A stretch of DNA of 64,000 nt, taken from positions 145,380-209,379 of the forward strand of contig JAFRKA010000016.1 in NCBI GenBank assembly GCA_017432005.1. Direction: 5' to 3'. Under the pieces are notes generated by a model that ran no database searches, was not told the origin of the DNA, and saw nothing but the letters and a program-made list of their open reading frames with translations. How positions within the stretch are numbered: the first letter of the stretch is position 1; each line of letters begins with the position of its first letter. The position numbers and the translations under genes are program-made. This document shows, piece by piece, positions 1 to 64,000 of the stretch. The stretch is from Erysipelotrichaceae bacterium. GTDB lineage: Bacteria; Bacillota_I; Bacilli_A; Erysipelotrichales; Erysipelotrichaceae.

Positions 1-22
1 AATCCTGAAGTAAAAAGCATTC

Positions 23-52
23 AAAAAGGGTAGTCATCGACTACCCTTTTTT
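23..52. terminator. Intrinsic terminator hairpin, probably bidirectional
   Basis: GGGTAGTC-atc-GACTACCC stem with an A-run before it and a T-run after it. It lies between the 3' end of an upstream + strand gene and the stop of the - strand gene at 73. Confidence 0.6.
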
Positions 53-72
53 CGTTTCCGTTTTAAATGTGA

Positions 73-717
73 TCAGCTCATCACTTCCATCGACAGTTCG
101 CTGCCGTTGGCTGTGTAGACCTCAAATCTTGAATCGCTCCAGTCGTTCGGATTCGTATATGTGAGACCGAACTGATTCTGGTAGACTTCATTCATGGTCA
201 GATCACAGTCCTTATAGGTCATGACGATATTGCCTTTTGAATCAAAGACCAGACCGGCACAGCTGTTGAACTGAGCTGCGAAGAAGAAGTTCAGGATGTA
301 GAGTTCATCATTGAGATTGTAGAGGTTCAGATAACCGTAGTCCTCATTGATGTTTGGTTCTACGTTTTCCAGCACTTCGATATCGCGGTCATTGATCGTC
401 ACGATATCATAGACCAGACATTTACCGTCCTGACAGTACAGTTCTTCCTTTTCCTTGCCTTCAAGTTTCAGGGTCAGACCGTCTTTGATCTGATAGGTCT
501 GTTTCGCATGTTTCAGCGTGAAATCATAGGCGACCCATTCTTTTTCCATCTGATAGACATATTCTTTCTCATCAGGTTCCGGCTCGACAGGTGCAGGTTC
601 GACCGGTGCTGGTTCCGGCTCAGTCGGAGTCGGTTCCGGTTCAGCAGGTGTATTTTTTGCGCATGCGCACAGCAGCAGCATGATCATGATCAGGATCAGT
701 TTTTTCATAACAGTCAC
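73..717 (-). CDS. Putative lipoprotein with Pro/Glu-rich linker
   Basis: N-terminus [16 protein letters not shown] matches a signal peptide plus lipobox Cys. It is followed by a [24 protein letters not shown] linker. No recognisable catalytic motif. Confidence 0.6.
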
Positions 718-732
718 CTCCCTGTATTCATT

Positions 733-761
733 ATGACATATTTTACTTTAACAGTTATAAT
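733..761 (+). promoter_or_regulatory. Sigma-A-like promoter for thyA-folA
   Basis: ATGACA (733-738), a 17-nt spacer, then TATAAT (756-761). An AAAGGAG RBS lies just before the ATG at 784. Confidence 0.45.
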
Positions 762-783
762 TAAAAAAAGGAGTTTTGACGAT

Positions 784-1656
784 ATGAAACAATATCTGGA
801 TCTGTGCCGTTTTGTACTGGAAAACGGTGAGAAAAGAGGAGACAGGACAGGGACCGGAACGATCTCAAGATTCGGCTATCAGATGAGAGTCGATCTTAAT
901 GACGGTTTTCCTTTACTGACGACCAAGAAAGTCTTCTATCGCGGTATTTTTGAAGAACTTTTCTGGTTCCTGAAAGGTGAGACCAATATCCGGCCGCTGG
1001 CTTTAAAAAACGTCAAGATCTGGAATGACTGGCCTTATGCCAAGTATAAAAAATCAGAAGAATATAAAGGTGAGACGATGGAGGAATTCATCGCGAAGAT
1101 CTGCGAGGATGAACAGTTTGCGGAGAAGTGGGGCGATCTCGGCCCCGTCTACGGCAAGCAGTGGCGCAACTTCGGCGGAGTCGATCAGATAACGGAACTG
1201 ATCGAGAACCTGAAGAACGATCCGTTCTCCAGAAGACATCTCGTTGTTGCCTATAATCCGGGGGAAGTCGATCAGATGGCTCTGCCTCCATGTCATGCGT
1301 TCTTCCAGTTCTATGTGAGCGCAGACAGGAAGAGACTTTCATGTCAGCTGTACCAGCGTTCAGCCGATCTGTTTTTAGGTGTTCCTTTCAATATCGCGTC
1401 CTATGCTCTGCTGCTGGCGATGGTCGCTCAGGTCTGCGGTTATGAACCTTACGAGTTCATTCATACTTTCGGTGATGCGCATATCTATCTCGACCATGTC
1501 GATCAGATAAAGGAACAGCTCTCACGTGAGCCAAGACCACTGCCGAAACTCTGGCTGAATCCGGAGATAAAGAGTATCTTTGATTTTACGATCGATGATG
1601 TGAAGGTCCTGGATTATGATCCGTGGCCGGCCATCAAAGGAAAGGTGTCTGTATGA
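784..1656 (+). CDS. thyA: Thymidylate synthase (ThyA type)
   Basis: [26 protein letters not shown]..., [12 protein letters not shown] (catalytic Cys) and [16 protein letters not shown] motifs. I place the start at the internal ATG 784 of ORF 508..1656, which has an AAAGGAG RBS. The upstream part of that ORF is antisense to the lipoprotein gene. Confidence 0.95.
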
Positions 1657-2126
1657 TCAGTTTTTCTGTCGCTATGGATCCCAATAAGGGTATCGGTATC
1701 AGAGGCTCTCTGCCCTGGCATCTGAAGGATGAGCTCAAACTCTTCAAGTCCAATACACTGTACAAAAATATCGTCATGGGTCAGACGACCTATGATACGC
1801 TTCCCAATAAACTGGCTGATCGCTATATCACGGTCATCTCCCTTGATCCTGAATATAATCCGGCCGATGTGAAGGTGGAGAACGATCTGATCGCCTTCCT
1901 GGAGGAACACAAGGATGATGAAACAGAATACATCATCTGCGGAGGTGCATCGATCTACAGACAGTCGTATCCGTACTGCCGCAAGGCGTATGTCTCATTC
2001 ATTAAAGACGTCTATGAAGTCGATACGCGTTTTGAGAGTTTTGACCTGTCTGACTGGAACATCACCAGGGAAGTCGAATATCCTGATTTCATCTATCGGG
2101 AACTGGAACGCAAGGAAGAGAACTAG
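1653..2126 (+). CDS. folA: Dihydrofolate reductase
   Basis: [24 protein letters not shown]... has a DHFR-type N-terminus. The start forms an ATGA overlap with the thyA stop, giving the classic thyA-folA pair. Confidence 0.85.
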
Positions 2127-2151
2127 AAGTTCTCAATAAACAGTAATTACG

Positions 2152-2176
2152 AAACAGAAGGATTTCTTCTGTTTTT
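2152..2176 (+). terminator. Intrinsic terminator after folA
   Basis: AACAGAAG-gattt-CTTCTGTT stem followed by TTT. Confidence 0.7.
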
Positions 2177-2185
2177 AAAACAGAA

Positions 2186-2512
2186 ATGATGAACAAACAC
2201 AGAAACGATACAGATGAACTGGCCTATGCAGTCCTGTCACTTGTCAGTGAGATCCCTGCAGGGAAGGTTTTGAGCTACGGAAAGATCGCTGAACTGCTGG
2301 GCAGGAAGAAGAACCCGCGACTGGTAGGAAAGATACTGAGTGAAGCTTCGTATTACGGTTCTTATCCGTGTCACCGGGTCGTGAATCACTGCGGACGCAC
2401 GGCTCCGGGTTTTACTGAGCAGCGTCAGTTACTAGAAGCAGAAGGCGTAATCTTCAAGCAGAACGGCTGCGTGGATATGAAAAGATACAGCTGGGATATA
2501 GATGATGAATAG
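2186..2512 (+). CDS. MGMT-family protein (DNA-binding/active-site domain only)
   Basis: At 108 aa it covers only the C-terminal O6-alkylguanine-DNA alkyltransferase domain. It contains YGKIAELLG...NPRLVG and the PCHRVV active-site motif. Confidence 0.75.
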   Translation: MMNKHRNDTDELAYAVLSLVSEIPAGKVLSYGKIAELLGRKKNPRLVGKILSEASYYGSYPCHRVVNHCGRTAPGFTEQRQLLEAEGVIFKQNGCVDMKRYSWDIDDE

Positions 2513-3026
2513 ACAGCTGATGTGGATCTACGGTCTTCTGCCTCAGGAAGAGACCGGGATCATCTGTGATATCTGCAGAAAACAGAATGAAGATCTGAAA
2601 CTGTCGGAACACTTTCTGGATTTTCCATTACACATTTCGCTCAAAAGAAGTTTCTATACAGCTGATTTTGAAAACGTCAGGGACGATATCCTGAAGATCA
2701 CGGACAGGACGATCGAATGCGGAGAGATCTATCCTTATAAACAGAAGGATATGATCTGGCTGAGGATCACAAAAGAGGATGAGATAAGAGCTGTCCATGA
2801 GGAACTCGATGAATATCTGAGAGACAGGTATCAGATCGCGATCGACGGATTCGACCGCACCTATCTTCCGCACGTATCGCTGTTTCACAACTGTGATGAG
2901 CTGCGGAAAGAGAAGATGTATGAAAGACTGACGGAGCTGCTTCCGCCGTTAAAAGTAAAGATCGACCGTTACATCATCGGTTCAAAAGTTAACAGCAACG
3001 TCATATACGACAGAAGAGAAAAATGA
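2502..3026 (+). CDS. 2H phosphoesterase superfamily protein (LigT / 2'-5' RNA ligase-like)
   Basis: Two H-x-S/T-x motifs (PLHISLK and LPHVSLF) at the spacing typical of the family. It overlaps the preceding gene by 11 nt. Confidence 0.6.
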   Translation: MMNRQLMWIYGLLPQEETGIICDICRKQNEDLKLSEHFLDFPLHISLKRSFYTADFENVRDDILKITDRTIECGEIYPYKQKDMIWLRITKEDEIRAVHEELDEYLRDRYQIAIDGFDRTYLPHVSLFHNCDELRKEKMYERLTELLPPLKVKIDRYIIGSKVNSNVIYDRREK

Positions 3027-3097
3027 GCAGCCGGAACGTTTCATCTGAGCTGTCAAAAAATAGTATAATGATTACATAGAAGGAGAATTTAACTAAT

Positions 3098-3739
3098 ATG
3101 TTGAGAACAAAGGCGGTCAAACTGACAGTTATACCAGCAATGGCTTTTCGTGTGAAGATGCCGGGTGGTCCGAGCATCACGATCCAGCGTGCTGATTACC
3201 AGCAGCCGGGCATCGCATCGATAAGCAGAACTTCTGGAGAGGCGATCCCTAGCAAGAATACCAATACGAAGATGTATCCGCCGGAGGCATTTGCGGAAGC
3301 TATCAAACTGACCAACGGTCTTAAGTACACAAGACAGAAGGATAAGAAGGGCGTCAAAGTGACCAAGGACATGGTCAAGGAAAAGAAAGCAAAACCGGTC
3401 GAGGAAGTGGCTCTTAATGAAGAGGCCTACCAGATGATCGTTGACAGATATACGGATAAGAAGGGTAACTTCTCTTATGATCTGATGAACAAGGAATTCA
3501 TCCGTTTTGCGAAGACCAGCAGCGTCGTCAGAGACATGGTCGCTGAGAATCAGAGTGCGGCCAAGATCCGTAACTATGTCGTATACAACAAGATCCGCAA
3601 CATTACTGGTATGGATCTGAGTGACAAGGAGATCAAGAAGATCGTTGAGAAGCTGGATGAAGCTTATCCGAAGGGCGTCTTCAAGGATCTCAACGAAGAG
3701 ATCAAACGGATGCTCAGTGCCAGCAAGAAAAAGAAATAA
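3098..3739 (+). CDS. Hypothetical Lys-rich protein
   Basis: ORF of 213 aa with an AAGGAG RBS upstream and a terminator downstream. No motif recognised. Confidence 0.5.
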   Translation: MLRTKAVKLTVIPAMAFRVKMPGGPSITIQRADYQQPGIASISRTSGEAIPSKNTNTKMYPPEAFAEAIKLTNGLKYTRQKDKKGVKVTKDMVKEKKAKPVEEVALNEEAYQMIVDRYTDKKGNFSYDLMNKEFIRFAKTSSVVRDMVAENQSAAKIRNYVVYNKIRNITGMDLSDKEIKKIVEKLDEAYPKGVFKDLNEEIKRMLSASKKKK

Positions 3740-3744
3740 GATGA

Positions 3745-3768
3745 AGGCTCAGCTATGAGCCTTTATAT
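3745..3768 (+). terminator. Intrinsic terminator
   Basis: GGCTCA-gcta-TGAGCC stem followed by TTTATATT. Confidence 0.6.
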
Positions 3769-3777
3769 TAAACCGGT

Positions 3778-4545
3778 ATGAAACTATATATCTGTTCCAA
3801 CAATTTTACCGATATCCAGCAGAAACAGGCTGTGGAATGTATCAGGATCCTGGAAGAGAAAGGACACTCCTGCAGTGTGGCAAATCAGACCGCTGAACTC
3901 CTTTTTCAGGATGATGGGCATTGCCTGTTTTCGGCTGGCGAAAGCGATTTGATCCTGTCGTTAGGAGGAGACGGAGCACTGCTCAGAGCTGCACCACTGG
4001 CCATGGAAGCTGACAGACCTTTACTGGGAGTCAACTCCGGAAGGAAGGGTTATCTGTGCGCCATGATGGTCAGCGAGCTGAATGGATTTGATGAGATCCT
4101 GAAGGATTGCGAATACTCACAGCGCAGGCTGCTGGAGCTTACCTATCAGGGTGAGCACCACTATGCGCTTAATGATGTGATCGTCTCCAAGAACAATTTC
4201 GGTCAGACTGTCGATCTTAGTATCCTGCTGGAAAAGGAAAGAGTCCTGAAGATGAGAGGTGACGGACTGATCATCGCGACTCCGACCGGTTCGACAGCCT
4301 ACAATTTTTCAGCCGGTGGTCCATTGCTGCTGAACGATACGGAAGTATTCGCGGTGACGCCGATCTGCGGTGATATCCATCCGACTGTCGTGCGCAATGA
4401 CCGGAAGATCATCGTCAGAGTGAATCATGACAAAGCTGATATCTATGTCGACGGTCAGCTCGTAGGATCGATCGATGATGAGATCACGATCGGACGCTCA
4501 GAGAAGACGATCAGCCTGGTCAGCAGAAAACAGCCACTGGAATAG
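3778..4545 (+). CDS. nadK: NAD kinase
   Basis: GGDGALLRAA and TPTGSTAYNFSAGGP motifs. Confidence 0.9.
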   Translation: MKLYICSNNFTDIQQKQAVECIRILEEKGHSCSVANQTAELLFQDDGHCLFSAGESDLILSLGGDGALLRAAPLAMEADRPLLGVNSGRKGYLCAMMVSELNGFDEILKDCEYSQRRLLELTYQGEHHYALNDVIVSKNNFGQTVDLSILLEKERVLKMRGDGLIIATPTGSTAYNFSAGGPLLLNDTEVFAVTPICGDIHPTVVRNDRKIIVRVNHDKADIYVDGQLVGSIDDEITIGRSEKTISLVSRKQPLE

Positions 4546-4573
4546 CATTACCTGATCAATCAATTATTTACAG

Positions 4574-4602
4574 CCGAAGGAAAAAACCTTCGGTTTTCTT
4601 TT
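4574..4602 (+). terminator. Intrinsic terminator after nadK
   Basis: CCGAAGG-aaaaaa-CCTTCGG stem followed by TTTTCTTTT. Confidence 0.8.
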
Positions 4603-4683
4603 GAGAGCTTATTTATGATCTGTTTAATAAAAAAGTGATATGATGGATAAAATTGGTTTTTTATAATAACAGGGGGAATTAGC

Positions 4684-6769
4684 ATGATCAGGGCAATGGA
4701 GATCAGTGGGATTGTCATATCCCTATTTGCGTTTGCGTATGCTGCATGGCTTTATCTGTGGGTGAAAAACAGCCGCAGGAGAATGAGACGATCGAAAGGA
4801 TCGCTCAGCTGATTCAGGACGGTGCCAGAGCTTTTCTGGGCAGACAGTACGGGCTGCTGTTCAGATTTGCGGGACTGGTAGCAGTGATTATTTTCCTTTT
4901 ATTGCCTGAACCGGTCTGGAAGGGTCTTTCCATCCAGAATATGTTCATGGCTTTCTCATATATAGCCGGAACACTGTTTTCCGCTTTTGCGGGCAAGATC
5001 GGTATCGAAGTGGCGACGATCGCCAACGGACGCTGCGCCTATGCTGCCAGAGACGGCATCAAACCGGCTTTCATGACCGGTTTCAGGGGCGGAGCAGTCA
5101 TGGGTATGGCTGTCGTCGGTGCCTGCAACCTGGGAGTGTGTCTGGTATACATGCTGCTGGCTGATCCGCAGGCAGTACTGTGCTTCAGCTTCGGTGCCAG
5201 TTCCCTGGCGCTGTTTGCGAAAGTCGGTGGCGGTATCTTCACCAAGACGGCCGATATCGCAGCTGACCTGACCGGTAAAGTCGAACTGGGCATTCCGGAA
5301 GATGATCCGCGCAATCCGGCCGTCATTGCCGACAATGTCGGTGACAACGTCGGTGATGTGGCAGGCATGGGTGCTGACCTCTTTGACTCCAATGTCGCTT
5401 CGTTAGCCGCAGCGATCGTTATCGCGGCAAGTCTTGACCGGGTCTCTTCATTCCATTCAAATGTTGCGACCGTCTTCTGCTATGCAGGACTCGGACTGCT
5501 GGCTTCCATCCTGGGCGTCATGACCGCCAGGATCGGCAAAAACGGCAATCCGACCAGAGCACTTAACTCTTCGACCTATGTCACGACCGGCATCTACACC
5601 GTCCTGACGGCTCTGGCTACATATATCTTCAATTTCCGTTTTGAGATCTGGGCAGCCTGTATCCTGGGTCTGCTGGTCGGTGTCATCATCGGTATCACGA
5701 CCGACTACTTCACTGATGACAGCAAGTCTCCGGTCCACAACGTAGCGCATGCTTCACACACCGGTCCGGCGTTCACGATCCTTTCAGAGATCTCCTACGG
5801 TTTCCTGTCCACGATGCCGGCTATGATCGGTACCGGTATCTCTACCTTGATCTCTTATCGTCTCTGTGAGAATATCGATCCGCTCTACGGTTCTGAATAT
5901 GCGCTCTTCGGTATCTCCATGCAGCCGTCGGAATGTTGTCGATCGTCGGTATGATCGTCTCCAATGACGCCTACGGTCCGATCGTCGACAATGCCAGAGG
6001 TTTGGCGGAAATGGGTTCGCTGGGAGATGAAGTCCTCAAGATAACCGATGAACTGGATTCTGCCGGCAATACCGTCAAAGCCGTCACCAAGGGTTTCTCC
6101 ATCTCAGCTGCCGGTCTGACGGTCATCGCATTGCTTGGAACTTTCATGAGTGAAGTAAACAGCGCCGCAAGTCAGCTTGGTCTGCAGAGTGTTACCGGAT
6201 TCGATGTCATGGATCCGCTGGTCTTCTTCGGCATGCTGACAGGAGCAGCGATCCCGGCCGTCTTCTCAGCCGTACTGATGCTGGGAGTCGACCGCAATGC
6301 GCAGCGCATGGTCGCTGAGATCCATCGCCAGTTCAGTGAGATCCCGGGCCTCAGAGAGGGCAAAGCCGATCCTGATTACCGCCGCTGCATCGAGATCGCA
6401 GCTGACGGTGCGATCAGAGAACTGATCCCAGCCGGTGCCATTGCGATCATCTCCACGATCATCGTCGGTCTGATCGGCGGTGTCTCCGCCATCGCCGGTT
6501 TCCTGGTAGGCAATATCGTCAGCGGTCTTCTGCTTGCGCTGTTCATGTCCAATGCCGGCGGTCTGTGGGATAACGCCAAGAAGTATGTTGAAGCCGGCAA
6601 TGAGGGCGGCAAGGGTTCAGAAGCTCACAAGTCAGCTGTCGTCGGTGATACGGTCGGTGATCCTTTCAAGGATACGGCCGGTCCGAGCATCAATACGCAG
6701 ATCACTGTCGTCTCTTTGATCGCTTCGCTTCTTTCGACTTTATTCCTGACCTTCTCACTGTTCAGATAA
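4684..6769 (+). pseudogene. hppA: Membrane-bound proton-translocating pyrophosphatase, interrupted by two 1-nt deletions
   Basis: Three consecutive reading frames together rebuild one roughly 695-aa M-PPase. Frame 1 (4684-~4766) gives MIRAMEISGIVISLFAFAYAAWLYLWVK. ORF 4746..5954 continues with QPQENETIERIAQLIQDGARAFL. ORF 5933..6769 continues with [25 protein letters not shown]...[15 protein letters not shown]. The frame changes fall at the A5 run 4765-4769 and at about 5921. Confidence 0.85.
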
Positions 6770-6791
6770 CAGAAAACAGATCAGATAATTC

Positions 6792-6818
6792 AAAAGCGCC
6801 TTATACGGCGCCTTTTTT
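6792..6818. terminator. Bidirectional intrinsic terminator
   Basis: AAAA-GCGCC-ttatac-GGCGC-CTTTTTT, lying between convergent genes. Confidence 0.75.
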
Positions 6819-7500
6819 AAGCAATGTAGAAGAAGATGAGCAGGTAATGACACAGACTGCCCAGCAGTACCAGGATATGGAACACTTCATGTTCGCTCCA
6901 GTCTTTAGAGATCCTGATCTTGAATGCATAGATGATGCCGCCAAGGGTATACAGGATACCGCCTGTAAGCAGAAGGATAAAACCTCTGGGGTCAAGAGTC
7001 AGATAGATGGTACGGATCTTCATGATGGCCAGCCAGCCCATGAAGATATAAATGATCGAGGAGACATAGCGCGGACAGTAGACCCAGAACAGTTTCAGGA
7101 CCGTTCCCAGTAGAGCCGTCGCCCAGACGATACAAAGCAAGACCAGTCCGTCTTTGCCTAAGGCATTCAGACACAGCGGCGTATATGTACCGGCGATCAG
7201 GAAGAAGACACTGATGTGATCGATCTTCTTCAGGATCGTCGTATATCTTTCAGGAAGTACAAAAGTATGATAGGCACTGCTGGCTCCGTAGAGCGTGATC
7301 AGTGACAGACAGAAGATGCTCAGACACACCATGAGCAGGGGATCAGAGTTGCTGATGCCTGCCTTGGAAAGAAGTACTGGTGTAAAAAAGATCGAAGCGA
7401 TGAAACCGATAAAATGAGTCAGGGCACTGATCGGATCTTTGACGGAGATATAGGGTTTGTTTTCCAGCCGGTTCAGCTGGCGGATCCTCATTTCACTCAT
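6817..7500 (-). CDS. Hemolysin III / PAQR family membrane protein
   Basis: Seven predicted TM segments, with ALTHFIG, SSAYH and HEVFH motifs typical of the HlyIII/YplQ family. I place the start at ATG 7500, preceded by GGAGGAAAAAC, rather than at the ORF start 7605. Confidence 0.8.
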   Translation of the reverse strand: MSEMRIRQLNRLENKPYISVKDPISALTHFIGFIASIFFTPVLLSKAGISNSDPLLMVCLSIFCLSLITLYGASSAYHTFVLPERYTTILKKIDHISVFFLIAGTYTPLCLNALGKDGLVLLCIVWATALLGTVLKLFWVYCPRYVSSIIYIFMGWLAIMKIRTIYLTLDPRGFILLLTGGILYTLGGIIYAFKIRISKDWSEHEVFHILVLLGSLCHYLLIFFYIA

Positions 7501-7634
7501 GTTTTTCCTCCTTGTTGGGTCACAGAAATAGTAATATAATAAACCTGTAACAGGTTTTTCAAAAACCTCTGATTGCATTGTATATAATAATGAAAAACGT
7601 GTCAAGAGTTATTGAAAAACCGCTGGAGGAGAAA

Positions 7635-8114
7635 ATGTCCGAACAACTGAAAGAATTCCGTCTGCCTACCTATAAAGAGATACCGTCGGTCGGCCTGTAT
7701 CTTGATCAGGTCTCGAAGTATATCAACGATTCACTTGCGGTCATACCTGAATGTACAGTGACCAATTCGATGATCTCCAACTATGTAAAGAAGAAACTGG
7801 TCCCCAATCCGGTAAAAAAACAGTACGGACGTGATCAGATCGCCTATCTGATCTTCATCGCCTTAAGCAAGCGTGTCCTGTCACTGGATGATGTGGCAGC
7901 CTTATTCAGGATCCAGAAACAGACCTGCAGCTGTGAAGAAGCCTATACATTCTTTTCGGGTTTGCTTGAAGACAGTCTGCGCCGGATGTTCAGGAATCAG
8001 CAGCTTGATTACGTCAAGGAAAAAGATAAAAACAAGGCCCTGCTCAAAAATATCGTCATCACGATCGTTCAAAGTATCCATCTCACGGAGCTGTTAAAGG
8101 ACGCAGAAGGCTGA
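7635..8114 (+). CDS. DUF1836 domain protein
   Basis: LPTYKEIPSVGLYLDQV...TNSMISNYVKKKLVPNPVKKQYGRDQIAYLIFI matches the DUF1836 pattern as I recall it. I place the start at ATG 7635, after GGAGGAG. Confidence 0.7.
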   Translation: MSEQLKEFRLPTYKEIPSVGLYLDQVSKYINDSLAVIPECTVTNSMISNYVKKKLVPNPVKKQYGRDQIAYLIFIALSKRVLSLDDVAALFRIQKQTCSCEEAYTFFSGLLEDSLRRMFRNQQLDYVKEKDKNKALLKNIVITIVQSIHLTELLKDAEG

Positions 8115-8130
8115 AAATGGCAGTTACGAG

Positions 8131-8158
8131 CTCATTTATGCATAAAAATGAGCTTAAA
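8131..8158 (+). terminator. Hairpin after the DUF1836 gene
   Basis: GAGCTCATTT-atgcataa-AAATGAGCTT inverted repeat. The trailing sequence is A/T-rich rather than a clean T-run. Confidence 0.45.
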
Positions 8159-8338
8159 TATAATGTTGTATAGCAATATTTTACCCACTAAAACAGGTGA
8201 TTTCTATCATAGATTATCGATAAACGATAATATTGGGCTTTAAGAAGCTAATAGTATAGCAATTTTTGCCTGTTTTTTGAAAGCGTTTTCAGTAATAATC
8301 ATACGTCACAAGAAAGATAATATAATACAATATTAGTT

Positions 8339-9034
8339 ATGAGCGCTGAAGAGTTCAGAAAACAGCTGGAATCAAGAGGAATCGTCATCGATGACGAGAT
8401 GATGAAGAAACTTGATGACTATGCCGCTTTTCTTAAAGAATACAACGAAAAGGTCAATCTGACGGCCATAACAGAGTATGAAGAAGTGCTGGATAAGCAT
8501 TTCTATGATTCTCTGCTTTGTGCTTACCGGAAGCTGGAAGGAAGTCTCGTCGATGTCGGTACGGGAGCCGGTTTCCCGGGCGTCGTACTCAAGATCGCTT
8601 TCCCGGAACTGAAGGTGATCCTGATCGAACCAATCCGCAAGCGCTGTGTATTCCTGGAAGAACTGATCAGGAAACTGGAACTGAAGGAGATCGAAGTGAT
8701 TAATGAACGCGGTGAAGATTTCTCACTGAATCACCGCGAAGAATATGATTATGTGACGGCGAGGGCGGTTGCGAATCTCAACAGTCTGATCGAAGTCTGC
8801 GGAGCCATGGTGAAGAAAAACGGCTGTTTCATCTGCTTAAGAGGGAAGGACGGCAGAAGTGAGATAGCTGAGGCTGAAAAGGCGATCAGGACCATGGGAT
8901 TTACTGTTGAAAGTATCACTGATGAGCAGCTGATGAATGGTGACAGCAGAACGATCGCATATTTGCGCAAAGTCGCTCAGACGCCGTTAAAATATCCTAG
9001 GAAATATAATATAATAAAAAAGAACCCGTTATGA
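8339..9034 (+). CDS. rsmG: 16S rRNA (guanine527-N7)-methyltransferase
   Basis: VNLTAI...HFYDSL...VDVGTGAGFPG motifs, plus position upstream of the noc-like gene, soj and spo0J. Confidence 0.9.
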   Translation: MSAEEFRKQLESRGIVIDDEMMKKLDDYAAFLKEYNEKVNLTAITEYEEVLDKHFYDSLLCAYRKLEGSLVDVGTGAGFPGVVLKIAFPELKVILIEPIRKRCVFLEELIRKLELKEIEVINERGEDFSLNHREEYDYVTARAVANLNSLIEVCGAMVKKNGCFICLRGKDGRSEIAEAEKAIRTMGFTVESITDEQLMNGDSRTIAYLRKVAQTPLKYPRKYNIIKKNPL

Positions 9035-9780
9035 AAAAAGAAATAGTAAAGATCAAATTAGACAAGATAATCCCTAACAAGAACCAGCCGCGTCTGGATT
9101 TTTATGATGATTCGATCAAAGGACTGGCCGAATCGATCAGGATGAACGGACTTTTACAGCCGGTAACGGTCCGTAAGAACGGCGACAAGTATGAACTGAT
9201 CGCCGGTGAAAGAAGATACCGTGCGTGCCTGCTCAACGGTGCCAGCGATATCGAAGCGATCGTCATGGAGAGCAGTGATGATGAGTCAGCCAAACTGGCA
9301 CTGATCGAAAACCTGCAGCGTGAAGATCTCAATGCGATCGAACAGGCGATGGCGATGCGCCGCATCATGCAGTCGGAAGACCTGACTCAGGTCGAACTGG
9401 CTGAAAGACTTGGTTACAGACAGTCGACGGTCGCCAACAAGCTGCGTCTGCTCAAGCTTCCTGACTACATCAAGAAGGCCATTTCACGCGGTGAGATCAC
9501 CGAGCGTCATGCGCGTGCTTTACTGAATGTACCGGAAGACAAGCTGGAAGAAGTCTATCTGACGATCATCAACCGGAACTACAATGTTTCCAAGACGGAA
9601 GAATACATCAGAGAGTATCTGCAGAAGAGCAAGAACCGCGGAGTCTCCAATAATCTGAAGATCGGTATCAATACGATCTCTCAGGCTTATGAGCTCTGCA
9701 AGAAATCTGGTATCGATTCGACGATGCAGGTAACGGAATATGACGATAACGTGAAGATCGTTATCCGGATGAAGAAATAA
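9031..9780 (+). CDS. ParB/Noc-family nucleoid-occlusion-like protein
   Basis: ParB N-terminal box (NQPR...LLQPVTVR...YELIAGERRYRA) and an HTH (TQVELAERLGYRQSTVANKLRLLKL). It occupies the noc position between rsmG and soj. I do not see a Noc-type N-terminal amphipathic helix. Confidence 0.75.
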   Translation: MKKEIVKIKLDKIIPNKNQPRLDFYDDSIKGLAESIRMNGLLQPVTVRKNGDKYELIAGERRYRACLLNGASDIEAIVMESSDDESAKLALIENLQREDLNAIEQAMAMRRIMQSEDLTQVELAERLGYRQSTVANKLRLLKLPDYIKKAISRGEITERHARALLNVPEDKLEEVYLTIINRNYNVSKTEEYIREYLQKSKNRGVSNNLKIGINTISQAYELCKKSGIDSTMQVTEYDDNVKIVIRMKK

Positions 9781-9790
9781 GGAGGCAGCC

Positions 9791-10573
9791 ATGGCAAGAA
9801 TAATTGCGATCGCAAATCAGAAAGGTGGCGTCGGCAAGACGACGACCAGTATCAATCTGGCTGCCGGACTGGCATATCTCAATAGGAAAGTATTACTGGT
9901 GGACTTCGATCCCCAGGGCAATGCGACTCAGGGCATCGGTCACCGCGTCGGTCTCAAGGATCTGACGATCTATGATGCGATACTCAACGGTGCCGATATC
10001 GAAGAGTGCATCCAGACCATCTCCAAACCGCCGCTCGACATCCTGCCTGCCAACATCAATCTGGCCGGTGCCGATCTGGAACTGGCCAAGATCGAGGAAG
10101 GAAGAGAACAGCTGTTAAAGAGAGCATTAAGTCCGATCAGAGATAAGTATGACTACATCATCGTCGACTGTCCGCCATCACTGGGCTTACTCAACACCAA
10201 CGCCCTGACGGCAGCTGATTCCGTGCTGATCCCGGTACAGAGCGAGTACTATGCCCTGGAAGGTATCACCCAGCTCTTACAGACGATCAGACTGGTCCAG
10301 AGATTGTTCAATCCTGATCTCAAGATCGAAGGTGTCTTACTTACGATGTATGATGCCAGGACGAATCTTTCGGCAGAAGTCGGTCAGGAGATCCGCAAGC
10401 ACTTCAAGGAGAAGGCTTACCGGACTTATATCCCGCGCAACGTCAAACTTTCGGAAGCACCAAGCTGCGGTCTGTCGATCTATGACTATGCGATCACTTC
10501 TGAAGGAGCCAAGGCTTATGTCGCTTTGACCAGAGAGGTCATCGCCAATAACGCGGAGGAAGTAAATGGCTAA
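9791..10573 (+). CDS. soj: Chromosome partitioning ATPase ParA/Soj
   Basis: Deviant Walker A motif NQKGGVGKTTT, within a ParA-type sequence throughout. Confidence 0.92.
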   Translation: MARIIAIANQKGGVGKTTTSINLAAGLAYLNRKVLLVDFDPQGNATQGIGHRVGLKDLTIYDAILNGADIEECIQTISKPPLDILPANINLAGADLELAKIEEGREQLLKRALSPIRDKYDYIIVDCPPSLGLLNTNALTAADSVLIPVQSEYYALEGITQLLQTIRLVQRLFNPDLKIEGVLLTMYDARTNLSAEVGQEIRKHFKEKAYRTYIPRNVKLSEAPSCGLSIYDYAITSEGAKAYVALTREVIANNAEEVNG

Positions 10574-11438
10574 GAAGAAACTCGGAAAAGGCCTGAGTGA
10601 GATCTTCGGTGAAGATATCGACAGCTTTCTGGATGATATCTCCAACGGATCTTCGCGATACGGAAGCAGTTCTTCAGAGCTGCCGATCAGACAGATAAGA
10701 CCTAATCCTTATCAGCCCCGCAAGGAGTTCGATGAGGAAGGACTGAAGGAACTGTCTGAATCCATAAAAGAGAACGGCGTCTTCCAGCCGATCCTGGTCA
10801 GGAAATCGCTGCAGGGTTATGAACTGGTAGCCGGTGAAAGAAGACTCAGAGCTTCCAAGATGGCCGGCAAAAAAACGATCCCGGCGATCATCGTTGATTT
10901 CGATGACAGGCAGATGATGGAGATCTCGCTGTTAGAGAACATCCAGCGTAAGGATCTGACACCGATCGAAGAAGCGACGGCCTATGATCAGCTGATCAGA
11001 AAACTGGGCTATACTCAGGAAGAACTGGCCAGAAGGCTGGGCAAATCAAGAGCCAATGTCACGAACATGCTCAGACTGCTGAACCTGCCTTCAGAAGTCA
11101 AGAAATACGTCGATAAAGGGCAGCTGTCCTATGGACAGGCCCGGACCTTATTGGCGATCGAAGATCAGGATGAGATGATCGAGATGGCCAAGAAGACGGT
11201 CAAAGAAGGTCTTTCCGTCAGAGAACTGGAAACATCAGTCTCCAAAGGAAAGAAAGCAAACGGTAAAAAGAAGAAAAAGACGGAGAAGAAGGATCCGTTC
11301 ATGGAGGACGTGATCCGCAGTCTGGAGAAAAAATACGCCACCAAGGTGGAAATACGCAACAAGATGATAAGTATAAAGTATACTGATACTGAAGACTTAA
11401 ACAGAATTCTTGAAATAATGGGAGTCATTGAGGACTAA
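10566..11438 (+). CDS. spo0J: Chromosome partitioning protein ParB/Spo0J
   Basis: NPYQPRK...GVFQPILVR...YELVAGERRLRAS and the HTH QEELARRLGKSRANVTNMLRLLNL. It overlaps soj by 8 nt. Confidence 0.92.
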   Translation: MAKKKLGKGLSEIFGEDIDSFLDDISNGSSRYGSSSSELPIRQIRPNPYQPRKEFDEEGLKELSESIKENGVFQPILVRKSLQGYELVAGERRLRASKMAGKKTIPAIIVDFDDRQMMEISLLENIQRKDLTPIEEATAYDQLIRKLGYTQEELARRLGKSRANVTNMLRLLNLPSEVKKYVDKGQLSYGQARTLLAIEDQDEMIEMAKKTVKEGLSVRELETSVSKGKKANGKKKKKTEKKDPFMEDVIRSLEKKYATKVEIRNKMISIKYTDTEDLNRILEIMGVIED

Positions 11439-11453
11439 GAAAGGAAAATTACT

Positions 11454-12635
11454 ATGAGTGAAAAAGAAGATAAGATCGTTCTGACTTTAGGTGAAGAAAA
11501 AGTTGAAGAAGAACTGATCCAGGAAGAAACAAAGGAAGAAACAGCAGAGAAGGACCATGCGACTGTTCCGGTATCTGATGTAGTCGGTTATGCAAAACTC
11601 GATGATTCTTCCCTGAGTGAAGAAGAGAAGAAGATGGTCGATGAATTCTCCAAGCAGATCGATATCAATGAGACCAACACGATCCTGCAGTACGGCGCAA
11701 CGGCTCAGAACAAGGTCGCTGATTTCTCCGATACAGCACTTAAGAACGTCAAGACCAAGGATATCGATACTGTCGGTGATACTTTACTGGAACTGGTAGC
11801 CCAGCTGAAGAATTTCGATGTCGATGACAAGAATGACAACTTCTTCCAGAAACTCTTCAAGAAGGGTGCCAACTCGATCTCTGATGTCAAAGCCAAATAC
11901 GACAGCGCCAATGCGAACGTCGACAAGATCGTCAAGATCCTGGAAAATCATCAGATCGTTCTGATGAAGGACATCAACCTGTTGGATCAGCTGTATGAAA
12001 AGAACCTGGTCAACTTCAAGGAACTGACGATGTATATCCTGGCCGGATACAAGAAGCTGGCTGAAGTAAAGGCCAATGATCTGCCGGCTGCCTTAAAGAA
12101 AGCGGAAGAATCAGGATTACCTGAAGATGCACAGGCTGCCAATGACCTGTCTGAGGCCATCACCCGTTTCGAAAAGAAGCTTCATGACCTGGAACTGACC
12201 AGAATGGTCTCCATCCAGATGGCTCCGCAGATCCGTCTGGTCCAGAACAACGATACACTGATGACCGAAAAGATCCAGTCAACGCTGGTCAACACGATCC
12301 CTCTGTGGAAATCACAGATGCTGATAGCACTGGGTATCGCTCACTCCAAGGAAGCTGTCAAGGCTCAGAACGAAGTCTCTGAGATGACCAACAAGATGCT
12401 GAAGCAGAATGCTGAAAATCTGAAGATGGCTACGATCGAGACAGCCAAGGAATCTGAAAGAGGTATCGTTGACATTCAGACCCTCACTGAGACCAACAAG
12501 AAGCTCATTGAGACCCTGGAAGAAGTCAAACGTATCCAGACTGAAGGTAGAGAGAAACGTCTGGCTGCTCAGACTGAACTGCGCAGGATCGAAACTGAAC
12601 TGCAAAGAGAGCTCACGGACGTCGTCAACAAATAA
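11454..12635 (+). CDS. TelA/YaaN-family toxic anion resistance-like protein
   Basis: At 393 aa, its size and coiled-coil-rich sequence fit the TelA family, and its position after spo0J resembles other Bacillota. Confidence 0.65.
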   Translation: MSEKEDKIVLTLGEEKVEEELIQEETKEETAEKDHATVPVSDVVGYAKLDDSSLSEEEKKMVDEFSKQIDINETNTILQYGATAQNKVADFSDTALKNVKTKDIDTVGDTLLELVAQLKNFDVDDKNDNFFQKLFKKGANSISDVKAKYDSANANVDKIVKILENHQIVLMKDINLLDQLYEKNLVNFKELTMYILAGYKKLAEVKANDLPAALKKAEESGLPEDAQAANDLSEAITRFEKKLHDLELTRMVSIQMAPQIRLVQNNDTLMTEKIQSTLVNTIPLWKSQMLIALGIAHSKEAVKAQNEVSEMTNKMLKQNAENLKMATIETAKESERGIVDIQTLTETNKKLIETLEEVKRIQTEGREKRLAAQTELRRIETELQRELTDVVNK

Positions 12636-12643
12636 GCTATTAA

Positions 12644-12672
12644 GGACAGATCGCAATACGGTCTGTCTTTTT
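12644..12672 (+). terminator. Intrinsic terminator
   Basis: GACAGA...TCTGTC stem followed by TTTTT. Confidence 0.7.
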
Positions 12673-12753
12673 AACAAGAAGGGTGTTATCTATTTCATAT
12701 TGGTAGCCCTAATATTTTACGCAAATAATTTAGGTGGAAGGAGAAAGATAGAT

Positions 12754-13035
12754 ATGGAAGATAAAAAAACAGTAGATCAGCAACAGCTGGAAGAAGTTAG
12801 TGGAGGATTTGAAGAACAGACTGAAGAGATCAGAAAGTTCATCCGTAAGCATGACCCTGGATACAGGATCGACAATGATTTTGATATCATGAGATGGCTG
12901 ATGTTTAAATCAGGGATCGGTTTCAGTGGCGTATCAGCCAATGTTGATTTCTTCAATAGCTATTCACTTTCAGATGGTACAAAGATCACTCATGAGGAGC
13001 TGATGAAAATGCTTAATGAGCGTTTTCCTGAATAA
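12754..13035 (+). CDS. Small protein with double-glycine (GG) type leader
   Basis: 93 aa with a GGAAGGAG RBS 6-13 nt upstream and terminators on both sides. The N-terminus MEDKKTVDQQQLEEVSGG-F has hydrophobic residues at -4 (V), -7 (L) and -12 (V) relative to GG. Confidence 0.6.
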   Translation: MEDKKTVDQQQLEEVSGGFEEQTEEIRKFIRKHDPGYRIDNDFDIMRWLMFKSGIGFSGVSANVDFFNSYSLSDGTKITHEELMKMLNERFPE

Positions 13036-13066
13036 AGATCTGAACCAATAGAAAATACCAGTAAAG

Positions 13067-13092
13067 ACAGCACAGAAATGTGCTGTTTCTTA
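13067..13092 (+). terminator. Intrinsic terminator
   Basis: ACAGCACA-gaaa-TGTGCTGT stem followed by TTCTT. Confidence 0.7.
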
Positions 13093-13183
13093 TATTTTGT
13101 GAACGATATAAAGAAGAGAAAAGACCGTGTTTCTTGTTGCAGAAAAACAAATTACGATAAAATAAATACAGGAGAAAAATAAC

Positions 13184-13762
13184 ATGGATAATAGCAAAAA
13201 ATGTGCGATATGCGGAAATGAACTGACCAGATACGGTAATAAGAAGCTCAAGGATGGTATCCTGTGCCGTGACTGTGTCAAACTGGCTTCACCCTGGCTG
13301 AATGATGACGATTATCTGGCCAGAGATACCGAGGCTATGAAGAAGCATCTTGAATATCGCGAGATGAATAAGGAGAAACTTAAAGATTTTGTTGAAGAAC
13401 GCAGTGTGAAGGGAAAATATTCCCTGTATCTCGATGAAGATACCAGACAGTTCGTCGTCAGCAAGCGCAAGGATTTCAAGAAGGATAACGCCGATCTGCT
13501 GTCCTATGATGAGATCGAAGAGCTGAGCATCTTTGAAGAGAAATACAGTGATGAACAGGAAGGCGTCGATCTGCTTATGGATATCAGGTTAAGCAATCCG
13601 GAGATCGACAATATCTGTTTCCGTATCAATGAATTTCCGGGATTGGAAAAGGATTCCGAAGATTATAAAAAAACACTTAGTCTGGCTTTTGAATACCTGA
13701 ATGCCTTCGACGGTGAGAAGGGTATCGACTTTGAACAGACGGAAGGAGAGAAATATGAGTGA
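13184..13762 (+). CDS. DUF4428-like zinc-ribbon protein
   Basis: N-terminal CAICG...x17...CRDC zinc-ribbon, followed by an acidic region. Confidence 0.6.
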   Translation: MDNSKKCAICGNELTRYGNKKLKDGILCRDCVKLASPWLNDDDYLARDTEAMKKHLEYREMNKEKLKDFVEERSVKGKYSLYLDEDTRQFVVSKRKDFKKDNADLLSYDEIEELSIFEEKYSDEQEGVDLLMDIRLSNPEIDNICFRINEFPGLEKDSEDYKKTLSLAFEYLNAFDGEKGIDFEQTEGEKYE

Positions 13763-13922
13763 AAAACTGAACAGAAATGAAGGCGGCAGAAAGACCAAGA
13801 TGGTCAAAGGCAACGTCTCCAGGATCAGAAGAGGATCGAGAAAGCTCGGTACCGGTCGGGTCGGCGAAAGCCTCGGACTGATGGACAGAGTAAGAGATAT
13901 CGTGAGGGCAGGCAAGAAATGA
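13755..13922 (+). CDS. Very basic 55-aa micro-protein
   Basis: MSEKLNRNEGGRKTKMVKGNVSRIRRGSRKLGTGRVGESLGLMDRVRDIVRAGKK, with a GGAGAG RBS. It overlaps the upstream gene by 8 nt and the downstream gene by ATGA. Coding status is not proven. Confidence 0.4.
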   Translation: MSEKLNRNEGGRKTKMVKGNVSRIRRGSRKLGTGRVGESLGLMDRVRDIVRAGKK

Positions 13923-16144
13923 AGAAAAGAAGATTTTCGTTTATCAAGTTCCTGCTGATAGCGATCGCCGTGATCGTGGTGATCAGTTTTATTTCATCCA
14001 TGTTCATGAGACCGCAGACAGTGGGGCCTAATGCGACCCCGATCGATAACACTACGGATGACGGAAAGACCTCTTATGAAGGCTTCAATGCCGATGCGCT
14101 TTCCACATCTTATTCCAGCACCTGGAAGCTTACCAGCAATGTGGGAACGCTAAACAGTGCGGTCGTTGCCGGTGTACGTCCGAAGAGGACACAGATCATC
14201 GGCAACAAACAGGACAAGGTCCTGATCATGGTCTACATGTGCGGATCAGATCTGGAATCACAGTCTGCCATGGGTGTCTATGACCTGGTGGAGATGGCCA
14301 ATGCGGATTTCAGTGACAATGTCAATCTGGTCGTCTATACCGGCGGTACCACCAAGTGGCATACCGATGCGATATCCAACAGATACAATCAGATCTATAA
14401 AGTCATGGGAGACGGAAAGATCCAGCCGCTGGTCGAGAATGCCGGGACCGGTGCGATGATCGACCCGGATACCCTGACCAGTTTCATTGAATATGCAACA
14501 TCCAATTTTGAAGCCAACCGTTATGAACTGATCTTCTGGGATCATGGCGGGGGAACCGTTTCGGGTTACGGCTATGACGAGAAGTATCCGCGTTCCGGAT
14601 CCATGTCACTGTCGCAGATCGATAAGGCTCTGACCAATGCCGGGATCGAATTCGATTTCATCGGTTTCGACTGCTGTCTGATGGCAACGACGGAAACAGC
14701 TCTGATGCTCAGTGAACACGCTGACTACATGATCGGATCCGAGGAATCTGAACCGGGCATCGGCTGGTACTACACCAACTGGCTGAGCAAGCTTTCGAAC
14801 AATCCTTCGATGCCGACGCTGGAGATCGGCAAGAACATCGCTGATGATTTCGTCAGCAAATGCCGTCAGGATACACCTAGCCAGATCGCTACGTTGTCTG
14901 TCATCGACCTGGCGGAGATCGAAGATATCATTCCGAACAAGCTCAGTGCTTTCGCCAGTGATACGAAGGAACTGATCAGTACGGATTACCGCAATGTCGC
15001 TTCCGCAAGATCCGGAGCGAGAGAATTCGCTCAGGAATCTTATATCGATATGGTTGACTTCATCGGTCTGGCATCCAATATGCAGACTCAGGAAGGCAAC
15101 GAACTGGCTCAGGCGCTGATGAGTGCTGTCAAATACAACAACACCAACGTCTCCAACGCCTACGGTCTGTCCGTCTACTTCCCTTACCGCTCGACTAAAT
15201 ATCTGGGAACAGTGCTCAATGTCTACAATGAAGTAGATATGAACGAAGAATATGCCGACTGCATCCGCAGCTTTGCTTCCTACCAGGGCGGCGGCCAGGT
15301 CTCATCAGGCGGTTCACATCAGGCTTATCAGAGTTTCAACAACTCCGATTATACGCAGTACTACAACAGCCAGAGTTCATCGGAAGCTCTGTTCAATATC
15401 CTTGAACTGTTCATGGGCGGCGGATACGGAACGGACAGCGGTTATTCAAGCTACTACAGCAGCGGCATGGATTCCTGGTTCGACCGTTCCATGACGAAAG
15501 AGATCTCTGACTATGTGTCAAAGAATCACTTCGACGGCGATCTGAACTGGAAGGATGACAAGATAACTCTGAGCGATGAACAGTGGGAGATGGTGACTTC
15601 ACTGAAGCTCAATGTCTTCATTGATGACGGTTCAGGCTATATCGACCTGGGCAAGGATGCCCTGTATGAATTCGATGATAAGAATGCCCTGCTGAAACCG
15701 GAAGAACTGACCTGGATGGTCGCTTCTGCGGATAACGACAACTGGCAATTCGTTCCGTTCTACTATATGTACAAGACGACAGACGGTGACAAGACAGTAT
15801 ATACCGGCAGGATCCCAGTCTTACTCAACGGGAAACTGGCCAACCTCATGGTCGAGATCGATGATGATCTGAAAGTCATCGGTGCCAACTATGACTACCG
15901 CGACGAAGCCGACATGGTCTCTAAAAATCTCTATGAGATCAAAGAAGGTGATGAGATCGAATTCGTCTGTGACTACTATGACTACAACGGCAACTACGAT
16001 GATTCCTACATCCTGGGCGACAAGCTGATCGTCAAGGATGAGATCTATCTCGGCGACATGTCACTGACAGAGGAAAATGCGCTGGCTTCCTATGAGTTCA
16101 AGGATATCTACCAGCAGGCCTACTATTCTGAGGCGATCAGATAG
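13919..16144 (+). CDS. Membrane-anchored clostripain-like cysteine peptidase (family C11)
   Basis: N-terminal TM anchor (FIKFLLIAIAVIVVISFISSMF). Catalytic His (LIFWDHGGG) and Cys (FIGFDCCLMAT) motifs of C11. A Ser/Tyr/Gly-rich linker and an uncharacterised C-terminal domain of roughly 230 aa follow. Confidence 0.8.
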   Translation: MKKRRFSFIKFLLIAIAVIVVISFISSMFMRPQTVGPNATPIDNTTDDGKTSYEGFNADALSTSYSSTWKLTSNVGTLNSAVVAGVRPKRTQIIGNKQDKVLIMVYMCGSDLESQSAMGVYDLVEMANADFSDNVNLVVYTGGTTKWHTDAISNRYNQIYKVMGDGKIQPLVENAGTGAMIDPDTLTSFIEYATSNFEANRYELIFWDHGGGTVSGYGYDEKYPRSGSMSLSQIDKALTNAGIEFDFIGFDCCLMATTETALMLSEHADYMIGSEESEPGIGWYYTNWLSKLSNNPSMPTLEIGKNIADDFVSKCRQDTPSQIATLSVIDLAEIEDIIPNKLSAFASDTKELISTDYRNVASARSGAREFAQESYIDMVDFIGLASNMQTQEGNELAQALMSAVKYNNTNVSNAYGLSVYFPYRSTKYLGTVLNVYNEVDMNEEYADCIRSFASYQGGGQVSSGGSHQAYQSFNNSDYTQYYNSQSSSEALFNILELFMGGGYGTDSGYSSYYSSGMDSWFDRSMTKEISDYVSKNHFDGDLNWKDDKITLSDEQWEMVTSLKLNVFIDDGSGYIDLGKDALYEFDDKNALLKPEELTWMVASADNDNWQFVPFYYMYKTTDGDKTVYTGRIPVLLNGKLANLMVEIDDDLKVIGANYDYRDEADMVSKNLYEIKEGDEIEFVCDYYDYNGNYDDSYILGDKLIVKDEIYLGDMSLTEENALASYEFKDIYQQAYYSEAIR

Positions 16145-16153
16145 GAGAAGGGA

Positions 16154-16495
16154 ATGCTGACGATCGGAAAACTTCGGGAATACGGTGCTGATGTCGACAC
16201 CGGACTGCAGAGGCTGATGGATAACGAGGAGTTCTACCTCAAGATGGTGAATGTCTTTCTGGAGGAAAAGAATTTCAACAATCTGGAAGAGGCTCTGAAA
16301 GCAGGTGATCTGACAAAGGCCTTTGAGGCTGCACATGCCCTGAAGGGCGTTTCAGCCAATCTTTCTCTGACTCCTTTCTACAACGTCATCTATGAGCTGA
16401 CGGAACTGCTCAGAAACGGCACGCAGATGGATTATTCAGAGTATCTCGATAAGATCGCCCAAGAGCGTCAGAAGCTCGAAGATCTTGTGAAGTAG
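16154..16495 (+). CDS. Stand-alone Hpt (histidine phosphotransfer) domain protein
   Basis: AAHALKGVSANLSL is the HxLKG phospho-His motif. The size of 113 aa fits a single four-helix Hpt domain. Confidence 0.7.
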   Translation: MLTIGKLREYGADVDTGLQRLMDNEEFYLKMVNVFLEEKNFNNLEEALKAGDLTKAFEAAHALKGVSANLSLTPFYNVIYELTELLRNGTQMDYSEYLDKIAQERQKLEDLVK

Positions 16496-16521
16496 CATAT
16501 CTTAAAAATCTATTTAATGAT

Positions 16522-16552
16522 AAGACTGTTCTGTTACGGACAGTCTTTTCTG
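16522..16552 (+). terminator. Intrinsic terminator
   Basis: AAGACTG...CAGTCTT stem followed by TTC. Confidence 0.65.
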
Positions 16553-16582
16553 TATGGTTAAGCGTAAAGTATAATTAAGACG

Positions 16583-17482
16583 ATGAAATATACCTCGGAC
16601 GGAAGATGGCTGCACATCGATATCGATTTCCTGTTCGTAAAGACGATCCAGGAGTTTTTCGATGAATATATCCCTTCACGCAAGGTCCAGCATCTTCTGA
16701 TCCAGAACAAGCACATCCTTCTTGACGGCAATCCCGTCAAAAGGGAAGATGACATCGTCGGACTTAAACTGGATATCAATATCTATCCGGAGACATATGC
16801 ATACGAAAAAGTCGAACTGAGACCGGACATCATCTATGAGGATGAACTGATCCTGGTCGTAAACAAACCAAAAGACCTGCTGGTACACTCTGACGGCAAT
16901 GAAGAAATGACCCTGAGCAGGATCGTAGAATCATATTATGTTGATAAGAATTATATCTCGGCTATTCCGATCCACCGACTCGACAAAGAGACGAGCGGTC
17001 TGGTCATCTTTTCCAAATCCGTCGTCTTCCAGCCTCTGCTGGACAGGTATCTGAGTGAAAAGAAGATCAGAAGGAACTACCTGGCTTTCGTTTCCGGAAA
17101 GATGGAACCGGAAAAGACGATGACCATCGACACGGCGATCGGCAGAGACCGTCACAGTTCCGGAAAGTATGTGATCCATAAGGGCGGACAAAGTGCCCTG
17201 ACCAAGGTGCGCTGTCTGGCCTGCAACAGAGCGAAGAACTGTTCGGTCCTGCTGTGTTCTTTAGAGACAGGAAGGACCCATCAGATCAGAGTCCATCTGT
17301 CTTCAGTCGGCTATCCGATCCTCAATGATGAACTGTATGGCGTAAAGTCGGATCTGTGTATCCGCATGGGTCTTTTTGCGCATGATATCGAGATGTATCA
17401 CCCGCTTAAGGAAGATAATCTGAAGATCGAAGGCGATCTTCCGAAAGATCTGGAGAAACTGTATCTGGAGTGTCTGAAATGA
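16583..17482 (+). CDS. RluA-family 23S rRNA pseudouridine synthase (RluD-like)
   Basis: S4-like N-terminus, HRLDKETSGLVIF (catalytic Asp) and GRTHQIRVHL motifs. Confidence 0.9.
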   Translation: MKYTSDGRWLHIDIDFLFVKTIQEFFDEYIPSRKVQHLLIQNKHILLDGNPVKREDDIVGLKLDINIYPETYAYEKVELRPDIIYEDELILVVNKPKDLLVHSDGNEEMTLSRIVESYYVDKNYISAIPIHRLDKETSGLVIFSKSVVFQPLLDRYLSEKKIRRNYLAFVSGKMEPEKTMTIDTAIGRDRHSSGKYVIHKGGQSALTKVRCLACNRAKNCSVLLCSLETGRTHQIRVHLSSVGYPILNDELYGVKSDLCIRMGLFAHDIEMYHPLKEDNLKIEGDLPKDLEKLYLECLK

Positions 17483-17955
17483 AAACGAATGCGATGCGGA
17501 TGCTGGACAGGGACAAAGTCCCGTATGAAGTACTGGAATACGAACTGGATAAAGATAAATTCTCTGGTGAAGCTGTTTCCGATCTGCTGGGACTGGAGTA
17601 TAAACAGTGTTATAAAACACTGGCTCTTTTGCATGATCATGATGTCTATATCTGCGTGATCTCCGTAGCTGATGAGATCGATCTCAAGAAAGCAGCCAAA
17701 GCATTGAACGTCAAGAATCTGGAGATGGTCCATGTGAAAGATCTTTTAAAGCTGACGGGTTACGAAAGAGGCAGTGTCTCGCCGGTCGGGATCAGAAAGA
17801 ATAAAGCTATCTGTTTCGATGATGAAGTGATGGAACATGAAGAGATCGAGATCTCCGGGGGAGCCTACGGGATCGGACTGAAAGTGAAAAGGGATGATCT
17901 GCTTAAATATCTTGATGCACAGGTAAAGGATATCGTAAAAGATAATGAAATATGA
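17479..17955 (+). CDS. ybaK: Cys-tRNA(Pro)/Cys-tRNA(Cys) deacylase YbaK/EbsC
   Basis: MKTNAMRMLD...VPYEV...YKTL...GYERGSVSPVG...ISGG motifs. The start forms an ATGA overlap with the upstream stop. Confidence 0.8.
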   Translation: MKTNAMRMLDRDKVPYEVLEYELDKDKFSGEAVSDLLGLEYKQCYKTLALLHDHDVYICVISVADEIDLKKAAKALNVKNLEMVHVKDLLKLTGYERGSVSPVGIRKNKAICFDDEVMEHEEIEISGGAYGIGLKVKRDDLLKYLDAQVKDIVKDNEI

Positions 17956-18574
17956 TGCAGTGATAGTCGCTTCCGGCAAAGGGGTGAGAGCCAATTTGGG
18001 CTACAACAAAGCTTTCTATGTCATGAAAGACGGCAGCAGTGTGCTGATGCATACCGTCTCCGTTTTCAAGTGCGATGCGGACTGTGAAAGGATCATCATC
18101 GTTACAAATAAGGAATATATGGACAGGATCCCTGAGGATGAAAAGATCATTTTGGTCGAAGGCGGTCAGGAAAGAAAAGATTCCGTCCGCAACGGACTGA
18201 ATAAAGTCGAAAGTGAATACGTCCTGATCCATGACGGAGCCAGACCTTTCCTTCATCCGGAAGCACTGGAAGAAGTCAAGGAAAAAGTTACCGAGGCAGG
18301 AGCAGTCGTCCTGGGACATATGGCTTTTGATACGGTCAAGATCGTCAATGATGGTATCGTGGAAAAAACGATCGATCGCAATACGGTCTTCATGGCCGAG
18401 ACACCTCAGGCTTTTAAGAGCGAACTGATTAAGTACGCCTACGCAAGATGTGCCGATATTATTTTTACCGATGATGCCTCACTGGCAGAATCGCTGGGAA
18501 TAAAAGTTCATATCGTGATCGATCGTTTTGACAACCACAAGCTGACGAGCGAGGAAGACTTCAGGGATCTATGA
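17945..18574 (+). CDS. ispD: 2-C-methyl-D-erythritol 4-phosphate cytidylyltransferase
   Basis: AVIVASGKGVR, VLIHDGARPF and ETPQAFK motifs. Confidence 0.85.
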   Translation: MKYDAVIVASGKGVRANLGYNKAFYVMKDGSSVLMHTVSVFKCDADCERIIIVTNKEYMDRIPEDEKIILVEGGQERKDSVRNGLNKVESEYVLIHDGARPFLHPEALEEVKEKVTEAGAVVLGHMAFDTVKIVNDGIVEKTIDRNTVFMAETPQAFKSELIKYAYARCADIIFTDDASLAESLGIKVHIVIDRFDNHKLTSEEDFRDL

Positions 18575-19089
18575 TCAGGGAAGTGATCGTCGTCGAGGGA
18601 GTCAATGATACAAAAAGACTGAAGTCTTTTTTTGATGTCGAAACGATCGAGACACACGGGATGGGCTTAAGTGACAGGACCATCGATTTCATAAAGGAGA
18701 TAAACGACAGAAGAGGAGTGATCCTGTTTCTGGATCCCGATACACCGGGTGAGAAGATCAGGGAGCGCATCAACAGTAAGATCCCGGGACTCAAGAATGC
18801 CTTCGTGATGAAGAAAGATGCCCGTACTAATAAGAAAGTAGGCATCGAACACGCCTCAAAGGAAATACTTGAAGAAGCACTGAACAATCTGATCACTTTC
18901 TGTGAACCGAAGGATTCTTTAAGCAAGGAAGAGTTCTATGAACTTGGACTCAGCGGAGAAAAAGATTCTGCGGCAAAAAGAGAGAAGGTGGCTGAACAGA
19001 TGCATCTGGGCAAATGTAACGCCAAGACGATGTTTACCAGACTGAACATGCTGGGAATAGATAAGAAACAGCTGGAGGAGATCCTGTGA
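18571..19089 (+). CDS. rnmV: Ribonuclease M5
   Basis: Toprim-type N-terminus IVVEGVNDTKRLK...ILFLDPDTPGEKIR, plus position directly upstream of rsmA as in Bacillus. Confidence 0.85.
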   Translation: MIREVIVVEGVNDTKRLKSFFDVETIETHGMGLSDRTIDFIKEINDRRGVILFLDPDTPGEKIRERINSKIPGLKNAFVMKKDARTNKKVGIEHASKEILEEALNNLITFCEPKDSLSKEEFYELGLSGEKDSAAKREKVAEQMHLGKCNAKTMFTRLNMLGIDKKQLEEIL

Positions 19090-19889
19090 TAGCCAGTATC
19101 GCTTATGTAAAAAAGACATTGGGGGAACTGAAGGCCAAGAAGAAGTACGGTCAGAATTTTATCATTGATGCCAATACCGTCGACAAGATCGCCCGCATCG
19201 CCTGTGATCCTGAACTGACGACGATCGAGATCGGGCCGGGTCTCGGGGCCTTGAGCGAGATGCTTCTGAAGTATTCCCGGGATGTCGATGCCTATGAGAT
19301 AGACAGGGATATGTATGAACTGTTGAAACAGAACATCACCGATGAACGTTTCCGTGTCTTCCTGGGAGATTTTCTGGACGCCGATCTGAGTATCTATAAA
19401 GAGAAAGTGAATGTCTGCGGTAATCTGCCTTACTATGTGACGACGCCGATCCTGTTCAGACTTTTTGAATCGGAGCTGGATATGAAGAAGATCACAGTCA
19501 TGGTCCAGAAGGAAGTCGGAGACAGACTGTGTGCGGAAGTGGGAAGTGAGGATTATTCCGCCTTGAGCATCGAAGTCCAGTATCTTTACGACGTGAAGAC
19601 GGAGATGAACGTTTCCAGAAACGTCTTCTATCCGATGCCGCAGGTCGACAGTGCCGTCATATCCTTCACTCCCAAAAGAGAAAGAGACAGACAGTTCGAA
19701 GAGCGTTTCTTTGAACTGGTCAAAAACTGTTTCCGCATGCGCCGCAAGACCCTTCACAACAACCTGAAGGATCTCTATGATAAAGAAACGATTGACAGGG
19801 TCTACAGTGAACTGGGATGGAACGAGAAGATCAGAGCCCAGGAACTCAGCCTTGATGATTTTATAAAGCTCTACAACGTGCTATATTGA
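19086..19889 (+). CDS. rsmA: 16S rRNA (adenine1518/1519-N6)-dimethyltransferase
   Basis: KKKYGQNFIID, IEIGPGLGALSE and GNLPYYVTTPI motifs. GTG start overlapping the rnmV stop. Confidence 0.93.
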   Translation: MIASIAYVKKTLGELKAKKKYGQNFIIDANTVDKIARIACDPELTTIEIGPGLGALSEMLLKYSRDVDAYEIDRDMYELLKQNITDERFRVFLGDFLDADLSIYKEKVNVCGNLPYYVTTPILFRLFESELDMKKITVMVQKEVGDRLCAEVGSEDYSALSIEVQYLYDVKTEMNVSRNVFYPMPQVDSAVISFTPKRERDRQFEERFFELVKNCFRMRRKTLHNNLKDLYDKETIDRVYSELGWNEKIRAQELSLDDFIKLYNVLY

Positions 19890-19893
19890 TGAT

Positions 19894-20733
19894 ATGAGAG
19901 ACAGAGCGTATGGCAAGATCAACCTTTCTCTCGATGTTTTCAACATCAGGGAAGATGGTTATCATGACATCAATTCGATCATGATCCCGATCGATTTTTA
20001 TGATGAACTGGAGATCAATATCGCTGATGAGGATTCTTTTGAATGTAACAGATCCTACATCCGTTTCAACGAATACAACTCCATCGTGAAGATGATCGCT
20101 GTCCTGAAAGAAAGATACGGGATGGATGATCACTATGAGATAAAACTCAAGAAATGTATACCGGTCAAAGCCGGACTGGGAGGCGGTACGGCCGATGCGG
20201 CCAGTACGCTGAGGATCTTCAGAAGGCTTTATGATCTCAAGATGAGCGATGAAGAGATCATCGATATCAGTGTGAAAGTCGGTGCCGATGTGCCGTTCAA
20301 CTATTTCAATGTTCCGGCGCTTGTCGGAGGGATCGGTGACAAGATCGAGACGCTGGAAATGAAGAAGGAGTATTATATCCTGCTGGTCAAACCGGGCAGC
20401 GGCGTTTCAACTAGAGAAGCCTATGAGAAACTGGATATGGAAAAGTGCGATCATCCGGATATCGAAAGGCTCAGGGAAGCCCTGATCAGAGGTGATAGTC
20501 TGCACGGTCTTTTGGGCAATTCTCTGGAGCAGAGTGCACTGATGCTGAACGACGAGATCAGGGGCGTCAAGGAGCTGTTACTGAGTTACGGATGCGGTGA
20601 AGTACTGATGTCAGGCAGCGGTTCGACGGTCTTCTGTATCGATGAAAACAGAGAGAATATCCTGAAGATCTATGATGAGCTCAAAAACAGCCGTTACTAC
20701 GTCCGATTCACGAAAACGCTGAATAAAAGATAG
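19894..20733 (+). CDS. ispE: 4-diphosphocytidyl-2-C-methyl-D-erythritol kinase
   Basis: AYGKINLSLDV and the GHMP kinase motif PVKAGLGGGTADAA. Confidence 0.9.
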   Translation: MRDRAYGKINLSLDVFNIREDGYHDINSIMIPIDFYDELEINIADEDSFECNRSYIRFNEYNSIVKMIAVLKERYGMDDHYEIKLKKCIPVKAGLGGGTADAASTLRIFRRLYDLKMSDEEIIDISVKVGADVPFNYFNVPALVGGIGDKIETLEMKKEYYILLVKPGSGVSTREAYEKLDMEKCDHPDIERLREALIRGDSLHGLLGNSLEQSALMLNDEIRGVKELLLSYGCGEVLMSGSGSTVFCIDENRENILKIYDELKNSRYYVRFTKTLNKR

Positions 20734-20762
20734 TATAATTAAATGTGATTAAGGAGATAACA

Positions 20763-22178
20763 ATGAATAACGCAATCATTTTTATCAAAGATGAGCAGGA
20801 AAGACAGTTATCCAAAGCACCTTACCTGGGCGGTAATCTGCTGCTGCACGCCGTTAATGAAGTAAGAAAGATCAAAAGTATCCAGAATATCTATGTCGTC
20901 GGAGCTGATTATGATGTTCCGGGCTGTATAAGAAAAGATGAGATCAGAGATGTCCTGGATGAGATAGAGAAGGAACCGGGCAAGACCCTGCTGATCTCAC
21001 CGCTTTATCCTGATCTCAACGCCGATGACTACATGAAGATGATGGAAAAGGACTGCGACGGAGCAGTCATCATGTATGAAGGCGAATCCTGTGAAACGTT
21101 TGCGATCCGCAATGATAAACTCCATGATTTCCGCAATATCTCCTATCAGGGCGTCCAGATAAAATATAAAGCAGTAAAGAAGTTCACAGTTGAAGATGCA
21201 CTGGAATCCAAGGAAGAGAATCTTGATAATGTGATCATCTTCGCTCTTTCTTCCAGTGTGAAACTGGTCAAGGAAGTATGTCACTATCTGAATATCCAGC
21301 CGGGCAAGGTCGATGTCAAGCATTTCGCGGACGGTGAGACACTGGTCGAGATCGGTCAGTCAGTCCGCGGCAAGAACTGCTACATCATTCAGAGTACCTG
21401 CAAGCCGGTCAATGAGACACTGATGGAGGTCCTCATCTGTATCGATGCATTGAGAAGATCATCGGCAGCTGAGATCACCTGCATTATCCCTTACTTCGGC
21501 TATGCCCGTCAGGACCGCAAAGCTTCTCCGCGTCAGCCGATCACGGCTAAACTGGTCGCTTCAATGCTGGAAGAGGCCGGAGCCAATCGTGTCGTGACCT
21601 TTGACCTGCATGCTGCGCAGATCCAGGGTTTCTTCCACTGTCCGGTCGATGATCTGACAGCTGTGCCGATGATGGGTCAGTATTTCCGCCGTAAGGGGTT
21701 CGATCCGGAGAATGTCGTTGTCGTATCGCCTGACCATGGCGGAGTTAAAAGAGCCAGAACACTGGCCGAGATGCTCGGCAGTGCCATCGCTATCATAGAT
21801 AAGAGAAGACCGCAGGCCAATATCGCTGAAGCCTGCAACATCATCGGTGAAGTCGAAGGCAAAGATGTCATCATCGTCGATGATATCTGTGATACCGGCG
21901 GTTCACTGATCGCTGCCTCCAACATCCTGAAGGAAAAGGGAGCCAGAAACATCTATGTATGCATTACCCACGGTCTGTTCTCCAACAATGCCGCGATGCG
22001 TATCCAGGATTCTCCGATCAAGGAAGTCGTCGTCACCAACACGATCATCCCGCCTGAAGAGGAGATGGAGAAGACCACCAAGATCACGACGCTCTCGATC
22101 GGCTGGATGCTTTCAAAACTGGTATTGGCTGTCTCATGCCACACACCGGTATCGGAAGTCTATTCCCTCTACGAATAA
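20763..22178 (+). CDS. prs: Ribose-phosphate pyrophosphokinase with an N-terminal extension of about 155 aa (degenerate nucleotidyltransferase-like)
   Basis: Prs core from about aa 156: VKHFADGE, YFGYARQDRK, DLHAAQIQGFF, VVSPDHGGVKRA, IVDDICDTGGS. I place the start at ATG 20763, after AAGGAG. The N-domain aligns by eye with the GlmU N-terminus but lacks its catalytic motifs. Confidence 0.85.
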   Translation: MNNAIIFIKDEQERQLSKAPYLGGNLLLHAVNEVRKIKSIQNIYVVGADYDVPGCIRKDEIRDVLDEIEKEPGKTLLISPLYPDLNADDYMKMMEKDCDGAVIMYEGESCETFAIRNDKLHDFRNISYQGVQIKYKAVKKFTVEDALESKEENLDNVIIFALSSSVKLVKEVCHYLNIQPGKVDVKHFADGETLVEIGQSVRGKNCYIIQSTCKPVNETLMEVLICIDALRRSSAAEITCIIPYFGYARQDRKASPRQPITAKLVASMLEEAGANRVVTFDLHAAQIQGFFHCPVDDLTAVPMMGQYFRRKGFDPENVVVVSPDHGGVKRARTLAEMLGSAIAIIDKRRPQANIAEACNIIGEVEGKDVIIVDDICDTGGSLIAASNILKEKGARNIYVCITHGLFSNNAAMRIQDSPIKEVVVTNTIIPPEEEMEKTTKITTLSIGWMLSKLVLAVSCHTPVSEVYSLYE

Positions 22179-22185
22179 CGCACTG

Positions 22186-22208
22186 AACTGCCCTAAAGGG
22201 CAGTTTTT
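22186..22208 (+). terminator. Intrinsic terminator after prs
   Basis: ACTGCCC-taaa-GGGCAGT stem followed by TTTTTT. Confidence 0.85.
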
Positions 22209-22286
22209 TAATAACTCAGGTGGTAAAATTATACCCGTAAGGTTCTGTAATAATAAGTATATAAACTGGTAAACGGGAGGTCCTGT

Positions 22287-23720
22287 ATGAAACACGTACT
22301 GAATCATGATTTTGCACCGGAGTTTTATTTTGAGAAGATCTGTGAATATCCTCACGGTTCCTATCATGAGAAACCGTTGAGCGATTATCTGACGGAATTC
22401 GCGAAGGAACACGGACTCAGATACAGACAGTACGAAAACTGGAACGTCATCATCTATAAGGATGCTTCAGCAGGCTATGAGGATCATGAACCGCTGATAC
22501 TGCAGGGACATATCGACATGGTCTGTGAGAAGGATCAGGACTGCGATCATGACTTCCTGAAAGATCCGCTCGACCTCTATGTGGAAGACGGTTTCCTGAA
22601 AGCGAAAGGTACGACTTTAGGAGCTGATGACGGCGTGGCTGTGGCATACATGCTGGCGATCCTGGCTGATGACAAGATCCCGCATCCGCCACTTGAGTGT
22701 GTATTCACCACCCAGGAAGAAGTCGGCTGTGTCGGAGCTTTCGGGATCGATTTCTCTGACCTTAAGTCAAAGAGGATGCTCTCGCTTGACGGTCTGGGCG
22801 GTACGACCTGTGACGTCTCTTCTGCCGGTTCCTGGCATCAGGTCCTGAACAGAAAGATCACCAAAGAAAACAGAAACAGCAGCTTCTATAAAATAAAGAT
22901 CGACGGACTCAAAGGCGGACATTCCGGTTCGATGATCGACAAAGAAAGAGCCAACTCGATCAAACTTATGGCCCGTATCCTCTGTGAACTGAACAAGAAA
23001 GAAAAGATCCGTCTGGCACATATCAGCGGTGGAGATAAAGACAACGCCATACCGGTATATTGCGAAGCGCTGTTCTGCTCTGATGCTGAAGAAGCAGAAC
23101 TGGAAAAGATCGTAAAAAAGATGAGTGACATCATTCATCATGAATACATGTATTCCGATGAAGGCATAACAGTCAGTTTTGAAAAGAGCGAAAAAGAAAG
23201 TGTCCTGTCTGAAGGTGACAGTAACGATCTGATCGCTTTCCTGATGGTGCTGCCTAACGGTTTACGTCATAAAAGTATGGTGATCGATGATCTGACCACC
23301 GCTTCACAGAATCTGGCCAGTATCAGAATGGATGATGAGCAGATCACGATCCGCTATTTTGCGCGGGCTCAGCTGCGTTCACACCTCGAGGAACAGGCTG
23401 AAGAGATCACTTTGCTGGCGATGAGATTCGGTTTCTTATCAACACTTGGTGATTATGCCCCAAGCTGGGAATACCAGAAAGATTCAAAGATCAGAGAACT
23501 GCTGTTTAAGGTCTATAACGATATAACCGGAAAACAGCTGACACCGATCGCTACGCACGGCGGACTGGAGACCGGCTACTTCTGTACCGGTATTCCGGGT
23601 ATCGATATCGCTACCTACGGACCGCTGGTCCTTGACTATCACACTTCCCGTGAGGCGCTGGATCTTGACTCATTCAGGGAAGCCTACAGCGTCGTGCTTG
23701 AATTATTAAGAAGAGCTTAA
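22287..23720 (+). CDS. pepD: Aminoacyl-histidine (Xaa-His) dipeptidase, M20 family
   Basis: LQGHIDMVCEK, GTTLGADDGVAVAY and TTQEEVG motifs. Size of 477 aa fits. Confidence 0.85.
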   Translation: MKHVLNHDFAPEFYFEKICEYPHGSYHEKPLSDYLTEFAKEHGLRYRQYENWNVIIYKDASAGYEDHEPLILQGHIDMVCEKDQDCDHDFLKDPLDLYVEDGFLKAKGTTLGADDGVAVAYMLAILADDKIPHPPLECVFTTQEEVGCVGAFGIDFSDLKSKRMLSLDGLGGTTCDVSSAGSWHQVLNRKITKENRNSSFYKIKIDGLKGGHSGSMIDKERANSIKLMARILCELNKKEKIRLAHISGGDKDNAIPVYCEALFCSDAEEAELEKIVKKMSDIIHHEYMYSDEGITVSFEKSEKESVLSEGDSNDLIAFLMVLPNGLRHKSMVIDDLTTASQNLASIRMDDEQITIRYFARAQLRSHLEEQAEEITLLAMRFGFLSTLGDYAPSWEYQKDSKIRELLFKVYNDITGKQLTPIATHGGLETGYFCTGIPGIDIATYGPLVLDYHTSREALDLDSFREAYSVVLELLRRA

Positions 23721-23728
23721 AGGAAATA

Positions 23729-26074
23729 ATGGATCTTAGTCTGTTTGCAGAGATGAAGAATGTTCTGATGATCGCTCCGGACTCTTATAAAAAGAAGCTG
23801 CTGGAGTATTTCTATCAGAACAGGATGATCGCCGATATCAAATTCATGGATCTCAATGAATATAAGAAGAGATGGTTTTTTGATTACGACATCAGAGCTC
23901 TGAAATATCTCTGTGACAGATATGGTCTCAGTGTAAGCAATGCCAGAGAGATCCTGGAAGTCCTGCATAATGTGGAAGATAAAAAATACGGTATCAGCAA
24001 GCTGGATACTTTGGTCGATATCAGAAAACAGCTGGATAAAGAAGGCCTGCTTATCTACGATCCGCTGTTCAAGGAATATCTGAAGAAAAAGAAGATCGTC
24101 GTCTGGGGATACGGAAAACTTGATGAAGCTGACCGCGGGATCATCGACGGTGAAGTCATCGAATATGGGTATGACGATAAGACATATGATCTTCACTGTT
24201 TCGAAGAGATCGAAGATGAAGTCGAATATGTATATGATATGATCTCTGATCTTTTAAGAGAAGGCACTGATATCAACAGGATCTTTATCCTGAATATGAA
24301 CAGTGATTATGAAAGCTATATCAGACGCTTCAACAGATACTACGGCTTTACTCTCGATTATAAGAATGATGATACTCTGATCGGAACGGAAGAAGCTGCT
24401 GAATTCCTTGAGCTGATACGTAAGCTGTCCAAGGAAGAACTGTTTGCTTACTATCAGAACAGAGGTGATGAGAACAGTTCCCGTTTCCTGAATATCATCA
24501 ACCGCTATACTGGCTATGATCTGAAACAGATGGAAGAATTCATCCGTGACGATCTTAAGAATACCAGCGTCAGCAGCAGGAACTTAACTGATACTGTTAA
24601 GTGTGCAGACATGTTCAGCTGCTTCACATCTGAGGATCATGTCTTCCTGCTGGGCTTCAATGACATGCTTCCGGCCATGAAGAGTGATATCGAATACATC
24701 ACCGACAATATCCGTGAACTGGTCGGTCTTTCACGCTGCGAGAAGCAGAACGAAACGATCAGAGCGAATGCCTGTGCTTATCTCTCCGGCATCGCTGATC
24801 TGCATCTTTCCTGCTGCAGGAAGAGCCCGTTCAGGGAGTATCAGCCGAACCTGCTTTATCCGACTGAAAAGATAAACAGATTGACCCATGAAAGATCTTA
24901 TGAATATGCAGACGACCTCAACAGAACGCGATATGCGTACCTGCTGGATCGGATGTACAGATACAATCTTCATGACGATGACATCGATCTTCTGTATAAG
25001 AGATACAGAGACAACGACTATATGACCTATGACAACCGTTTCAGCGGTATCGATGATGATCCAATCAACAGGGTGATGCTTTCATATTCATCGATGGATC
25101 AGTTCTACCGCTGTCAGTTTGCCTATTATGTTCAGCATATCCTGGGTGTGAATGATTTTGAGAATACTTTCTATACCAGGTTGGGAACATTGTGTCACGA
25201 TGTTCTGGCGGACTGTTTCACTCAAGAGGATTTTGATTTTGAGCGCTCATGGGAAACAAACAGAAAGATAGTAGCCGGAGATGAACCTTTCCCTGAAAGC
25301 GAGGGCGAAGCATTCTTCTTAAATAAGATCAGAGAAGAACTGATCAGGGATATCGGGATCATAAAGAAGCAGAACAGTCTTACAAAGTTGAATAAACATC
25401 TGTGTGAGAAAGACGTGAATGTCATGATCAATGATAGAACAGGTTTTAAAGGCTTCATCGATAAAGTGATGTACAAGGAAAATGATGAAAATGTGATAGC
25501 TTCGATCATCGACTATAAGACCGGCAATACGAAGATCAATACCAAATATATGGAATACGGGCTCTCACTGCAGCTTCCTTCCTATCTTTATCTGTTATCC
25601 AATTCAGGACTTTTTGATAAGCAAATAAAGTATGCCGGCTTCTATCTTCAGCATCTCATCAACAATGACCGCAGGTATTATGAAGATAAGACAGCTGAAG
25701 AGGTCAAAGAAGACAGTATGAAACTGGAAGGCTATACGACTGCCGATCAGGAAAGACTTTCATACTGGGACAGCAGTATCGCTGAAGGGACCAGTTCTTT
25801 TATCAGCGGACTGAAGCTGAAGAAAGACGGATCGTTCTATGCAGGCTGCAAGGTCCTCTCAGATGAGGGAATGCAGGCGATGATCGATCTGGTCGATGAA
25901 AAAGTAAGAAAAGCCGGCAAGGCGATCCATGAGGGTGATTTCAGGATCAATCCTAAACTGATCGATGAAAAGAATGCTTCATGTGGTTTCTGTCCGTATG
26001 AAGCGATCTGTTACAGAAGATACCGGGACTATGAACAGTATACGACCGCTGAAGGAGATGAAGACGATGGCTGA
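23729..26074 (+). CDS. addB: Helicase-nuclease AddAB subunit B (RexB-like, no Walker A seen)
   Basis: C-terminal PD-(D/E)xK nuclease region (IDYKTG) with a Cys cluster (CGFCPYEAIC). It lies upstream of addA and overlaps it by 8 nt. Confidence 0.8.
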   Translation: MDLSLFAEMKNVLMIAPDSYKKKLLEYFYQNRMIADIKFMDLNEYKKRWFFDYDIRALKYLCDRYGLSVSNAREILEVLHNVEDKKYGISKLDTLVDIRKQLDKEGLLIYDPLFKEYLKKKKIVVWGYGKLDEADRGIIDGEVIEYGYDDKTYDLHCFEEIEDEVEYVYDMISDLLREGTDINRIFILNMNSDYESYIRRFNRYYGFTLDYKNDDTLIGTEEAAEFLELIRKLSKEELFAYYQNRGDENSSRFLNIINRYTGYDLKQMEEFIRDDLKNTSVSSRNLTDTVKCADMFSCFTSEDHVFLLGFNDMLPAMKSDIEYITDNIRELVGLSRCEKQNETIRANACAYLSGIADLHLSCCRKSPFREYQPNLLYPTEKINRLTHERSYEYADDLNRTRYAYLLDRMYRYNLHDDDIDLLYKRYRDNDYMTYDNRFSGIDDDPINRVMLSYSSMDQFYRCQFAYYVQHILGVNDFENTFYTRLGTLCHDVLADCFTQEDFDFERSWETNRKIVAGDEPFPESEGEAFFLNKIREELIRDIGIIKKQNSLTKLNKHLCEKDVNVMINDRTGFKGFIDKVMYKENDENVIASIIDYKTGNTKINTKYMEYGLSLQLPSYLYLLSNSGLFDKQIKYAGFYLQHLINNDRRYYEDKTAEEVKEDSMKLEGYTTADQERLSYWDSSIAEGTSSFISGLKLKKDGSFYAGCKVLSDEGMQAMIDLVDEKVRKAGKAIHEGDFRINPKLIDEKNASCGFCPYEAICYRRYRDYEQYTTAEGDEDDG

Positions 26075-29000
26075 GAAATGGACATTGCAGCAGGAAAAAG
26101 CGATCGCTGATTTCGGTCATAATATCCTGGTCTCCGCCGGAGCAGGCAGCGGCAAGACGGCAGTTCTGACTGATCGCGTTTACCGTCATGTCGGACAGCG
26201 CAAGATCAACATCAATGAACTGCTGGTATTGACTTTCACCAACAAGGCAGCTGCCGAAATGAAAGATAGGATCAGAAAGAAGATCATCAGTGATGAAGAA
26301 GGTCTTTTCGCTGACGAAGAGGAAAAGAAGACGCAGATAAACAAGATCGACAGCAGTCACATCATGACCTTCGATGCCTATGCGTTGTTTCTGGTAAAGA
26401 AGTATCACTATCTGCTGGGAACTGATAAGGACATACGGATAATCGACAGGAACATCCTGGAGATAAACGGCAGAAAGATCCTGGATGAGATCATGAACGA
26501 AATGTACGGCAGACAGGATAAGGATTTTACGGATCTGATCAGTACTTACTGTGTCAGAGATGACCGCAATATCCGCTCTTTCGTCATGGAACTGAACCGG
26601 AAACTTGAGATGATCTATGAAAGAGATGAGTATGTCAACACATATTCGGAACGTTTCTATACAAATGAAGCATTGGGAAATACCGTCACTGAATGCGCAA
26701 GGATCCTGAAGGAGAAGATCAGAGAGCTCGATGAATGTTTCAACGAATTATCCGAATGTGTGGAGAATGTCACTGATTTCTATACAGGTATCTATGAACT
26801 CAAAGCTGCCGAGACCTATGACGAGATCAGGGAAGCAGTCCGCAATTGTCAGAGCACCGGAAAGAGGCTGCCAAACGGCAGCGGTGCAGGGGACATAAAA
26901 AAGAAGATCAATAAACTGCTGGAAGATCTGAACGCTTCGACAGTAAACGATCATGATGAACTGCTGAAAGAACTCAAGTCAGCAGAAAGATACGAACTGT
27001 GTCTGCTGAAACTGGCCGAAGAACTGGAAACAAGGATGAACGGATACAAGAAAGAAAATGAGATGTATTCTTTCATCGATATCTTCAAGATGGCGATCAG
27101 ACTGCTTGATGAAAATCCGGAAATAAAGGAAGAGATCAAGAACGGATTCAAAGAGATCCTGATCGATGAGTATCAGGATACCAATGATCTGCAGGATGAA
27201 TTCATCAGGCGTATCGCCGATGATAACGTCTACATGGTCGGTGATATCAAACAGTCGATCTACCGTTTCCGCAACGCCAATCCGAAACTGTTCATGGACA
27301 GATACAGACATTACAAAGAAAATGACGGCGGAGAGCTTATCGAACTGTCTCACAATTTCCGTTCCCGGAAGGAGATCATTGAAGATATCAATGTCGTCTT
27401 TGACCGGCTGATGGATGAAAAGATCGGCGGAGCAAATTATGCGGCCGCTCATCATATGATCTGTGGTCGGAAAGATAATGAAATCCCTGCTCAGAACAAT
27501 CACATCGAGATCCGTACTTATGATCCTGAAGACAGAGGCGACTATGATTCTGATGAAGCGGAAGCCTTTGTTATTGCCCGGGATATTCAAAACAAGGTCG
27601 GCAAGTTCATTGTGGAAGATAATAATGTACTCCGTCCGGCTGAATACCGTGACTTCTGTGTCATCATCGACCGCGGCAACAGTTTCGATCTGTACCGGAA
27701 GATCTTCACTTATCTGAACATCCCGTCTTTCATCGAAAGAGAAGAGAAGATGAAAGATTCTGATCTTATTTCTGTGATCAGGGCCGCTTTCATGTTGCTG
27801 AAATGTATCAGTGAAGAAGACTATGGCTATACGTTCCGCTATGCCTGGCTCTCACTTGCCAGAAGTTTCGTTTCAGACCTTAATGACAAACAGATCTATG
27901 AGATCTTCAGAAATGAGGGTTTCCAGGATTCAGATATCTGCAAAAAGATCATGACGATCGCGGAAGGCATCTCCTTCAAGAGCATCTCCATGATCCTGGA
28001 TGAGATCATCGAAGTCTTTGATATCTACAAACGGATCTTCAGGATCTCTGATGTCCATGAGAATCTGGTCAAGATCGACTATCTCTATCAGCTTTCTCAT
28101 ACCCTGAACAGTATCGGCTACAGCTATAAGGATCTCATCTCCTATCTGGATGAGATATTTGAAGATAATGAGCGCGGCGATATCGAATACAGTATCGACA
28201 AGGGCGATGAGAATGCGGTCAGGATCATCAATATCCATAAATCAAAAGGTCTGCAGTATCGGATCTGTTACTATCCGGGACTAAATGTCCGTTTCAATGA
28301 CAGTGAACTGCGTTCATCTTTCGTCTTCTCCCGCCGCAGCGGCATAATCATCCCGGTCATGGTAAAAGACCGCGGTCTGAGAAACAGTATCCGCAAATTA
28401 CTCTATATCGATGAATATCAGGAAGATGATATCGGTGAGAAACAGCGTCTGCTTTATGTCGCGCTGACCAGAAGCCAGGAGAAGATCGTTATGGTGACAC
28501 CGCTGGAAGACCATACGGAAAAGGGTAAGATCGTATCGGATCTGAAACGCAAACAGGCAGGCTGTTTCAAAGATCTTCTGGAATATGTCTACAGGGATCT
28601 GGACGATCACGGATTCATCGTTGAGACAGATCTGAATGATCTCGGTCTGAGCAGGGATTACCGTTCTCCTTTATACAGACCGCTGAAGGAACTAGTTCAT
28701 GATACAGATTCCTCACTGCTCATGAAACAGCCGGTCCATGTCGAAGCTGTGGAACAGGAAAAGAGCAGGTATTCCAAGGAAGCAGGTCTGATCGCTCCGG
28801 AGACACTGAAGGTCATGGAGCTCGGTACCAGACTGCATTACTATCTTGAAACGATCGACTTCAAAGACATCGATCTGTCTTTCGTGGAAGAGAAATACCG
28901 CGATATGATCAGAGCTTTCTTTGACAGTGAACTGATGAAAGATGTGAAGAACGGAAAAGCCTACAAGGAATATGAATTCGTCTATGAGGAAGACAATGAA

Positions 29001-29204
29001 GTGAAGCACGGTTTCATCGACCTGCTTATGGAGTATGATGATCATTTCGATATCATCGACTACAAAACGAAGAATATCGATGATGAACATTATGATGAAC
29101 AGCTCAACGGCTACCGCCGTTATATCAGATCTGTTTCAGATAAGGATGTATACTGTTATCTTTACAGTATAATGGATGGTGGATACAGGGAAGTCAAAGA
29201 ATGA
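26067..29204 (+). CDS. addA: Helicase-nuclease AddAB subunit A (UvrD/PcrA-like helicase plus RecB nuclease)
   Basis: WTLQQEKAI...AGAGSGKT (Walker A), ILIDEYQDTN, GDIKQSIYRFRNA, LLYVALTRS, and a C-terminal GFIDLL...IIDYKT nuclease motif. I place the start at ATG 26067 inside ORF 25965..29204. Confidence 0.92.
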   Translation: MAEKWTLQQEKAIADFGHNILVSAGAGSGKTAVLTDRVYRHVGQRKININELLVLTFTNKAAAEMKDRIRKKIISDEEGLFADEEEKKTQINKIDSSHIMTFDAYALFLVKKYHYLLGTDKDIRIIDRNILEINGRKILDEIMNEMYGRQDKDFTDLISTYCVRDDRNIRSFVMELNRKLEMIYERDEYVNTYSERFYTNEALGNTVTECARILKEKIRELDECFNELSECVENVTDFYTGIYELKAAETYDEIREAVRNCQSTGKRLPNGSGAGDIKKKINKLLEDLNASTVNDHDELLKELKSAERYELCLLKLAEELETRMNGYKKENEMYSFIDIFKMAIRLLDENPEIKEEIKNGFKEILIDEYQDTNDLQDEFIRRIADDNVYMVGDIKQSIYRFRNANPKLFMDRYRHYKENDGGELIELSHNFRSRKEIIEDINVVFDRLMDEKIGGANYAAAHHMICGRKDNEIPAQNNHIEIRTYDPEDRGDYDSDEAEAFVIARDIQNKVGKFIVEDNNVLRPAEYRDFCVIIDRGNSFDLYRKIFTYLNIPSFIEREEKMKDSDLISVIRAAFMLLKCISEEDYGYTFRYAWLSLARSFVSDLNDKQIYEIFRNEGFQDSDICKKIMTIAEGISFKSISMILDEIIEVFDIYKRIFRISDVHENLVKIDYLYQLSHTLNSIGYSYKDLISYLDEIFEDNERGDIEYSIDKGDENAVRIINIHKSKGLQYRICYYPGLNVRFNDSELRSSFVFSRRSGIIIPVMVKDRGLRNSIRKLLYIDEYQEDDIGEKQRLLYVALTRSQEKIVMVTPLEDHTEKGKIVSDLKRKQAGCFKDLLEYVYRDLDDHGFIVETDLNDLGLSRDYRSPLYRPLKELVHDTDSSLLMKQPVHVEAVEQEKSRYSKEAGLIAPETLKVMELGTRLHYYLETIDFKDIDLSFVEEKYRDMIRAFFDSELMKDVKNGKAYKEYEFVYEEDNEVKHGFIDLLMEYDDHFDIIDYKTKNIDDEHYDEQLNGYRRYIRSVSDKDVYCYLYSIMDGGYREVKE

Positions 29205-29920
29205 TCTACATAATGTCTGATATCCATGGTCTGTATTCAAGATATACGGCCATGCTGAAAAAGATCGATCTTCAGGATGAAGATAAACTGTATGTGCTCG
29301 GTGATGTGATCGATAGAGGACCGCAGAGTTTTGAGATACTCGAAGACATCATGAACAGAAAGAATACGGAAATGTTTTTGGGTAACCATGAACACATGAT
29401 GCTGACATATCTGGAAGGATCGGATACGGAGAGCTGGTTCTATGCCCAGAATGGCGGTAAAGAGACTTATCAGAAGTTCATGGGTTTCTCAGAAGAAAAA
29501 CAGAAGGCGATCACTGATTATCTGAAATATGATACGACGATCATCCGTCACCTGAATGTCAACGGTCATCATTATGTACTGTCACATACATCTGCTTTGA
29601 CGGATATCGGTGATATGTTTACGAAAGACTATGCGGACAATTTGATGTATGTCCAGAACATCGTCTGGAACATGCTTTATGATTCCGTCGACAGTATCCC
29701 TTCAAAGGAAAAGAGCCCTGAGGAGATCATCCTGATCTCCGGTCATATCATCACCAGAAGACTGGCTGAAAGTGATGAGGTCTTTATCAGGAAATATCCT
29801 AACAATTACACCTGGATGGATATCGACTGCGGCTGTGCAGTCGGAGGCAGTTTCGGTTATCTCTCCTGTGTAGAGATAAATGATGAAGGCGTCATCAGCA
29901 ATATCCACTATGTAAAATAA
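29201..29920 (+). CDS. Metallophosphoesterase (PPP-family Ser/Thr phosphatase-like)
   Basis: SDIHG, GDVIDRGP and GNHE motifs. Confidence 0.8.
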   Translation: MIYIMSDIHGLYSRYTAMLKKIDLQDEDKLYVLGDVIDRGPQSFEILEDIMNRKNTEMFLGNHEHMMLTYLEGSDTESWFYAQNGGKETYQKFMGFSEEKQKAITDYLKYDTTIIRHLNVNGHHYVLSHTSALTDIGDMFTKDYADNLMYVQNIVWNMLYDSVDSIPSKEKSPEEIILISGHIITRRLAESDEVFIRKYPNNYTWMDIDCGCAVGGSFGYLSCVEINDEGVISNIHYVK

Positions 29921-29942
29921 AGAGATATCCGTGGATATCTCT
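29921..29942. terminator. Bidirectional hairpin between convergent genes
   Basis: AGAGATATCC-gt-GGATATCTCT perfect inverted repeat flanked by A/T-rich sequence. Confidence 0.6.
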
Positions 29943-30781
29943 TATAATGTTTTTCTGAATTCCTTTACAACATCCATGAATTCTTTGACCCTGTTAAGAT
30001 CGACAGGGTTTTCAAATTTGCCGTCGACCTTGAAGGTCGTAGCACAGACGGCTCCGTCTGAAGCGGACAATTGTCTTACGATATTGTCTTTGTTGCAGCC
30101 GGTATTGCAGAAGATCGGTGTCTTCTTTACGGCATTCTTGACCTGGGTCAGGACCTGAGTATCGGTCTCTGATCCGGCTGTCAGACCTGATACACAGATG
30201 GCATCAGGACGGCAGTTGAATTCTGTGGTCTTGGCGATCTGGGCTATATCGCGCTCAGCCAGATATTTGGCTGCTTCCGGAACGATGTTGTAGAGCATCT
30301 TTACATTGTCGGCACCGATTCTGTGTCTGTGTCTGGCTGTCTTGCCCGGATCTGTATCCCAGATGCCGAAGTCGGAAGCATAGACACCGGAGATGATCTC
30401 TCTGATGAACTTGCCGTCAACAGCTTTGGCGACATCCAGAGAAGAGATCGGATCCCACAGACAGTTTACACCGTAAGGGATCGTAAGTTCATCTTTGACC
30501 TGGCCGATCACATAAGCCATGGCTGCCAGGGTTATCGGTTCCATCTTTGTCAGATAAGGAAGCGAATATTCATTGGAAAACATGATGCCGTCGACTCCGC
30601 CTTCCTGCAGAGCCTTTACATCTTTTCTGGCACAGTCAACTACTTTCTGTATCCCGCCTTCCTCATCAAAATAGGGATCACCGGGCAGAGGCTGCAGGTG
30701 ACACATTGCGATGATAGGTTTCTTTACCTTGAAGAGTTCTTCCAGCCAGTTACTGGTATCTGCGTAAAAATCTAAAGCCAT
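29942..30781 (-). CDS. BtpA/SgcQ family protein
   Basis: KPIIAMCHLQPLPGDP...VDGIMFSNE pattern of a BtpA/SgcQ TIM-barrel protein. Size of 279 aa fits. Confidence 0.7.
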   Translation of the reverse strand: MALDFYADTSNWLEELFKVKKPIIAMCHLQPLPGDPYFDEEGGIQKVVDCARKDVKALQEGGVDGIMFSNEYSLPYLTKMEPITLAAMAYVIGQVKDELTIPYGVNCLWDPISSLDVAKAVDGKFIREIISGVYASDFGIWDTDPGKTARHRHRIGADNVKMLYNIVPEAAKYLAERDIAQIAKTTEFNCRPDAICVSGLTAGSETDTQVLTQVKNAVKKTPIFCNTGCNKDNIVRQLSASDGAVCATTFKVDGKFENPVDLNRVKEFMDVVKEFRKTL

Positions 30782-30907
30782 AGTAGACGCCTCCTTGTAC
30801 CACGTTAATGATAATATGATGTTTTTTGTTTTTTCAATCAGTTTTATATCAATGAACAGGTTTTTTAGGGAAAAATATCATAAAATAAAGACAGGAGATA
30901 AAACGCT

Positions 30908-31723
30908 ATGGACAATAATGAACTCAAGAAACATGCGCTAAATATCCGTCGCAATATCGTCACGATGGTATATAATGCGCAATCCGGTCATCCGGGAGGA
31001 TCTTTAGGCTGTGCCGATATCCTCACCTACCTCTATTTTGAGGAAATGAATATCACCAAAGACAATGTCGCTGGCAAGAACAGAGATAAATTCGTTCTGT
31101 CCAAGGGACACTGTTCTCCGGCTTTATATGCCGTGCTTCATGAAGCAGGACTCATGGATGAAGATCTGAACAGCTTCAGACAGATCGATTCCAAACTGCA
31201 GGGCCATCCTAATATGAACTATGTTGACGGTGTCGATATGTCTACCGGTTCTTTAGGCCAGGGCATTTCCTGCGGCGTCGGTATGGCTATCGCCAACAAG
31301 CTCGACAAGAACGACAACAGAGTCTATGTACTGTGCGGTGATGGTGAATCAGAGGAAGGTATCGTCTGGGAAGCCCTGATGGCTGCCTGCCACTACAAAC
31401 TGGACAATCTCTGCGTTATTTTCGATCTCAACCATCTGCAGATCGATGGCGATGTCGAAGATGTCGTCGGACCGTTACCGTTATTTGACAAGGCCAAAGC
31501 TTTCAATGCGAACACCATTGAATGTGACGGTCATGATTTTGATTCCATCAGGAAAGCCTTCGCTACTGCAAGGCAGACTAAAGGTGTACCGACTGTGATC
31601 GTCGCCAATACGACCAAGGGCAAGGGTGTATCCTTCATGGAAAACAACTATGCATGGCACGGTGCAGCACCGAAGGAAGAAGAATACAAGATCGCAATGG
31701 AAGATCTCAAGGAGGTTGACTAA
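30908..31723 (+). CDS. Transketolase, N-terminal subunit
   Basis: GHPGGSLG, SKGHCSPALYA and GDGESEEG (ThDP-binding) motifs, in the split-tkt arrangement. Confidence 0.9.
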   Translation: MDNNELKKHALNIRRNIVTMVYNAQSGHPGGSLGCADILTYLYFEEMNITKDNVAGKNRDKFVLSKGHCSPALYAVLHEAGLMDEDLNSFRQIDSKLQGHPNMNYVDGVDMSTGSLGQGISCGVGMAIANKLDKNDNRVYVLCGDGESEEGIVWEALMAACHYKLDNLCVIFDLNHLQIDGDVEDVVGPLPLFDKAKAFNANTIECDGHDFDSIRKAFATARQTKGVPTVIVANTTKGKGVSFMENNYAWHGAAPKEEEYKIAMEDLKEVD

Positions 31724-32631
31724 TGGCTCAGGAGACCAGGAACGCCTATGGCGAGAAGATAGCTGAACTTATACAGAAAGATGAAAATATCGTCGTTTTG
31801 GATGCCGACCTGACCAAATCGACCAAGACGATCGAAGCCAAGAAAGTCTGTCCGGAAAGACACTTCAATGCGGGTATCGCTGAATGCAACATGATGGGTA
31901 TGGCTGCCGGACTGGCTGCTTCAGGAAAGACGGTCTTTGCCTCATCATTTGCTGTTTTTGCGACCGGCAGAGCCTTTGAGATCATCAGAAACTCCATCTG
32001 TTATCCGAAGCTCAATGTCAAAGTCTGTGCTACTCACGCCGGACTGGCGGTAGGTGAAGACGGTGCTTCCCACCAGTCAGTCGAAGATGTAGCCATCATG
32101 AGAGTACTGCCGAACATGAAAGTCTTTGTTCCGTGTGATCAGTACGAGACCAAAGCTGTCATTGAATACGTAGCTAAACTGAACGGTCCGTGCTATGTCA
32201 GACTGGGCCGAGGCAAGGTCGAAGATGTCTATAACGAAGATACCGTATTCGATCTGACCAAGGCTGATGTCTTAAGAAAAGGAAATGGTGATGTCGTACT
32301 GTTTGCGATGGGTCTGATGGTCCAGGAAGCTCTTAAAGCTGCTGAAGAACTGGATGCGACTGTCATCAATGTTTCTTCGATCAAACCGCTGGATGAAGAG
32401 ACGATCCTCAAGGAACTCAAGGCTCACAAACGTGCCTACACCTGTGAGGAACACTCCATCATCGGTGGTCTGTATTCGGCGATCGCTGAAGCTAAAGCCA
32501 AGACTGATATCACTGTTCCGATCACACCGATCGGTGTCAACGACACGTTTGGTGAATCAGGAAAGATGAAAGACGTCTTAAAGAAATACGGGCTTACAGC
32601 TGAACACATCCTGGAAGTCGTAAAAGGATAA
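31723..32631 (+). CDS. Transketolase, C-terminal subunit
   Basis: FNAGIAECNMMGMAAGLA and GEDGASHQ motifs. Its start abuts the stop of the N-terminal subunit gene. Confidence 0.9.
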   Translation: MAQETRNAYGEKIAELIQKDENIVVLDADLTKSTKTIEAKKVCPERHFNAGIAECNMMGMAAGLAASGKTVFASSFAVFATGRAFEIIRNSICYPKLNVKVCATHAGLAVGEDGASHQSVEDVAIMRVLPNMKVFVPCDQYETKAVIEYVAKLNGPCYVRLGRGKVEDVYNEDTVFDLTKADVLRKGNGDVVLFAMGLMVQEALKAAEELDATVINVSSIKPLDEETILKELKAHKRAYTCEEHSIIGGLYSAIAEAKAKTDITVPITPIGVNDTFGESGKMKDVLKKYGLTAEHILEVVKG

Positions 32632-32636
32632 GCATA

Positions 32637-32669
32637 AAGGAAGAGCACTGAAAAGTGCTTTTCCTTTTG
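32637..32669. terminator. Intrinsic terminator (between convergent genes)
   Basis: AAGGAAGAGCACT-gaa-AAGTGCTTTTCCTT imperfect long stem followed by TT. Confidence 0.75.
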
Positions 32670-32695
32670 ATCATATTATTATGAATGATTCTGAA

Positions 32696-33307
32696 TTAAT
32701 TTGTTGCTTCCTTCTGGGCTTTGAGTGAGTCCTCATAAGTCTGAAGGATAAGTCCATTATTGATGTAGGCGTTCAGGTATTTAGGCTTGAGCGCTTTTTC
32801 ATAGTCATCGACCAGTACTTTGTATTCCGGAATGGAGGTGATGATCACATTCGGAATGATGAGACATTCATCTTCTTTTCCTTCGATGTAGGTGACATAG
32901 ACATATCCTGAAGGAATGGATGTCTGATGCGTGGAGAATTTCTCGATGATCGTCGTATCGATCTTCTTCATGTCGTTGTCATAGACTTCGGCATTAAGTT
33001 TCCAGTAGACATGATTAACGAGTTTTGCATCTCTGGCGAATCTGACGAATGTTCCGTCTTTAATTTTAGCCAGGGCAACATCACCGTTGGATACAGCTTT
33101 CTTGATCAGATTCCTGTCGGCATTGAGATCATAATATGAGTAGCAGGTCGACAGCAGGAAGATGAACAGAACGAAAGCCGTGATGACAGGCACTTTATGA
33201 TCGGCCCATTGTTCTCTGAACATCACCAGCAGGACGATACAGACGATGTCGGCGATGACGACCAGCGTAAGTAACAGTGTTGATTTTTTATATAGTTTAA
33301 GTTGCAT
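32696..33307 (-). CDS. Hypothetical membrane protein (2 N-terminal TM segments)
   Basis: ORF of 203 aa with two hydrophobic helices and then a soluble domain. No motif recognised. Confidence 0.5.
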   Translation of the reverse strand: MQLKLYKKSTLLLTLVVIADIVCIVLLVMFREQWADHKVPVITAFVLFIFLLSTCYSYYDLNADRNLIKKAVSNGDVALAKIKDGTFVRFARDAKLVNHVYWKLNAEVYDNDMKKIDTTIIEKFSTHQTSIPSGYVYVTYIEGKEDECLIIPNVIITSIPEYKVLVDDYEKALKPKYLNAYINNGLILQTYEDSLKAQKEATN

Positions 33308-33350
33308 GTTTCTTTCCTCTACAGAAAGAATTTTATCATTATTTGTTTGA

Positions 33351-33390
33351 TTATGTGAATTATGTGAAGATTGTGTGAAAATTGTTGAAA
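33351..33390 (+). repeat. Four phased direct repeats TT(A/G)TGTGAA
   Basis: TTATGTGAA (33351), TTATGTGAA (33360), TTGTGTGAA (33371) and TTGTTGAAA (33382), spaced 9-11 bp apart. They lie immediately upstream of the PTS operon promoter region. Confidence 0.6.
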
Positions 33391-33401
33391 GCGCTTTTAC
33401 A
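33386..33401 (+). promoter_or_regulatory. cre-like site (CcpA operator candidate) upstream of PTS IIC
   Basis: TGAAAGCGCTTTTACA compared with the cre consensus TGWAANCGNTNWCA. There is one extra or mismatched T in the right arm. Confidence 0.45.
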
Positions 33402-33440
33402 TTGTACTAGAATTGAAGTATAAGGAGGTTCATAAATTAT

Positions 33441-34163
33441 ATGAGCAATTTAATGTTAGGTATAATTCTGGGTCTTTGGTCAGGTGTGGCTATGGTCCTG
33501 GACTTATCCGGTTTAGGCGTTCGTACTCCTATAATTACAGGACTTTTAGCTGGTCTTTGCTGCGGTAACACAGCAATGGGCTTACAGGTCGGCTCTGTCA
33601 TGCTGATCAACAGCTTAGGTTTCTATACTTATGGTGGTGCAACGATTCCTGACTTCATCACGGGTTCTATTTTCGGAACAGTCGTTGGTGCAAAGACAGG
33701 TAATGTTGATGCAGGTATCGTTGTAGCTCAGGGTATTGCGCTTCTGATGTCTGAAATGGATATCTTAGGCCGTGCTGCTACTACAGTATTCCAGCACATG
33801 GGCGAAGCTGCTTTAGCAAAGAACGATATCAAGAAGTTCGAGTTAGATACTCTCTTAGGCGTTCTTCCTTGGGCTCTTTCAAGAATGCTTCCAGTTGTAC
33901 TGGGCATGGTTCTGATTGACAACGTTGTAGCATTAACCAACTTCGCTACAAGCATTGAGTGGATCGCAAACGGCTTAAGAGTCGTTGGTAAGGTCTTACC
34001 GGCTGTCGGTTTCGCTTTACTGCTTTCCTACATGGATCTCAAGAAATACTGGCCATTCTTCATTATCGGCTTCGTTCTTTACGCTTATGCCGGTATGGGT
34101 ACAGTAGCTCTTGCACTGGTTGGTTTAGCTGCTGCTAGTTTCTTCGTAGGAGGTACTGAATAA
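33441..34163 (+). CDS. PTS mannose/fructose/sorbose-family EIIC
   Basis: 240-aa polytopic membrane protein directly followed by an EIID gene. AAGGAGG RBS. Confidence 0.8.
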   Translation: MSNLMLGIILGLWSGVAMVLDLSGLGVRTPIITGLLAGLCCGNTAMGLQVGSVMLINSLGFYTYGGATIPDFITGSIFGTVVGAKTGNVDAGIVVAQGIALLMSEMDILGRAATTVFQHMGEAALAKNDIKKFELDTLLGVLPWALSRMLPVVLGMVLIDNVVALTNFATSIEWIANGLRVVGKVLPAVGFALLLSYMDLKKYWPFFIIGFVLYAYAGMGTVALALVGLAAASFFVGGTE

Positions 34164-34978
34164 TGTCTAAAAAATTATCTCAAGCCGCTTTAAAAAAGGC
34201 ATGTAACAGACACAACTGGGCATTACAGTGGTGCTGGAACTATGAAAAGATGCAGGCTGCTGGCTATGCATACGCAATGGTTCCTGTAATCAAAGAATTA
34301 TATGATGGTGAAGAAGAACAGTGCCGTCAGCTTGAAAGACACATGCAGTTCTACAACACTCACCCAGGTTCATCAGCACTTATCGCTGGTGCCGGTGTTG
34401 CTCTTGAAGAAGGCGGACAGCCTGAAGTTCACGACAGCCTGAAGGTTGCCCTGATGGGTCCTTTAGCTGGTATCGGTGATACTATCCAGGCCGTTCTGGT
34501 TACTCCTCCATTCAACATCATCGCTGCTGGTCTTGCTAACGAAGGTTCAGCAATTGGAGCTATCTTGGCTTCAACTCTCCCTGTCTTAGCATTATTCATC
34601 CTCAGATGGCCGTTATTCAACTATGGCTACAAGCAGGGTGCTAACGTTATCAACGATGTATCAGGCGCTGGTACAATTGATAAACTGCAGGTTGGTGCAA
34701 ACATCCTCGGCGTTACCGTAATGGGTGGCTTCGTTCCTTCAATGATCGGTGCTACATTACCTGTTAAATTAGGTTCTGACCTGACAATTGATGGTGCTAC
34801 TGTTGAAGCTAAGACATTACAGGAAGTCTTAGATGCAATCTTCCCATGCCTCGTTCCACTTGCTCTGACATTCGGCTGCTACTACCTGATCAAGTATAAG
34901 AAGATGTCTCCACTTAATGTCATTCTTATCCTCTTCGTAGTTGCATTCGTATTAGGTGCTCTCGGCTGGATGGCATAA
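34163..34978 (+). CDS. PTS mannose/fructose/sorbose-family EIID
   Basis: N-terminus ...RHNWALQWCWNYEKMQAAGYAYAMVP and MQFYNTHP are typical EIID signatures. Confidence 0.88.
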   Translation: MSKKLSQAALKKACNRHNWALQWCWNYEKMQAAGYAYAMVPVIKELYDGEEEQCRQLERHMQFYNTHPGSSALIAGAGVALEEGGQPEVHDSLKVALMGPLAGIGDTIQAVLVTPPFNIIAAGLANEGSAIGAILASTLPVLALFILRWPLFNYGYKQGANVINDVSGAGTIDKLQVGANILGVTVMGGFVPSMIGATLPVKLGSDLTIDGATVEAKTLQEVLDAIFPCLVPLALTFGCYYLIKYKKMSPLNVILILFVVAFVLGALGWMA

Positions 34979-35001
34979 TCTAAAAGGCTAGTTAGATTAA
35001 G

Positions 35002-35038
35002 GAAACGCAGGTTTTGAAACCTGCGTTTCTTTTCGTTT
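35002..35038 (+). terminator. Strong hairpin/terminator between EIID and EIIB
   Basis: GAAACGCAGGTTT-tg-AAACCTGCGTTTC (13-bp perfect arms) followed by TTTTCGTTT. Confidence 0.8.
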
Positions 35039-35046
35039 ATGCTTGA

Positions 35047-35060
35047 TGTAAGCGCTTTGA
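35047..35060 (+). promoter_or_regulatory. cre-like site upstream of EIIB
   Basis: TGTAAGCGCTTTGA compared with TGWAANCGNTNWCA (one mismatch, at position 13). Confidence 0.4.
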
Positions 35061-35103
35061 GAAGTGCTATAATTATTTATAGAAATATGGAGGAAATCAT
35101 TTA

Positions 35104-35589
35104 ATGATCACACATTTACGAATTGACAACAGGCTGATTCACGGTCAGGTAGCTGTAACATGGATGAACTCTATCGGTGCTGACAAGATCATCGTCTGCA
35201 ACGACAAAGTCGCTGCTGATCCTATCCAGAAGATGGCTTTACCGATGGCCGCCAGAGGAAATACAGTTTATGTATTCTCAGTCGATGAAACTATCCAGTA
35301 TGCAAAGGATCATCCGGATGAGACGATGTTCGTAATCGCCAAATTCCCAAGTGATGCTCTGCAGATTCTTGAATCAGGTGTTGAAGTAAAGGATGTCAAC
35401 GTCGGTAATGCTGCTCCTATTCAGGGTACTACATACAAGATGGTCACCAAGTCTATCGCTGTTACTGAAGAAGATGCCAAGGCTTATCGCAGAATTGCTG
35501 AACTCAGAGGCGGTGTCCTCACCAGCAGACTGACCACCATGAACGAGACGGAAAACTTCCTTGAACTGCTGACAAAGAACGGTCTGTAA
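35104..35589 (+). CDS. PTS mannose/sorbose-family EIIB
   Basis: MITHLRIDNRLIHGQVAVTW contains the phospho-His motif of man-type EIIB. Confidence 0.88.
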   Translation: MITHLRIDNRLIHGQVAVTWMNSIGADKIIVCNDKVAADPIQKMALPMAARGNTVYVFSVDETIQYAKDHPDETMFVIAKFPSDALQILESGVEVKDVNVGNAAPIQGTTYKMVTKSIAVTEEDAKAYRRIAELRGGVLTSRLTTMNETENFLELLTKNGL

Positions 35590-35611
35590 AATTTCCATAA
35601 ACATTATTGAG

Positions 35612-35638
35612 AAAAAGAGCTTCGGCTCTTTTTCTTTC
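35612..35638 (+). terminator. Intrinsic terminator after EIIB
   Basis: AAGAGC-ttcg-GCTCTT stem followed by TTTCTTTC. Confidence 0.75.
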
Positions 35639-35651
35639 TGTCTGTGTTAAA

Positions 35652-36191
35652 ATGATAAAGATGGAAAAAAATGAAACATTGGAATACAGACCGGTCGAAG
35701 AAGTGAAGCCGGAAGGAAATTTCCTCAAGGCGGTCTGTTTCAAACCAAAGATGGCTCCGATCATCTGTATCGCTATCGGTATTGCGATGCTGCTCGTACC
35801 GAATACATTGGTCAGACTGCTGGGTCTTTTCTTTATTGCAATGTCAGTGGCGGTGATCGTACTGGTCGCTGATCACAAGGTAGTCGATATTTTTGATAAG
35901 GGCGTCATGGTCTATGGTGACAATGAAAACAAGACAGCTCTGTTCATTCCTTTTGAGGATATAAAGGAATGGAGCGTCAAACACGAAGAAGGTCATGATG
36001 TGATCATGTTCGACCTGGGAGATGATCGCAAGATCTACAAGGATTCATTCGAAGCCGACACAGTCTTCAGGACACTGAACAAACTGATCAGAGAGAAGGA
36101 ATCAAATTACATCAAGGTCCAGAAAGCCAGAGAAAAATCGCTTTCGATACCTGATGCTCTGAGAAACATTAAAAAGAGTTTTAAAAAGTGA
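35652..36191 (+). CDS. Hypothetical membrane protein
   Basis: Two TM helices followed by a soluble domain. I moved the start downstream of the terminator that lies inside ORF 35607..36191. The start codon is uncertain (35652 or 35661). Confidence 0.45.
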   Translation: MIKMEKNETLEYRPVEEVKPEGNFLKAVCFKPKMAPIICIAIGIAMLLVPNTLVRLLGLFFIAMSVAVIVLVADHKVVDIFDKGVMVYGDNENKTALFIPFEDIKEWSVKHEEGHDVIMFDLGDDRKIYKDSFEADTVFRTLNKLIREKESNYIKVQKAREKSLSIPDALRNIKKSFKK

Positions 36192-36208
36192 GTTTGAACT
36201 CACTTTTT
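36183..36208. terminator. Bidirectional terminator
   Basis: AAAAAGTGAGTT-tg-AACTCACTTTTT perfect palindrome overlapping the stops of both convergent genes. Confidence 0.8.
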
Positions 36209-37373
36209 ATATCGTCTTCAGTGTTTCAATGATCCTTTCCTTACTGTCTTTCGTAAGTGTATCGGTAAACATCTCATAGGTGATATATTCAAAATCGATC
36301 GGCAGCACATACGGACCGTAGCCGTTGGAGTAACTGATCAGGATCTCCTTATCAAGATCGATATAGTTCATGTAATGAGAGAAGATCTCATTAGGGAAGA
36401 AGATGATCTTCACACTGCCGGTATCCAGGGCAACGATCATTGCTTCTTCGATCAGTTTGCCGAAGATCATGTTGTTGGAACTCTCGAGCTTGGCTCTTTC
36501 GATCTGACCCAGTCTGATCGTTTCTTTCTCCCTTTCACTGAGATCGCTTCTGATCTTAGAAAGATCGATCGGTGTGAATTCATGTTTAAAGCTGATCGGC
36601 ACTGATTTGTATTTCAGTGACAGCGGAGTCCTTTCGGCAGGAGTATCGATAAGGGAGATGATCTGATCATACAGCCTGTCTCCCAGTTCTTTCAGGGCAT
36701 CGTAGTCCTGACCCGAGCGGACGAAACGGGAGGATATATCACCGGCAGCTCCCTGCATGAAGGTGAAGTCGGTTTCAGGATATGTATCTTCCAGCCTTTT
36801 CAGGACATAGCCCGGATATTCAGCTGAGAAATATGGAACATTGGCATCCAGGATCGTCGGATGGCAGTTGTTGCAGACGATCGTGAGGAAGTTGTTTTCT
36901 TTTTCAAAGAATCTCACGAGACACAGATATTCGTTGCCGGTCTCATAGCCGGAGATCCTCGATTTGCCGACCGCATTGGTATGCAGACGCTGATAGGAAG
37001 TTGTAATATCTGAGATGTCACGGTATTCCATTTTGACCGTCTCTTTGACCAGCAGATCATAAAGATAATTCACATATTCAGGATCACGAACGCTGTTGGC
37101 ATAATGGGTATGCGTTGCACTGGTTATGACACGGATCCTGTCATCCTGATAGTATTCACGGAAAACTTTTTCCAGCATGTTCCGATGTTCAAGATCGAAG
37201 GCCAGCAGATCGAAGGAAAAATGAATGATCCAGTTCTCTTCATCTGCCAGGGCAAAGACCCGCGCATAAAGATGATCGTGGTATTCAAACAGTTTTTCTG
37301 TCTGACAGGAGTGACCGCACTGCGTGGTCGGGAAAGGTGATTCGATATTGATCTTCGTAAATGAGTATTTCAT
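36207..37373 (-). CDS. Hypothetical hydrolase (weak neutral-ceramidase-like motifs)
   Basis: 388 aa with SATHTHYA and GAAGDISSR motifs that remind me of the neutral/alkaline ceramidase N-domain. No signal peptide. The functional call is weak. Confidence 0.55.
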   Translation of the reverse strand: MKYSFTKINIESPFPTTQCGHSCQTEKLFEYHDHLYARVFALADEENWIIHFSFDLLAFDLEHRNMLEKVFREYYQDDRIRVITSATHTHYANSVRDPEYVNYLYDLLVKETVKMEYRDISDITTSYQRLHTNAVGKSRISGYETGNEYLCLVRFFEKENNFLTIVCNNCHPTILDANVPYFSAEYPGYVLKRLEDTYPETDFTFMQGAAGDISSRFVRSGQDYDALKELGDRLYDQIISLIDTPAERTPLSLKYKSVPISFKHEFTPIDLSKIRSDLSEREKETIRLGQIERAKLESSNNMIFGKLIEEAMIVALDTGSVKIIFFPNEIFSHYMNYIDLDKEILISYSNGYGPYVLPIDFEYITYEMFTDTLTKDSKERIIETLKTI

Positions 37374-38155
37374 TGATCCTCCTTGATCAGTCCGAAATGG
37401 ATCAGTCCGTTATACAGACCGTCTTCATCTATATCATCAGTGACGTAGTCAGCTGCTTCTTTGACAAAATCGGGGCTGTTGCCCATGGCAACACCGATGC
37501 CGCAGTGTTTGAGCATTGCGATATCATTGTCTCCGTCACCGAAACAGATCGTTTCTTCTCTTGTGATGCCGTAATGATCACAGACTGCCTCGATGCCTGA
37601 GACCTTGGACATGCCTTTAGGTACGACATCGAGTGCACCCTGATGCCAGATGGTGACTTCAGCGATATCTTTGAGATCAAGGATCTCTTTGGGCATATCT
37701 TCACCTTTGAAGAAAGCGGAAGCCATGTAGATAGGTTCATCACAGTATTCACCGACTGGCGGTACTTCAGAAGACACCGCATCTTGAACATGTTTTACGA
37801 TCTCATCACAGTAGTTGAGGATGACTTTATGCGGGGTCGAGAAGTAGATCGGGAAACGCTTTTCATTGAAGTATCTGAGCAGTGTCTCTTTCAGCTGCCC
37901 ATCGATGACTTTTTCATAGATCTTGTTGCCTTTGGAATCAAAGGCTACCAGACCGTTGCTCAGGATCATGCCGTCGACTTCTATCTCACTCATGTCGAAC
38001 TGATCTAGTTCGACCAGAGCTCTGCCGCTGCATAAAAAGGAAAGAATACCGTTTTCTTTCAGTTTCTTTAATGCATTAAGAGCGGATCTTGGAAAGGAGA
38101 GCGTCTGATGTGAATAGAGGGTCCCGTCAAAATCCAGAAAGACGATCCTGATCAT
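37370..38155 (-). CDS. Cof-type HAD-IIB phosphatase
   Basis: FLDFDGTLY (motif I) and GDGDNDIAMLKHCGIGVAMGNS (motif IV). Confidence 0.88.
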   Translation of the reverse strand: MIRIVFLDFDGTLYSHQTLSFPRSALNALKKLKENGILSFLCSGRALVELDQFDMSEIEVDGMILSNGLVAFDSKGNKIYEKVIDGQLKETLLRYFNEKRFPIYFSTPHKVILNYCDEIVKHVQDAVSSEVPPVGEYCDEPIYMASAFFKGEDMPKEILDLKDIAEVTIWHQGALDVVPKGMSKVSGIEAVCDHYGITREETICFGDGDNDIAMLKHCGIGVAMGNSPDFVKEAADYVTDDIDEDGLYNGLIHFGLIKEDQ

Positions 38156-38212
38156 TGTTTTCCATCCACATTATAACATCTGCGTTATTGTATAATGAAA
38201 GCAGGAGACGAC

Positions 38213-39202
38213 ATGAAAAAGATCAATATCGGTGTTATCGGTTCCGGCTTCATCGTTCCTGTTTTCATCAGACAGACCAAGGCTTTTCCGCAGTTTCGTC
38301 TGTGTGGCATCTGGGGAAGACACATGGAGAAACTGGAACAGTACAGAGAGGATTTTGAGTATCTGACGACTGATCTTGAAGAGATACTAAGTGATGAAAA
38401 GATCGATACGATCTATATCGCTTTGCCTAACGCTCTGCATTATGCCTATGCCATGAAGGCTCTGGAGCACGGCAAGAATGTCATCGTGGAGAAACCATTC
38501 ACCGTAACGGTTGAAAGTGCCCGCAAGCTGATATCATATGCCCGTAAGAGAAAACTGATCATCTATGAAGCGATCATGACGCTGCACAATCCTCTGTACT
38601 GCAGGGCCAGAGACAGGGTGAGAGATCTTGGGGAGATAAAGGTCATCGCCTGTAACTTCTCTCAGTATTCAAGAAGATATGACCGTTTCAGAGAAGGTGT
38701 CATCCTGCCGGCTTTCGATCAGCGGATGGCCGGTGGTGCTTTGTATGATCTTGGTATCTACAATATCCATTTTGTGACCGGTATCTTCGGTAAGCCGAAG
38801 AAAGTCAGGTATTTCGCCAATATCACCAAAGGCGTCGATACTTCCGGAACGCTCGTGCTGGATTACGGTGATTTCAAAGCAGTCTGTATCAATGCCAAAG
38901 ACTGCAAGAGCGAAAGCTACGGGATGGTGGAAGGTGATAAAGGCTATCTGCGTTTCCGCGGTTCGACGAGCCGCTGCTGTGACTATATCATGAAATTCAA
39001 TGACGGAAAGCAGGAACACCGATCCGTAATGAACGACGAATTTGTCGGCTGGAGATATGAGCTGAAGGAATTCCAGAGGATCTATAACAGCAGGGATCTG
39101 GAGAAAGCATATGCATACAATAAACAGACACTGATCAGTGTTGATGTACTGGAAAAGGCCATGAAGGATGCAGGCCTTAACTACAAGGAGGAGAAAATAT
39201 GA
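38213..39202 (+). CDS. Gfo/Idh/MocA family oxidoreductase
   Basis: Rossmann N-terminus KINIGVIGSGFI and the VIVEKPF motif. I place the start at ATG 38213, after AGGAG. Confidence 0.85.
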   Translation: MKKINIGVIGSGFIVPVFIRQTKAFPQFRLCGIWGRHMEKLEQYREDFEYLTTDLEEILSDEKIDTIYIALPNALHYAYAMKALEHGKNVIVEKPFTVTVESARKLISYARKRKLIIYEAIMTLHNPLYCRARDRVRDLGEIKVIACNFSQYSRRYDRFREGVILPAFDQRMAGGALYDLGIYNIHFVTGIFGKPKKVRYFANITKGVDTSGTLVLDYGDFKAVCINAKDCKSESYGMVEGDKGYLRFRGSTSRCCDYIMKFNDGKQEHRSVMNDEFVGWRYELKEFQRIYNSRDLEKAYAYNKQTLISVDVLEKAMKDAGLNYKEEKI

Positions 39203-40176
39203 TCAATGTAGGAATAATCGGTTCAGGTTTCATCGTTCCGATCTTTATCGAAGCGACTCAGACTGTCAAAGGATACCGTTATGTCGGTATCGCTTCACCG
39301 GTCGAGGAACAGCTGAAGAATCTCAAGGAGAAATACGGTATCTCTTATTATTCACTGAATAATGATGATGTCCTGAGCGATCCGAAGATCGATGTGATCT
39401 ATGTCGCTGTACCAAATGGCTTGCACTATGAGATCGCCAAAAAGGCTCTGGAAAACAATAAACATGTCATCGTGGAGAAACCGTTCATGCCTTCATATGC
39501 CCAGGCGAAGGAACTGATCGATCTGGCAAAAAAGAAAAAGAGGATCATCTTTGATGCCGTCACACTGATCCACATGCCTAACTACGAAAAGATCCGTGCA
39601 CTCTTGCCGGAACTGGGTGATATCAAGATGATCGATATCAACTTCTCACAGTATTCTTCCCGTTACGACAAGTTCAAGAAAGGTATCGTCTTACCGGCAT
39701 TCGATTATAAGCAGGCCGGAGGTGCGCTGATGGATCTTGGTATCTACAATATCAACTTCATCACAGGATTATTCGGAACGCCTAAGAAAGTCGAATACTT
39801 CCCGAATATGCATCAAAAGATCGATACTTCAGGTGTACTGGTGATGGACTACGGCAGCTTCAAAGCGACTTCCGTAGCAGCCAAGGACTGCCGGGCACCG
39901 CTAAGCGTCTGTATCCAGGGCGATCTCGGTTACATCAAATCCGATGAGGCATCCAGCGTGATCATGCATGTGAGACACGTGAAAAACGACGGAACAGTAA
40001 AAGAATACAAACTGAATAAGCATATGGATTCACCGCACTATCATGAATACACGGTATTCAAACAGATCTTTAATAAGAAGGATCTGAAACAAGCTCAGAA
40101 GCTCAACAGCTTCACGCTCAAAACGATGAAGGTCCTCGATGAAGCACTGAGCAGCGGAAAGATTAAATTCAAATAA
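39199..40176 (+). CDS. Gfo/Idh/MocA family oxidoreductase (tandem paralog)
   Basis: MINVGIIGSGFI and VIVEKPF. It is collinear with the upstream paralog (FSQYSxRYDxF...LPAFD...AGGALxDLGIYNIxFxTGxFGxPKKV). Confidence 0.85.
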   Translation: MINVGIIGSGFIVPIFIEATQTVKGYRYVGIASPVEEQLKNLKEKYGISYYSLNNDDVLSDPKIDVIYVAVPNGLHYEIAKKALENNKHVIVEKPFMPSYAQAKELIDLAKKKKRIIFDAVTLIHMPNYEKIRALLPELGDIKMIDINFSQYSSRYDKFKKGIVLPAFDYKQAGGALMDLGIYNINFITGLFGTPKKVEYFPNMHQKIDTSGVLVMDYGSFKATSVAAKDCRAPLSVCIQGDLGYIKSDEASSVIMHVRHVKNDGTVKEYKLNKHMDSPHYHEYTVFKQIFNKKDLKQAQKLNSFTLKTMKVLDEALSSGKIKFK

Positions 40177-40177
40177 T

Positions 40178-40210
40178 AAAAAAACCGGTCTTGATCAAGA
40201 CCGGGTTTGT
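40178..40210. terminator. Bidirectional terminator
   Basis: AAAAAA-CCGGTCTTGA/TCAAGACCGG-GTTTGT palindrome between convergent genes. Confidence 0.75.
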
Positions 40211-40228
40211 AACAATTGGGATCTGAAC

Positions 40229-40774
40229 TCAATAATCGTTCTTTATCTTTGTGACGAGAGCCATGATCGAGATGATGGCGCCTGTCAAAGTCAGGAAACC
40301 GACGATATAGCTGCAGTAGAGATTGATGCCCTGCATATTTTCTACGATCGCATACAGTGGCATCATGACCGACAGAAGCAGCAGCAGGACGATCAGGATG
40401 ATCAGACGCTGCTTACTGAAACCTCTGGCCATTGTGACATGGAGGCTTTCTTTCTTGATCGGATGCCAGTTTTCGGCGACCGGAAGTTTATAGAAGAAGA
40501 AAGCTCTGAAAAGTGTCTCATACAGGATGAACATGGCGATGAAGACGATCAGTGCGCTCGCATAGTTCATCGAGAACATCGACAGGATACCGGCAGAGAC
40601 GATGATACACATCGGAAGCATGGCGCTGTAGATCGTATATATCTTCACATCACTGCTGGTCAGGATGTAGCCTTTTTTGGTCACGACATCATAGAAGATG
40701 GTCCCTCTTTTGGGATCCTGATAGATGAACAGACCGGAAAGGTCAGAAGCTTTGATAATTTTTCTCTGAGGCAT
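40229..40774 (-). CDS. Hypothetical polytopic membrane protein
   Basis: ORF of 181 aa with about four hydrophobic helices. No motif recognised. Confidence 0.5.
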   Translation of the reverse strand: MPQRKIIKASDLSGLFIYQDPKRGTIFYDVVTKKGYILTSSDVKIYTIYSAMLPMCIIVSAGILSMFSMNYASALIVFIAMFILYETLFRAFFFYKLPVAENWHPIKKESLHVTMARGFSKQRLIILIVLLLLLSVMMPLYAIVENMQGINLYCSYIVGFLTLTGAIISIMALVTKIKNDY

Positions 40775-40847
40775 ATTTCGTATCCTTTACCATCTCAATT
40801 ATACACATTTTCTTATGTTATTATTATATATAGAGGAGAATAAAAAA

Positions 40848-41987
40848 ATGATAATTCAGAGTAAGAGAGTCTACATTGCATCCGCTTTCGTTCCTGCTCA
40901 GATCGAGATCGAAGACGGTGTGATAAGAAGTATTTTTGATTATGATACAAAACCGGTCGATCAGGACTATGGTGAACTCAGGATCGTTCCTGGCTTCTAT
41001 GATGTCCATACACACGGTTATCACGGCTATGATGCGACAGCCGGAGGCAAGGACGGATTGAAGGCCTGGCTTAAGGATCTGCCAATGGAAGGTGTCTGCG
41101 GTATCTGTCCGACGACCCTGACTCAGTCTCATGACACTCTGAAGAAGGCTGTAGCGGAGATCGCGGAAGTGAAGAAAGAGGAACCGGAAGGTGCGGAGAT
41201 CCTGGGTATCCACTTTGAAGGTCCTTATCTCGATGTCAAATACAAGGGAGCACAGCCGGAAGAGTATATCGTCAAGGGAACAGTTGAGGAATTCAAGGAA
41301 TATCAGGAAGCCTGCGGCGGAATGATAAAGATAATCACGATGGCTCCGGAACATGACGAGGATTTTGCTCTGACTAAATACTGCGCCAGCACAGGTGTCA
41401 ATGTTTCGATCGGTCATACCGACACCACATATGAGACAGCTGTGATGGCTGTGGCCAACGGTGCCAGAGGATTCACTCATACCTATAACGGCATGACAGC
41501 ATTGTCTCACCGTGCCAACGGTGCAGTCGGTGCTGCGTTCAGATGCCATGATACCTATGCGGAATGTATCTGTGACGGCAACCATTCGACTTATGCCGCT
41601 TTGAACATCTTTTTCAGAGAGAAACAGGGTTACGGGATCATGATCACCGATTCACTTATGTGCAAGGGATATGAAGTCGGTTCAGTATTCGATTTCGGCG
41701 GACAGGATGTCGAGATCTATCCTGACGGTTCAGCTCATATCACGACCGGCAAGAAACAGCTGGCTGGTTCAACGCTCAGAGTCAACGAAGGTCTGAAGAT
41801 CCTAGTCGAAAAAGCTCTCGTGCCGTTTGAGATCGCGATCGATGCAGCGACCATCAACCCGATGCGTTATCTGAGGATGGATGATCACAAGGGCAGGATC
41901 CTGGCCGGTTATGATGCGGATATCGTCGTACTGAACGATGACTATTCTGTAAAACAGACCTACTGCAAAGGCAAAGCTCAGCTGTAA
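40848..41987 (+). CDS. nagA: N-acetylglucosamine-6-phosphate deacetylase
   Basis: VPGFYDVHTHGY, ILGIHFEGPY, ITMAPE and SIGHTD motifs. I place the start at ATG 40848, after GAGGAG. Confidence 0.88.
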   Translation: MIIQSKRVYIASAFVPAQIEIEDGVIRSIFDYDTKPVDQDYGELRIVPGFYDVHTHGYHGYDATAGGKDGLKAWLKDLPMEGVCGICPTTLTQSHDTLKKAVAEIAEVKKEEPEGAEILGIHFEGPYLDVKYKGAQPEEYIVKGTVEEFKEYQEACGGMIKIITMAPEHDEDFALTKYCASTGVNVSIGHTDTTYETAVMAVANGARGFTHTYNGMTALSHRANGAVGAAFRCHDTYAECICDGNHSTYAALNIFFREKQGYGIMITDSLMCKGYEVGSVFDFGGQDVEIYPDGSAHITTGKKQLAGSTLRVNEGLKILVEKALVPFEIAIDAATINPMRYLRMDDHKGRILAGYDADIVVLNDDYSVKQTYCKGKAQL

Positions 41988-41990
41988 AGA

Positions 41991-42890
41991 ATGAAAAGAA
42001 AAGGACTGATCATTTTATTACTGATCCTGATCCTGACAGGAGGTATCGTGATGTTTACAGGACTGTTCGGCAGAAGAAAACCCAAATCACTGGAACAGAT
42101 CAGAAAGATGGATCCGAAGTATGAGAATCTGGTAGGGGTATCTCATTTCAGCGGCGGAGGCATGCTGGGAGAAAGATATTACACTTCTCTGGAAAAAGAC
42201 AAGGAAGGGAATCTGATCTACCGCGTGGAAGAGAGTCCTGAACATTCATATCCGACCCTGGTCCATGAATATAAGCTGCCTGATGACAGACTGCTGGAAG
42301 AACTGGACAGTATCGTCAGAGAATACAATATGTCCCGCTGGGATGAATTCCCGGAAACAGGTATCGAAGTCCTCGATGCGCCTTCGACGGATACGACTCT
42401 CTATTTCCTGCCGGAAGGAGAGAAATACCGGAAGTCTGTGCGGATCGATTATGACAAGGATATGCCCGATGGAGCATATCAGGTCCTGAAACAACTGCTG
42501 AATACTGCCGGTACGGCTGCAAAAGCAGAATATCTGAGTGACACGTATCTGACGGACTGGAACGATGACAGAAAAGTCAGAAGCGGAAGAGAGATCGAAA
42601 ACAGTGAAGAAGATATCGATCTTCTGGTGAGCGGATACTGGGAAGGTGATGAAAGTGATTCACTGGACAGCTACAACGGTCAGGAATTACGTACCCATTT
42701 CATTTCAGATAACAGTGAGTATATCGATTATGAAGTAAAGGAAACGGTGATGGAACCGTTAGATGATTATGACAGTTCCTGGTATCGGATCTTCACAAGC
42801 GAAGGAAGGGAACTGATCCTTACGGCTACACTGGAGACGATGTATGTCATCCAGAACGGTGAAGTCAAACAACTTAACAGGTATAAATAA
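41991..42890 (+). CDS. Hypothetical membrane-anchored protein
   Basis: N-terminal TM anchor GLIILLLILILTGGIVMFTGLF followed by a soluble acidic domain. Confidence 0.5.
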   Translation: MKRKGLIILLLILILTGGIVMFTGLFGRRKPKSLEQIRKMDPKYENLVGVSHFSGGGMLGERYYTSLEKDKEGNLIYRVEESPEHSYPTLVHEYKLPDDRLLEELDSIVREYNMSRWDEFPETGIEVLDAPSTDTTLYFLPEGEKYRKSVRIDYDKDMPDGAYQVLKQLLNTAGTAAKAEYLSDTYLTDWNDDRKVRSGREIENSEEDIDLLVSGYWEGDESDSLDSYNGQELRTHFISDNSEYIDYEVKETVMEPLDDYDSSWYRIFTSEGRELILTATLETMYVIQNGEVKQLNRYK

Positions 42891-42918
42891 AACAACGGCT
42901 AGGCCGTTGTTTTATTCT
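42889..42918. terminator. Bidirectional terminator
   Basis: AACAACGGC-tag-GCCGTTGTT stem followed by TTATT. Confidence 0.8.
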
Positions 42919-42935
42919 TTATAGAGAGGATATCA

Positions 42936-43760
42936 TCAGTATCCCAGCATTTTCAGCAGTTCAGGCGTCGGGTTGCAGTAGACCTTGTAACCCGGATTCT
43001 GAGCGTAGAAACTGCCAAGACTCATGGTATATCTGATCCTGACATCACCGCTTGCGGAGACATTGCCTTCCGAGATCGTGATCGTTCCGTTTATATAGTC
43101 GACTTCATCGACGCACAGGACATGTCCTGAACCGTCATAGGAGTTGGTCGTTGAGACGATTCCTAAGGTCATCGGGCGGCTGTCCAGCTGGAAGTAATGT
43201 TTCAGATTGCCGTCTTCATCATAGTAGACAGCTGTCTCATAGACTGTACGGGCAAACTGGGAACCGTCACCGGCAGGTGAATTTCCAGATGAATTGAAGC
43301 CGTAGACATCATAGAACCACATCTGGGCAAAGAAGGTACACCAGTATCCGGCTGTGGCACCGTGGATCTTTCCGCGGCGGTAAAGATCGAAGGCGTGTGA
43401 CCAGACCTGCTGACCTGCTGCGCTCCACTTCTGATACCATCCTCCGTAGGCATAGTAATCGAAGTTGCTGTAGACAGGTTTAGGCAGCAGTTCCTCGATC
43501 TCGACATACTCTTTCTCTTCTTCCTGCTTCAGAACATTCTCTGTCACATCGCGGTAGTTTTCCAGTTTGCGGCGTGAGATGACGACATCGTATGGAGAAC
43601 AGACATCTTTCGCGATCGTACTGGCACTGACGATCTTCGGCATGAAGAAAGCAACTGAAAAGGTCATAAGACATATCAGCAATATAACAGTGGCAGTAGT
43701 ATTAGGAAGAGCTTTATGATCTGCTCTTAGATTTTCAAATATATTCTTTTTCATACACAT
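42936..43760 (-). CDS. CHAP-domain-like cysteine peptidase/amidase, membrane anchored
   Basis: N-terminal TM anchor. GYWCTFFAQMWFYDVYG is a candidate catalytic Cys motif and GSGHVLCVDEV a candidate His motif. The start codon is uncertain (43760 or 43754). Confidence 0.55.
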   Translation of the reverse strand: MCMKKNIFENLRADHKALPNTTATVILLICLMTFSVAFFMPKIVSASTIAKDVCSPYDVVISRRKLENYRDVTENVLKQEEEKEYVEIEELLPKPVYSNFDYYAYGGWYQKWSAAGQQVWSHAFDLYRRGKIHGATAGYWCTFFAQMWFYDVYGFNSSGNSPAGDGSQFARTVYETAVYYDEDGNLKHYFQLDSRPMTLGIVSTTNSYDGSGHVLCVDEVDYINGTITISEGNVSASGDVRIRYTMSLGSFYAQNPGYKVYCNPTPELLKMLGY

Positions 43761-43823
43761 CAACCGTACCTTCCAGGGCAAATACCCTGGGTACAGTTAT
43801 AAATTATAATATATAATTTAAGT

Positions 43824-44372
43824 ATGTATAGGTATTTCTGCACTTATTTGCTGATTTTAGTGAATGTAATCGTTTTCTTTTTGGTGAGAAGCGGAAAATT
43901 GGATGTTGAAGACCTCGGATTGTCATATCACATGGTGTTCAACAGAGGCCAGTATCACCGTCTTGTCACGTCTGCTTTTACGCATAAGGAGCTGATGCAT
44001 TTCTTCTTCAACATGGTATCCTTATACAACATCGGTACCTTTGTAGAGTATGCATTCGGGCACCTGTATATGCTGGTGATCTATTTTGCTTCGATGATCT
44101 TCGGACACCTGCTGGCACTGATGATCAGACACAGCAATCATGATGACTATACGATGTCGATCGGCGCTTCCGGTGCCATCTGCGGCATCATGGGAACCTA
44201 TTTCCTCGTCGTCATGTATTTCTACGGTTTCTCCGGTATCTATGACCTGGCCAGGCCGATCATCAACCTGATCCTGATCTCAGCTTTGCCGGGAGTGGAC
44301 GGAACATCACATTTCAGCTGCATGGCTGTCGGAATGGCCGTATCCTATATCATCCTCAAATTTTTGTGGTGA
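43824..44372 (+). CDS. Rhomboid family intramembrane serine protease
   Basis: Polytopic protein with the GASGAICGIMG (GxSG) motif and HxxxN-like upstream helices (FTHKELMHFFFNM). Confidence 0.75.
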   Translation: MYRYFCTYLLILVNVIVFFLVRSGKLDVEDLGLSYHMVFNRGQYHRLVTSAFTHKELMHFFFNMVSLYNIGTFVEYAFGHLYMLVIYFASMIFGHLLALMIRHSNHDDYTMSIGASGAICGIMGTYFLVVMYFYGFSGIYDLARPIINLILISALPGVDGTSHFSCMAVGMAVSYIILKFLW

Positions 44373-44422
44373 TTGAAAAACAGAACAGATAAGACGATAA
44401 TTGATGTCATGGAGGTTTTAAA

Positions 44423-45109
44423 ATGAATAACTTTGATAACTATGTGGAAATAGATCATATCAGCAGGACCGACTTTCTTTCCAGAGTCTTTACATATCTG
44501 GGACTGGGTCTTGGTCTGAGCGCTGTCGGTGCATATGCGGGACAGTATCTTCTGCCGCTGATGGGTAGCGCCTATATGTTTGGCATGCTGGCGCTGGTGA
44601 TCGCTGAGATGGTTCTGGCTTTCATGATCGGACATGATCTGGAAAGACGTGATACGGCAACCGTCAGAATGATGTTCATCTTCTATTCGCTGATCAACGG
44701 TATGACACTGTCAGTCGTTCTGGCTGTCTATACAGCTGCTTCTGTACTGTTCGCATTCGTGACGACGGCGATCGTCTTTGGCTGTATGGCCATCATCGGC
44801 AAGACGACGAAGCTCGATCTGAGCCGCTTCGGAACATTGTTCTTCACCGGTATGATCGCCTGCATCGTTCTCTCACTGGCCAATCTGTTCATCTTCCATG
44901 CATCAGGCATGGAGATCGCCTTATGTTATATCGAGACGATCCTGTTCCTGGGTCTGATCGCCTATGACATGCAGATGATAGACAGATATTATTCTCAGGC
45001 GGAAAATGAGAACTATGCGATCTTCGCTGCTCTGCAGCTGGAACTTGATTTCATCAATCTGATGCTCAGAGTCTTGCGTTTCTTCGGTGTCAGAAAGAAC
45101 GATAACTGA
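44423..45109 (+). CDS. Bax inhibitor-1/YccA family membrane protein
   Basis: FLSRVFTYLGLGLGLSAVGAY N-terminal pattern, seven TM segments, size of 228 aa. Confidence 0.8.
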   Translation: MNNFDNYVEIDHISRTDFLSRVFTYLGLGLGLSAVGAYAGQYLLPLMGSAYMFGMLALVIAEMVLAFMIGHDLERRDTATVRMMFIFYSLINGMTLSVVLAVYTAASVLFAFVTTAIVFGCMAIIGKTTKLDLSRFGTLFFTGMIACIVLSLANLFIFHASGMEIALCYIETILFLGLIAYDMQMIDRYYSQAENENYAIFAALQLELDFINLMLRVLRFFGVRKNDN

Positions 45110-45199
45110 TTAATAAGATCTTATTGTTTACAAACTCACAGCAATGTGAGTTTTCTTTTATACGTTATAATGATGATATAGAAAACGGAGATAAAAATA

Positions 45200-46483
45200 A
45201 TGGAAATACTGAAGAAGGCTGACTATGAAAAAATGATAGCCGGATCACGTGACCGGCGCATGAGCTGGTGGCGGGAAGCCCGTTTTGGCATGTTCGTGCA
45301 TTTCGGACTGTATTCGATCATTGGCAGACATGAATGGGTCATGTCGATGGAAGGTATAGATAAGGAAGAATATGAAAAGTATGCGGATCAGTTTATGCCT
45401 GAAGAGGGATGCTGCAGGAAATGGGCGAAACTGGCGAAGCAGGCAGGCATGAAATACATGGTCCTGACGACCAGACATCATGAAGGTTTCTCACTGTGGG
45501 ATTCCAAAGTCAATCCGTTCAATTCCGTAAATTATGGCTGTCATCGTGATATCGTGAAAGAATTCGTGGAAGCCTGCCGTGAGGAAGGACTGAAGATCGG
45601 CTTCTATTCTTCGATCATGGACTGGCGTCATCCGGACGGAGAAAGATGTGCCTATGACAATGAAGCACGCAAGAGATTCCTTGATTATATTGAAGCACTC
45701 AATACGGAACTTCTGAGCAACTACGGCAAGATCGATATCCTCTGGTATGATGTCGCTCAGCCGATGGAATCATGGGAAGCCTGGGATTCACTGGGCCGCA
45801 ATCAGCGTCTGAGAGCTCTGCAGCCGGACATCATCATCAATGACCGTTCCCGTCTGCCGGAAGATTTCGGAACACCGGAAGGCAAGATCAGAGTCCTGGA
45901 CAGAGACTGGGAAGCCTGCATGACTTTCAATGATATCGCCTGGGGTTACCTTGATGAAAGACAGGCTCTGCCTTATGCCTACACTGCTCAAAGGATCCTG
46001 AGGATGCTGAACCAGTGTGCGTGCAATGGCGGAAATCTTTTGTTAAATATCGGTCCTAAAGCAGACGGATCGATCCCAAGCGATGTGGTCAAGCCTCTCA
46101 CAGAAGTCGGAAAGTGGCTGGAAAAGAACGGTGAAGCAGTCTACGGACGTCTGCACCCTAATTTGATCTCCGGATCATGGTACAGGGGAGGAAACGGCAT
46201 CTCAGCCATCACTTACGCTGAAGATCTCAAAGCCGCCTATCTCTGGAACTGGATCTCACCTGAAGGCGGAAGGATGTATTTCGATGGTGTTTATACTAAA
46301 CCTGTCAGAGTAACGAAACTGTCGACCGGCGAGGATATCGATTTCCGTTATACTGATGATTATCGCATCGAGCTTAATGGTCTGCATGTTGAAGAAGATG
46401 AATTCGTTCCGGTCTACAAGATCGAATTCGACGGACCGCTGGACTACAGACCGTTCCATAAATATCCGCAGATCTGGTTATAG
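45200..46483 (+). CDS. Alpha-L-fucosidase (GH29)
   Basis: WWREARFGMFVHFGLYS, KYMVLTTRHHEGFSLWDS and GGNLLLNIGP motifs. Confidence 0.88.
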   Translation: MEILKKADYEKMIAGSRDRRMSWWREARFGMFVHFGLYSIIGRHEWVMSMEGIDKEEYEKYADQFMPEEGCCRKWAKLAKQAGMKYMVLTTRHHEGFSLWDSKVNPFNSVNYGCHRDIVKEFVEACREEGLKIGFYSSIMDWRHPDGERCAYDNEARKRFLDYIEALNTELLSNYGKIDILWYDVAQPMESWEAWDSLGRNQRLRALQPDIIINDRSRLPEDFGTPEGKIRVLDRDWEACMTFNDIAWGYLDERQALPYAYTAQRILRMLNQCACNGGNLLLNIGPKADGSIPSDVVKPLTEVGKWLEKNGEAVYGRLHPNLISGSWYRGGNGISAITYAEDLKAAYLWNWISPEGGRMYFDGVYTKPVRVTKLSTGEDIDFRYTDDYRIELNGLHVEEDEFVPVYKIEFDGPLDYRPFHKYPQIWL

Positions 46484-46488
46484 AAAGA

Positions 46489-46514
46489 AGACGCCTGAAG
46501 CAATTCAGGCGTCT
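46489..46514. terminator. Hairpin between the fucosidase gene and the - strand tRNA-Arg
   Basis: AGACGCCTGAA-gcaa-TTCAGGCGTCT. The T-rich tract is on the - strand side only, so it more plausibly terminates the tRNA transcript. Confidence 0.6.
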
Positions 46515-46552
46515 GTAATGAAAAAACACCATACAGGTGTTTCGATTGCTAA

Positions 46553-46629
46553 TGGCGTCCATGGAGAGACTCGAACTCCCGACCGTCCGCTTAGAAGGCG
46601 GATGCTCTATCCAACTGAGCTACATGGAC
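46553..46629 (-). tRNA. tRNA-Arg (anticodon UCU)
   Basis: The reverse complement GTCCATGTAGCTCAGTTGGATAGAGCATCCGCCTTCTAAGCGGACGGTCGGGAGTTCGAGTCTCTCCATGGACGCCA folds as a cloverleaf. Acceptor stem is GTCCATG/CATGGAC and the anticodon loop is CTTCTAA. A T-loop GGTTCGAGTC-like element and an encoded CCA are present. Confidence 0.9.
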
Positions 46630-46708
46630 AGCATATGTATACTATCATATTATCTGTCTTTAATTCAATATTGAAATAATAAATAATAATGGTATTATAA
46701 AAAAAGAT

Positions 46709-46785
46709 GTGCCTATAGCTCAACTGGATAGAGTGTTTGGCTACGAACCAAAAGGTTGCGGGTTCAAGTCCTGCTAGGCACGCCA
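46709..46785 (+). tRNA. tRNA-Arg (anticodon ACG)
   Basis: GTGCCTATAGCTCAACTGGATAGAGTGTTTGGCTACGAACCAAAAGGTTGCGGGTTCAAGTCCTGCTAGGCACGCCA. Acceptor stem is GTGCCTA/TAGGCAC, the anticodon stem is TTTGG/CCAAA and the loop is CTACGAA. CCA is encoded. Confidence 0.9.
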
Positions 46786-46795
46786 ATATGTACAT

Positions 46796-46823
46796 GACCG
46801 CTGACACAGATCGCGGTTTTTTT
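46796..46823 (+). terminator. Intrinsic terminator after tRNA-Arg(ACG)
   Basis: ACCGC...GCGGT stem followed by TTTTTTT. Confidence 0.7.
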
Positions 46824-46912
46824 GTGCAAAAATACAGAAATTACAATCTTTCAGACCAGAAATGTCCCTCTTTGGAAAAATCAATTACTTAAAATAGAGG
46901 TACAGGGACATG

Positions 46913-46926
46913 TGCAAGCGCTTACA
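46913..46926 (+). promoter_or_regulatory. cre site (CcpA operator candidate) upstream of arcA
   Basis: TGCAAGCGCTTACA is a perfect palindrome and matches TGWAANCGNTNWCA except at position 3. It lies about 18 nt downstream of a TAAAAT -10-like hexamer (46890-46895). Confidence 0.6.
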
Positions 46927-46956
46927 TATGTCCATTGCTGATAATAAGGAGAGAAA

Positions 46957-48198
46957 ATGAAAGGTATTCATGTAACCAGTGAAATAAAGCCTTTAAAGAA
47001 GGTTTTATTGCACAGACCAGGTAAGGAACTGCTGAATCTCACACCGGACAGACTGAATGAACTGCTGTTCGACGATATTCCTTATCTTAAGATCGCTCAG
47101 GAAGAACACGATGCATTCGCCAAGATCCTGAGAGATAACGGTGTCGAAGTCGTATATCTTGAGGATCTGATGACTGAGGTTCTGGAACAGAATCCGAAAC
47201 TCGTTGAACCGTTCCTCTATCAGTGGCTGTCTGAAGGTAATATCAAGACCAAGAGATGGCAGGACAAACTGTATAACTATCTTATTTCCAACTACCATGG
47301 TAAAGACCTTGTCTTAAAGACCATGGAAGGTATCACTCTCAAGGAGATGGGAGACAGCATCAAGGCTTACTCCCTGCAGGACCGTATCGCACCGAGCGAT
47401 GATCTGATCGTCGATCCGATGCCTAACCTGTATTTCCAGAGAGACCCGTTCGCTTCTGTAGGTGAAGGTGTCTTCTTGCACAGAATGAAGTTCCCTACCA
47501 GAAACCGCGAAACCATCTATGCTGACTACATCTTCAAATATCACCCTGATTTTGCAGGTCTGATCAAGCGTTACTATGATCGTGACTACCACGCAAACAT
47601 CGAGGGTGGTGACGTATTCAATCTGACTGATACGGTACTGGCTATCGGTATCTCTCAGAGAACTTCTCCGGATGCAATCGAACTTGCCGCCAGGAATCTG
47701 TTCAATGATCATGACTGCAAGATCCGTACTGTACTGGCCTTCAGGATCCCTGAATCCCGTGCCTTCATGCATCTGGACACTGTCTTTACCAGGATCGACT
47801 ATGACAAGTATACAGTCCATCCGGCTATCATCGGTCCGCTGGAAGTATATGAGATCACTCCGACTCAGCGTGAAGACAGAAATCCTGACGACCTGCATAT
47901 CCAGCGTCTGGACATGAAACTCGAAGACATTCTGGCAAAATATACCGGTGTTGATAATGTCGAACTGATCTACTGCGGCGGTGATGATCTGATCGCAGCA
48001 GCCAGAGAACAGTGGAATGACGGTTCCAACACGCTGTGTATCGCTCCGGGAACGATCGTCTGCTACGAGCGTAACGATGTCACCAATGCGATCCTGCGTG
48101 AGAAGGGCCTGAATGTTCTGACCATCCCGAGTGCCGAACTTTCAAGAGGAAGAGGCGGCCCGAGATGTATGTCTATGCCTATTATCAGAGAAGACTAA
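46957..48198 (+). CDS. arcA: Arginine deiminase
   Basis: VTSEIKPLKKVLLHRPGKEL N-terminus and a C-terminal GGPRCMSMP motif (catalytic Cys). Confidence 0.95.
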   Translation: MKGIHVTSEIKPLKKVLLHRPGKELLNLTPDRLNELLFDDIPYLKIAQEEHDAFAKILRDNGVEVVYLEDLMTEVLEQNPKLVEPFLYQWLSEGNIKTKRWQDKLYNYLISNYHGKDLVLKTMEGITLKEMGDSIKAYSLQDRIAPSDDLIVDPMPNLYFQRDPFASVGEGVFLHRMKFPTRNRETIYADYIFKYHPDFAGLIKRYYDRDYHANIEGGDVFNLTDTVLAIGISQRTSPDAIELAARNLFNDHDCKIRTVLAFRIPESRAFMHLDTVFTRIDYDKYTVHPAIIGPLEVYEITPTQREDRNPDDLHIQRLDMKLEDILAKYTGVDNVELIYCGGDDLIAAAREQWNDGSNTLCIAPGTIVCYERNDVTNAILREKGLNVLTIPSAELSRGRGGPRCMSMPIIRED

Positions 48199-48218
48199 TT
48201 TAAAGGAGAAAAGAAAAA

Positions 48219-49211
48219 ATGGGAGTTAATTTAAGCGGACGCAGCTTCCTGAAGCTGCTGGACTTCACACCTGCCGAGATCAGATACATGCTGGATCTGG
48301 CGGCTGAATTCAAGAGACTGAAGAGAAATGGTGTTCCTCATGACTATCTGAGAGGCAAACAGATCGTTCTGCTGTTCGAAAAGACTTCGACCAGAACACG
48401 CTGCTCATTCGAAGTAGCCGGAAGAGACCTGGGTATGGGCGTTACATATCTTGATCCGGGTTCATCACAGATGGGCAAGAAGGAATCTCTTGAAGATACT
48501 GCAAGAGTATTGGGCAGAATGTATGACGGTATCGAATACCGTGGCTTCGATCAGTCGATCGTTGAAGAACTGGCTGAAAAATCAGGTGTTCCTGTCTGGA
48601 ACGGTCTGACTACGCAGTTCCATCCGACTCAGATGCTGGCTGACATTATGACCGCTGAAGAGAACTTAGGCGACATGAGAGGCAAGAAACTCGTCTTCAT
48701 GGGCGATGCCGGAAACAACGTTGCCAACTCGCTGATGGTCGTCTGTGCCAAGTTAGGTATCAATTTCGTTGCCTGCGGTCCTGAAAAGCAGATGCCTGCC
48801 AAGGAACTGGTAGAGACCTGCCGCAAGATCGCTGCCGAAAACGGAAGCACGATCACTCTTACTGAAGATGTCAAAGAAGGCACAAAGGGTGCTCATGTCA
48901 TCTATACCGATATCTGGGTATCCATGGGTGAACCTGATGATATCTGGGCTGAAAGGATCAAACTTCTTGAACCTTACCGCGTGACCAAGGAAGTCATGGC
49001 CAACGCTGATGAGCACGCCATCTTCTTACACTGTCTGCCTTCATTCCATGATACGAACACGACGATCGGTGCTGATATCGCCGAGAAGTTCGGTGTCAAG
49101 GAAATGGAAGTCGCTGACGAAGTATTTGAATCAAAACAGTCAAAGGTATTTGACGAAGCTGAAAACAGAATGCATACGATCAAGGCTGTCATGTATGCAA
49201 CGCTGAAATAA
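48219..49211 (+). CDS. arcB: Ornithine carbamoyltransferase (catabolic context)
   Basis: [11 protein letters not shown], a DxxHPxQ-like motif ([10 protein letters not shown]) and HCLPSFH motifs. It lies between arcA and arcC. Confidence 0.95.
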
Positions 49212-49213
49212 TC

Positions 49214-50149
49214 ATGGGCAAGCGTTTAGTTATAGCACTGGGCGGAAACGCTCTGGGCAATACGCCGCAGGAGCAGCTGGAGCTGGTCAAGAAGACCGCT
49301 TCCACGATCGTGGATCTGGTCGAGGAAGGCTATGATGTCGTTGTCGGACACGGTAACGGTCCGCAGGTCGGCATGGTCAACCTGGCATTTGAGAATTCTC
49401 ACAACAAGGTCGGCGGAACACCGGAGATGCCTTTCCCGGAGTGCGGAGCAATGACCCAGGGTTACATCGGTTATCATCTGCAGCAGTCGATCGGCAGAGA
49501 ACTCAAGAAAAGAGGCATGAACAAGCCTGTTGCGACAGTCGTTACACAGGTCGAAGTCGACAAAGCTGACAGTGCCTTTGAAAATCCGACCAAGCCTATC
49601 GGTTCCTTCTACACCAAGGAAGAAGCAGCGAAGATCGTAGCTGAGACTGGTTATACCTTCATTGAAGATGCCGGCAGAGGTTACAGAAGAGTCGTTCCTT
49701 CACCTAAACCGGTGTCGATCGTCGAACTGGAAACAGTTGAAAAACTCGTTTCTCAGGGCTGCATCGTCATTACGGTCGGTGGCGGCGGTATTCCGGTAGT
49801 AAAAGCCGGTGACTGGTACGAAGGTGTTGCGGCTGTCATCGATAAGGACAGAGCTTCAGCAAAACTGGCTCTGGATCTTAAGGCGGACATGCTGGTGATC
49901 CTGACGGCTGTTGATAAAGTTTCCATCAACTTCAACAAACCTGATCAGAAAGATCTTTCGGAAATATCGCTTGAAGAGGCCAGACAGTATATCGCTGAAG
50001 GTCACTTCGCCAAGGGCAGTATGTTGCCGAAGGTCGAATCATGCATCGATTATGTTGAAAAAACTGAAAACGGAAAGGCTCTGATAACTTCACTGGAAAA
50101 AGCCAAGGAAGCACTGCAGGGCAAGACCGGTACGATCATCCACGCTTAG
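49214..50149 (+). CDS. arcC: Carbamate kinase
   Basis: VIALGGNAL...VVGHGNGPQVG and ITVGGGGIPV motifs. Confidence 0.93.
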   Translation: MGKRLVIALGGNALGNTPQEQLELVKKTASTIVDLVEEGYDVVVGHGNGPQVGMVNLAFENSHNKVGGTPEMPFPECGAMTQGYIGYHLQQSIGRELKKRGMNKPVATVVTQVEVDKADSAFENPTKPIGSFYTKEEAAKIVAETGYTFIEDAGRGYRRVVPSPKPVSIVELETVEKLVSQGCIVITVGGGGIPVVKAGDWYEGVAAVIDKDRASAKLALDLKADMLVILTAVDKVSINFNKPDQKDLSEISLEEARQYIAEGHFAKGSMLPKVESCIDYVEKTENGKALITSLEKAKEALQGKTGTIIHA

Positions 50150-50189
50150 TGGATAAACATATTCCATAAGAAAAATAAAGGGGGAATAA

Positions 50190-51617
50190 ATGGAAAAGAA
50201 ACCTAGAAAGATGCTTACGTCTTTCACTATCCTGATCCTGATGATCCTGGCTCTCGCCGTATTATCATGGATCGTTGCTGCTATACCGGACAGCGGTGTT
50301 ACAGCTGCCGGATTCTCTACGATCATCAGATCGGTCGTTGACGGATTCTCTAATGCTGCAGGCTCAGGTGCTGACCTGATCGCCTTCATCTTCTGCATCG
50401 GCGGTTTCCTGGGCATCGTCAATTCTACAGGTGCTCTGGATACCGGTATTGCTACACTCGTCCGTAAACTGAACGGCCGTGAAGAGATCCTGATCGCTGC
50501 TGTCATGTTCGTCTTCTCTATCGGTGGTACGACATACGGCATGTGCGAAGAGACTGTTCCGTTCTACATCATGCTCGCATCCACAATGGTCGCAGCCGGT
50601 ATGGATACTCTGACCGGCGCACTGGCTGTTGCGCTCGGTGCCGGTGTCGGTGTTCTCGGTTCAACGATCAACCCGTTCTGCACGATGGCTGCTGTTGGCG
50701 CTCTTGACGGTGTCGGCATCTCTGTTGATACAGGCAAGATGATCGCTCTGGGTGTCGTGCTCTGGCTGTCTTCTTATGCTATTGCTTTATACTTCGTCCT
50801 GAAGTATGCCAAGAAAGTCAAAGCTGACAAGGGCTCTACTTTCCTTTCACTGCAGGAACAGAAGATCATGGAAGATGAATTCTCCAAGGGATATGATGCC
50901 AATGCCAAACTTTCAGGCAAGCAGAAACTCGTTCTCTGGATCTTCGGTCTTTCATTCGCTGTCATGATCTGCGGTTTCATTCCTTGGGAAGACTATGGCG
51001 TAACTCTGTTCTCAGGATGGTCTGAGTTCATCATGGGTGAAGGTATCCCGATGGGTTACTGGTACTTCGATGAAGGCGCAACACTCTTCTTCATCATGGC
51101 TATCGTCATCGGTTTCATCTACGGTATGGGCGAAGCTGAATTCGTTGAAACATTCATCAGAGGTTCTGCTGATCTGATCTCTGTTGCCTTCATCATCGCG
51201 GTTGCCAGAGGTGCAACGGTCCTGATGGGCAATACAGGTTTAGGAGAATGGCTGGTCAACGTTATCGCCGATACTCTGCGTGGTGTTCCGGGCTTCATCT
51301 ATGCTCCGCTGGCATACATCCTTTATCTGCCGCTGTCATTCCTGGTACCTTCGACTTCAGGTCTGGCCGGACTGTCAATGCCGATCATGGGTCCTGTTAC
51401 TGACCAGTTAGGATTCTCTGTTGAAGTAATGATCCTGATCTTCTCTGCAGCCAACGGCCTTATCAACCTCTTTGCTCCGACTGCCGGTGCACTGATGGGT
51501 GGTTTACAGACTGCCAAGATCGAATATCCGACTTATATGAAAGCTGCACTTAAGCCGATCATCGTCATCGGTATCGCCAATATCATTATCGTAACTGTTG
51601 CGATGATGATCATGTAA
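50190..51617 (+). CDS. YfcC/ArcD-family transporter (putative arginine/ornithine antiporter)
   Basis: 475-aa polytopic protein with a YfcC-type N-terminus (K.LTSFTILILMIL...). It is the last gene of the arc operon. Confidence 0.75.
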   Translation: MEKKPRKMLTSFTILILMILALAVLSWIVAAIPDSGVTAAGFSTIIRSVVDGFSNAAGSGADLIAFIFCIGGFLGIVNSTGALDTGIATLVRKLNGREEILIAAVMFVFSIGGTTYGMCEETVPFYIMLASTMVAAGMDTLTGALAVALGAGVGVLGSTINPFCTMAAVGALDGVGISVDTGKMIALGVVLWLSSYAIALYFVLKYAKKVKADKGSTFLSLQEQKIMEDEFSKGYDANAKLSGKQKLVLWIFGLSFAVMICGFIPWEDYGVTLFSGWSEFIMGEGIPMGYWYFDEGATLFFIMAIVIGFIYGMGEAEFVETFIRGSADLISVAFIIAVARGATVLMGNTGLGEWLVNVIADTLRGVPGFIYAPLAYILYLPLSFLVPSTSGLAGLSMPIMGPVTDQLGFSVEVMILIFSAANGLINLFAPTAGALMGGLQTAKIEYPTYMKAALKPIIVIGIANIIIVTVAMMIM

Positions 51618-51649
51618 GCTGATCATAACAATCTGAATAACAATTCTCA

Positions 51650-51686
51650 GTTGCCTCGTTCTTTATGAACGAGGCAACTTGGTTTA
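51650..51686 (+). terminator. Intrinsic terminator of the arc operon
   Basis: GTTGCCTCGTTC-tttat-GAACGAGGCAAC (12-bp perfect stem) followed by TTGGTTTAT. Confidence 0.8.
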
Positions 51687-51688
51687 TA

Positions 51689-52987
51689 ATGAGAAAAATG
51701 AAGAACGCCGATCTGAGAGAGATCCAGGAACAGTACTGTTCGAGTTATGATAAGCGTAAACTCTGTTCTTACGATATCGAATATATCGATTCTGAAACCA
51801 AACCGCTGATCCATACTTCATCCAGGTTCTGGTTCTTTTTATCAGGAAAAGCTACGATCATGATCAATGGTCGGGAGTATCCGGTAAAACAGAATTCCTT
51901 TGTGGCGATCCTGCCCTGGGATACGACCATCATCACCAAAGTAAAAGAACCTATCCATTTCATCAAGATCGTCTACAACAGCGAATTCCTTTACGATGTC
52001 CGTTATAACTACAACACTTCAGGTGAATTTCTTTCGCTAATCAATCCGATCGTCGAGAATCCGGTGATCCAGCTGACGAAAGAAGAAGTGCGTTATGTCA
52101 CGATGGTCATGGATCAGATCAAGGCGGAAGTCGGAACAGAATCGATGTATGATATTCCCAAGGAAAAGATCCTAAGCAATATCTTTGTCTCCAACAAGCT
52201 CATCGAACTGCTTATCGCTTTCGTCCGTATCGCTTCCAAAGTCGATCTCAAGCGCATCGACGGCAAGTCGATGGAACTGGATGACCGCCCGGCGATCTAC
52301 AAGTACATCTATTCGCATATCTCTCAGAACGTCACACTTAAGGTACTGTCGGAGATCTTCTATATGTCGGAATCATCTATCTCCAAATATATCTCGGATG
52401 TCACAGGATTGTCGTTCTCAGATCTGGTCAACGAAATGCGCATAACCAAGACCGTCGATCTGCTTACTTATACCGATCTTTCCCTGAATGATATCGCTGA
52501 ATTCGTCGGTTTCTCCGATGCTTCTTACCTGATCAAGACCTTTACCAAGCGTATGAATCTTTCACCTTCTGAATATCGCAATATCTATCAGGCAAAGGAA
52601 CATATCTTCAAGGAGAAAGACAAATCAGTCAGTTTCGAGATCCTGTCATATATAAACAATCATTATACGGAAGATATCAAGATCTCCGATATCGTGGATA
52701 AATTCAAAGTCAGCTATGTCGATGTGAACCGATCATTGTTATATCTGGTCGAGAAAAACTTCGATGACCTTCTGCATTATCTGCGCATCAACAGAGCTTG
52801 CGAAATGCTGCTGACCGGAGATGATCCGATCGTTGAGATCGCTGCTGCTGTCGGATACAACAACAACAAGACTTTTACCCGCAATTTCATCAGACTGAAA
52901 AAAATGACACCCGGATATTTCCGCAAGAACATCTCTCTGCAAAGAGATGCCGAGATCATAAGTGAAGAAGAAAAAACCGATGAATGA
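51689..52987 (+). CDS. AraC-family regulator with cupin-like N-domain and two tandem AraC-type DNA-binding domains
   Basis: The first HTH_18-like unit is IYKYIYSHISQNVTLKVLSEIF...IAEFVGFSDASYLIKTFTKRMNLSPSEYR. The second is ILSYINNHYTEDIKISDIVDKF...IAAAVGYNNNKTFTRNFIRLKKMTPGYFRK. I moved the start to 51689 because the ORF start at 51665 lies inside the terminator hairpin; 51698 is also possible. Confidence 0.75.
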   Translation: MRKMKNADLREIQEQYCSSYDKRKLCSYDIEYIDSETKPLIHTSSRFWFFLSGKATIMINGREYPVKQNSFVAILPWDTTIITKVKEPIHFIKIVYNSEFLYDVRYNYNTSGEFLSLINPIVENPVIQLTKEEVRYVTMVMDQIKAEVGTESMYDIPKEKILSNIFVSNKLIELLIAFVRIASKVDLKRIDGKSMELDDRPAIYKYIYSHISQNVTLKVLSEIFYMSESSISKYISDVTGLSFSDLVNEMRITKTVDLLTYTDLSLNDIAEFVGFSDASYLIKTFTKRMNLSPSEYRNIYQAKEHIFKEKDKSVSFEILSYINNHYTEDIKISDIVDKFKVSYVDVNRSLLYLVEKNFDDLLHYLRINRACEMLLTGDDPIVEIAAAVGYNNNKTFTRNFIRLKKMTPGYFRKNISLQRDAEIISEEEKTDE

Positions 52988-54011
52988 AATAATAAAACAA
53001 CTTTTTACTGATCTGCATGAAAATCCTGAAAGCTCGGAAAGAGAAGAAAAGACCAGAAAGATCATCACTGAATTCATGAACAGAAACACTTCCATGGAAT
53101 ACTATGAACTTCCCGGAGGTTTTTATTATGTCTATCGTTCACCGAAAGGTCTCAAGAACATTGCGATAAGAGCTGATTATGATGCGGTGACCTGTGATGA
53201 TCACAAGGCCAGACACCTGTGCGGACATGACGGACATGCGACATCTCTATGTGCGCTGGCTTTATTGCTGGAAGAAAAAGGCTGTGACAACAACGTTTTT
53301 CTTCTGTTTCAGTCGGCTGAAGAGAACGGCGAAGGCGCAAAGAAATGCCTGGATATATTCAATGAAAAGATCGATGTGATCTATGGTCAGCATAATCTTC
53401 CCGGTTTTGCATTCGGAAAGGTATTTACCTCATACAATACTTTTGCGTGTACTTCCTGCGGGCTCATCATCAGACTCAAAGGAAAAAGTAGTCATGCGGC
53501 TTATCCGGAACTTGGAATCTCTCCCGGTCATCTTAGCGCAGAGATACTTAAGAAGATAGAAGGATACCATACTCTGGAGAAGATGATCACCCTCATTGGG
53601 GTGAAGATCGGAGAAAAAACTTTCGGCGTCATGGCACATGAAGCAGAGATATATCTGACTCTTCGCAGCACCACTGACGAGAATCTGAAAGAACTGGAAG
53701 AGGAGCTGATCTCCTATATCGATATGAACAAGGGAGAACTGAAATTCTCTTATGAGAAGATCGATCACTTTCCGGCTGTCTTCAATGATAAAGAGGAAGC
53801 ACAGAGAGTACTGGACAGACTTGACGGCGAACTTCTGAAAGAACCGATGCGCTGGAGCGAGGATTTCGCTCACTATCTGAAAGGACATAAAGGTGCCTTC
53901 TTCGGTATCGGTGCAGGGGAGAAACATCCCGGTCTGCATACAGCAGAATATGTCTATCCTGTTGAACTGATCGATATCACAAGAGACTGTTTTTATGGTT
54001 TGGTGAAATGA
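52980..54011 (+). CDS. M20D-family amidohydrolase (N-acyl-amino-acid deacylase-like)
   Basis: HLCGHDGH metal-binding motif and FQSAEE. It overlaps the AraC-family gene at its 5' end and the GNAT gene at its 3' end. Confidence 0.75.
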   Translation: MNEIIKQLFTDLHENPESSEREEKTRKIITEFMNRNTSMEYYELPGGFYYVYRSPKGLKNIAIRADYDAVTCDDHKARHLCGHDGHATSLCALALLLEEKGCDNNVFLLFQSAEENGEGAKKCLDIFNEKIDVIYGQHNLPGFAFGKVFTSYNTFACTSCGLIIRLKGKSSHAAYPELGISPGHLSAEILKKIEGYHTLEKMITLIGVKIGEKTFGVMAHEAEIYLTLRSTTDENLKELEEELISYIDMNKGELKFSYEKIDHFPAVFNDKEEAQRVLDRLDGELLKEPMRWSEDFAHYLKGHKGAFFGIGAGEKHPGLHTAEYVYPVELIDITRDCFYGLVK

Positions 54012-54526
54012 GATACAGACTGGCAAAAGAAAACGAGCTCCAAGAGCTCTGTGAATTATATGATCGCATCATCCTGCAGCAGCAGTACGATGAATACGGA
54101 CCCGGCTGGACCAGAGACGTCTATCCTGCCAGAAGCGATCTTAAAGATCATCTGAATAAAGACCTTGTCTATGTCATGGATGAAGAAGGAAAACTAGCGG
54201 GTGCCGGTGTTATATCGTTACATGAAGATGAGATGTATAAAAAAGGCAAGTGGTCACGAAAGCTGAAGGATGAGGAAGTAGCTGTCTTGCATCTCTTTGG
54301 TATCGATCCGGCATTCAGGGGAAAAGGATATACGCAGGAATTTCTGAAGTATATCATCGAGGAGACAGGAAAGACATCCAGAGCGATCCATCTCGATGTC
54401 GTAAAAGGGAACATTCCGGCTTACAGAGTCTATGAGAAAGCCGGTTTCATGTCGGCAGGTGATCTGGGAGTCTGGTATGAAGATACCGGTGATATCACTG
54501 TCGATCTGATGGAGTATAACTATTAA
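54008..54526 (+). CDS. GNAT family N-acetyltransferase
   Basis: LHLFGIDPAFRGKGYTQEFLKY is acetyl-CoA-binding motif A (R/Q-x-x-G-x-G/A). Confidence 0.8.
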   Translation: MRYRLAKENELQELCELYDRIILQQQYDEYGPGWTRDVYPARSDLKDHLNKDLVYVMDEEGKLAGAGVISLHEDEMYKKGKWSRKLKDEEVAVLHLFGIDPAFRGKGYTQEFLKYIIEETGKTSRAIHLDVVKGNIPAYRVYEKAGFMSAGDLGVWYEDTGDITVDLMEYNY

Positions 54527-54560
54527 AGATGCAGACAAATGTCTGCATCTTTATCTTTTT
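54526..54560. terminator. Bidirectional terminator
   Basis: AAGATGCAGAC-aaat-GTCTGCATCTT stem followed by TATCTTTTT, between convergent genes. Confidence 0.8.
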
Positions 54561-57000
54561 ATAAAACTGTATTTCGCTTATCGATGTCCAGGATCTCGAT
54601 CCTGTTTTCACCACCCAGGTTCTTACTGATAAGTTCAGACAGTTCATTCAGCGCTGTCTCGAATTCCTCTGTCCTTGAAGGATCGACCAGTTCGATGATC
54701 ATGAAGGCATTCTTCGTATCTTCTGTCAGCATCGTTCTGACGCCTTCACGCCAGTTCCAGCAGCGGCAGATCGCACCCTGATCATCTTTGTAGCAGATCT
54801 CTCCGGCATACGGAGATTCGTTCTCATCGTCACCGCCGTAGGTCACGAACTCTTCGTTTCCATCAGCCATCGTCAGGCAGATATTGCCGACGAACTTGTC
54901 GATGTCTTCACCGCCGCATGGCATTGCGTATTTAAGTGAGACTGAATTGTAGATATCGACCAGCGGATTGATATTGCCGATATGATTGCCTTTGTAGACA
55001 CGTTTGAGCAGAGCCTCGATCGAAGATCTGGCTCCTTTCTTCGTCTTGAACTTGCTGAAGGCATCACGCCAGACAGATATGACTCTGTTTTTGGACAGTT
55101 CCGCATCCGGAAGATACTTAAGGCATTCTTTCTCGCCGTTTCTGAGCAGTTCAGAATACTGATCTTCTTTTTCGATCTTGTTGTTGATGCCCTTGCATAC
55201 GATGATACCGATCTTTGCTTCAGGGAAGAGTTTCCAGAAATCGTTTCTGATGATGAATCTGGTCTGTCCGTCATCGGCAAATTCTTCATCCTGACCGAGA
55301 TCACGAACGACGACTTCTTCTTTCTTCACTTCTTTCTTTTCCTCTTTCTCCATGACTTCCGGAGCATTTACACCCAGCAGATACAGAGCGTTTTTCAGCG
55401 TGATCCTGGTCGCTTCAGCCAGCGCAAGTCTTTCGTTGGTCAGCTGCGGATCGTTCTTGTCGTTGATCTTGCAGGAGCTGTAGAAAGAATGGAAATAAGT
55501 AGCGAGCTTATAGACATAGTTGCAGATCTTGTTAGGACTGCGGGTAGCAGCAGCTTCGGCTACGACTTCCGTAAAGGAGTTTATGTGCTTGAGCAGATCG
55601 ACTTCCTTCGGATTGCTTAACCGTGTATAGGTATCCTGTTTTTCAACCTTTTTATCCGCCTGTTTCAGAACTGAACAGATACGCGCATAGGCATACTGAA
55701 CATAGTATACCGGGTTGTCATTCGACCTGGTCCTGGCCAGTGTCAGGTCAAAGTCAAGATGTGTATCCAGAGCCTTGGACAGGAAGAAGTATCTTGCGGA
55801 ATCGATGCCGATATCGTCGACCAGTTCTCTCAGTGTGATCGCATTACCGGTACGCTTGGACATCTTGACTTCCTGACCGTTTTCGATCATTCTGACCATC
55901 TGACAGATATCGACCTGCAGATTGTCACGCGGATAGCCCAATGCTTCCATGGCGGCCTTCATACGCGGGATATATCCGTGATGATCGGCACCCCAGATGT
56001 TTACCAGCAGCTCATAGCCTCTGTCGTATTTGTACAGGTGGTTGGCGATATCCGGAGTCATATAGGTATAGTAACCGTCTGATTTGCGAAGGACACGGTC
56101 TTTATCATCACCGTATTTTGTCGCCGCGAACCAGACAGCTCCGTCTTTTTCATAAAGCAGGCCCATGGAATCCATCTTTTCAATGGCTTTATCGACCATG
56201 CCCTGATCGACGATCCACTGCTCGGATACCCAGGAATCAAATTCACAGCCGAAATATTCCAGGTCTTTCTTGATCCTTTCGAGTTCCATCTTCTTGCCTA
56301 TCTCTTTGAGTTCGGCTACAGCTTCCTCTTCCGGCATTTTGATGTATTTGTCACCGTACATCTCATTGATCTCTTTAGTGATCTCGATGACATCAGGTCC
56401 GTGATAACCGTCTTCCGGCAGGGTGAAATCCAGACCGTAGAGTTCTCTGTAACGGGCGAGGATAGATTTGCCCAGATTGAGGATCTGTGCTCCGGCATCA
56501 TTGATGTAGTATTCTCTCAAGGCATCATAACCGGCGGCTTTCATGATCCTGACACAGGAATCGCCCCAGCAGGCGCCACGCGCATGTCCGCAGTGTAAAG
56601 GACCGGTCGGGTTGGCTGATACATACTCTTCCAGTACTTTGAGTCCGTTACCGGCGTTGGAGTGTCCGTATTCATCTTTGGCATCGATGACGGTATTGAT
56701 GACTCCGGCCATCGCATCCTTCTTGAGCCAGAAGTTGATAAAGCCCGGTCCGGCTATTTCGATATCCTGAACTTCGTCAAGTCGATTAAGCAGTTCACTT
56801 CTGAATTCTTCAGCGATCTCCTTAGGAGCGCGTTTCAGGAGTTTGGTCAGACGCATGGCGATATTGGTAGAATAGTCACCCTTGGTATTGTCCTTAGGGA
56901 TCTCGACCATCGCGAGATTCTCATCAGCTTCGATGCCGTATTTTTCCTTGACGATCTCAGCTATGTTTTGTACGATCTTATCCTCAATATTCATTTTCAT
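54559..57000 (-). CDS. argS: Arginine--tRNA ligase fused to a C-terminal B3/B4 (COG3382, PheRS-beta editing-domain-like) module
   Basis: aa 1-550 form a complete ArgRS: SANPTGPLHCGHARG (HIGH), KMSKRTG (KMSKS), DALREYYINDAG, ending ...GVNAPEVM. aa 551-813 comprise the EKEEKKEVKKEE linker and then the B3/4-family motifs INPLVDIYNSVSL, GGEDID, CRCWNWREGVRTMLTEDT. It is a single uninterrupted ORF with a GAGGTGA RBS. Confidence 0.9.
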   Translation of the reverse strand: MKMNIEDKIVQNIAEIVKEKYGIEADENLAMVEIPKDNTKGDYSTNIAMRLTKLLKRAPKEIAEEFRSELLNRLDEVQDIEIAGPGFINFWLKKDAMAGVINTVIDAKDEYGHSNAGNGLKVLEEYVSANPTGPLHCGHARGACWGDSCVRIMKAAGYDALREYYINDAGAQILNLGKSILARYRELYGLDFTLPEDGYHGPDVIEITKEINEMYGDKYIKMPEEEAVAELKEIGKKMELERIKKDLEYFGCEFDSWVSEQWIVDQGMVDKAIEKMDSMGLLYEKDGAVWFAATKYGDDKDRVLRKSDGYYTYMTPDIANHLYKYDRGYELLVNIWGADHHGYIPRMKAAMEALGYPRDNLQVDICQMVRMIENGQEVKMSKRTGNAITLRELVDDIGIDSARYFFLSKALDTHLDFDLTLARTRSNDNPVYYVQYAYARICSVLKQADKKVEKQDTYTRLSNPKEVDLLKHINSFTEVVAEAAATRSPNKICNYVYKLATYFHSFYSSCKINDKNDPQLTNERLALAEATRITLKNALYLLGVNAPEVMEKEEKKEVKKEEVVVRDLGQDEEFADDGQTRFIIRNDFWKLFPEAKIGIIVCKGINNKIEKEDQYSELLRNGEKECLKYLPDAELSKNRVISVWRDAFSKFKTKKGARSSIEALLKRVYKGNHIGNINPLVDIYNSVSLKYAMPCGGEDIDKFVGNICLTMADGNEEFVTYGGDDENESPYAGEICYKDDQGAICRCWNWREGVRTMLTEDTKNAFMIIELVDPSRTEEFETALNELSELISKNLGGENRIEILDIDKRNTVL

Positions 57001-57048
57001 TCACCTCGATACGCATCAATTTTAACATATAAACAGGATAAACTCCCG

Positions 57049-57072
57049 ATAAAAAAGCCGGCAATGCCGGCT
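57049..57072 (-). terminator. Intrinsic terminator (for the gene at 57095..58597) upstream of argS
   Basis: On the - strand: AGCCGGC-att-GCCGGCT stem followed by TTTTTT. Confidence 0.8.
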
Positions 57073-57094
57073 GTGATAATCATTGTATCGATTA

Positions 57095-58597
57095 TCAGTC
57101 TTTATCGGTAAGATCCTTTACGACATCGACGATGTCTTTGGCACCGAGCAGACCGTTTTTCTTTTCATAGGCTCCTGTACCGGACCCGGTCGCCGTGACG
57201 ATCGCATCAAGATCATTGACCAGTCCGCTCACACTTGCCACAGTATCCATGCCCAGGATCGAAGCGACATCGGAGATGATCGTTGCCGTACCGGTAATGC
57301 CAAGATCACCGTCTTCGACAGTCGACTTTATATCCCTGCCGGAGACGAAGGCACTTATGACTGATGAAACACCAGGTATGCCTAACAGATCACAGACCAT
57401 TCCGATGTTCTCCAGAGACGCGTCAGACTTCAGATCTGGTTTTAAGATCGGCAGGATCAGTCTGATCATGATGTCTTTCGGATCGGCATTGAACGGAACA
57501 TATCCGACGATCTGTTTATCGTTTTTCAGCTGTTCGAGTTTTTCTTTGATCACGTTCAGCAGTGATTTATTAATCACCAGACCAAGAGGGATCTTTTCCA
57601 GATCGTCTTTCTTCTTTGCCAGGACCTCATTCAGTCTTTCTTCATCGTTGATATCGCAGATATACAGATGTGCTTCAGCTTCAGCAGCAGCCTCATCCGG
57701 CTCTGTTTCAGAATCTTCTTCCGGTTCGACTACTTCCAGATAATGTCTGTTTTTGAGCGTTTTGATCAGTTCTTCATCTTCTGTGCAAACAAAGACGGTC
57801 TTGTCTTCCAGCGACGGTTTGAGATTATCTTCTTCATCCTCTTCTTTCTTCGCTTCTTTTTCGCCTTTCTGTTTCTTTACTGAAGTGACATCAGTTTTCT
57901 TCCGGTTTTTCTTTCCAAGCATCATCATCGCTGCTGCAGCTCCAAGAAGGAGAACGGATCCGCCGATCAGAAGCGGTGAGATCCCGGAATCATTAAAAGT
58001 CTGATTGTCAGAAACGGTCTGGTTATTGTTCGGGGTATTGTTATCATCGTTACCGGAGATCGCATTGATGGCTCCGGCTTCGGCACTCTCTTCGCCGATC
58101 GTCAGTTCAACGAGATTGCTTTTGGAAGGAACATAGTTCTCATCATATGATTCGACACCGATCAGGACTTTCGTTCCGGCCTTGACTTCTTCGTTTTCAC
58201 CGAAATACAGTTCCTGATCCGTGATCGTGATCTTGCCGGTGCCGGTCAGATAGACTCTGACTCTGTCGTTGGTATCGACCGTCATAATGCCAAGGATCGA
58301 CAGGATGTTCCCAAGACTCAGAAATCTGCCGATACTGTTTTCGAGTTCTCCCTCGATCAGCATATACAGCTCATATTCATGAGCGATATCTTCCTTGGTC
58401 TGAGTGATCTCTACTGTCAGTTTTCTGGTCCTGGTCTCATATCTGACCTTGTCGAGAAAGATCTCTTCTGATTCGATCCATTCCTCGATACCTTCTGTTT
58501 CATCTGCCATGACTATCGAAGTCGAAGGGAAAAGACATGAAAGGACAAGAGTCATGATCATGATGATCTTGTTTATAGTACTGATTCTGTTTTTCAT
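57095..58597 (-). CDS. Hypothetical bitopic membrane protein (signal peptide, extracellular domain, TM, acidic cytoplasmic domain)
   Basis: Signal-like N-terminus INKIIMIMTLVLSCLF...VMADE, an Asn-rich linker, a TM segment ISPLLIGGSVLLLGAAAAMMMLG, a KKNRKK stop-transfer sequence, then about 260 aa with no recognised motif. Confidence 0.55.
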   Translation of the reverse strand: MKNRISTINKIIMIMTLVLSCLFPSTSIVMADETEGIEEWIESEEIFLDKVRYETRTRKLTVEITQTKEDIAHEYELYMLIEGELENSIGRFLSLGNILSILGIMTVDTNDRVRVYLTGTGKITITDQELYFGENEEVKAGTKVLIGVESYDENYVPSKSNLVELTIGEESAEAGAINAISGNDDNNTPNNNQTVSDNQTFNDSGISPLLIGGSVLLLGAAAAMMMLGKKNRKKTDVTSVKKQKGEKEAKKEEDEEDNLKPSLEDKTVFVCTEDEELIKTLKNRHYLEVVEPEEDSETEPDEAAAEAEAHLYICDINDEERLNEVLAKKKDDLEKIPLGLVINKSLLNVIKEKLEQLKNDKQIVGYVPFNADPKDIMIRLILPILKPDLKSDASLENIGMVCDLLGIPGVSSVISAFVSGRDIKSTVEDGDLGITGTATIISDVASILGMDTVASVSGLVNDLDAIVTATGSGTGAYEKKNGLLGAKDIVDVVKDLTDKD

Positions 58598-58694
58598 AAT
58601 GCCTCCACTGCCTATACAGATATTGTATTCTATTTGGTCGGATTAAAAAATCGTCTAAAGGTATATTATTATAATCAGCAGGGGGAGAGTGTAT

Positions 58695-59378
58695 ATGAAA
58701 GACAGACACGAAGAGATACAGAGGTCATATAAACAGCTGGGTGATTTTGGAAGCGTCTATGACGGGATCATGACCCGTTCGACGCTTTTAGGCAAAGTGC
58801 TGGACAGTGTCGTCTGGGGACTTGATGACGACAAGGCGGCAAAGTATCTGAATGATGCCCTGGCACCTGTTGAGGAGGATTTTTCCGGAAGTCTGCTGGA
58901 AGTGCCGGTCGGCACCGGCGTCCTGACGATGCCGGTATACAGGACCATGAAAGATGCAGCGATCACGTGTCTTGATTATTCGGCTTCCATGATGGAGAAC
59001 GCGAAAAGAAGAGCTGAAGCCATGGGGATCACAAATGTCACTTTTGTACAGGGCGATGTCGGTGCACTGCCGTTTGCGGATGAAACCTTTGATATCGTTC
59101 TGTCACTCAACGGTTTCCATGCCTTTCCGGACAAGGATGCAGCCTATCGTGAAACATATCGCGTCCTGAAGAAGGGCGGTATCTTCTGCGGCTGTTTCTA
59201 TATCGTCGAAAAATTCAAACGTACTGACTGGTTCGTAAAACATCTGTACATGCCGAAAGGATTCTTCACACCTCCTTTTGAGACAAAGGCAAGCCTGGAA
59301 GAGCGTTTAAAAGGTCTTTATGAAAATGTTGAAGTCCATGCGGTAAATGCGGAAGGGATCTTCTGCTGCAGAAAATGA
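58695..59378 (+). CDS. Class I SAM-dependent methyltransferase
   Basis: LLEVPVGTGVLT (motif I) and a FDIVLSLNGFHAF pattern (Methyltransf_11-like). I place the start at ATG 58695, after GGGGGAGAG. Confidence 0.8.
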   Translation: MKDRHEEIQRSYKQLGDFGSVYDGIMTRSTLLGKVLDSVVWGLDDDKAAKYLNDALAPVEEDFSGSLLEVPVGTGVLTMPVYRTMKDAAITCLDYSASMMENAKRRAEAMGITNVTFVQGDVGALPFADETFDIVLSLNGFHAFPDKDAAYRETYRVLKKGGIFCGCFYIVEKFKRTDWFVKHLYMPKGFFTPPFETKASLEERLKGLYENVEVHAVNAEGIFCCRK

Positions 59379-59420
59379 TCGTTTGACAAGTTTCAGGAAA
59401 AAAAAGTAATAATGATTTCA

Positions 59421-59449
59421 GCCGGGACAAAACCCGGCATTTTATTTGC
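59421..59449 (+). terminator. Intrinsic terminator after the methyltransferase gene
   Basis: GCCGGG-acaaaa-CCCGGC stem followed by ATTTTATTT. Confidence 0.75.
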
Positions 59450-59462
59450 TTAAAATGATGCG

Positions 59463-59482
59463 GATCATTATAAATAATGATC
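59463..59482. promoter_or_regulatory. Perfect 9-2-9 palindrome (operator candidate)
   Basis: GATCATTAT-aa-ATAATGATC. A related palindrome, ATGAT-aa-ATCAT, occurs at 59545-59556 just upstream of a TGaTATAAT extended -10 (59571-59579). Confidence 0.4.
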
Positions 59483-59511
59483 TTGAAAAACTGAATAAAA
59501 GATATATAGCG

Positions 59512-59538
59512 GACCGGAATCTAATGCGGTCTTTTTTT
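59512..59538 (+). terminator. Second intrinsic terminator-like hairpin in the intergenic region
   Basis: GACCG-gaatctaatg-CGGTC stem followed by TTTTTTT. Confidence 0.6.
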
Positions 59539-59593
59539 GACTGTCATGATAAATCATCATGTCCGGCAGATGATATAATTAAACAAGAGTACA

Positions 59594-61777
59594 ATGAGAA
59601 TTCCAATCCGCATCCAGATGACTACCGGTGAAAACGGCGCAACTGCGCTGTTTATGATGCTGGGCTATTTCGGCAGGTTCGTATCGATGGAAGAACTGCG
59701 TGAAGTGTGTATCGCTTCCCGAAACGGTTCAAGTCCTGAACAGCTGAAGAATGCAGCAGAGAAATACGGTCTTGTATGCGAGACCAAAAATCTCACGATC
59801 GAAGAACTTAAAGAAGAAAAGATGCCGGTGATCGTGCGCTGGAAGAAGCGTTACTATACGATCGTCAAAAAAATCGGCAAAAACAATATACATATCATCG
59901 ATCCGGCCAAGGGTGAATACAAGTCGCCGATAGATTATTTTGAGCGTAATTATTCCGGAGAAGCTCTGATATTCACCAAAGGAAAAGACTTTGTCTCAGG
60001 CGGACACGAGGAATCGATGTTTGCCATAGTCAAAGACAGGATCAGTCCGATCATAAAACCGATCATCATCATGGTGATCCTGACACTGATCTGCATCTGG
60101 CTGGATACTCTGCTTTCCAAGGGCATGAAGTACTATATGGACAGCATCGTCAGCTATGACGGTTTCCTGGCGGAAAACGGATCAGACTTCAGTGACAAGC
60201 AGACGATCGATCAGGCCCGTGATATCCTGGCCTGGTTCATCATGATCCTGCTGTATATGGGAACGCTCTTTCAGCTGCTGTTTTCGATCGCAAAGAACAG
60301 AGTCGTCAATCAGACCAGCCGGAAGATGTCGGCTCAGTCCAACAGCAGGATGATCAAGAAGATGCTGAGTCTGCCGCTGTCTTTCTATGAACAGTATTCG
60401 GCCGGTGAACTGATGGGCAGGCTCGACAGCAATGAGAAACTGGAACAGTCGATCATGAATTCACTGGTACCGCGGACTATCAATACGATGATGACGATCT
60501 TCTATTTCTTTTTCCTGTTCTCGTACAACAGTACGATCACGATCATCTGTCTGGCTATTGAAGTGATCAACTTCATCATTACGATAAGACTGCAGAAAAA
60601 GAATTCCATCATTTCCAGAGTCAATGCGACCAGTTCCAACGAATTCAATTCTTCCGTCCTCAACGGTATGAACATGATCGAAACGATCAGATCGACCGGA
60701 TCGGAAAAAGATTTCTTCAATGCGTGGTACGGTTCACTGATGCAGGTGAAAGACAGCCAGGCCGGTACGATGCGGATGAACAGGATCATCTCAGCCGTGG
60801 ACAGCATCCATTCCTTCATGATCGAAGCGGTACGTCTGTTCATCGGTGCGTATTTCATCAGTATCGGCAGGATCACGCTCGGTACGATGTCCCTGTTCAT
60901 GAATATCTTCAACAACCTGCAGAGTTCTCTGAGCAGTGCACTCAGTACCATGAATACGATGCAGACGATGCGTACCAATATCGAAAGAGTCAACGATATC
61001 ATGGATCGTCCTTCTGAAGATGAGATCCCGCTGGAAGAAGGAGTAGAATATGAGAAGCTCAGCGGACGCATCAGTGTCAAAGATATCTCCTACCGCTACA
61101 ACAAGGGAGATGATCCGGCTCTTGATCATGTTTCGCTGGATGTGGAACCCGGGCAGATGATCGCTCTGGTCGGCGGAACGGGCTGCGGCAAAAGCACTTT
61201 ACTGAAGATCATGGCCGGTCTTTATACGGCCGAGAACGGTGACGTCTTCTATGACGGCAAAAAACGTGAAGAGATACCGGATGCGGTCTTCCATTCATCG
61301 ATCGTGACGGTCGATCAGGAAGCCGTGACTTTTGATGATACAGTCTACAACAACATCCAGATGTGGGATGAGACGATCGAGGATTTTGAAGTCATCCTGG
61401 CTGCCAGAGATGCCCAGATCCACGATCGTATAACCTCTGACAGACAGGGCTACAATGTCCGTATCCAGGAGAACGGACTCAACTTCTCGGGAGGTGAGAT
61501 CCAGCGTCTGGAACTGGCCAGAGCTTTGGCTCATGAACCGACCGTGCTGTTTCTGGATGAGTTCACTTCAGCACTGGATGCCCTGACGGAAGACAAGGTC
61601 ATCAGATCGATCAGGGAGAAAGGTACGACCTGTGTGATCGTCGCGCATCGTCTTTCGACGATCATCGACTGTGACAGGATCTATGTCATGCAGAAAGGAA
61701 AGATCGTTGAGCAGGGCACTCACGATGAGCTTTATGCTAAGGACGGAATGTATAAGAAACTGGTGAGTTCACAATGA
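59594..61777 (+). CDS. ABC exporter (TMD-NBD) with N-terminal C39-like domain lacking catalytic Cys and His
   Basis: The N-terminus IQMTTGENGATALFMMLGYFGR aligns with the C39 motif Q...ECGAA.LAM.L.YYG, with Cys replaced by Asn. KKRYYTIVKK stands where NHFVVL carries the catalytic His. The NBD has GGTGCGKST, FSGGEIQR, LFLDEFTSALD and VAHRLS. Confidence 0.85.
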   Translation: MRIPIRIQMTTGENGATALFMMLGYFGRFVSMEELREVCIASRNGSSPEQLKNAAEKYGLVCETKNLTIEELKEEKMPVIVRWKKRYYTIVKKIGKNNIHIIDPAKGEYKSPIDYFERNYSGEALIFTKGKDFVSGGHEESMFAIVKDRISPIIKPIIIMVILTLICIWLDTLLSKGMKYYMDSIVSYDGFLAENGSDFSDKQTIDQARDILAWFIMILLYMGTLFQLLFSIAKNRVVNQTSRKMSAQSNSRMIKKMLSLPLSFYEQYSAGELMGRLDSNEKLEQSIMNSLVPRTINTMMTIFYFFFLFSYNSTITIICLAIEVINFIITIRLQKKNSIISRVNATSSNEFNSSVLNGMNMIETIRSTGSEKDFFNAWYGSLMQVKDSQAGTMRMNRIISAVDSIHSFMIEAVRLFIGAYFISIGRITLGTMSLFMNIFNNLQSSLSSALSTMNTMQTMRTNIERVNDIMDRPSEDEIPLEEGVEYEKLSGRISVKDISYRYNKGDDPALDHVSLDVEPGQMIALVGGTGCGKSTLLKIMAGLYTAENGDVFYDGKKREEIPDAVFHSSIVTVDQEAVTFDDTVYNNIQMWDETIEDFEVILAARDAQIHDRITSDRQGYNVRIQENGLNFSGGEIQRLELARALAHEPTVLFLDEFTSALDALTEDKVIRSIREKGTTCVIVAHRLSTIIDCDRIYVMQKGKIVEQGTHDELYAKDGMYKKLVSSQ

Positions 61778-63981
61778 GTTTTAATTCCGAACTGATAAAA
61801 CGCAGAGAAGATATAAACAAGACTCTGGAGAAATATGCTGACAAGGCCCTGATGGAAGACAAGCAGATCCAGAGTATGGAGAAAGGCCTGGATGATGTCC
61901 AGAGCGCTTTACTGTACATTCTGGACCGTTTCAATATCTCTTCTTCAAGAGTCTACGGTTTCTATCAGATCGATGATCTGGTCGTCAGGATCATGGAAGG
62001 CGCCGGTGTCATGTACCGCAAGTCTGACGACATTCTAAAAGAAACAGAAGACAGGACCCAGTATATCCTGTGCTTTGATAAGAATGATAAACCGTATGTG
62101 ATCGGACCGACGACGGTCGGTTACCGCTGGATGGATCCAAACGGCAAAAAGAGCGGTTTCTGTACCAGGAGTTTCACCCGGTCCATGAAACCTGAATGTT
62201 ATGTCTTTACCCGTCCACTGAGCTGGCATTCATCAGTACTGCAGACTTTTATCGCCTCAGTCTTCCGTTATCTGACTTTTAATGATGTCATGCTGCTGCT
62301 TGTCTCCAGCGGCATCATGACCGGTATCGGTCTGGCTCTGCCAAAGATCAATCAGTGGATCTATAACGACTTCCTCAGTGATCCAAGCGGACAGCTGGAT
62401 AAGTTCAGGATGATGTTTGCCGTGTTCATCAGCCTGAGTATCGTCAATACGACGATCTCCGCTCTTAAATCAAAACTGCTTTTCGGTATCCGCAACCGGA
62501 TCTCAGTAAAAGTCCAGGGTGTCGTCATGGCCAAGATCCTGGAACTGCCGCGGGCCTTCTTCTCCAGTAACTCTTCCGGAAAGATCTCGAAGCGACTTTC
62601 ACAGTGTAACAATCTGACATCGGCGATCGTCAATGTCTTCCTGGACATCCTGCTCAATTTCTCATTCTCCGGTGCCTATCTGATCCAGATGAACAGTATT
62701 TCAAAGGATCTGTTCATACCGGCCGTCATCTTCTCGATCGTCAGAGTCATCTTCTCGATCATCGTTTCTGTTTGGGATGCAGCCATCAATAGCGAGACTG
62801 TCAATATCAGCATGGAATCAGACAGCTTCTTCTATTCGGCGATCAAGGGCATCATGAAGATCAAGAGCATGGGCGCGGAAAAGAAGATCTATGCGAAGTG
62901 GGCCGATATGTACCGTCGCATCCTGCATAACAACTACAGCAAGCCATTCGTGATCCGCAATCAGAGTCTGATCATCTCGGCGCTTTCGACAGCAACGACC
63001 ATCACGCTGATGGGTACGACTGTCTTTGCAGGTCTGACAAGAGAAGACTACATGGTCTTCACATCTTCATTTGCCATGGTCCTCAGCGTCATCAATACCC
63101 TGATCGGAACGATGGAGACCGTCTTCAGGATGAAGACGATGGCTGAAAACATCAGTCCGATCTTCGAATATGAGTCGACCCAGAGCGGATCGAAGGAATT
63201 CGTGACATTACTTCGCGGCAACATCAGAATCGAAAATGTCCACTTCCGCTATGACCCGCTGCAGCCTCCTTGCCTTGACGGCGTATCCCTGGATATCAAA
63301 GCCGGTGAGAAGGTCGCTCTGGTCGGTGAATCTGGATGCGGCAAGTCGACACTGCTCAAGGTCATCATGGGCATGGAGATGCCGGATTCCGGTATCGTCT
63401 ATTATGACGATAGAGATATCATCAATCTCAATCTGCGTTCGCTGCGTCAGAAGATCGGTTCCGTTTTCCAGTTCTCTAAACTGTTCCCGGGAACGATCTA
63501 CGACAATGTGATCTTCGGCTGTTTTGAGACCGTAGATGAGAGCCGTGTCTGGGATGCACTGGAAAAAGCCTGTATCGCCGATTATGTCCGTGAGCTGCCT
63601 CTGGGACTCAATACCGAGGTATCACAGTCCAATTCCAGCGGTTTCTCCGGCGGACAGCGTCAGCAGATCCTGCTGGCCAGAGCCCTGATCCGTAATCCAA
63701 AGGTCCTGGTCCTGGATGAAGCGACATCGGCTCTCGACAACATCACGCAGAAGAAAGTCCTGGACAGCGTTCTGAATCTCAATACGACGGTCCTGATGGT
63801 CGCTCACCGTCTTTCGACCGTCATTAATTTCGACCGGATCGTCATGCTGAAAAAGGGCAAGATCGCTGAATCCGGAACCTATGACGAACTCATGTCCGCT
63901 AACGGTCTGTTTGCACAGCTTGTCAATAAACAGCTGATCGAAGAAAAGAAAGAAGAAGGGGAAGATCCTGCTGATCAATAA
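61774..63981 (+). CDS. ABC exporter partner (N-terminal domain of about 150 aa of unknown function, then TMD-NBD)
   Basis: GESGCGKST, FSGGQRQQ, VLVLDEATSALD and VAHRLS motifs. It forms an ATGA overlap with the upstream ABC gene. The next gene starts at 63996, after AAGGAG, and is cut by the window edge. Confidence 0.85.
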   Translation: MSFNSELIKRREDINKTLEKYADKALMEDKQIQSMEKGLDDVQSALLYILDRFNISSSRVYGFYQIDDLVVRIMEGAGVMYRKSDDILKETEDRTQYILCFDKNDKPYVIGPTTVGYRWMDPNGKKSGFCTRSFTRSMKPECYVFTRPLSWHSSVLQTFIASVFRYLTFNDVMLLLVSSGIMTGIGLALPKINQWIYNDFLSDPSGQLDKFRMMFAVFISLSIVNTTISALKSKLLFGIRNRISVKVQGVVMAKILELPRAFFSSNSSGKISKRLSQCNNLTSAIVNVFLDILLNFSFSGAYLIQMNSISKDLFIPAVIFSIVRVIFSIIVSVWDAAINSETVNISMESDSFFYSAIKGIMKIKSMGAEKKIYAKWADMYRRILHNNYSKPFVIRNQSLIISALSTATTITLMGTTVFAGLTREDYMVFTSSFAMVLSVINTLIGTMETVFRMKTMAENISPIFEYESTQSGSKEFVTLLRGNIRIENVHFRYDPLQPPCLDGVSLDIKAGEKVALVGESGCGKSTLLKVIMGMEMPDSGIVYYDDRDIINLNLRSLRQKIGSVFQFSKLFPGTIYDNVIFGCFETVDESRVWDALEKACIADYVRELPLGLNTEVSQSNSSGFSGGQRQQILLARALIRNPKVLVLDEATSALDNITQKKVLDSVLNLNTTVLMVAHRLSTVINFDRIVMLKKGKIAESGTYDELMSANGLFAQLVNKQLIEEKKEEGEDPADQ

Positions 63982-64000
63982 GGAGATACAGAAAAATGTT

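Follow-up and report, generated by a model that had tools for sequence, protein, structure and literature searches.

An arginyl-tRNA synthetase with a predicted CtdA-type deacylase module as its C-terminal domain in ruminant-gut Erysipelotrichaceae

We describe a gene, in a 64,000-nucleotide stretch of Erysipelotrichaceae DNA (the window), that joins an arginyl-tRNA synthetase (ArgRS) and a B3/4-fold module in one polypeptide. The best explanation, which we consider probable, is that the ArgRS carries a complete CtdA-1-type canavanyl-tRNA(Arg) deacylase, its activity predicted from sequence, on its C-terminus via a flexible, acidic linker of ~30 residues, and that the two genes became fused inside one clade of Erysipelotrichaceae from the ruminant gut. 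The fusion is found in 15 protein clusters, 69–100% identical, from independent assemblies in ENA, Logan, JGI and NCBI. The gene and its parts are as follows:

54559..57000, minus strand: argS-ctdA fusion gene, 813 codons plus TAA stop (single ORF; TIGR00456 and PF03483 matches; 15 homologous fusion clusters)
56728..56979, minus strand: ArgRS N-terminal (Add1) domain, aa 8-91 (PF03485, Arg_tRNA_synt_N, 74.6 bits)
55798..56682, minus strand: ArgRS class I catalytic domain, aa 107-401, with HCGH and KMSKR (PF00750, tRNA-synt_1d)
55351..55701, minus strand: DALR anticodon-binding domain, aa 434-550, ending ...GVNAPEVM (PF05746, DALR_1, 131 bits, full profile length)
55261..55350, minus strand: linker, aa 551-580 (EKEEKKEVKKEEVVVRDLGQDEEFADDGQT), acidic, predicted disordered (pLDDT and variability among clusters)
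54562..55260, minus strand: CtdA-type (B3/4 fold) aminoacyl-tRNA deacylase module, aa 581-813 (PF03483, 9f7e and 9mkl matches, pocket residues)

The ORF runs uninterrupted from an ATG start to its TAA stop and comprises a complete ArgRS (aa 1-550), the linker (aa 551-580) and the B3/4 module (aa 581-813); together with the Pfam and TIGR00456 matches, this confirms the single 813-aa ArgRS-B3/4 protein described in the initial annotation. Judged from its sequence, the ArgRS half is intact: residues 5-550 match the equivalog TIGR00456 end to end (model positions 1-569; 490.2 bits against a cut-off of 261.65); the Pfam domains follow in the order PF03485 (8-91), PF00750 (107-401) and PF05746 (434-550); the class I signatures HCGH (aa 136-139) and KMSKR (aa 379-383) are intact in 15 of 15 fusion clusters; and the AF2 model of this half matches ArgRS crystal structures. 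We predict that the gene product is the organism's arginyl-tRNA synthetase and that it carries out tRNA-dependent activation of arginine and arginylation of tRNA(Arg). The initial annotation held that ...GVNAPEVM, at aa 550, is exactly where free-standing ArgRS proteins end; this is true of more distant ArgRS, which end on the same Met, but not of unfused ArgRS within the clade, which run on for 3-9 extra acidic residues. In ArgRS, anticodon base C35 may be contacted by the free carboxylate of the terminal Met; we give this contact no weight as evidence. No alignment position separates fused from unfused ArgRS orthologues at 80% consensus, and co-adaptation of the ArgRS half to the fusion was rejected on this ground.

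By sequence and fold the module is of the CtdA-1 type, with hydrolysis of canavanyl-tRNA(Arg) as its predicted activity. All three B3/4 motifs pointed out in the initial annotation, including GGEDID, lie in the module, and the Pfam B3_4 profile (PF03483) suggested there matches aa 644-782 (99.1 bits against a cut-off of 29.3); the proposed extent of ~250 aa (nt 54562-55350) was too large, the homologous module being 233 aa (nt 54562-55260). Stand-alone COG3382/B3/4 proteins, then said to have no established function, have been known since 2023 as CtdA, canavanyl-tRNA(Arg) deacylase (PMC10018355, PMC12449066, PMC12268091; PDB 9f7e, 9mkl). The proposed “Rosetta stone” link of COG3382 to tRNA(Arg) is thus right as to function, but is a rediscovery of a known function and not a new prediction; the guess that the module clears canavanine-mischarged tRNA(Arg) agrees with experiments on stand-alone homologues.

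Several lines of evidence identify the module. It matches CtdA of P. canavaninivorans (PDB 9f7e; E 2.8e-33) and of S. enterica (PDB 9mkl; E 5.6e-31), and its model superimposes on the whole CtdA chain over ~233 aligned columns, with TM-scores, normalised by the length of CtdA, of 0.80 (9f7e, 231 residues) and 0.79 (9mkl, 226 residues); module and CtdA have the full-length fold in common, with B3, B4 and the helical insert that is specific to CtdA. The module is 66–68% identical, over 93% of its length, to B3/4 proteins of C. perfringens, which may or may not include the assayed accession WP_004456252.1; in vitro, the homologue from this species kept canavanyl-tRNA(Arg) from accumulating (PMC10018355). 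The S. enterica CtdA pocket, defined by structure, docking and mutagenesis, consists of N105, G116, E118, C166, Q173 and I189 (PMC12449066); the equivalents in the module are N685, G696, E698, C745, E752 and I768, identical in 15 of 15 fusion clusters. The Gln-to-Glu exchange at the Q173 position (E752) is also reported for the active C. perfringens CtdA, and C166, the residue that tells CtdA-1 from CtdA-2 (PMC12449066), is likewise Cys in the module (C745). The residues mutated in PMC12268091 (S80, Y104, S108 and E191) are also conserved in the 15 clusters, as judged by eye in the same alignment. The module is not a pheT equivalog: it scores 16.9–19.5 bits on TIGR00472 against a cut-off of 402.65, and the PDB PheRS-beta match has an E-value of 0.48; the PheRS editing-site residues His265 and Gly318 (E. 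coli numbering) are not kept, with Gly and Glu in their places as in CtdA (equivalences from PMC12449066). NCBIfam has no CtdA-specific model, and pheT is the sole NCBIfam match of the module, a weak one.

The linker, whose Lys/Glu-rich sequence (EKEEKKEVKKEE...) follows the ArgRS end as originally described, is 26-35 aa long in all fusion clusters, with a mean identity of only 34.2%. In the AF2 model, pLDDT falls below 50 at aa 552-566, both flanking domains are confident, overall pTM is 0.59 and no interface is defined between ArgRS and the CtdA module; given the disordered linker and this pTM, there is no confident interdomain geometry. The single ORF places a putative hydrolytic domain on the same polypeptide as the synthetic site, as in synthetases that edit post-transfer at a built-in (cis) site. 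The module is joined to ArgRS at the anticodon-binding domain (for this domain of ArgRS, see PMC4742068), a long way from where synthesis takes place; this attachment and the undefined interface leave true cis-editing, by translocation of the CCA end on one enzyme molecule, unsupported.

The neighbourhood of the gene contains the following features:

54008..54526, plus strand: GNAT acetyltransferase (PF00583), beside argS and/or ctdA in every relative examined whose contig reaches past the gene (L001, L003-L006, L072)
52962..54011, plus strand: M20-family peptidase/amidohydrolase (PF01546 and PF07687), overlapping the GNAT start by 4 nt and conserved in L003-L006
51665..52987, plus strand: AraC-family regulator (PF12833 and PF00165), conserved beside ctdA/M20 in relatives
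46957..51617, plus strand: arcA (ADI), arcB (OTCase), arcC (carbamate kinase) and DcuC-family carrier (Pfam), the same block as before araC-ctdA-GNAT in L072-L074
46553..46785, unstranded: divergent tRNA-Arg pair, UCU on minus and ACG on plus (ARAGORN, Rfam)
54524..54553, unstranded: hairpin between convergent GNAT and argS-ctdA, likely a bidirectional terminator (13-bp stem, then T-run)
57056..57072, minus strand: terminator-like hairpin after an upstream 500-aa gene, leaving a leader of ~55 nt before argS-ctdA

Guanidine-I/IV riboswitch control is frequent in the CtdA family, though not defining; Rfam scans, at gathering threshold for the whole window and at E<=1 for the surroundings of the gene, found no T-box or guanidine riboswitch. 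The only sub-threshold Rfam match, to SpF36 (32.7 bits; gathering score 48), falls on the terminator hairpin at 54524..54553 and is probably a chance match to that hairpin. No canavanine-degrading enzyme and no other canavanine-linked regulator were identified in the locus. Descent of the GNAT neighbour from the same stock as the canavanine-selective GNAT of Lactobacillus curiae (PMC10416765) was unsupported, as a PDB search gave generic GNAT matches at E>=1.6e-8 and no such entry. The ADI genes are at 46957-50149, about 4.4–7.6 kb from the near end of the ORF (54559) and 6.9–10 kb from its start (57000), in agreement with the 8 kb of the initial annotation. Their association with ctdA stands as a gene neighbourhood (arcABC-dcuC-araC-ctdA-GNAT in relatives) but not as a causal link to ADI products: nothing supports mischarging with citrulline or ornithine. 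The CtdA studied experimentally acts selectively on the canavanyl moiety (PMC12449066), and the module has that same pocket. More plausibly, the proximity of ctdA and arc genes reflects a shared arginine/arginine-analogue theme.

Among close relatives, ctdA occurs in four states: absent (L001, L010-L018); stand-alone inside arcABC-dcuC-araC-ctdA-GNAT (L072-L074); a separate gene directly 3' of argS, with an ATGA overlap in L005 and a 1-nt gap in L075; and fused to argS (the window and the other fusion loci). The fusion locus and unfused sister species have EamA-argS-GNAT synteny in common. The likely starting point would be a ctdA within an arginine-deiminase/AraC/GNAT locus, which may have become an overlapping gene after argS and then fused to it; since then, the module has probably been lost, or become a separate gene again, on several occasions. 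As many sister species lost or never had it, the module is dispensable. All traced fusions come from ruminant-gut Erysipelotrichaceae, and the three species-representative genomes with the fusion (3 of 3) are ruminant gastrointestinal MAGs.

The two-gene form in close relatives (L005, L075), and an NCBI annotation that has just a 264-aa B3/4 protein for this sequence, raise the question of whether an error in sequencing or assembly deleted a stop and so turned adjacent argS and ctdA into one ORF. We give this almost no credence. The identical 813-aa protein is called on many independent ENA contigs, and in 14 further clusters with diverged DNA both halves lie in one frame across a hypervariable linker, which excludes a missed stop or frameshift without recourse to raw reads; intact fusion ORFs are present in L003 and L006-L009. 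Moreover, the 26-35-codon linker is missing from the two-gene form; the module has no start codon where stand-alone CtdA has Met1; and the 264-aa NCBI product begins at Met550, the last ArgRS residue. An assembly artefact or missed stop was rejected accordingly, and comparative sequences uphold the fusion that the initial annotation had made contingent on an unbroken frame between the halves. Mean identity among fusions is 76.9% for ArgRS and 71.6% for CtdA, and the identities of the two halves correlate (r = 0.79), which indicates that both domains are under constraint and co-inherited.

The remaining alternatives accept the fusion and differ as to what it does. It is unlikely that the module is an active tRNA(Arg) deacylase with a physiological substrate other than canavanine or with a wider range, candidates being indospicine (from Indigofera forage), homoarginine and citrulline/ornithine. 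In favour of this, CtdA is weakly active on Arg-tRNA(Arg), and its authors raise possible further substrates (PMC12449066); the forage of ruminants can also contain the arginine analogue indospicine (PMC8226729, PMC12546413); and the gene adjoins the arc operon. Against it, the pocket matches canavanine-selective CtdA-1 residue for residue, including C166, we found no evidence for ArgRS charging citrulline or ornithine, and no alternative substrate is demonstrated for any CtdA. The accessory-looking locus, with its AraC, GNAT, M20 and arc genes, and the presence of the module in some close species and absence from others, would fit an auxiliary, conditional, AraC-controlled canavanine-proof ArgRS with a separate housekeeping argS elsewhere. 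This is improbable: in unfused sister genomes, the one argS that was recovered lies at the same EamA-argS-GNAT position as the fused gene; the fused gene follows a terminator, with a short leader to itself, and converges on the AraC-M20-GNAT unit; and no residue sets it apart from unfused orthologues. We regard as very improbable a catalytically dead module serving as an appended tRNA-binding or dimerisation domain that raises ArgRS affinity for tRNA(Arg), as in other synthetases. B3/4 domains do bind tRNA at its 3' end, CtdA from S. enterica is dimeric, and another ArgRS (P0278) has a Lys-rich C-terminal tail resembling a general RNA-binding extension; against this, all 15 clusters keep the six pocket residues (and, by eye, S80, Y104, S108 and E191), module identity nearly equals that of the essential ArgRS half, and P. 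canavaninivorans CtdA is monomeric.

For an ArgRS with an active canavanyl-tRNA(Arg) deacylase on its C-terminus, we propose the following mechanism. Canavanine, an oxa-analogue of arginine made by legumes (PMC10018355, PMC12449066), would reach these bacteria in legume forage and act as the selective agent. As is established for other ArgRS, the synthetase half presumably cannot fully reject canavanine, so that some canavanyl-tRNA(Arg) would form; the tethered B3/4-fold module would hydrolyse the canavanyl ester and spare Arg-tRNA(Arg), as shown for stand-alone homologues and as its 67% identity and its pocket suggest. The fusion would ensure one editor per synthetase, and the tether would keep that editor at high local concentration beside the tRNA being charged or released. 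The disordered linker, low pTM and anticodon-end attachment point to a tethered trans-editor and not to a rigid, pre-positioned cis-editing site. Any advantage of fusion over free CtdA is hypothetical; free CtdA is already effective at nanomolar levels and out-competes EF-Tu (PMC12449066).

Our search for fusions elsewhere covered 1.84 billion representatives, from which the best 150 matches were considered; the fusion clade itself sits behind an unfused 50%-identity representative. Among these 150 matches, one other protein combines B3/4 and ArgRS, P0257 (L071 6001-8550), with the two in reverse order. It is a metagenomic singleton on one contig, its ArgRS is 38% identical and its pocket reads L/G/Y/T/D/F; as a singleton with a different pocket, it is weak evidence for convergence. 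At the fusion loci, NCBI records contain only a 264-269-aa “B3/4 domain-containing protein”, and the argS part is uncalled in L003, where this was checked. NCBI annotation is thus a blind spot for this architecture, and domain-architecture surveys of databases will under-count the fusion.

No description of an ArgRS with an editing domain was found in the literature searched; that ArgRS is not known to have one, as the initial annotation supposed, is stated explicitly by Hauth 2023 (PMC10018355). Taken as a whole, the data incline us, by a little, to a joint reading: the first natural ArgRS to possess a proofreading domain; the first capture, by a class I synthetase, of the B3/B4 editing fold, elsewhere known only in class II PheRS; and the conversion of a trans-editor into a synthetase domain caught under way, with all intermediates alive in one family and the process repeatedly reversed. 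Canavanine protection was only recently traced to free-standing CtdA, and its tRNA recognition and cooperation with ArgRS are a gap named in the literature. The ArgRS-CtdA fusion is an independent sign that both enzymes share one substrate pool, and is a tractable case in which to study if closeness of the two makes editing better or shields Arg-tRNA(Arg). Should the module act on tRNA that its own ArgRS still binds or has only just let go, the protein would allow the contribution of covalent tethering to trans-editing to be gauged in nature, and would be a ready-made part for canavanine-proof translation. The ctdA series would provide a stage-by-stage record of how a trans-editing factor becomes a synthetase domain, and the fusion suggests that bacteria of the ruminant gut are under real selection from canavanine or similar toxins in forage.

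[quoted passage not shown] Every described CtdA, however, is a free-standing single-domain protein, whereas here the module is the C-terminal domain of an ArgRS; and the CtdA family is often under a guanidine riboswitch, whereas argS-ctdA has none and its deacylase is probably made stoichiometrically with the synthetase. With bacterial ArgRS (TIGR00456; PDB 3fnr, 5yym, 5b63), the protein shares the three domains, class I motifs and fold, and its unfused orthologues in sister species stand in the same gene order; unlike these enzymes, it continues past the canonical C-terminal Met into a linker and a 233-aa putative deacylase. [quoted passage not shown] P0257 also has B3/4 and a complete ArgRS in one ORF with a Lys/Glu-rich linker, but its B3/4 is N-terminal, with the pocket of another subfamily. 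Further parallels are ProRS INS and YbaK/ProXp, the AlaRS editing domain and AlaX, and ThrRS N2 and ThrRS-ed, in which one hydrolytic fold likewise exists both on its own, editing in trans, and built into the synthetase that charges the tRNA in question. Their cis forms are ancient and widespread, whereas CtdA is predominantly a trans-editor and has its cis form in one family only; and, unlike in those systems, the stand-alone, adjacent-gene and fused stages of ctdA all survive among close relatives.

The argS-ctdA gene (window 54559..57000, minus strand) reads as one ORF of 813 codons, from ATG to TAA, uninterrupted by stop codons. The initial annotation described it as an ArgRS joined to a B3/4 module, and both assignments hold: residues 5–550 align with TIGR00456, the equivalog model of arginine--tRNA ligase, over its whole length at 490 bits (cut-off 261.65), and PF03483, the Pfam profile proposed there as a check, matches the C-terminal part well beyond its gathering score. 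The last residue of the ArgRS part (...GVNAPEVM) is Met550, the position at which more distant free-standing ArgRS proteins also stop; a Glu/Lys-rich stretch follows it, and every motif quoted in that annotation is found in the sequence. The proposed layout of the module is kept, with its limits redrawn as listed here.

Domain layout of the argS-ctdA product
aa 8–91: Arg_tRNA_synt_N (Pfam)
aa 107–401: class I(R) catalytic domain (Pfam)
aa 434–550: DALR anticodon-binding domain (Pfam)
aa 551–580: linker, Glu/Lys-rich
aa 581–813: module homologous to stand-alone B3/4 proteins (233 aa)
aa 644–782: B3_4 domain PF03483 (Pfam; 99.1 bits, gathering score 29.3)

The class I motifs HCGH (136–139) and KMSKR (379–383) are unbroken in all 15 protein clusters that share this architecture, no position in an alignment of the ArgRS part separates fused from unfused orthologues, and the gene occupies the position of unfused argS in sister species (EamA-argS-GNAT). 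The ArgRS half is most simply read as the housekeeping argS.

Gene calls on many independent ENA contigs, the longest of 249 kb, give the identical 813-aa protein. The 15 fusion clusters (787–816 aa; ENA, Logan, JGI and NCBI assemblies) came from searching 5.8 billion protein clusters and have identical architecture and 69–100% identity. The fusion ORF is intact in the DNA of one relative (L003), which we checked directly; in others (L006–L009) tblastn places both halves on one strand, and whole-ORF extraction gives ORFs of 811–819 aa in L007–L009. A missed stop codon that merged two genes is excluded by the independent contigs and by 15 in-frame clusters with a variable linker. Pairwise comparison of these clusters gives mean identities of 76.9% (ArgRS part), 71.6% (B3/4 part) and 34.2% (linker), with the identities of the ArgRS and B3/4 parts correlated (r = 0.79); the linker undergoes free sequence turnover and indels, yet keeps to 26–35 residues, a net acidic composition and, always, the reading frame. 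The fusion alignment contains no start codon at the module site equivalent to the stand-alone Met1. Because the linker diverges while its length and frame hold, the halves co-vary and the module start is missing, this pattern of sequence conservation reads as the signature of a fusion maintained by selection.

In a PDB sequence search, the only significant matches of the module were 9f7e (“CtdA canavanyl tRNA deacylase”; E 2.8e-33) and 9mkl (E 5.6e-31); PheRS-beta came at E 0.48. The view that stand-alone COG3382 proteins have no established function is outdated: Hauth et al. 2023 reported a stand-alone B3/4 protein of Pseudomonas canavaninivorans as a canavanyl-tRNA(Arg) deacylase, and a Clostridium perfringens homologue likewise stops canavanyl-tRNA(Arg) accumulation (PMC10018355). 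Maldonado et al. 2025 solved the structure of Salmonella enterica CtdA, which is strongly selective for the canavanyl moiety and has a pocket of N105, G116, E118, C166, Q173 and I189; mutants at N105, G116, C166 and Q173 inactivate the enzyme or shift its specificity, and the family is divided into CtdA-1 and CtdA-2, the latter without C166 (PMC12449066). The six pocket residues correspond to N685, G696, E698, C745, E752 and I768 of the window protein and are identical in 15/15 fusion clusters; the Glu at the Q173 position (E752) is a substitution reported for the active C. perfringens CtdA. Across 93% of its length, the module shares 66–68% identity with B3/4 proteins of C. perfringens. The AlphaFold2 model of the fusion (mean pLDDT 81; module about 90) matches ArgRS crystal structures in its first two-thirds, and superposition on complete CtdA chains, with about 233 aligned columns, yields TM-scores of 0.80 and 0.79. 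Given this identity, the conserved pocket, the Glu at Q173 and the model superposition, the module is a predicted CtdA-1 by every computable membership test save that of being free-standing.

ArgRS charges canavanine, and CtdA at sub-nanomolar to nanomolar concentration (0.1 nM enzyme in deacylation, 5 nM in aminoacylation assays) hydrolyses canavanyl-tRNA(Arg); canavanyl-tRNA(Arg) is not protected by EF-Tu, and Arg-tRNA(Arg) is protected by both ArgRS and EF-Tu (PMC12449066). We infer that the fused module hydrolyses canavanyl-tRNA(Arg) as stand-alone CtdA does. Legumes store canavanine and use it in defence (PMC10018355, PMC12449066). The fusion carriers that could be traced all come from ruminant guts, and legume forage is a plausible source of canavanine for them. 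The main alternative is that the module acts instead on indospicine, another arginine analogue that is also present in forage (PMC8226729, PMC12546413). Canavanine, one of the analogues suggested in the initial annotation, agrees with the activity of stand-alone CtdA (PMC10018355, PMC12449066) and with the same pocket predicted here; we found no support for the editing of citrulline- or ornithine-charged tRNA, also suggested there.

The DALR domain of ArgRS reads the anticodon (PMC4742068), and the module is attached at the C-terminus of this domain. AlphaFold2 predicts a disordered linker, and pTM for the whole chain reaches only 0.59. Roughly 70–75 Å separate the anticodon from the acceptor end of tRNA, a distance that, by our estimate rather than by computation, the 26–35-residue linker and a domain of ~40 Å could span. 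For a linker of 30 residues we estimate the contour length at about 110 Å. Because of the attachment point, the disordered linker and the low pTM, the predicted geometry speaks against a rigid cis-editing site of the classical kind, and we favour a tethered trans-editor, one per synthetase, in which the module, held at high local concentration, would sample tRNA(Arg) during charging or release. The narrow range of linker lengths amid sequence turnover would fit a functional tether.

No guanidine riboswitch or T-box was found at argS-ctdA, in contrast to many stand-alone ctdA genes. A terminator-like hairpin lies between the upstream gene and argS-ctdA, and a likely bidirectional terminator lies 3' of argS-ctdA. 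In the linker DNA (window 55327–55350, minus strand), a purine-rich AGAGGA stretch precedes an in-frame GTG (codon 558) by ~10 nt; the pair could in principle provide an internal start yielding free CtdA, and shows no conservation across the other fusion clusters.

Among one-genome-per-species representatives, the fusion occurs in three species, all Erysipelotrichaceae MAGs (water-buffalo rumen, goat jejunum and goat duodenum). It is absent from about a dozen sister species with ArgRS 73–82% identical, in which no ctdA lies in the flanks of argS (up to 8 kb, less on short contigs). Neighbour-joining on the ArgRS part gives a tree in which fused and unfused members are interleaved and every one of the clade's deepest branches is fused. 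All unfused ArgRS proteins within the clade (P0016–P0120; L001, L010–L018) carry 3–9 acidic residues beyond the canonical Met (AKED, SKDED, AKEEE, etc.), a tail that more distant ArgRS proteins lack; it is either what remains of a linker since lost or the starting point from which the linker grew. Four states of ctdA are seen: absent within the flanks examined (L001, L010–L018); a free gene within arcA-arcB-arcC-dcuC-araC-ctdA-GNAT (L072–L074); a separate gene directly 3' of argS, after a gap of 1 nt (L075) or with stop and start overlapping in ATGA behind a purine-rich Shine-Dalgarno-like stretch (L005); and fused to argS. A tree of ctdA places the fused modules and the split forms together with P0141, which is the free ctdA found in the arc locus, and apart from clostridial stand-alone proteins. 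The most economical reading, with a tentative direction taken from a distance tree, is that ctdA entered the arginine-deiminase/AraC/GNAT locus of an Erysipelotrichaceae lineage and ended up downstream of argS, where the stop would have been lost and the purine-rich junction expanded into the Glu/Lys linker; the module would then have been repeatedly lost or split off.

The tRNA-Arg pair, arcABC and argS-ctdA form a 10-kb locus devoted to arginine.

Neighbours of argS-ctdA in the window
46553–46629, minus strand: tRNA-Arg (UCU), of a divergent pair directly upstream of arcA
46709–46785, plus strand: tRNA-Arg (ACG), of the same pair
52962–54526, plus strand: M20 peptidase/amidohydrolase and GNAT acetyltransferase, 4-nt overlap, AraC regulator beside
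57095–58597, minus strand: 500-aa ORF directly upstream of argS-ctdA, N-terminal hydrophobic segment

The M20/GNAT/AraC set accompanies argS and/or ctdA in all examined relatives whose contig runs past the gene (L003–L006, L072), and GNAT adjoins ctdA on the same strand, 2–3 nt apart, in L006 and L072. GNAT might acetylate an arginine analogue; a PDB sequence search detected no similarity to the published canavanine-selective GNAT. In L006 (GCA_045642525.1), another fusion carrier, a 386-aa protein (5686–6846) with weak AlaX-like matches (tRNA-synt_2c, tRNA_SAD, DHHA1) is encoded just upstream of argS-ctdA, flanked by an AraC regulator and by the M20 gene, and may be a second trans-editing factor of the cluster. 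The 500-aa ORF has a second hydrophobic stretch near aa 210–230, a Lys/Glu-rich region and no Pfam matches; in relatives it is missing at this position, where an EamA transporter gene stands instead.

For window 54562–55353, NCBI has only a 264-aa “B3/4 domain-containing protein” from Met550 (MBQ6493602.1), and for L003 6001–6810 only a 269-aa B3/4 protein, with no gene called on the 1.9-kb argS part; P0121, a 264-aa protein on a 2.5-kb contig, is a candidate further case. Because only the last 264–269 aa are called, the architecture is under-reported in databases. According to Hauth 2023, no ArgRS editing domain has been described (PMC10018355); the CtdA papers treat CtdA as stand-alone and do not mention any fusion (PMC10018355, PMC12449066, PMC12268091), nor did a deacylase genome-mining paper or further full-text literature searches yield a description. 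Both component families are already known, and we could not find their union described in the literature searched. A singleton in the 5.8 billion clusters, P0257 (849 aa; L071 6001–8550, JGI metagenome 3300072073), has the reverse order, an N-terminal B3/4 domain, a linker and a complete C-terminal ArgRS. It lies directly downstream of a stand-alone B3/4 paralogue (56% identical; the two genes together at 5207–8550), near a prenyltransferase/CHAT-domain gene and IS21 elements. The pocket of both proteins (L/G/Y/T/D/F vs. N/G/E/C/Q/I) marks a different B3/4 subfamily, apparently unrelated to the window fusion; P0257 weakly hints at a recurrent B3/4-ArgRS association. Another ArgRS, P0278 (695 aa), carries a ~125-aa Lys/Ala/Thr-rich C-terminal tail beyond the canonical ...APDKM; the tail resembles an appendage for non-specific RNA binding, and its presence shows that ArgRS of another lineage tolerates an extension at its C-terminus.

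Although the function of the module is already known, argS-ctdA is a clear and directly testable case for specialists in aminoacyl-tRNA synthetases and translation quality control. Its closest functional analogues are the cis/trans pairs ProRS-INS/YbaK-ProXp, AlaRS/AlaX and ThrRS/ThrRS-ed. Compared with these pairs, the cis form of argS-ctdA is young and restricted to one family, and its attachment is a flexible C-terminal tether; it also differs in being a class I enzyme that bears the B3/4 fold, which to our knowledge is otherwise known as a synthetase domain only from class II PheRS.
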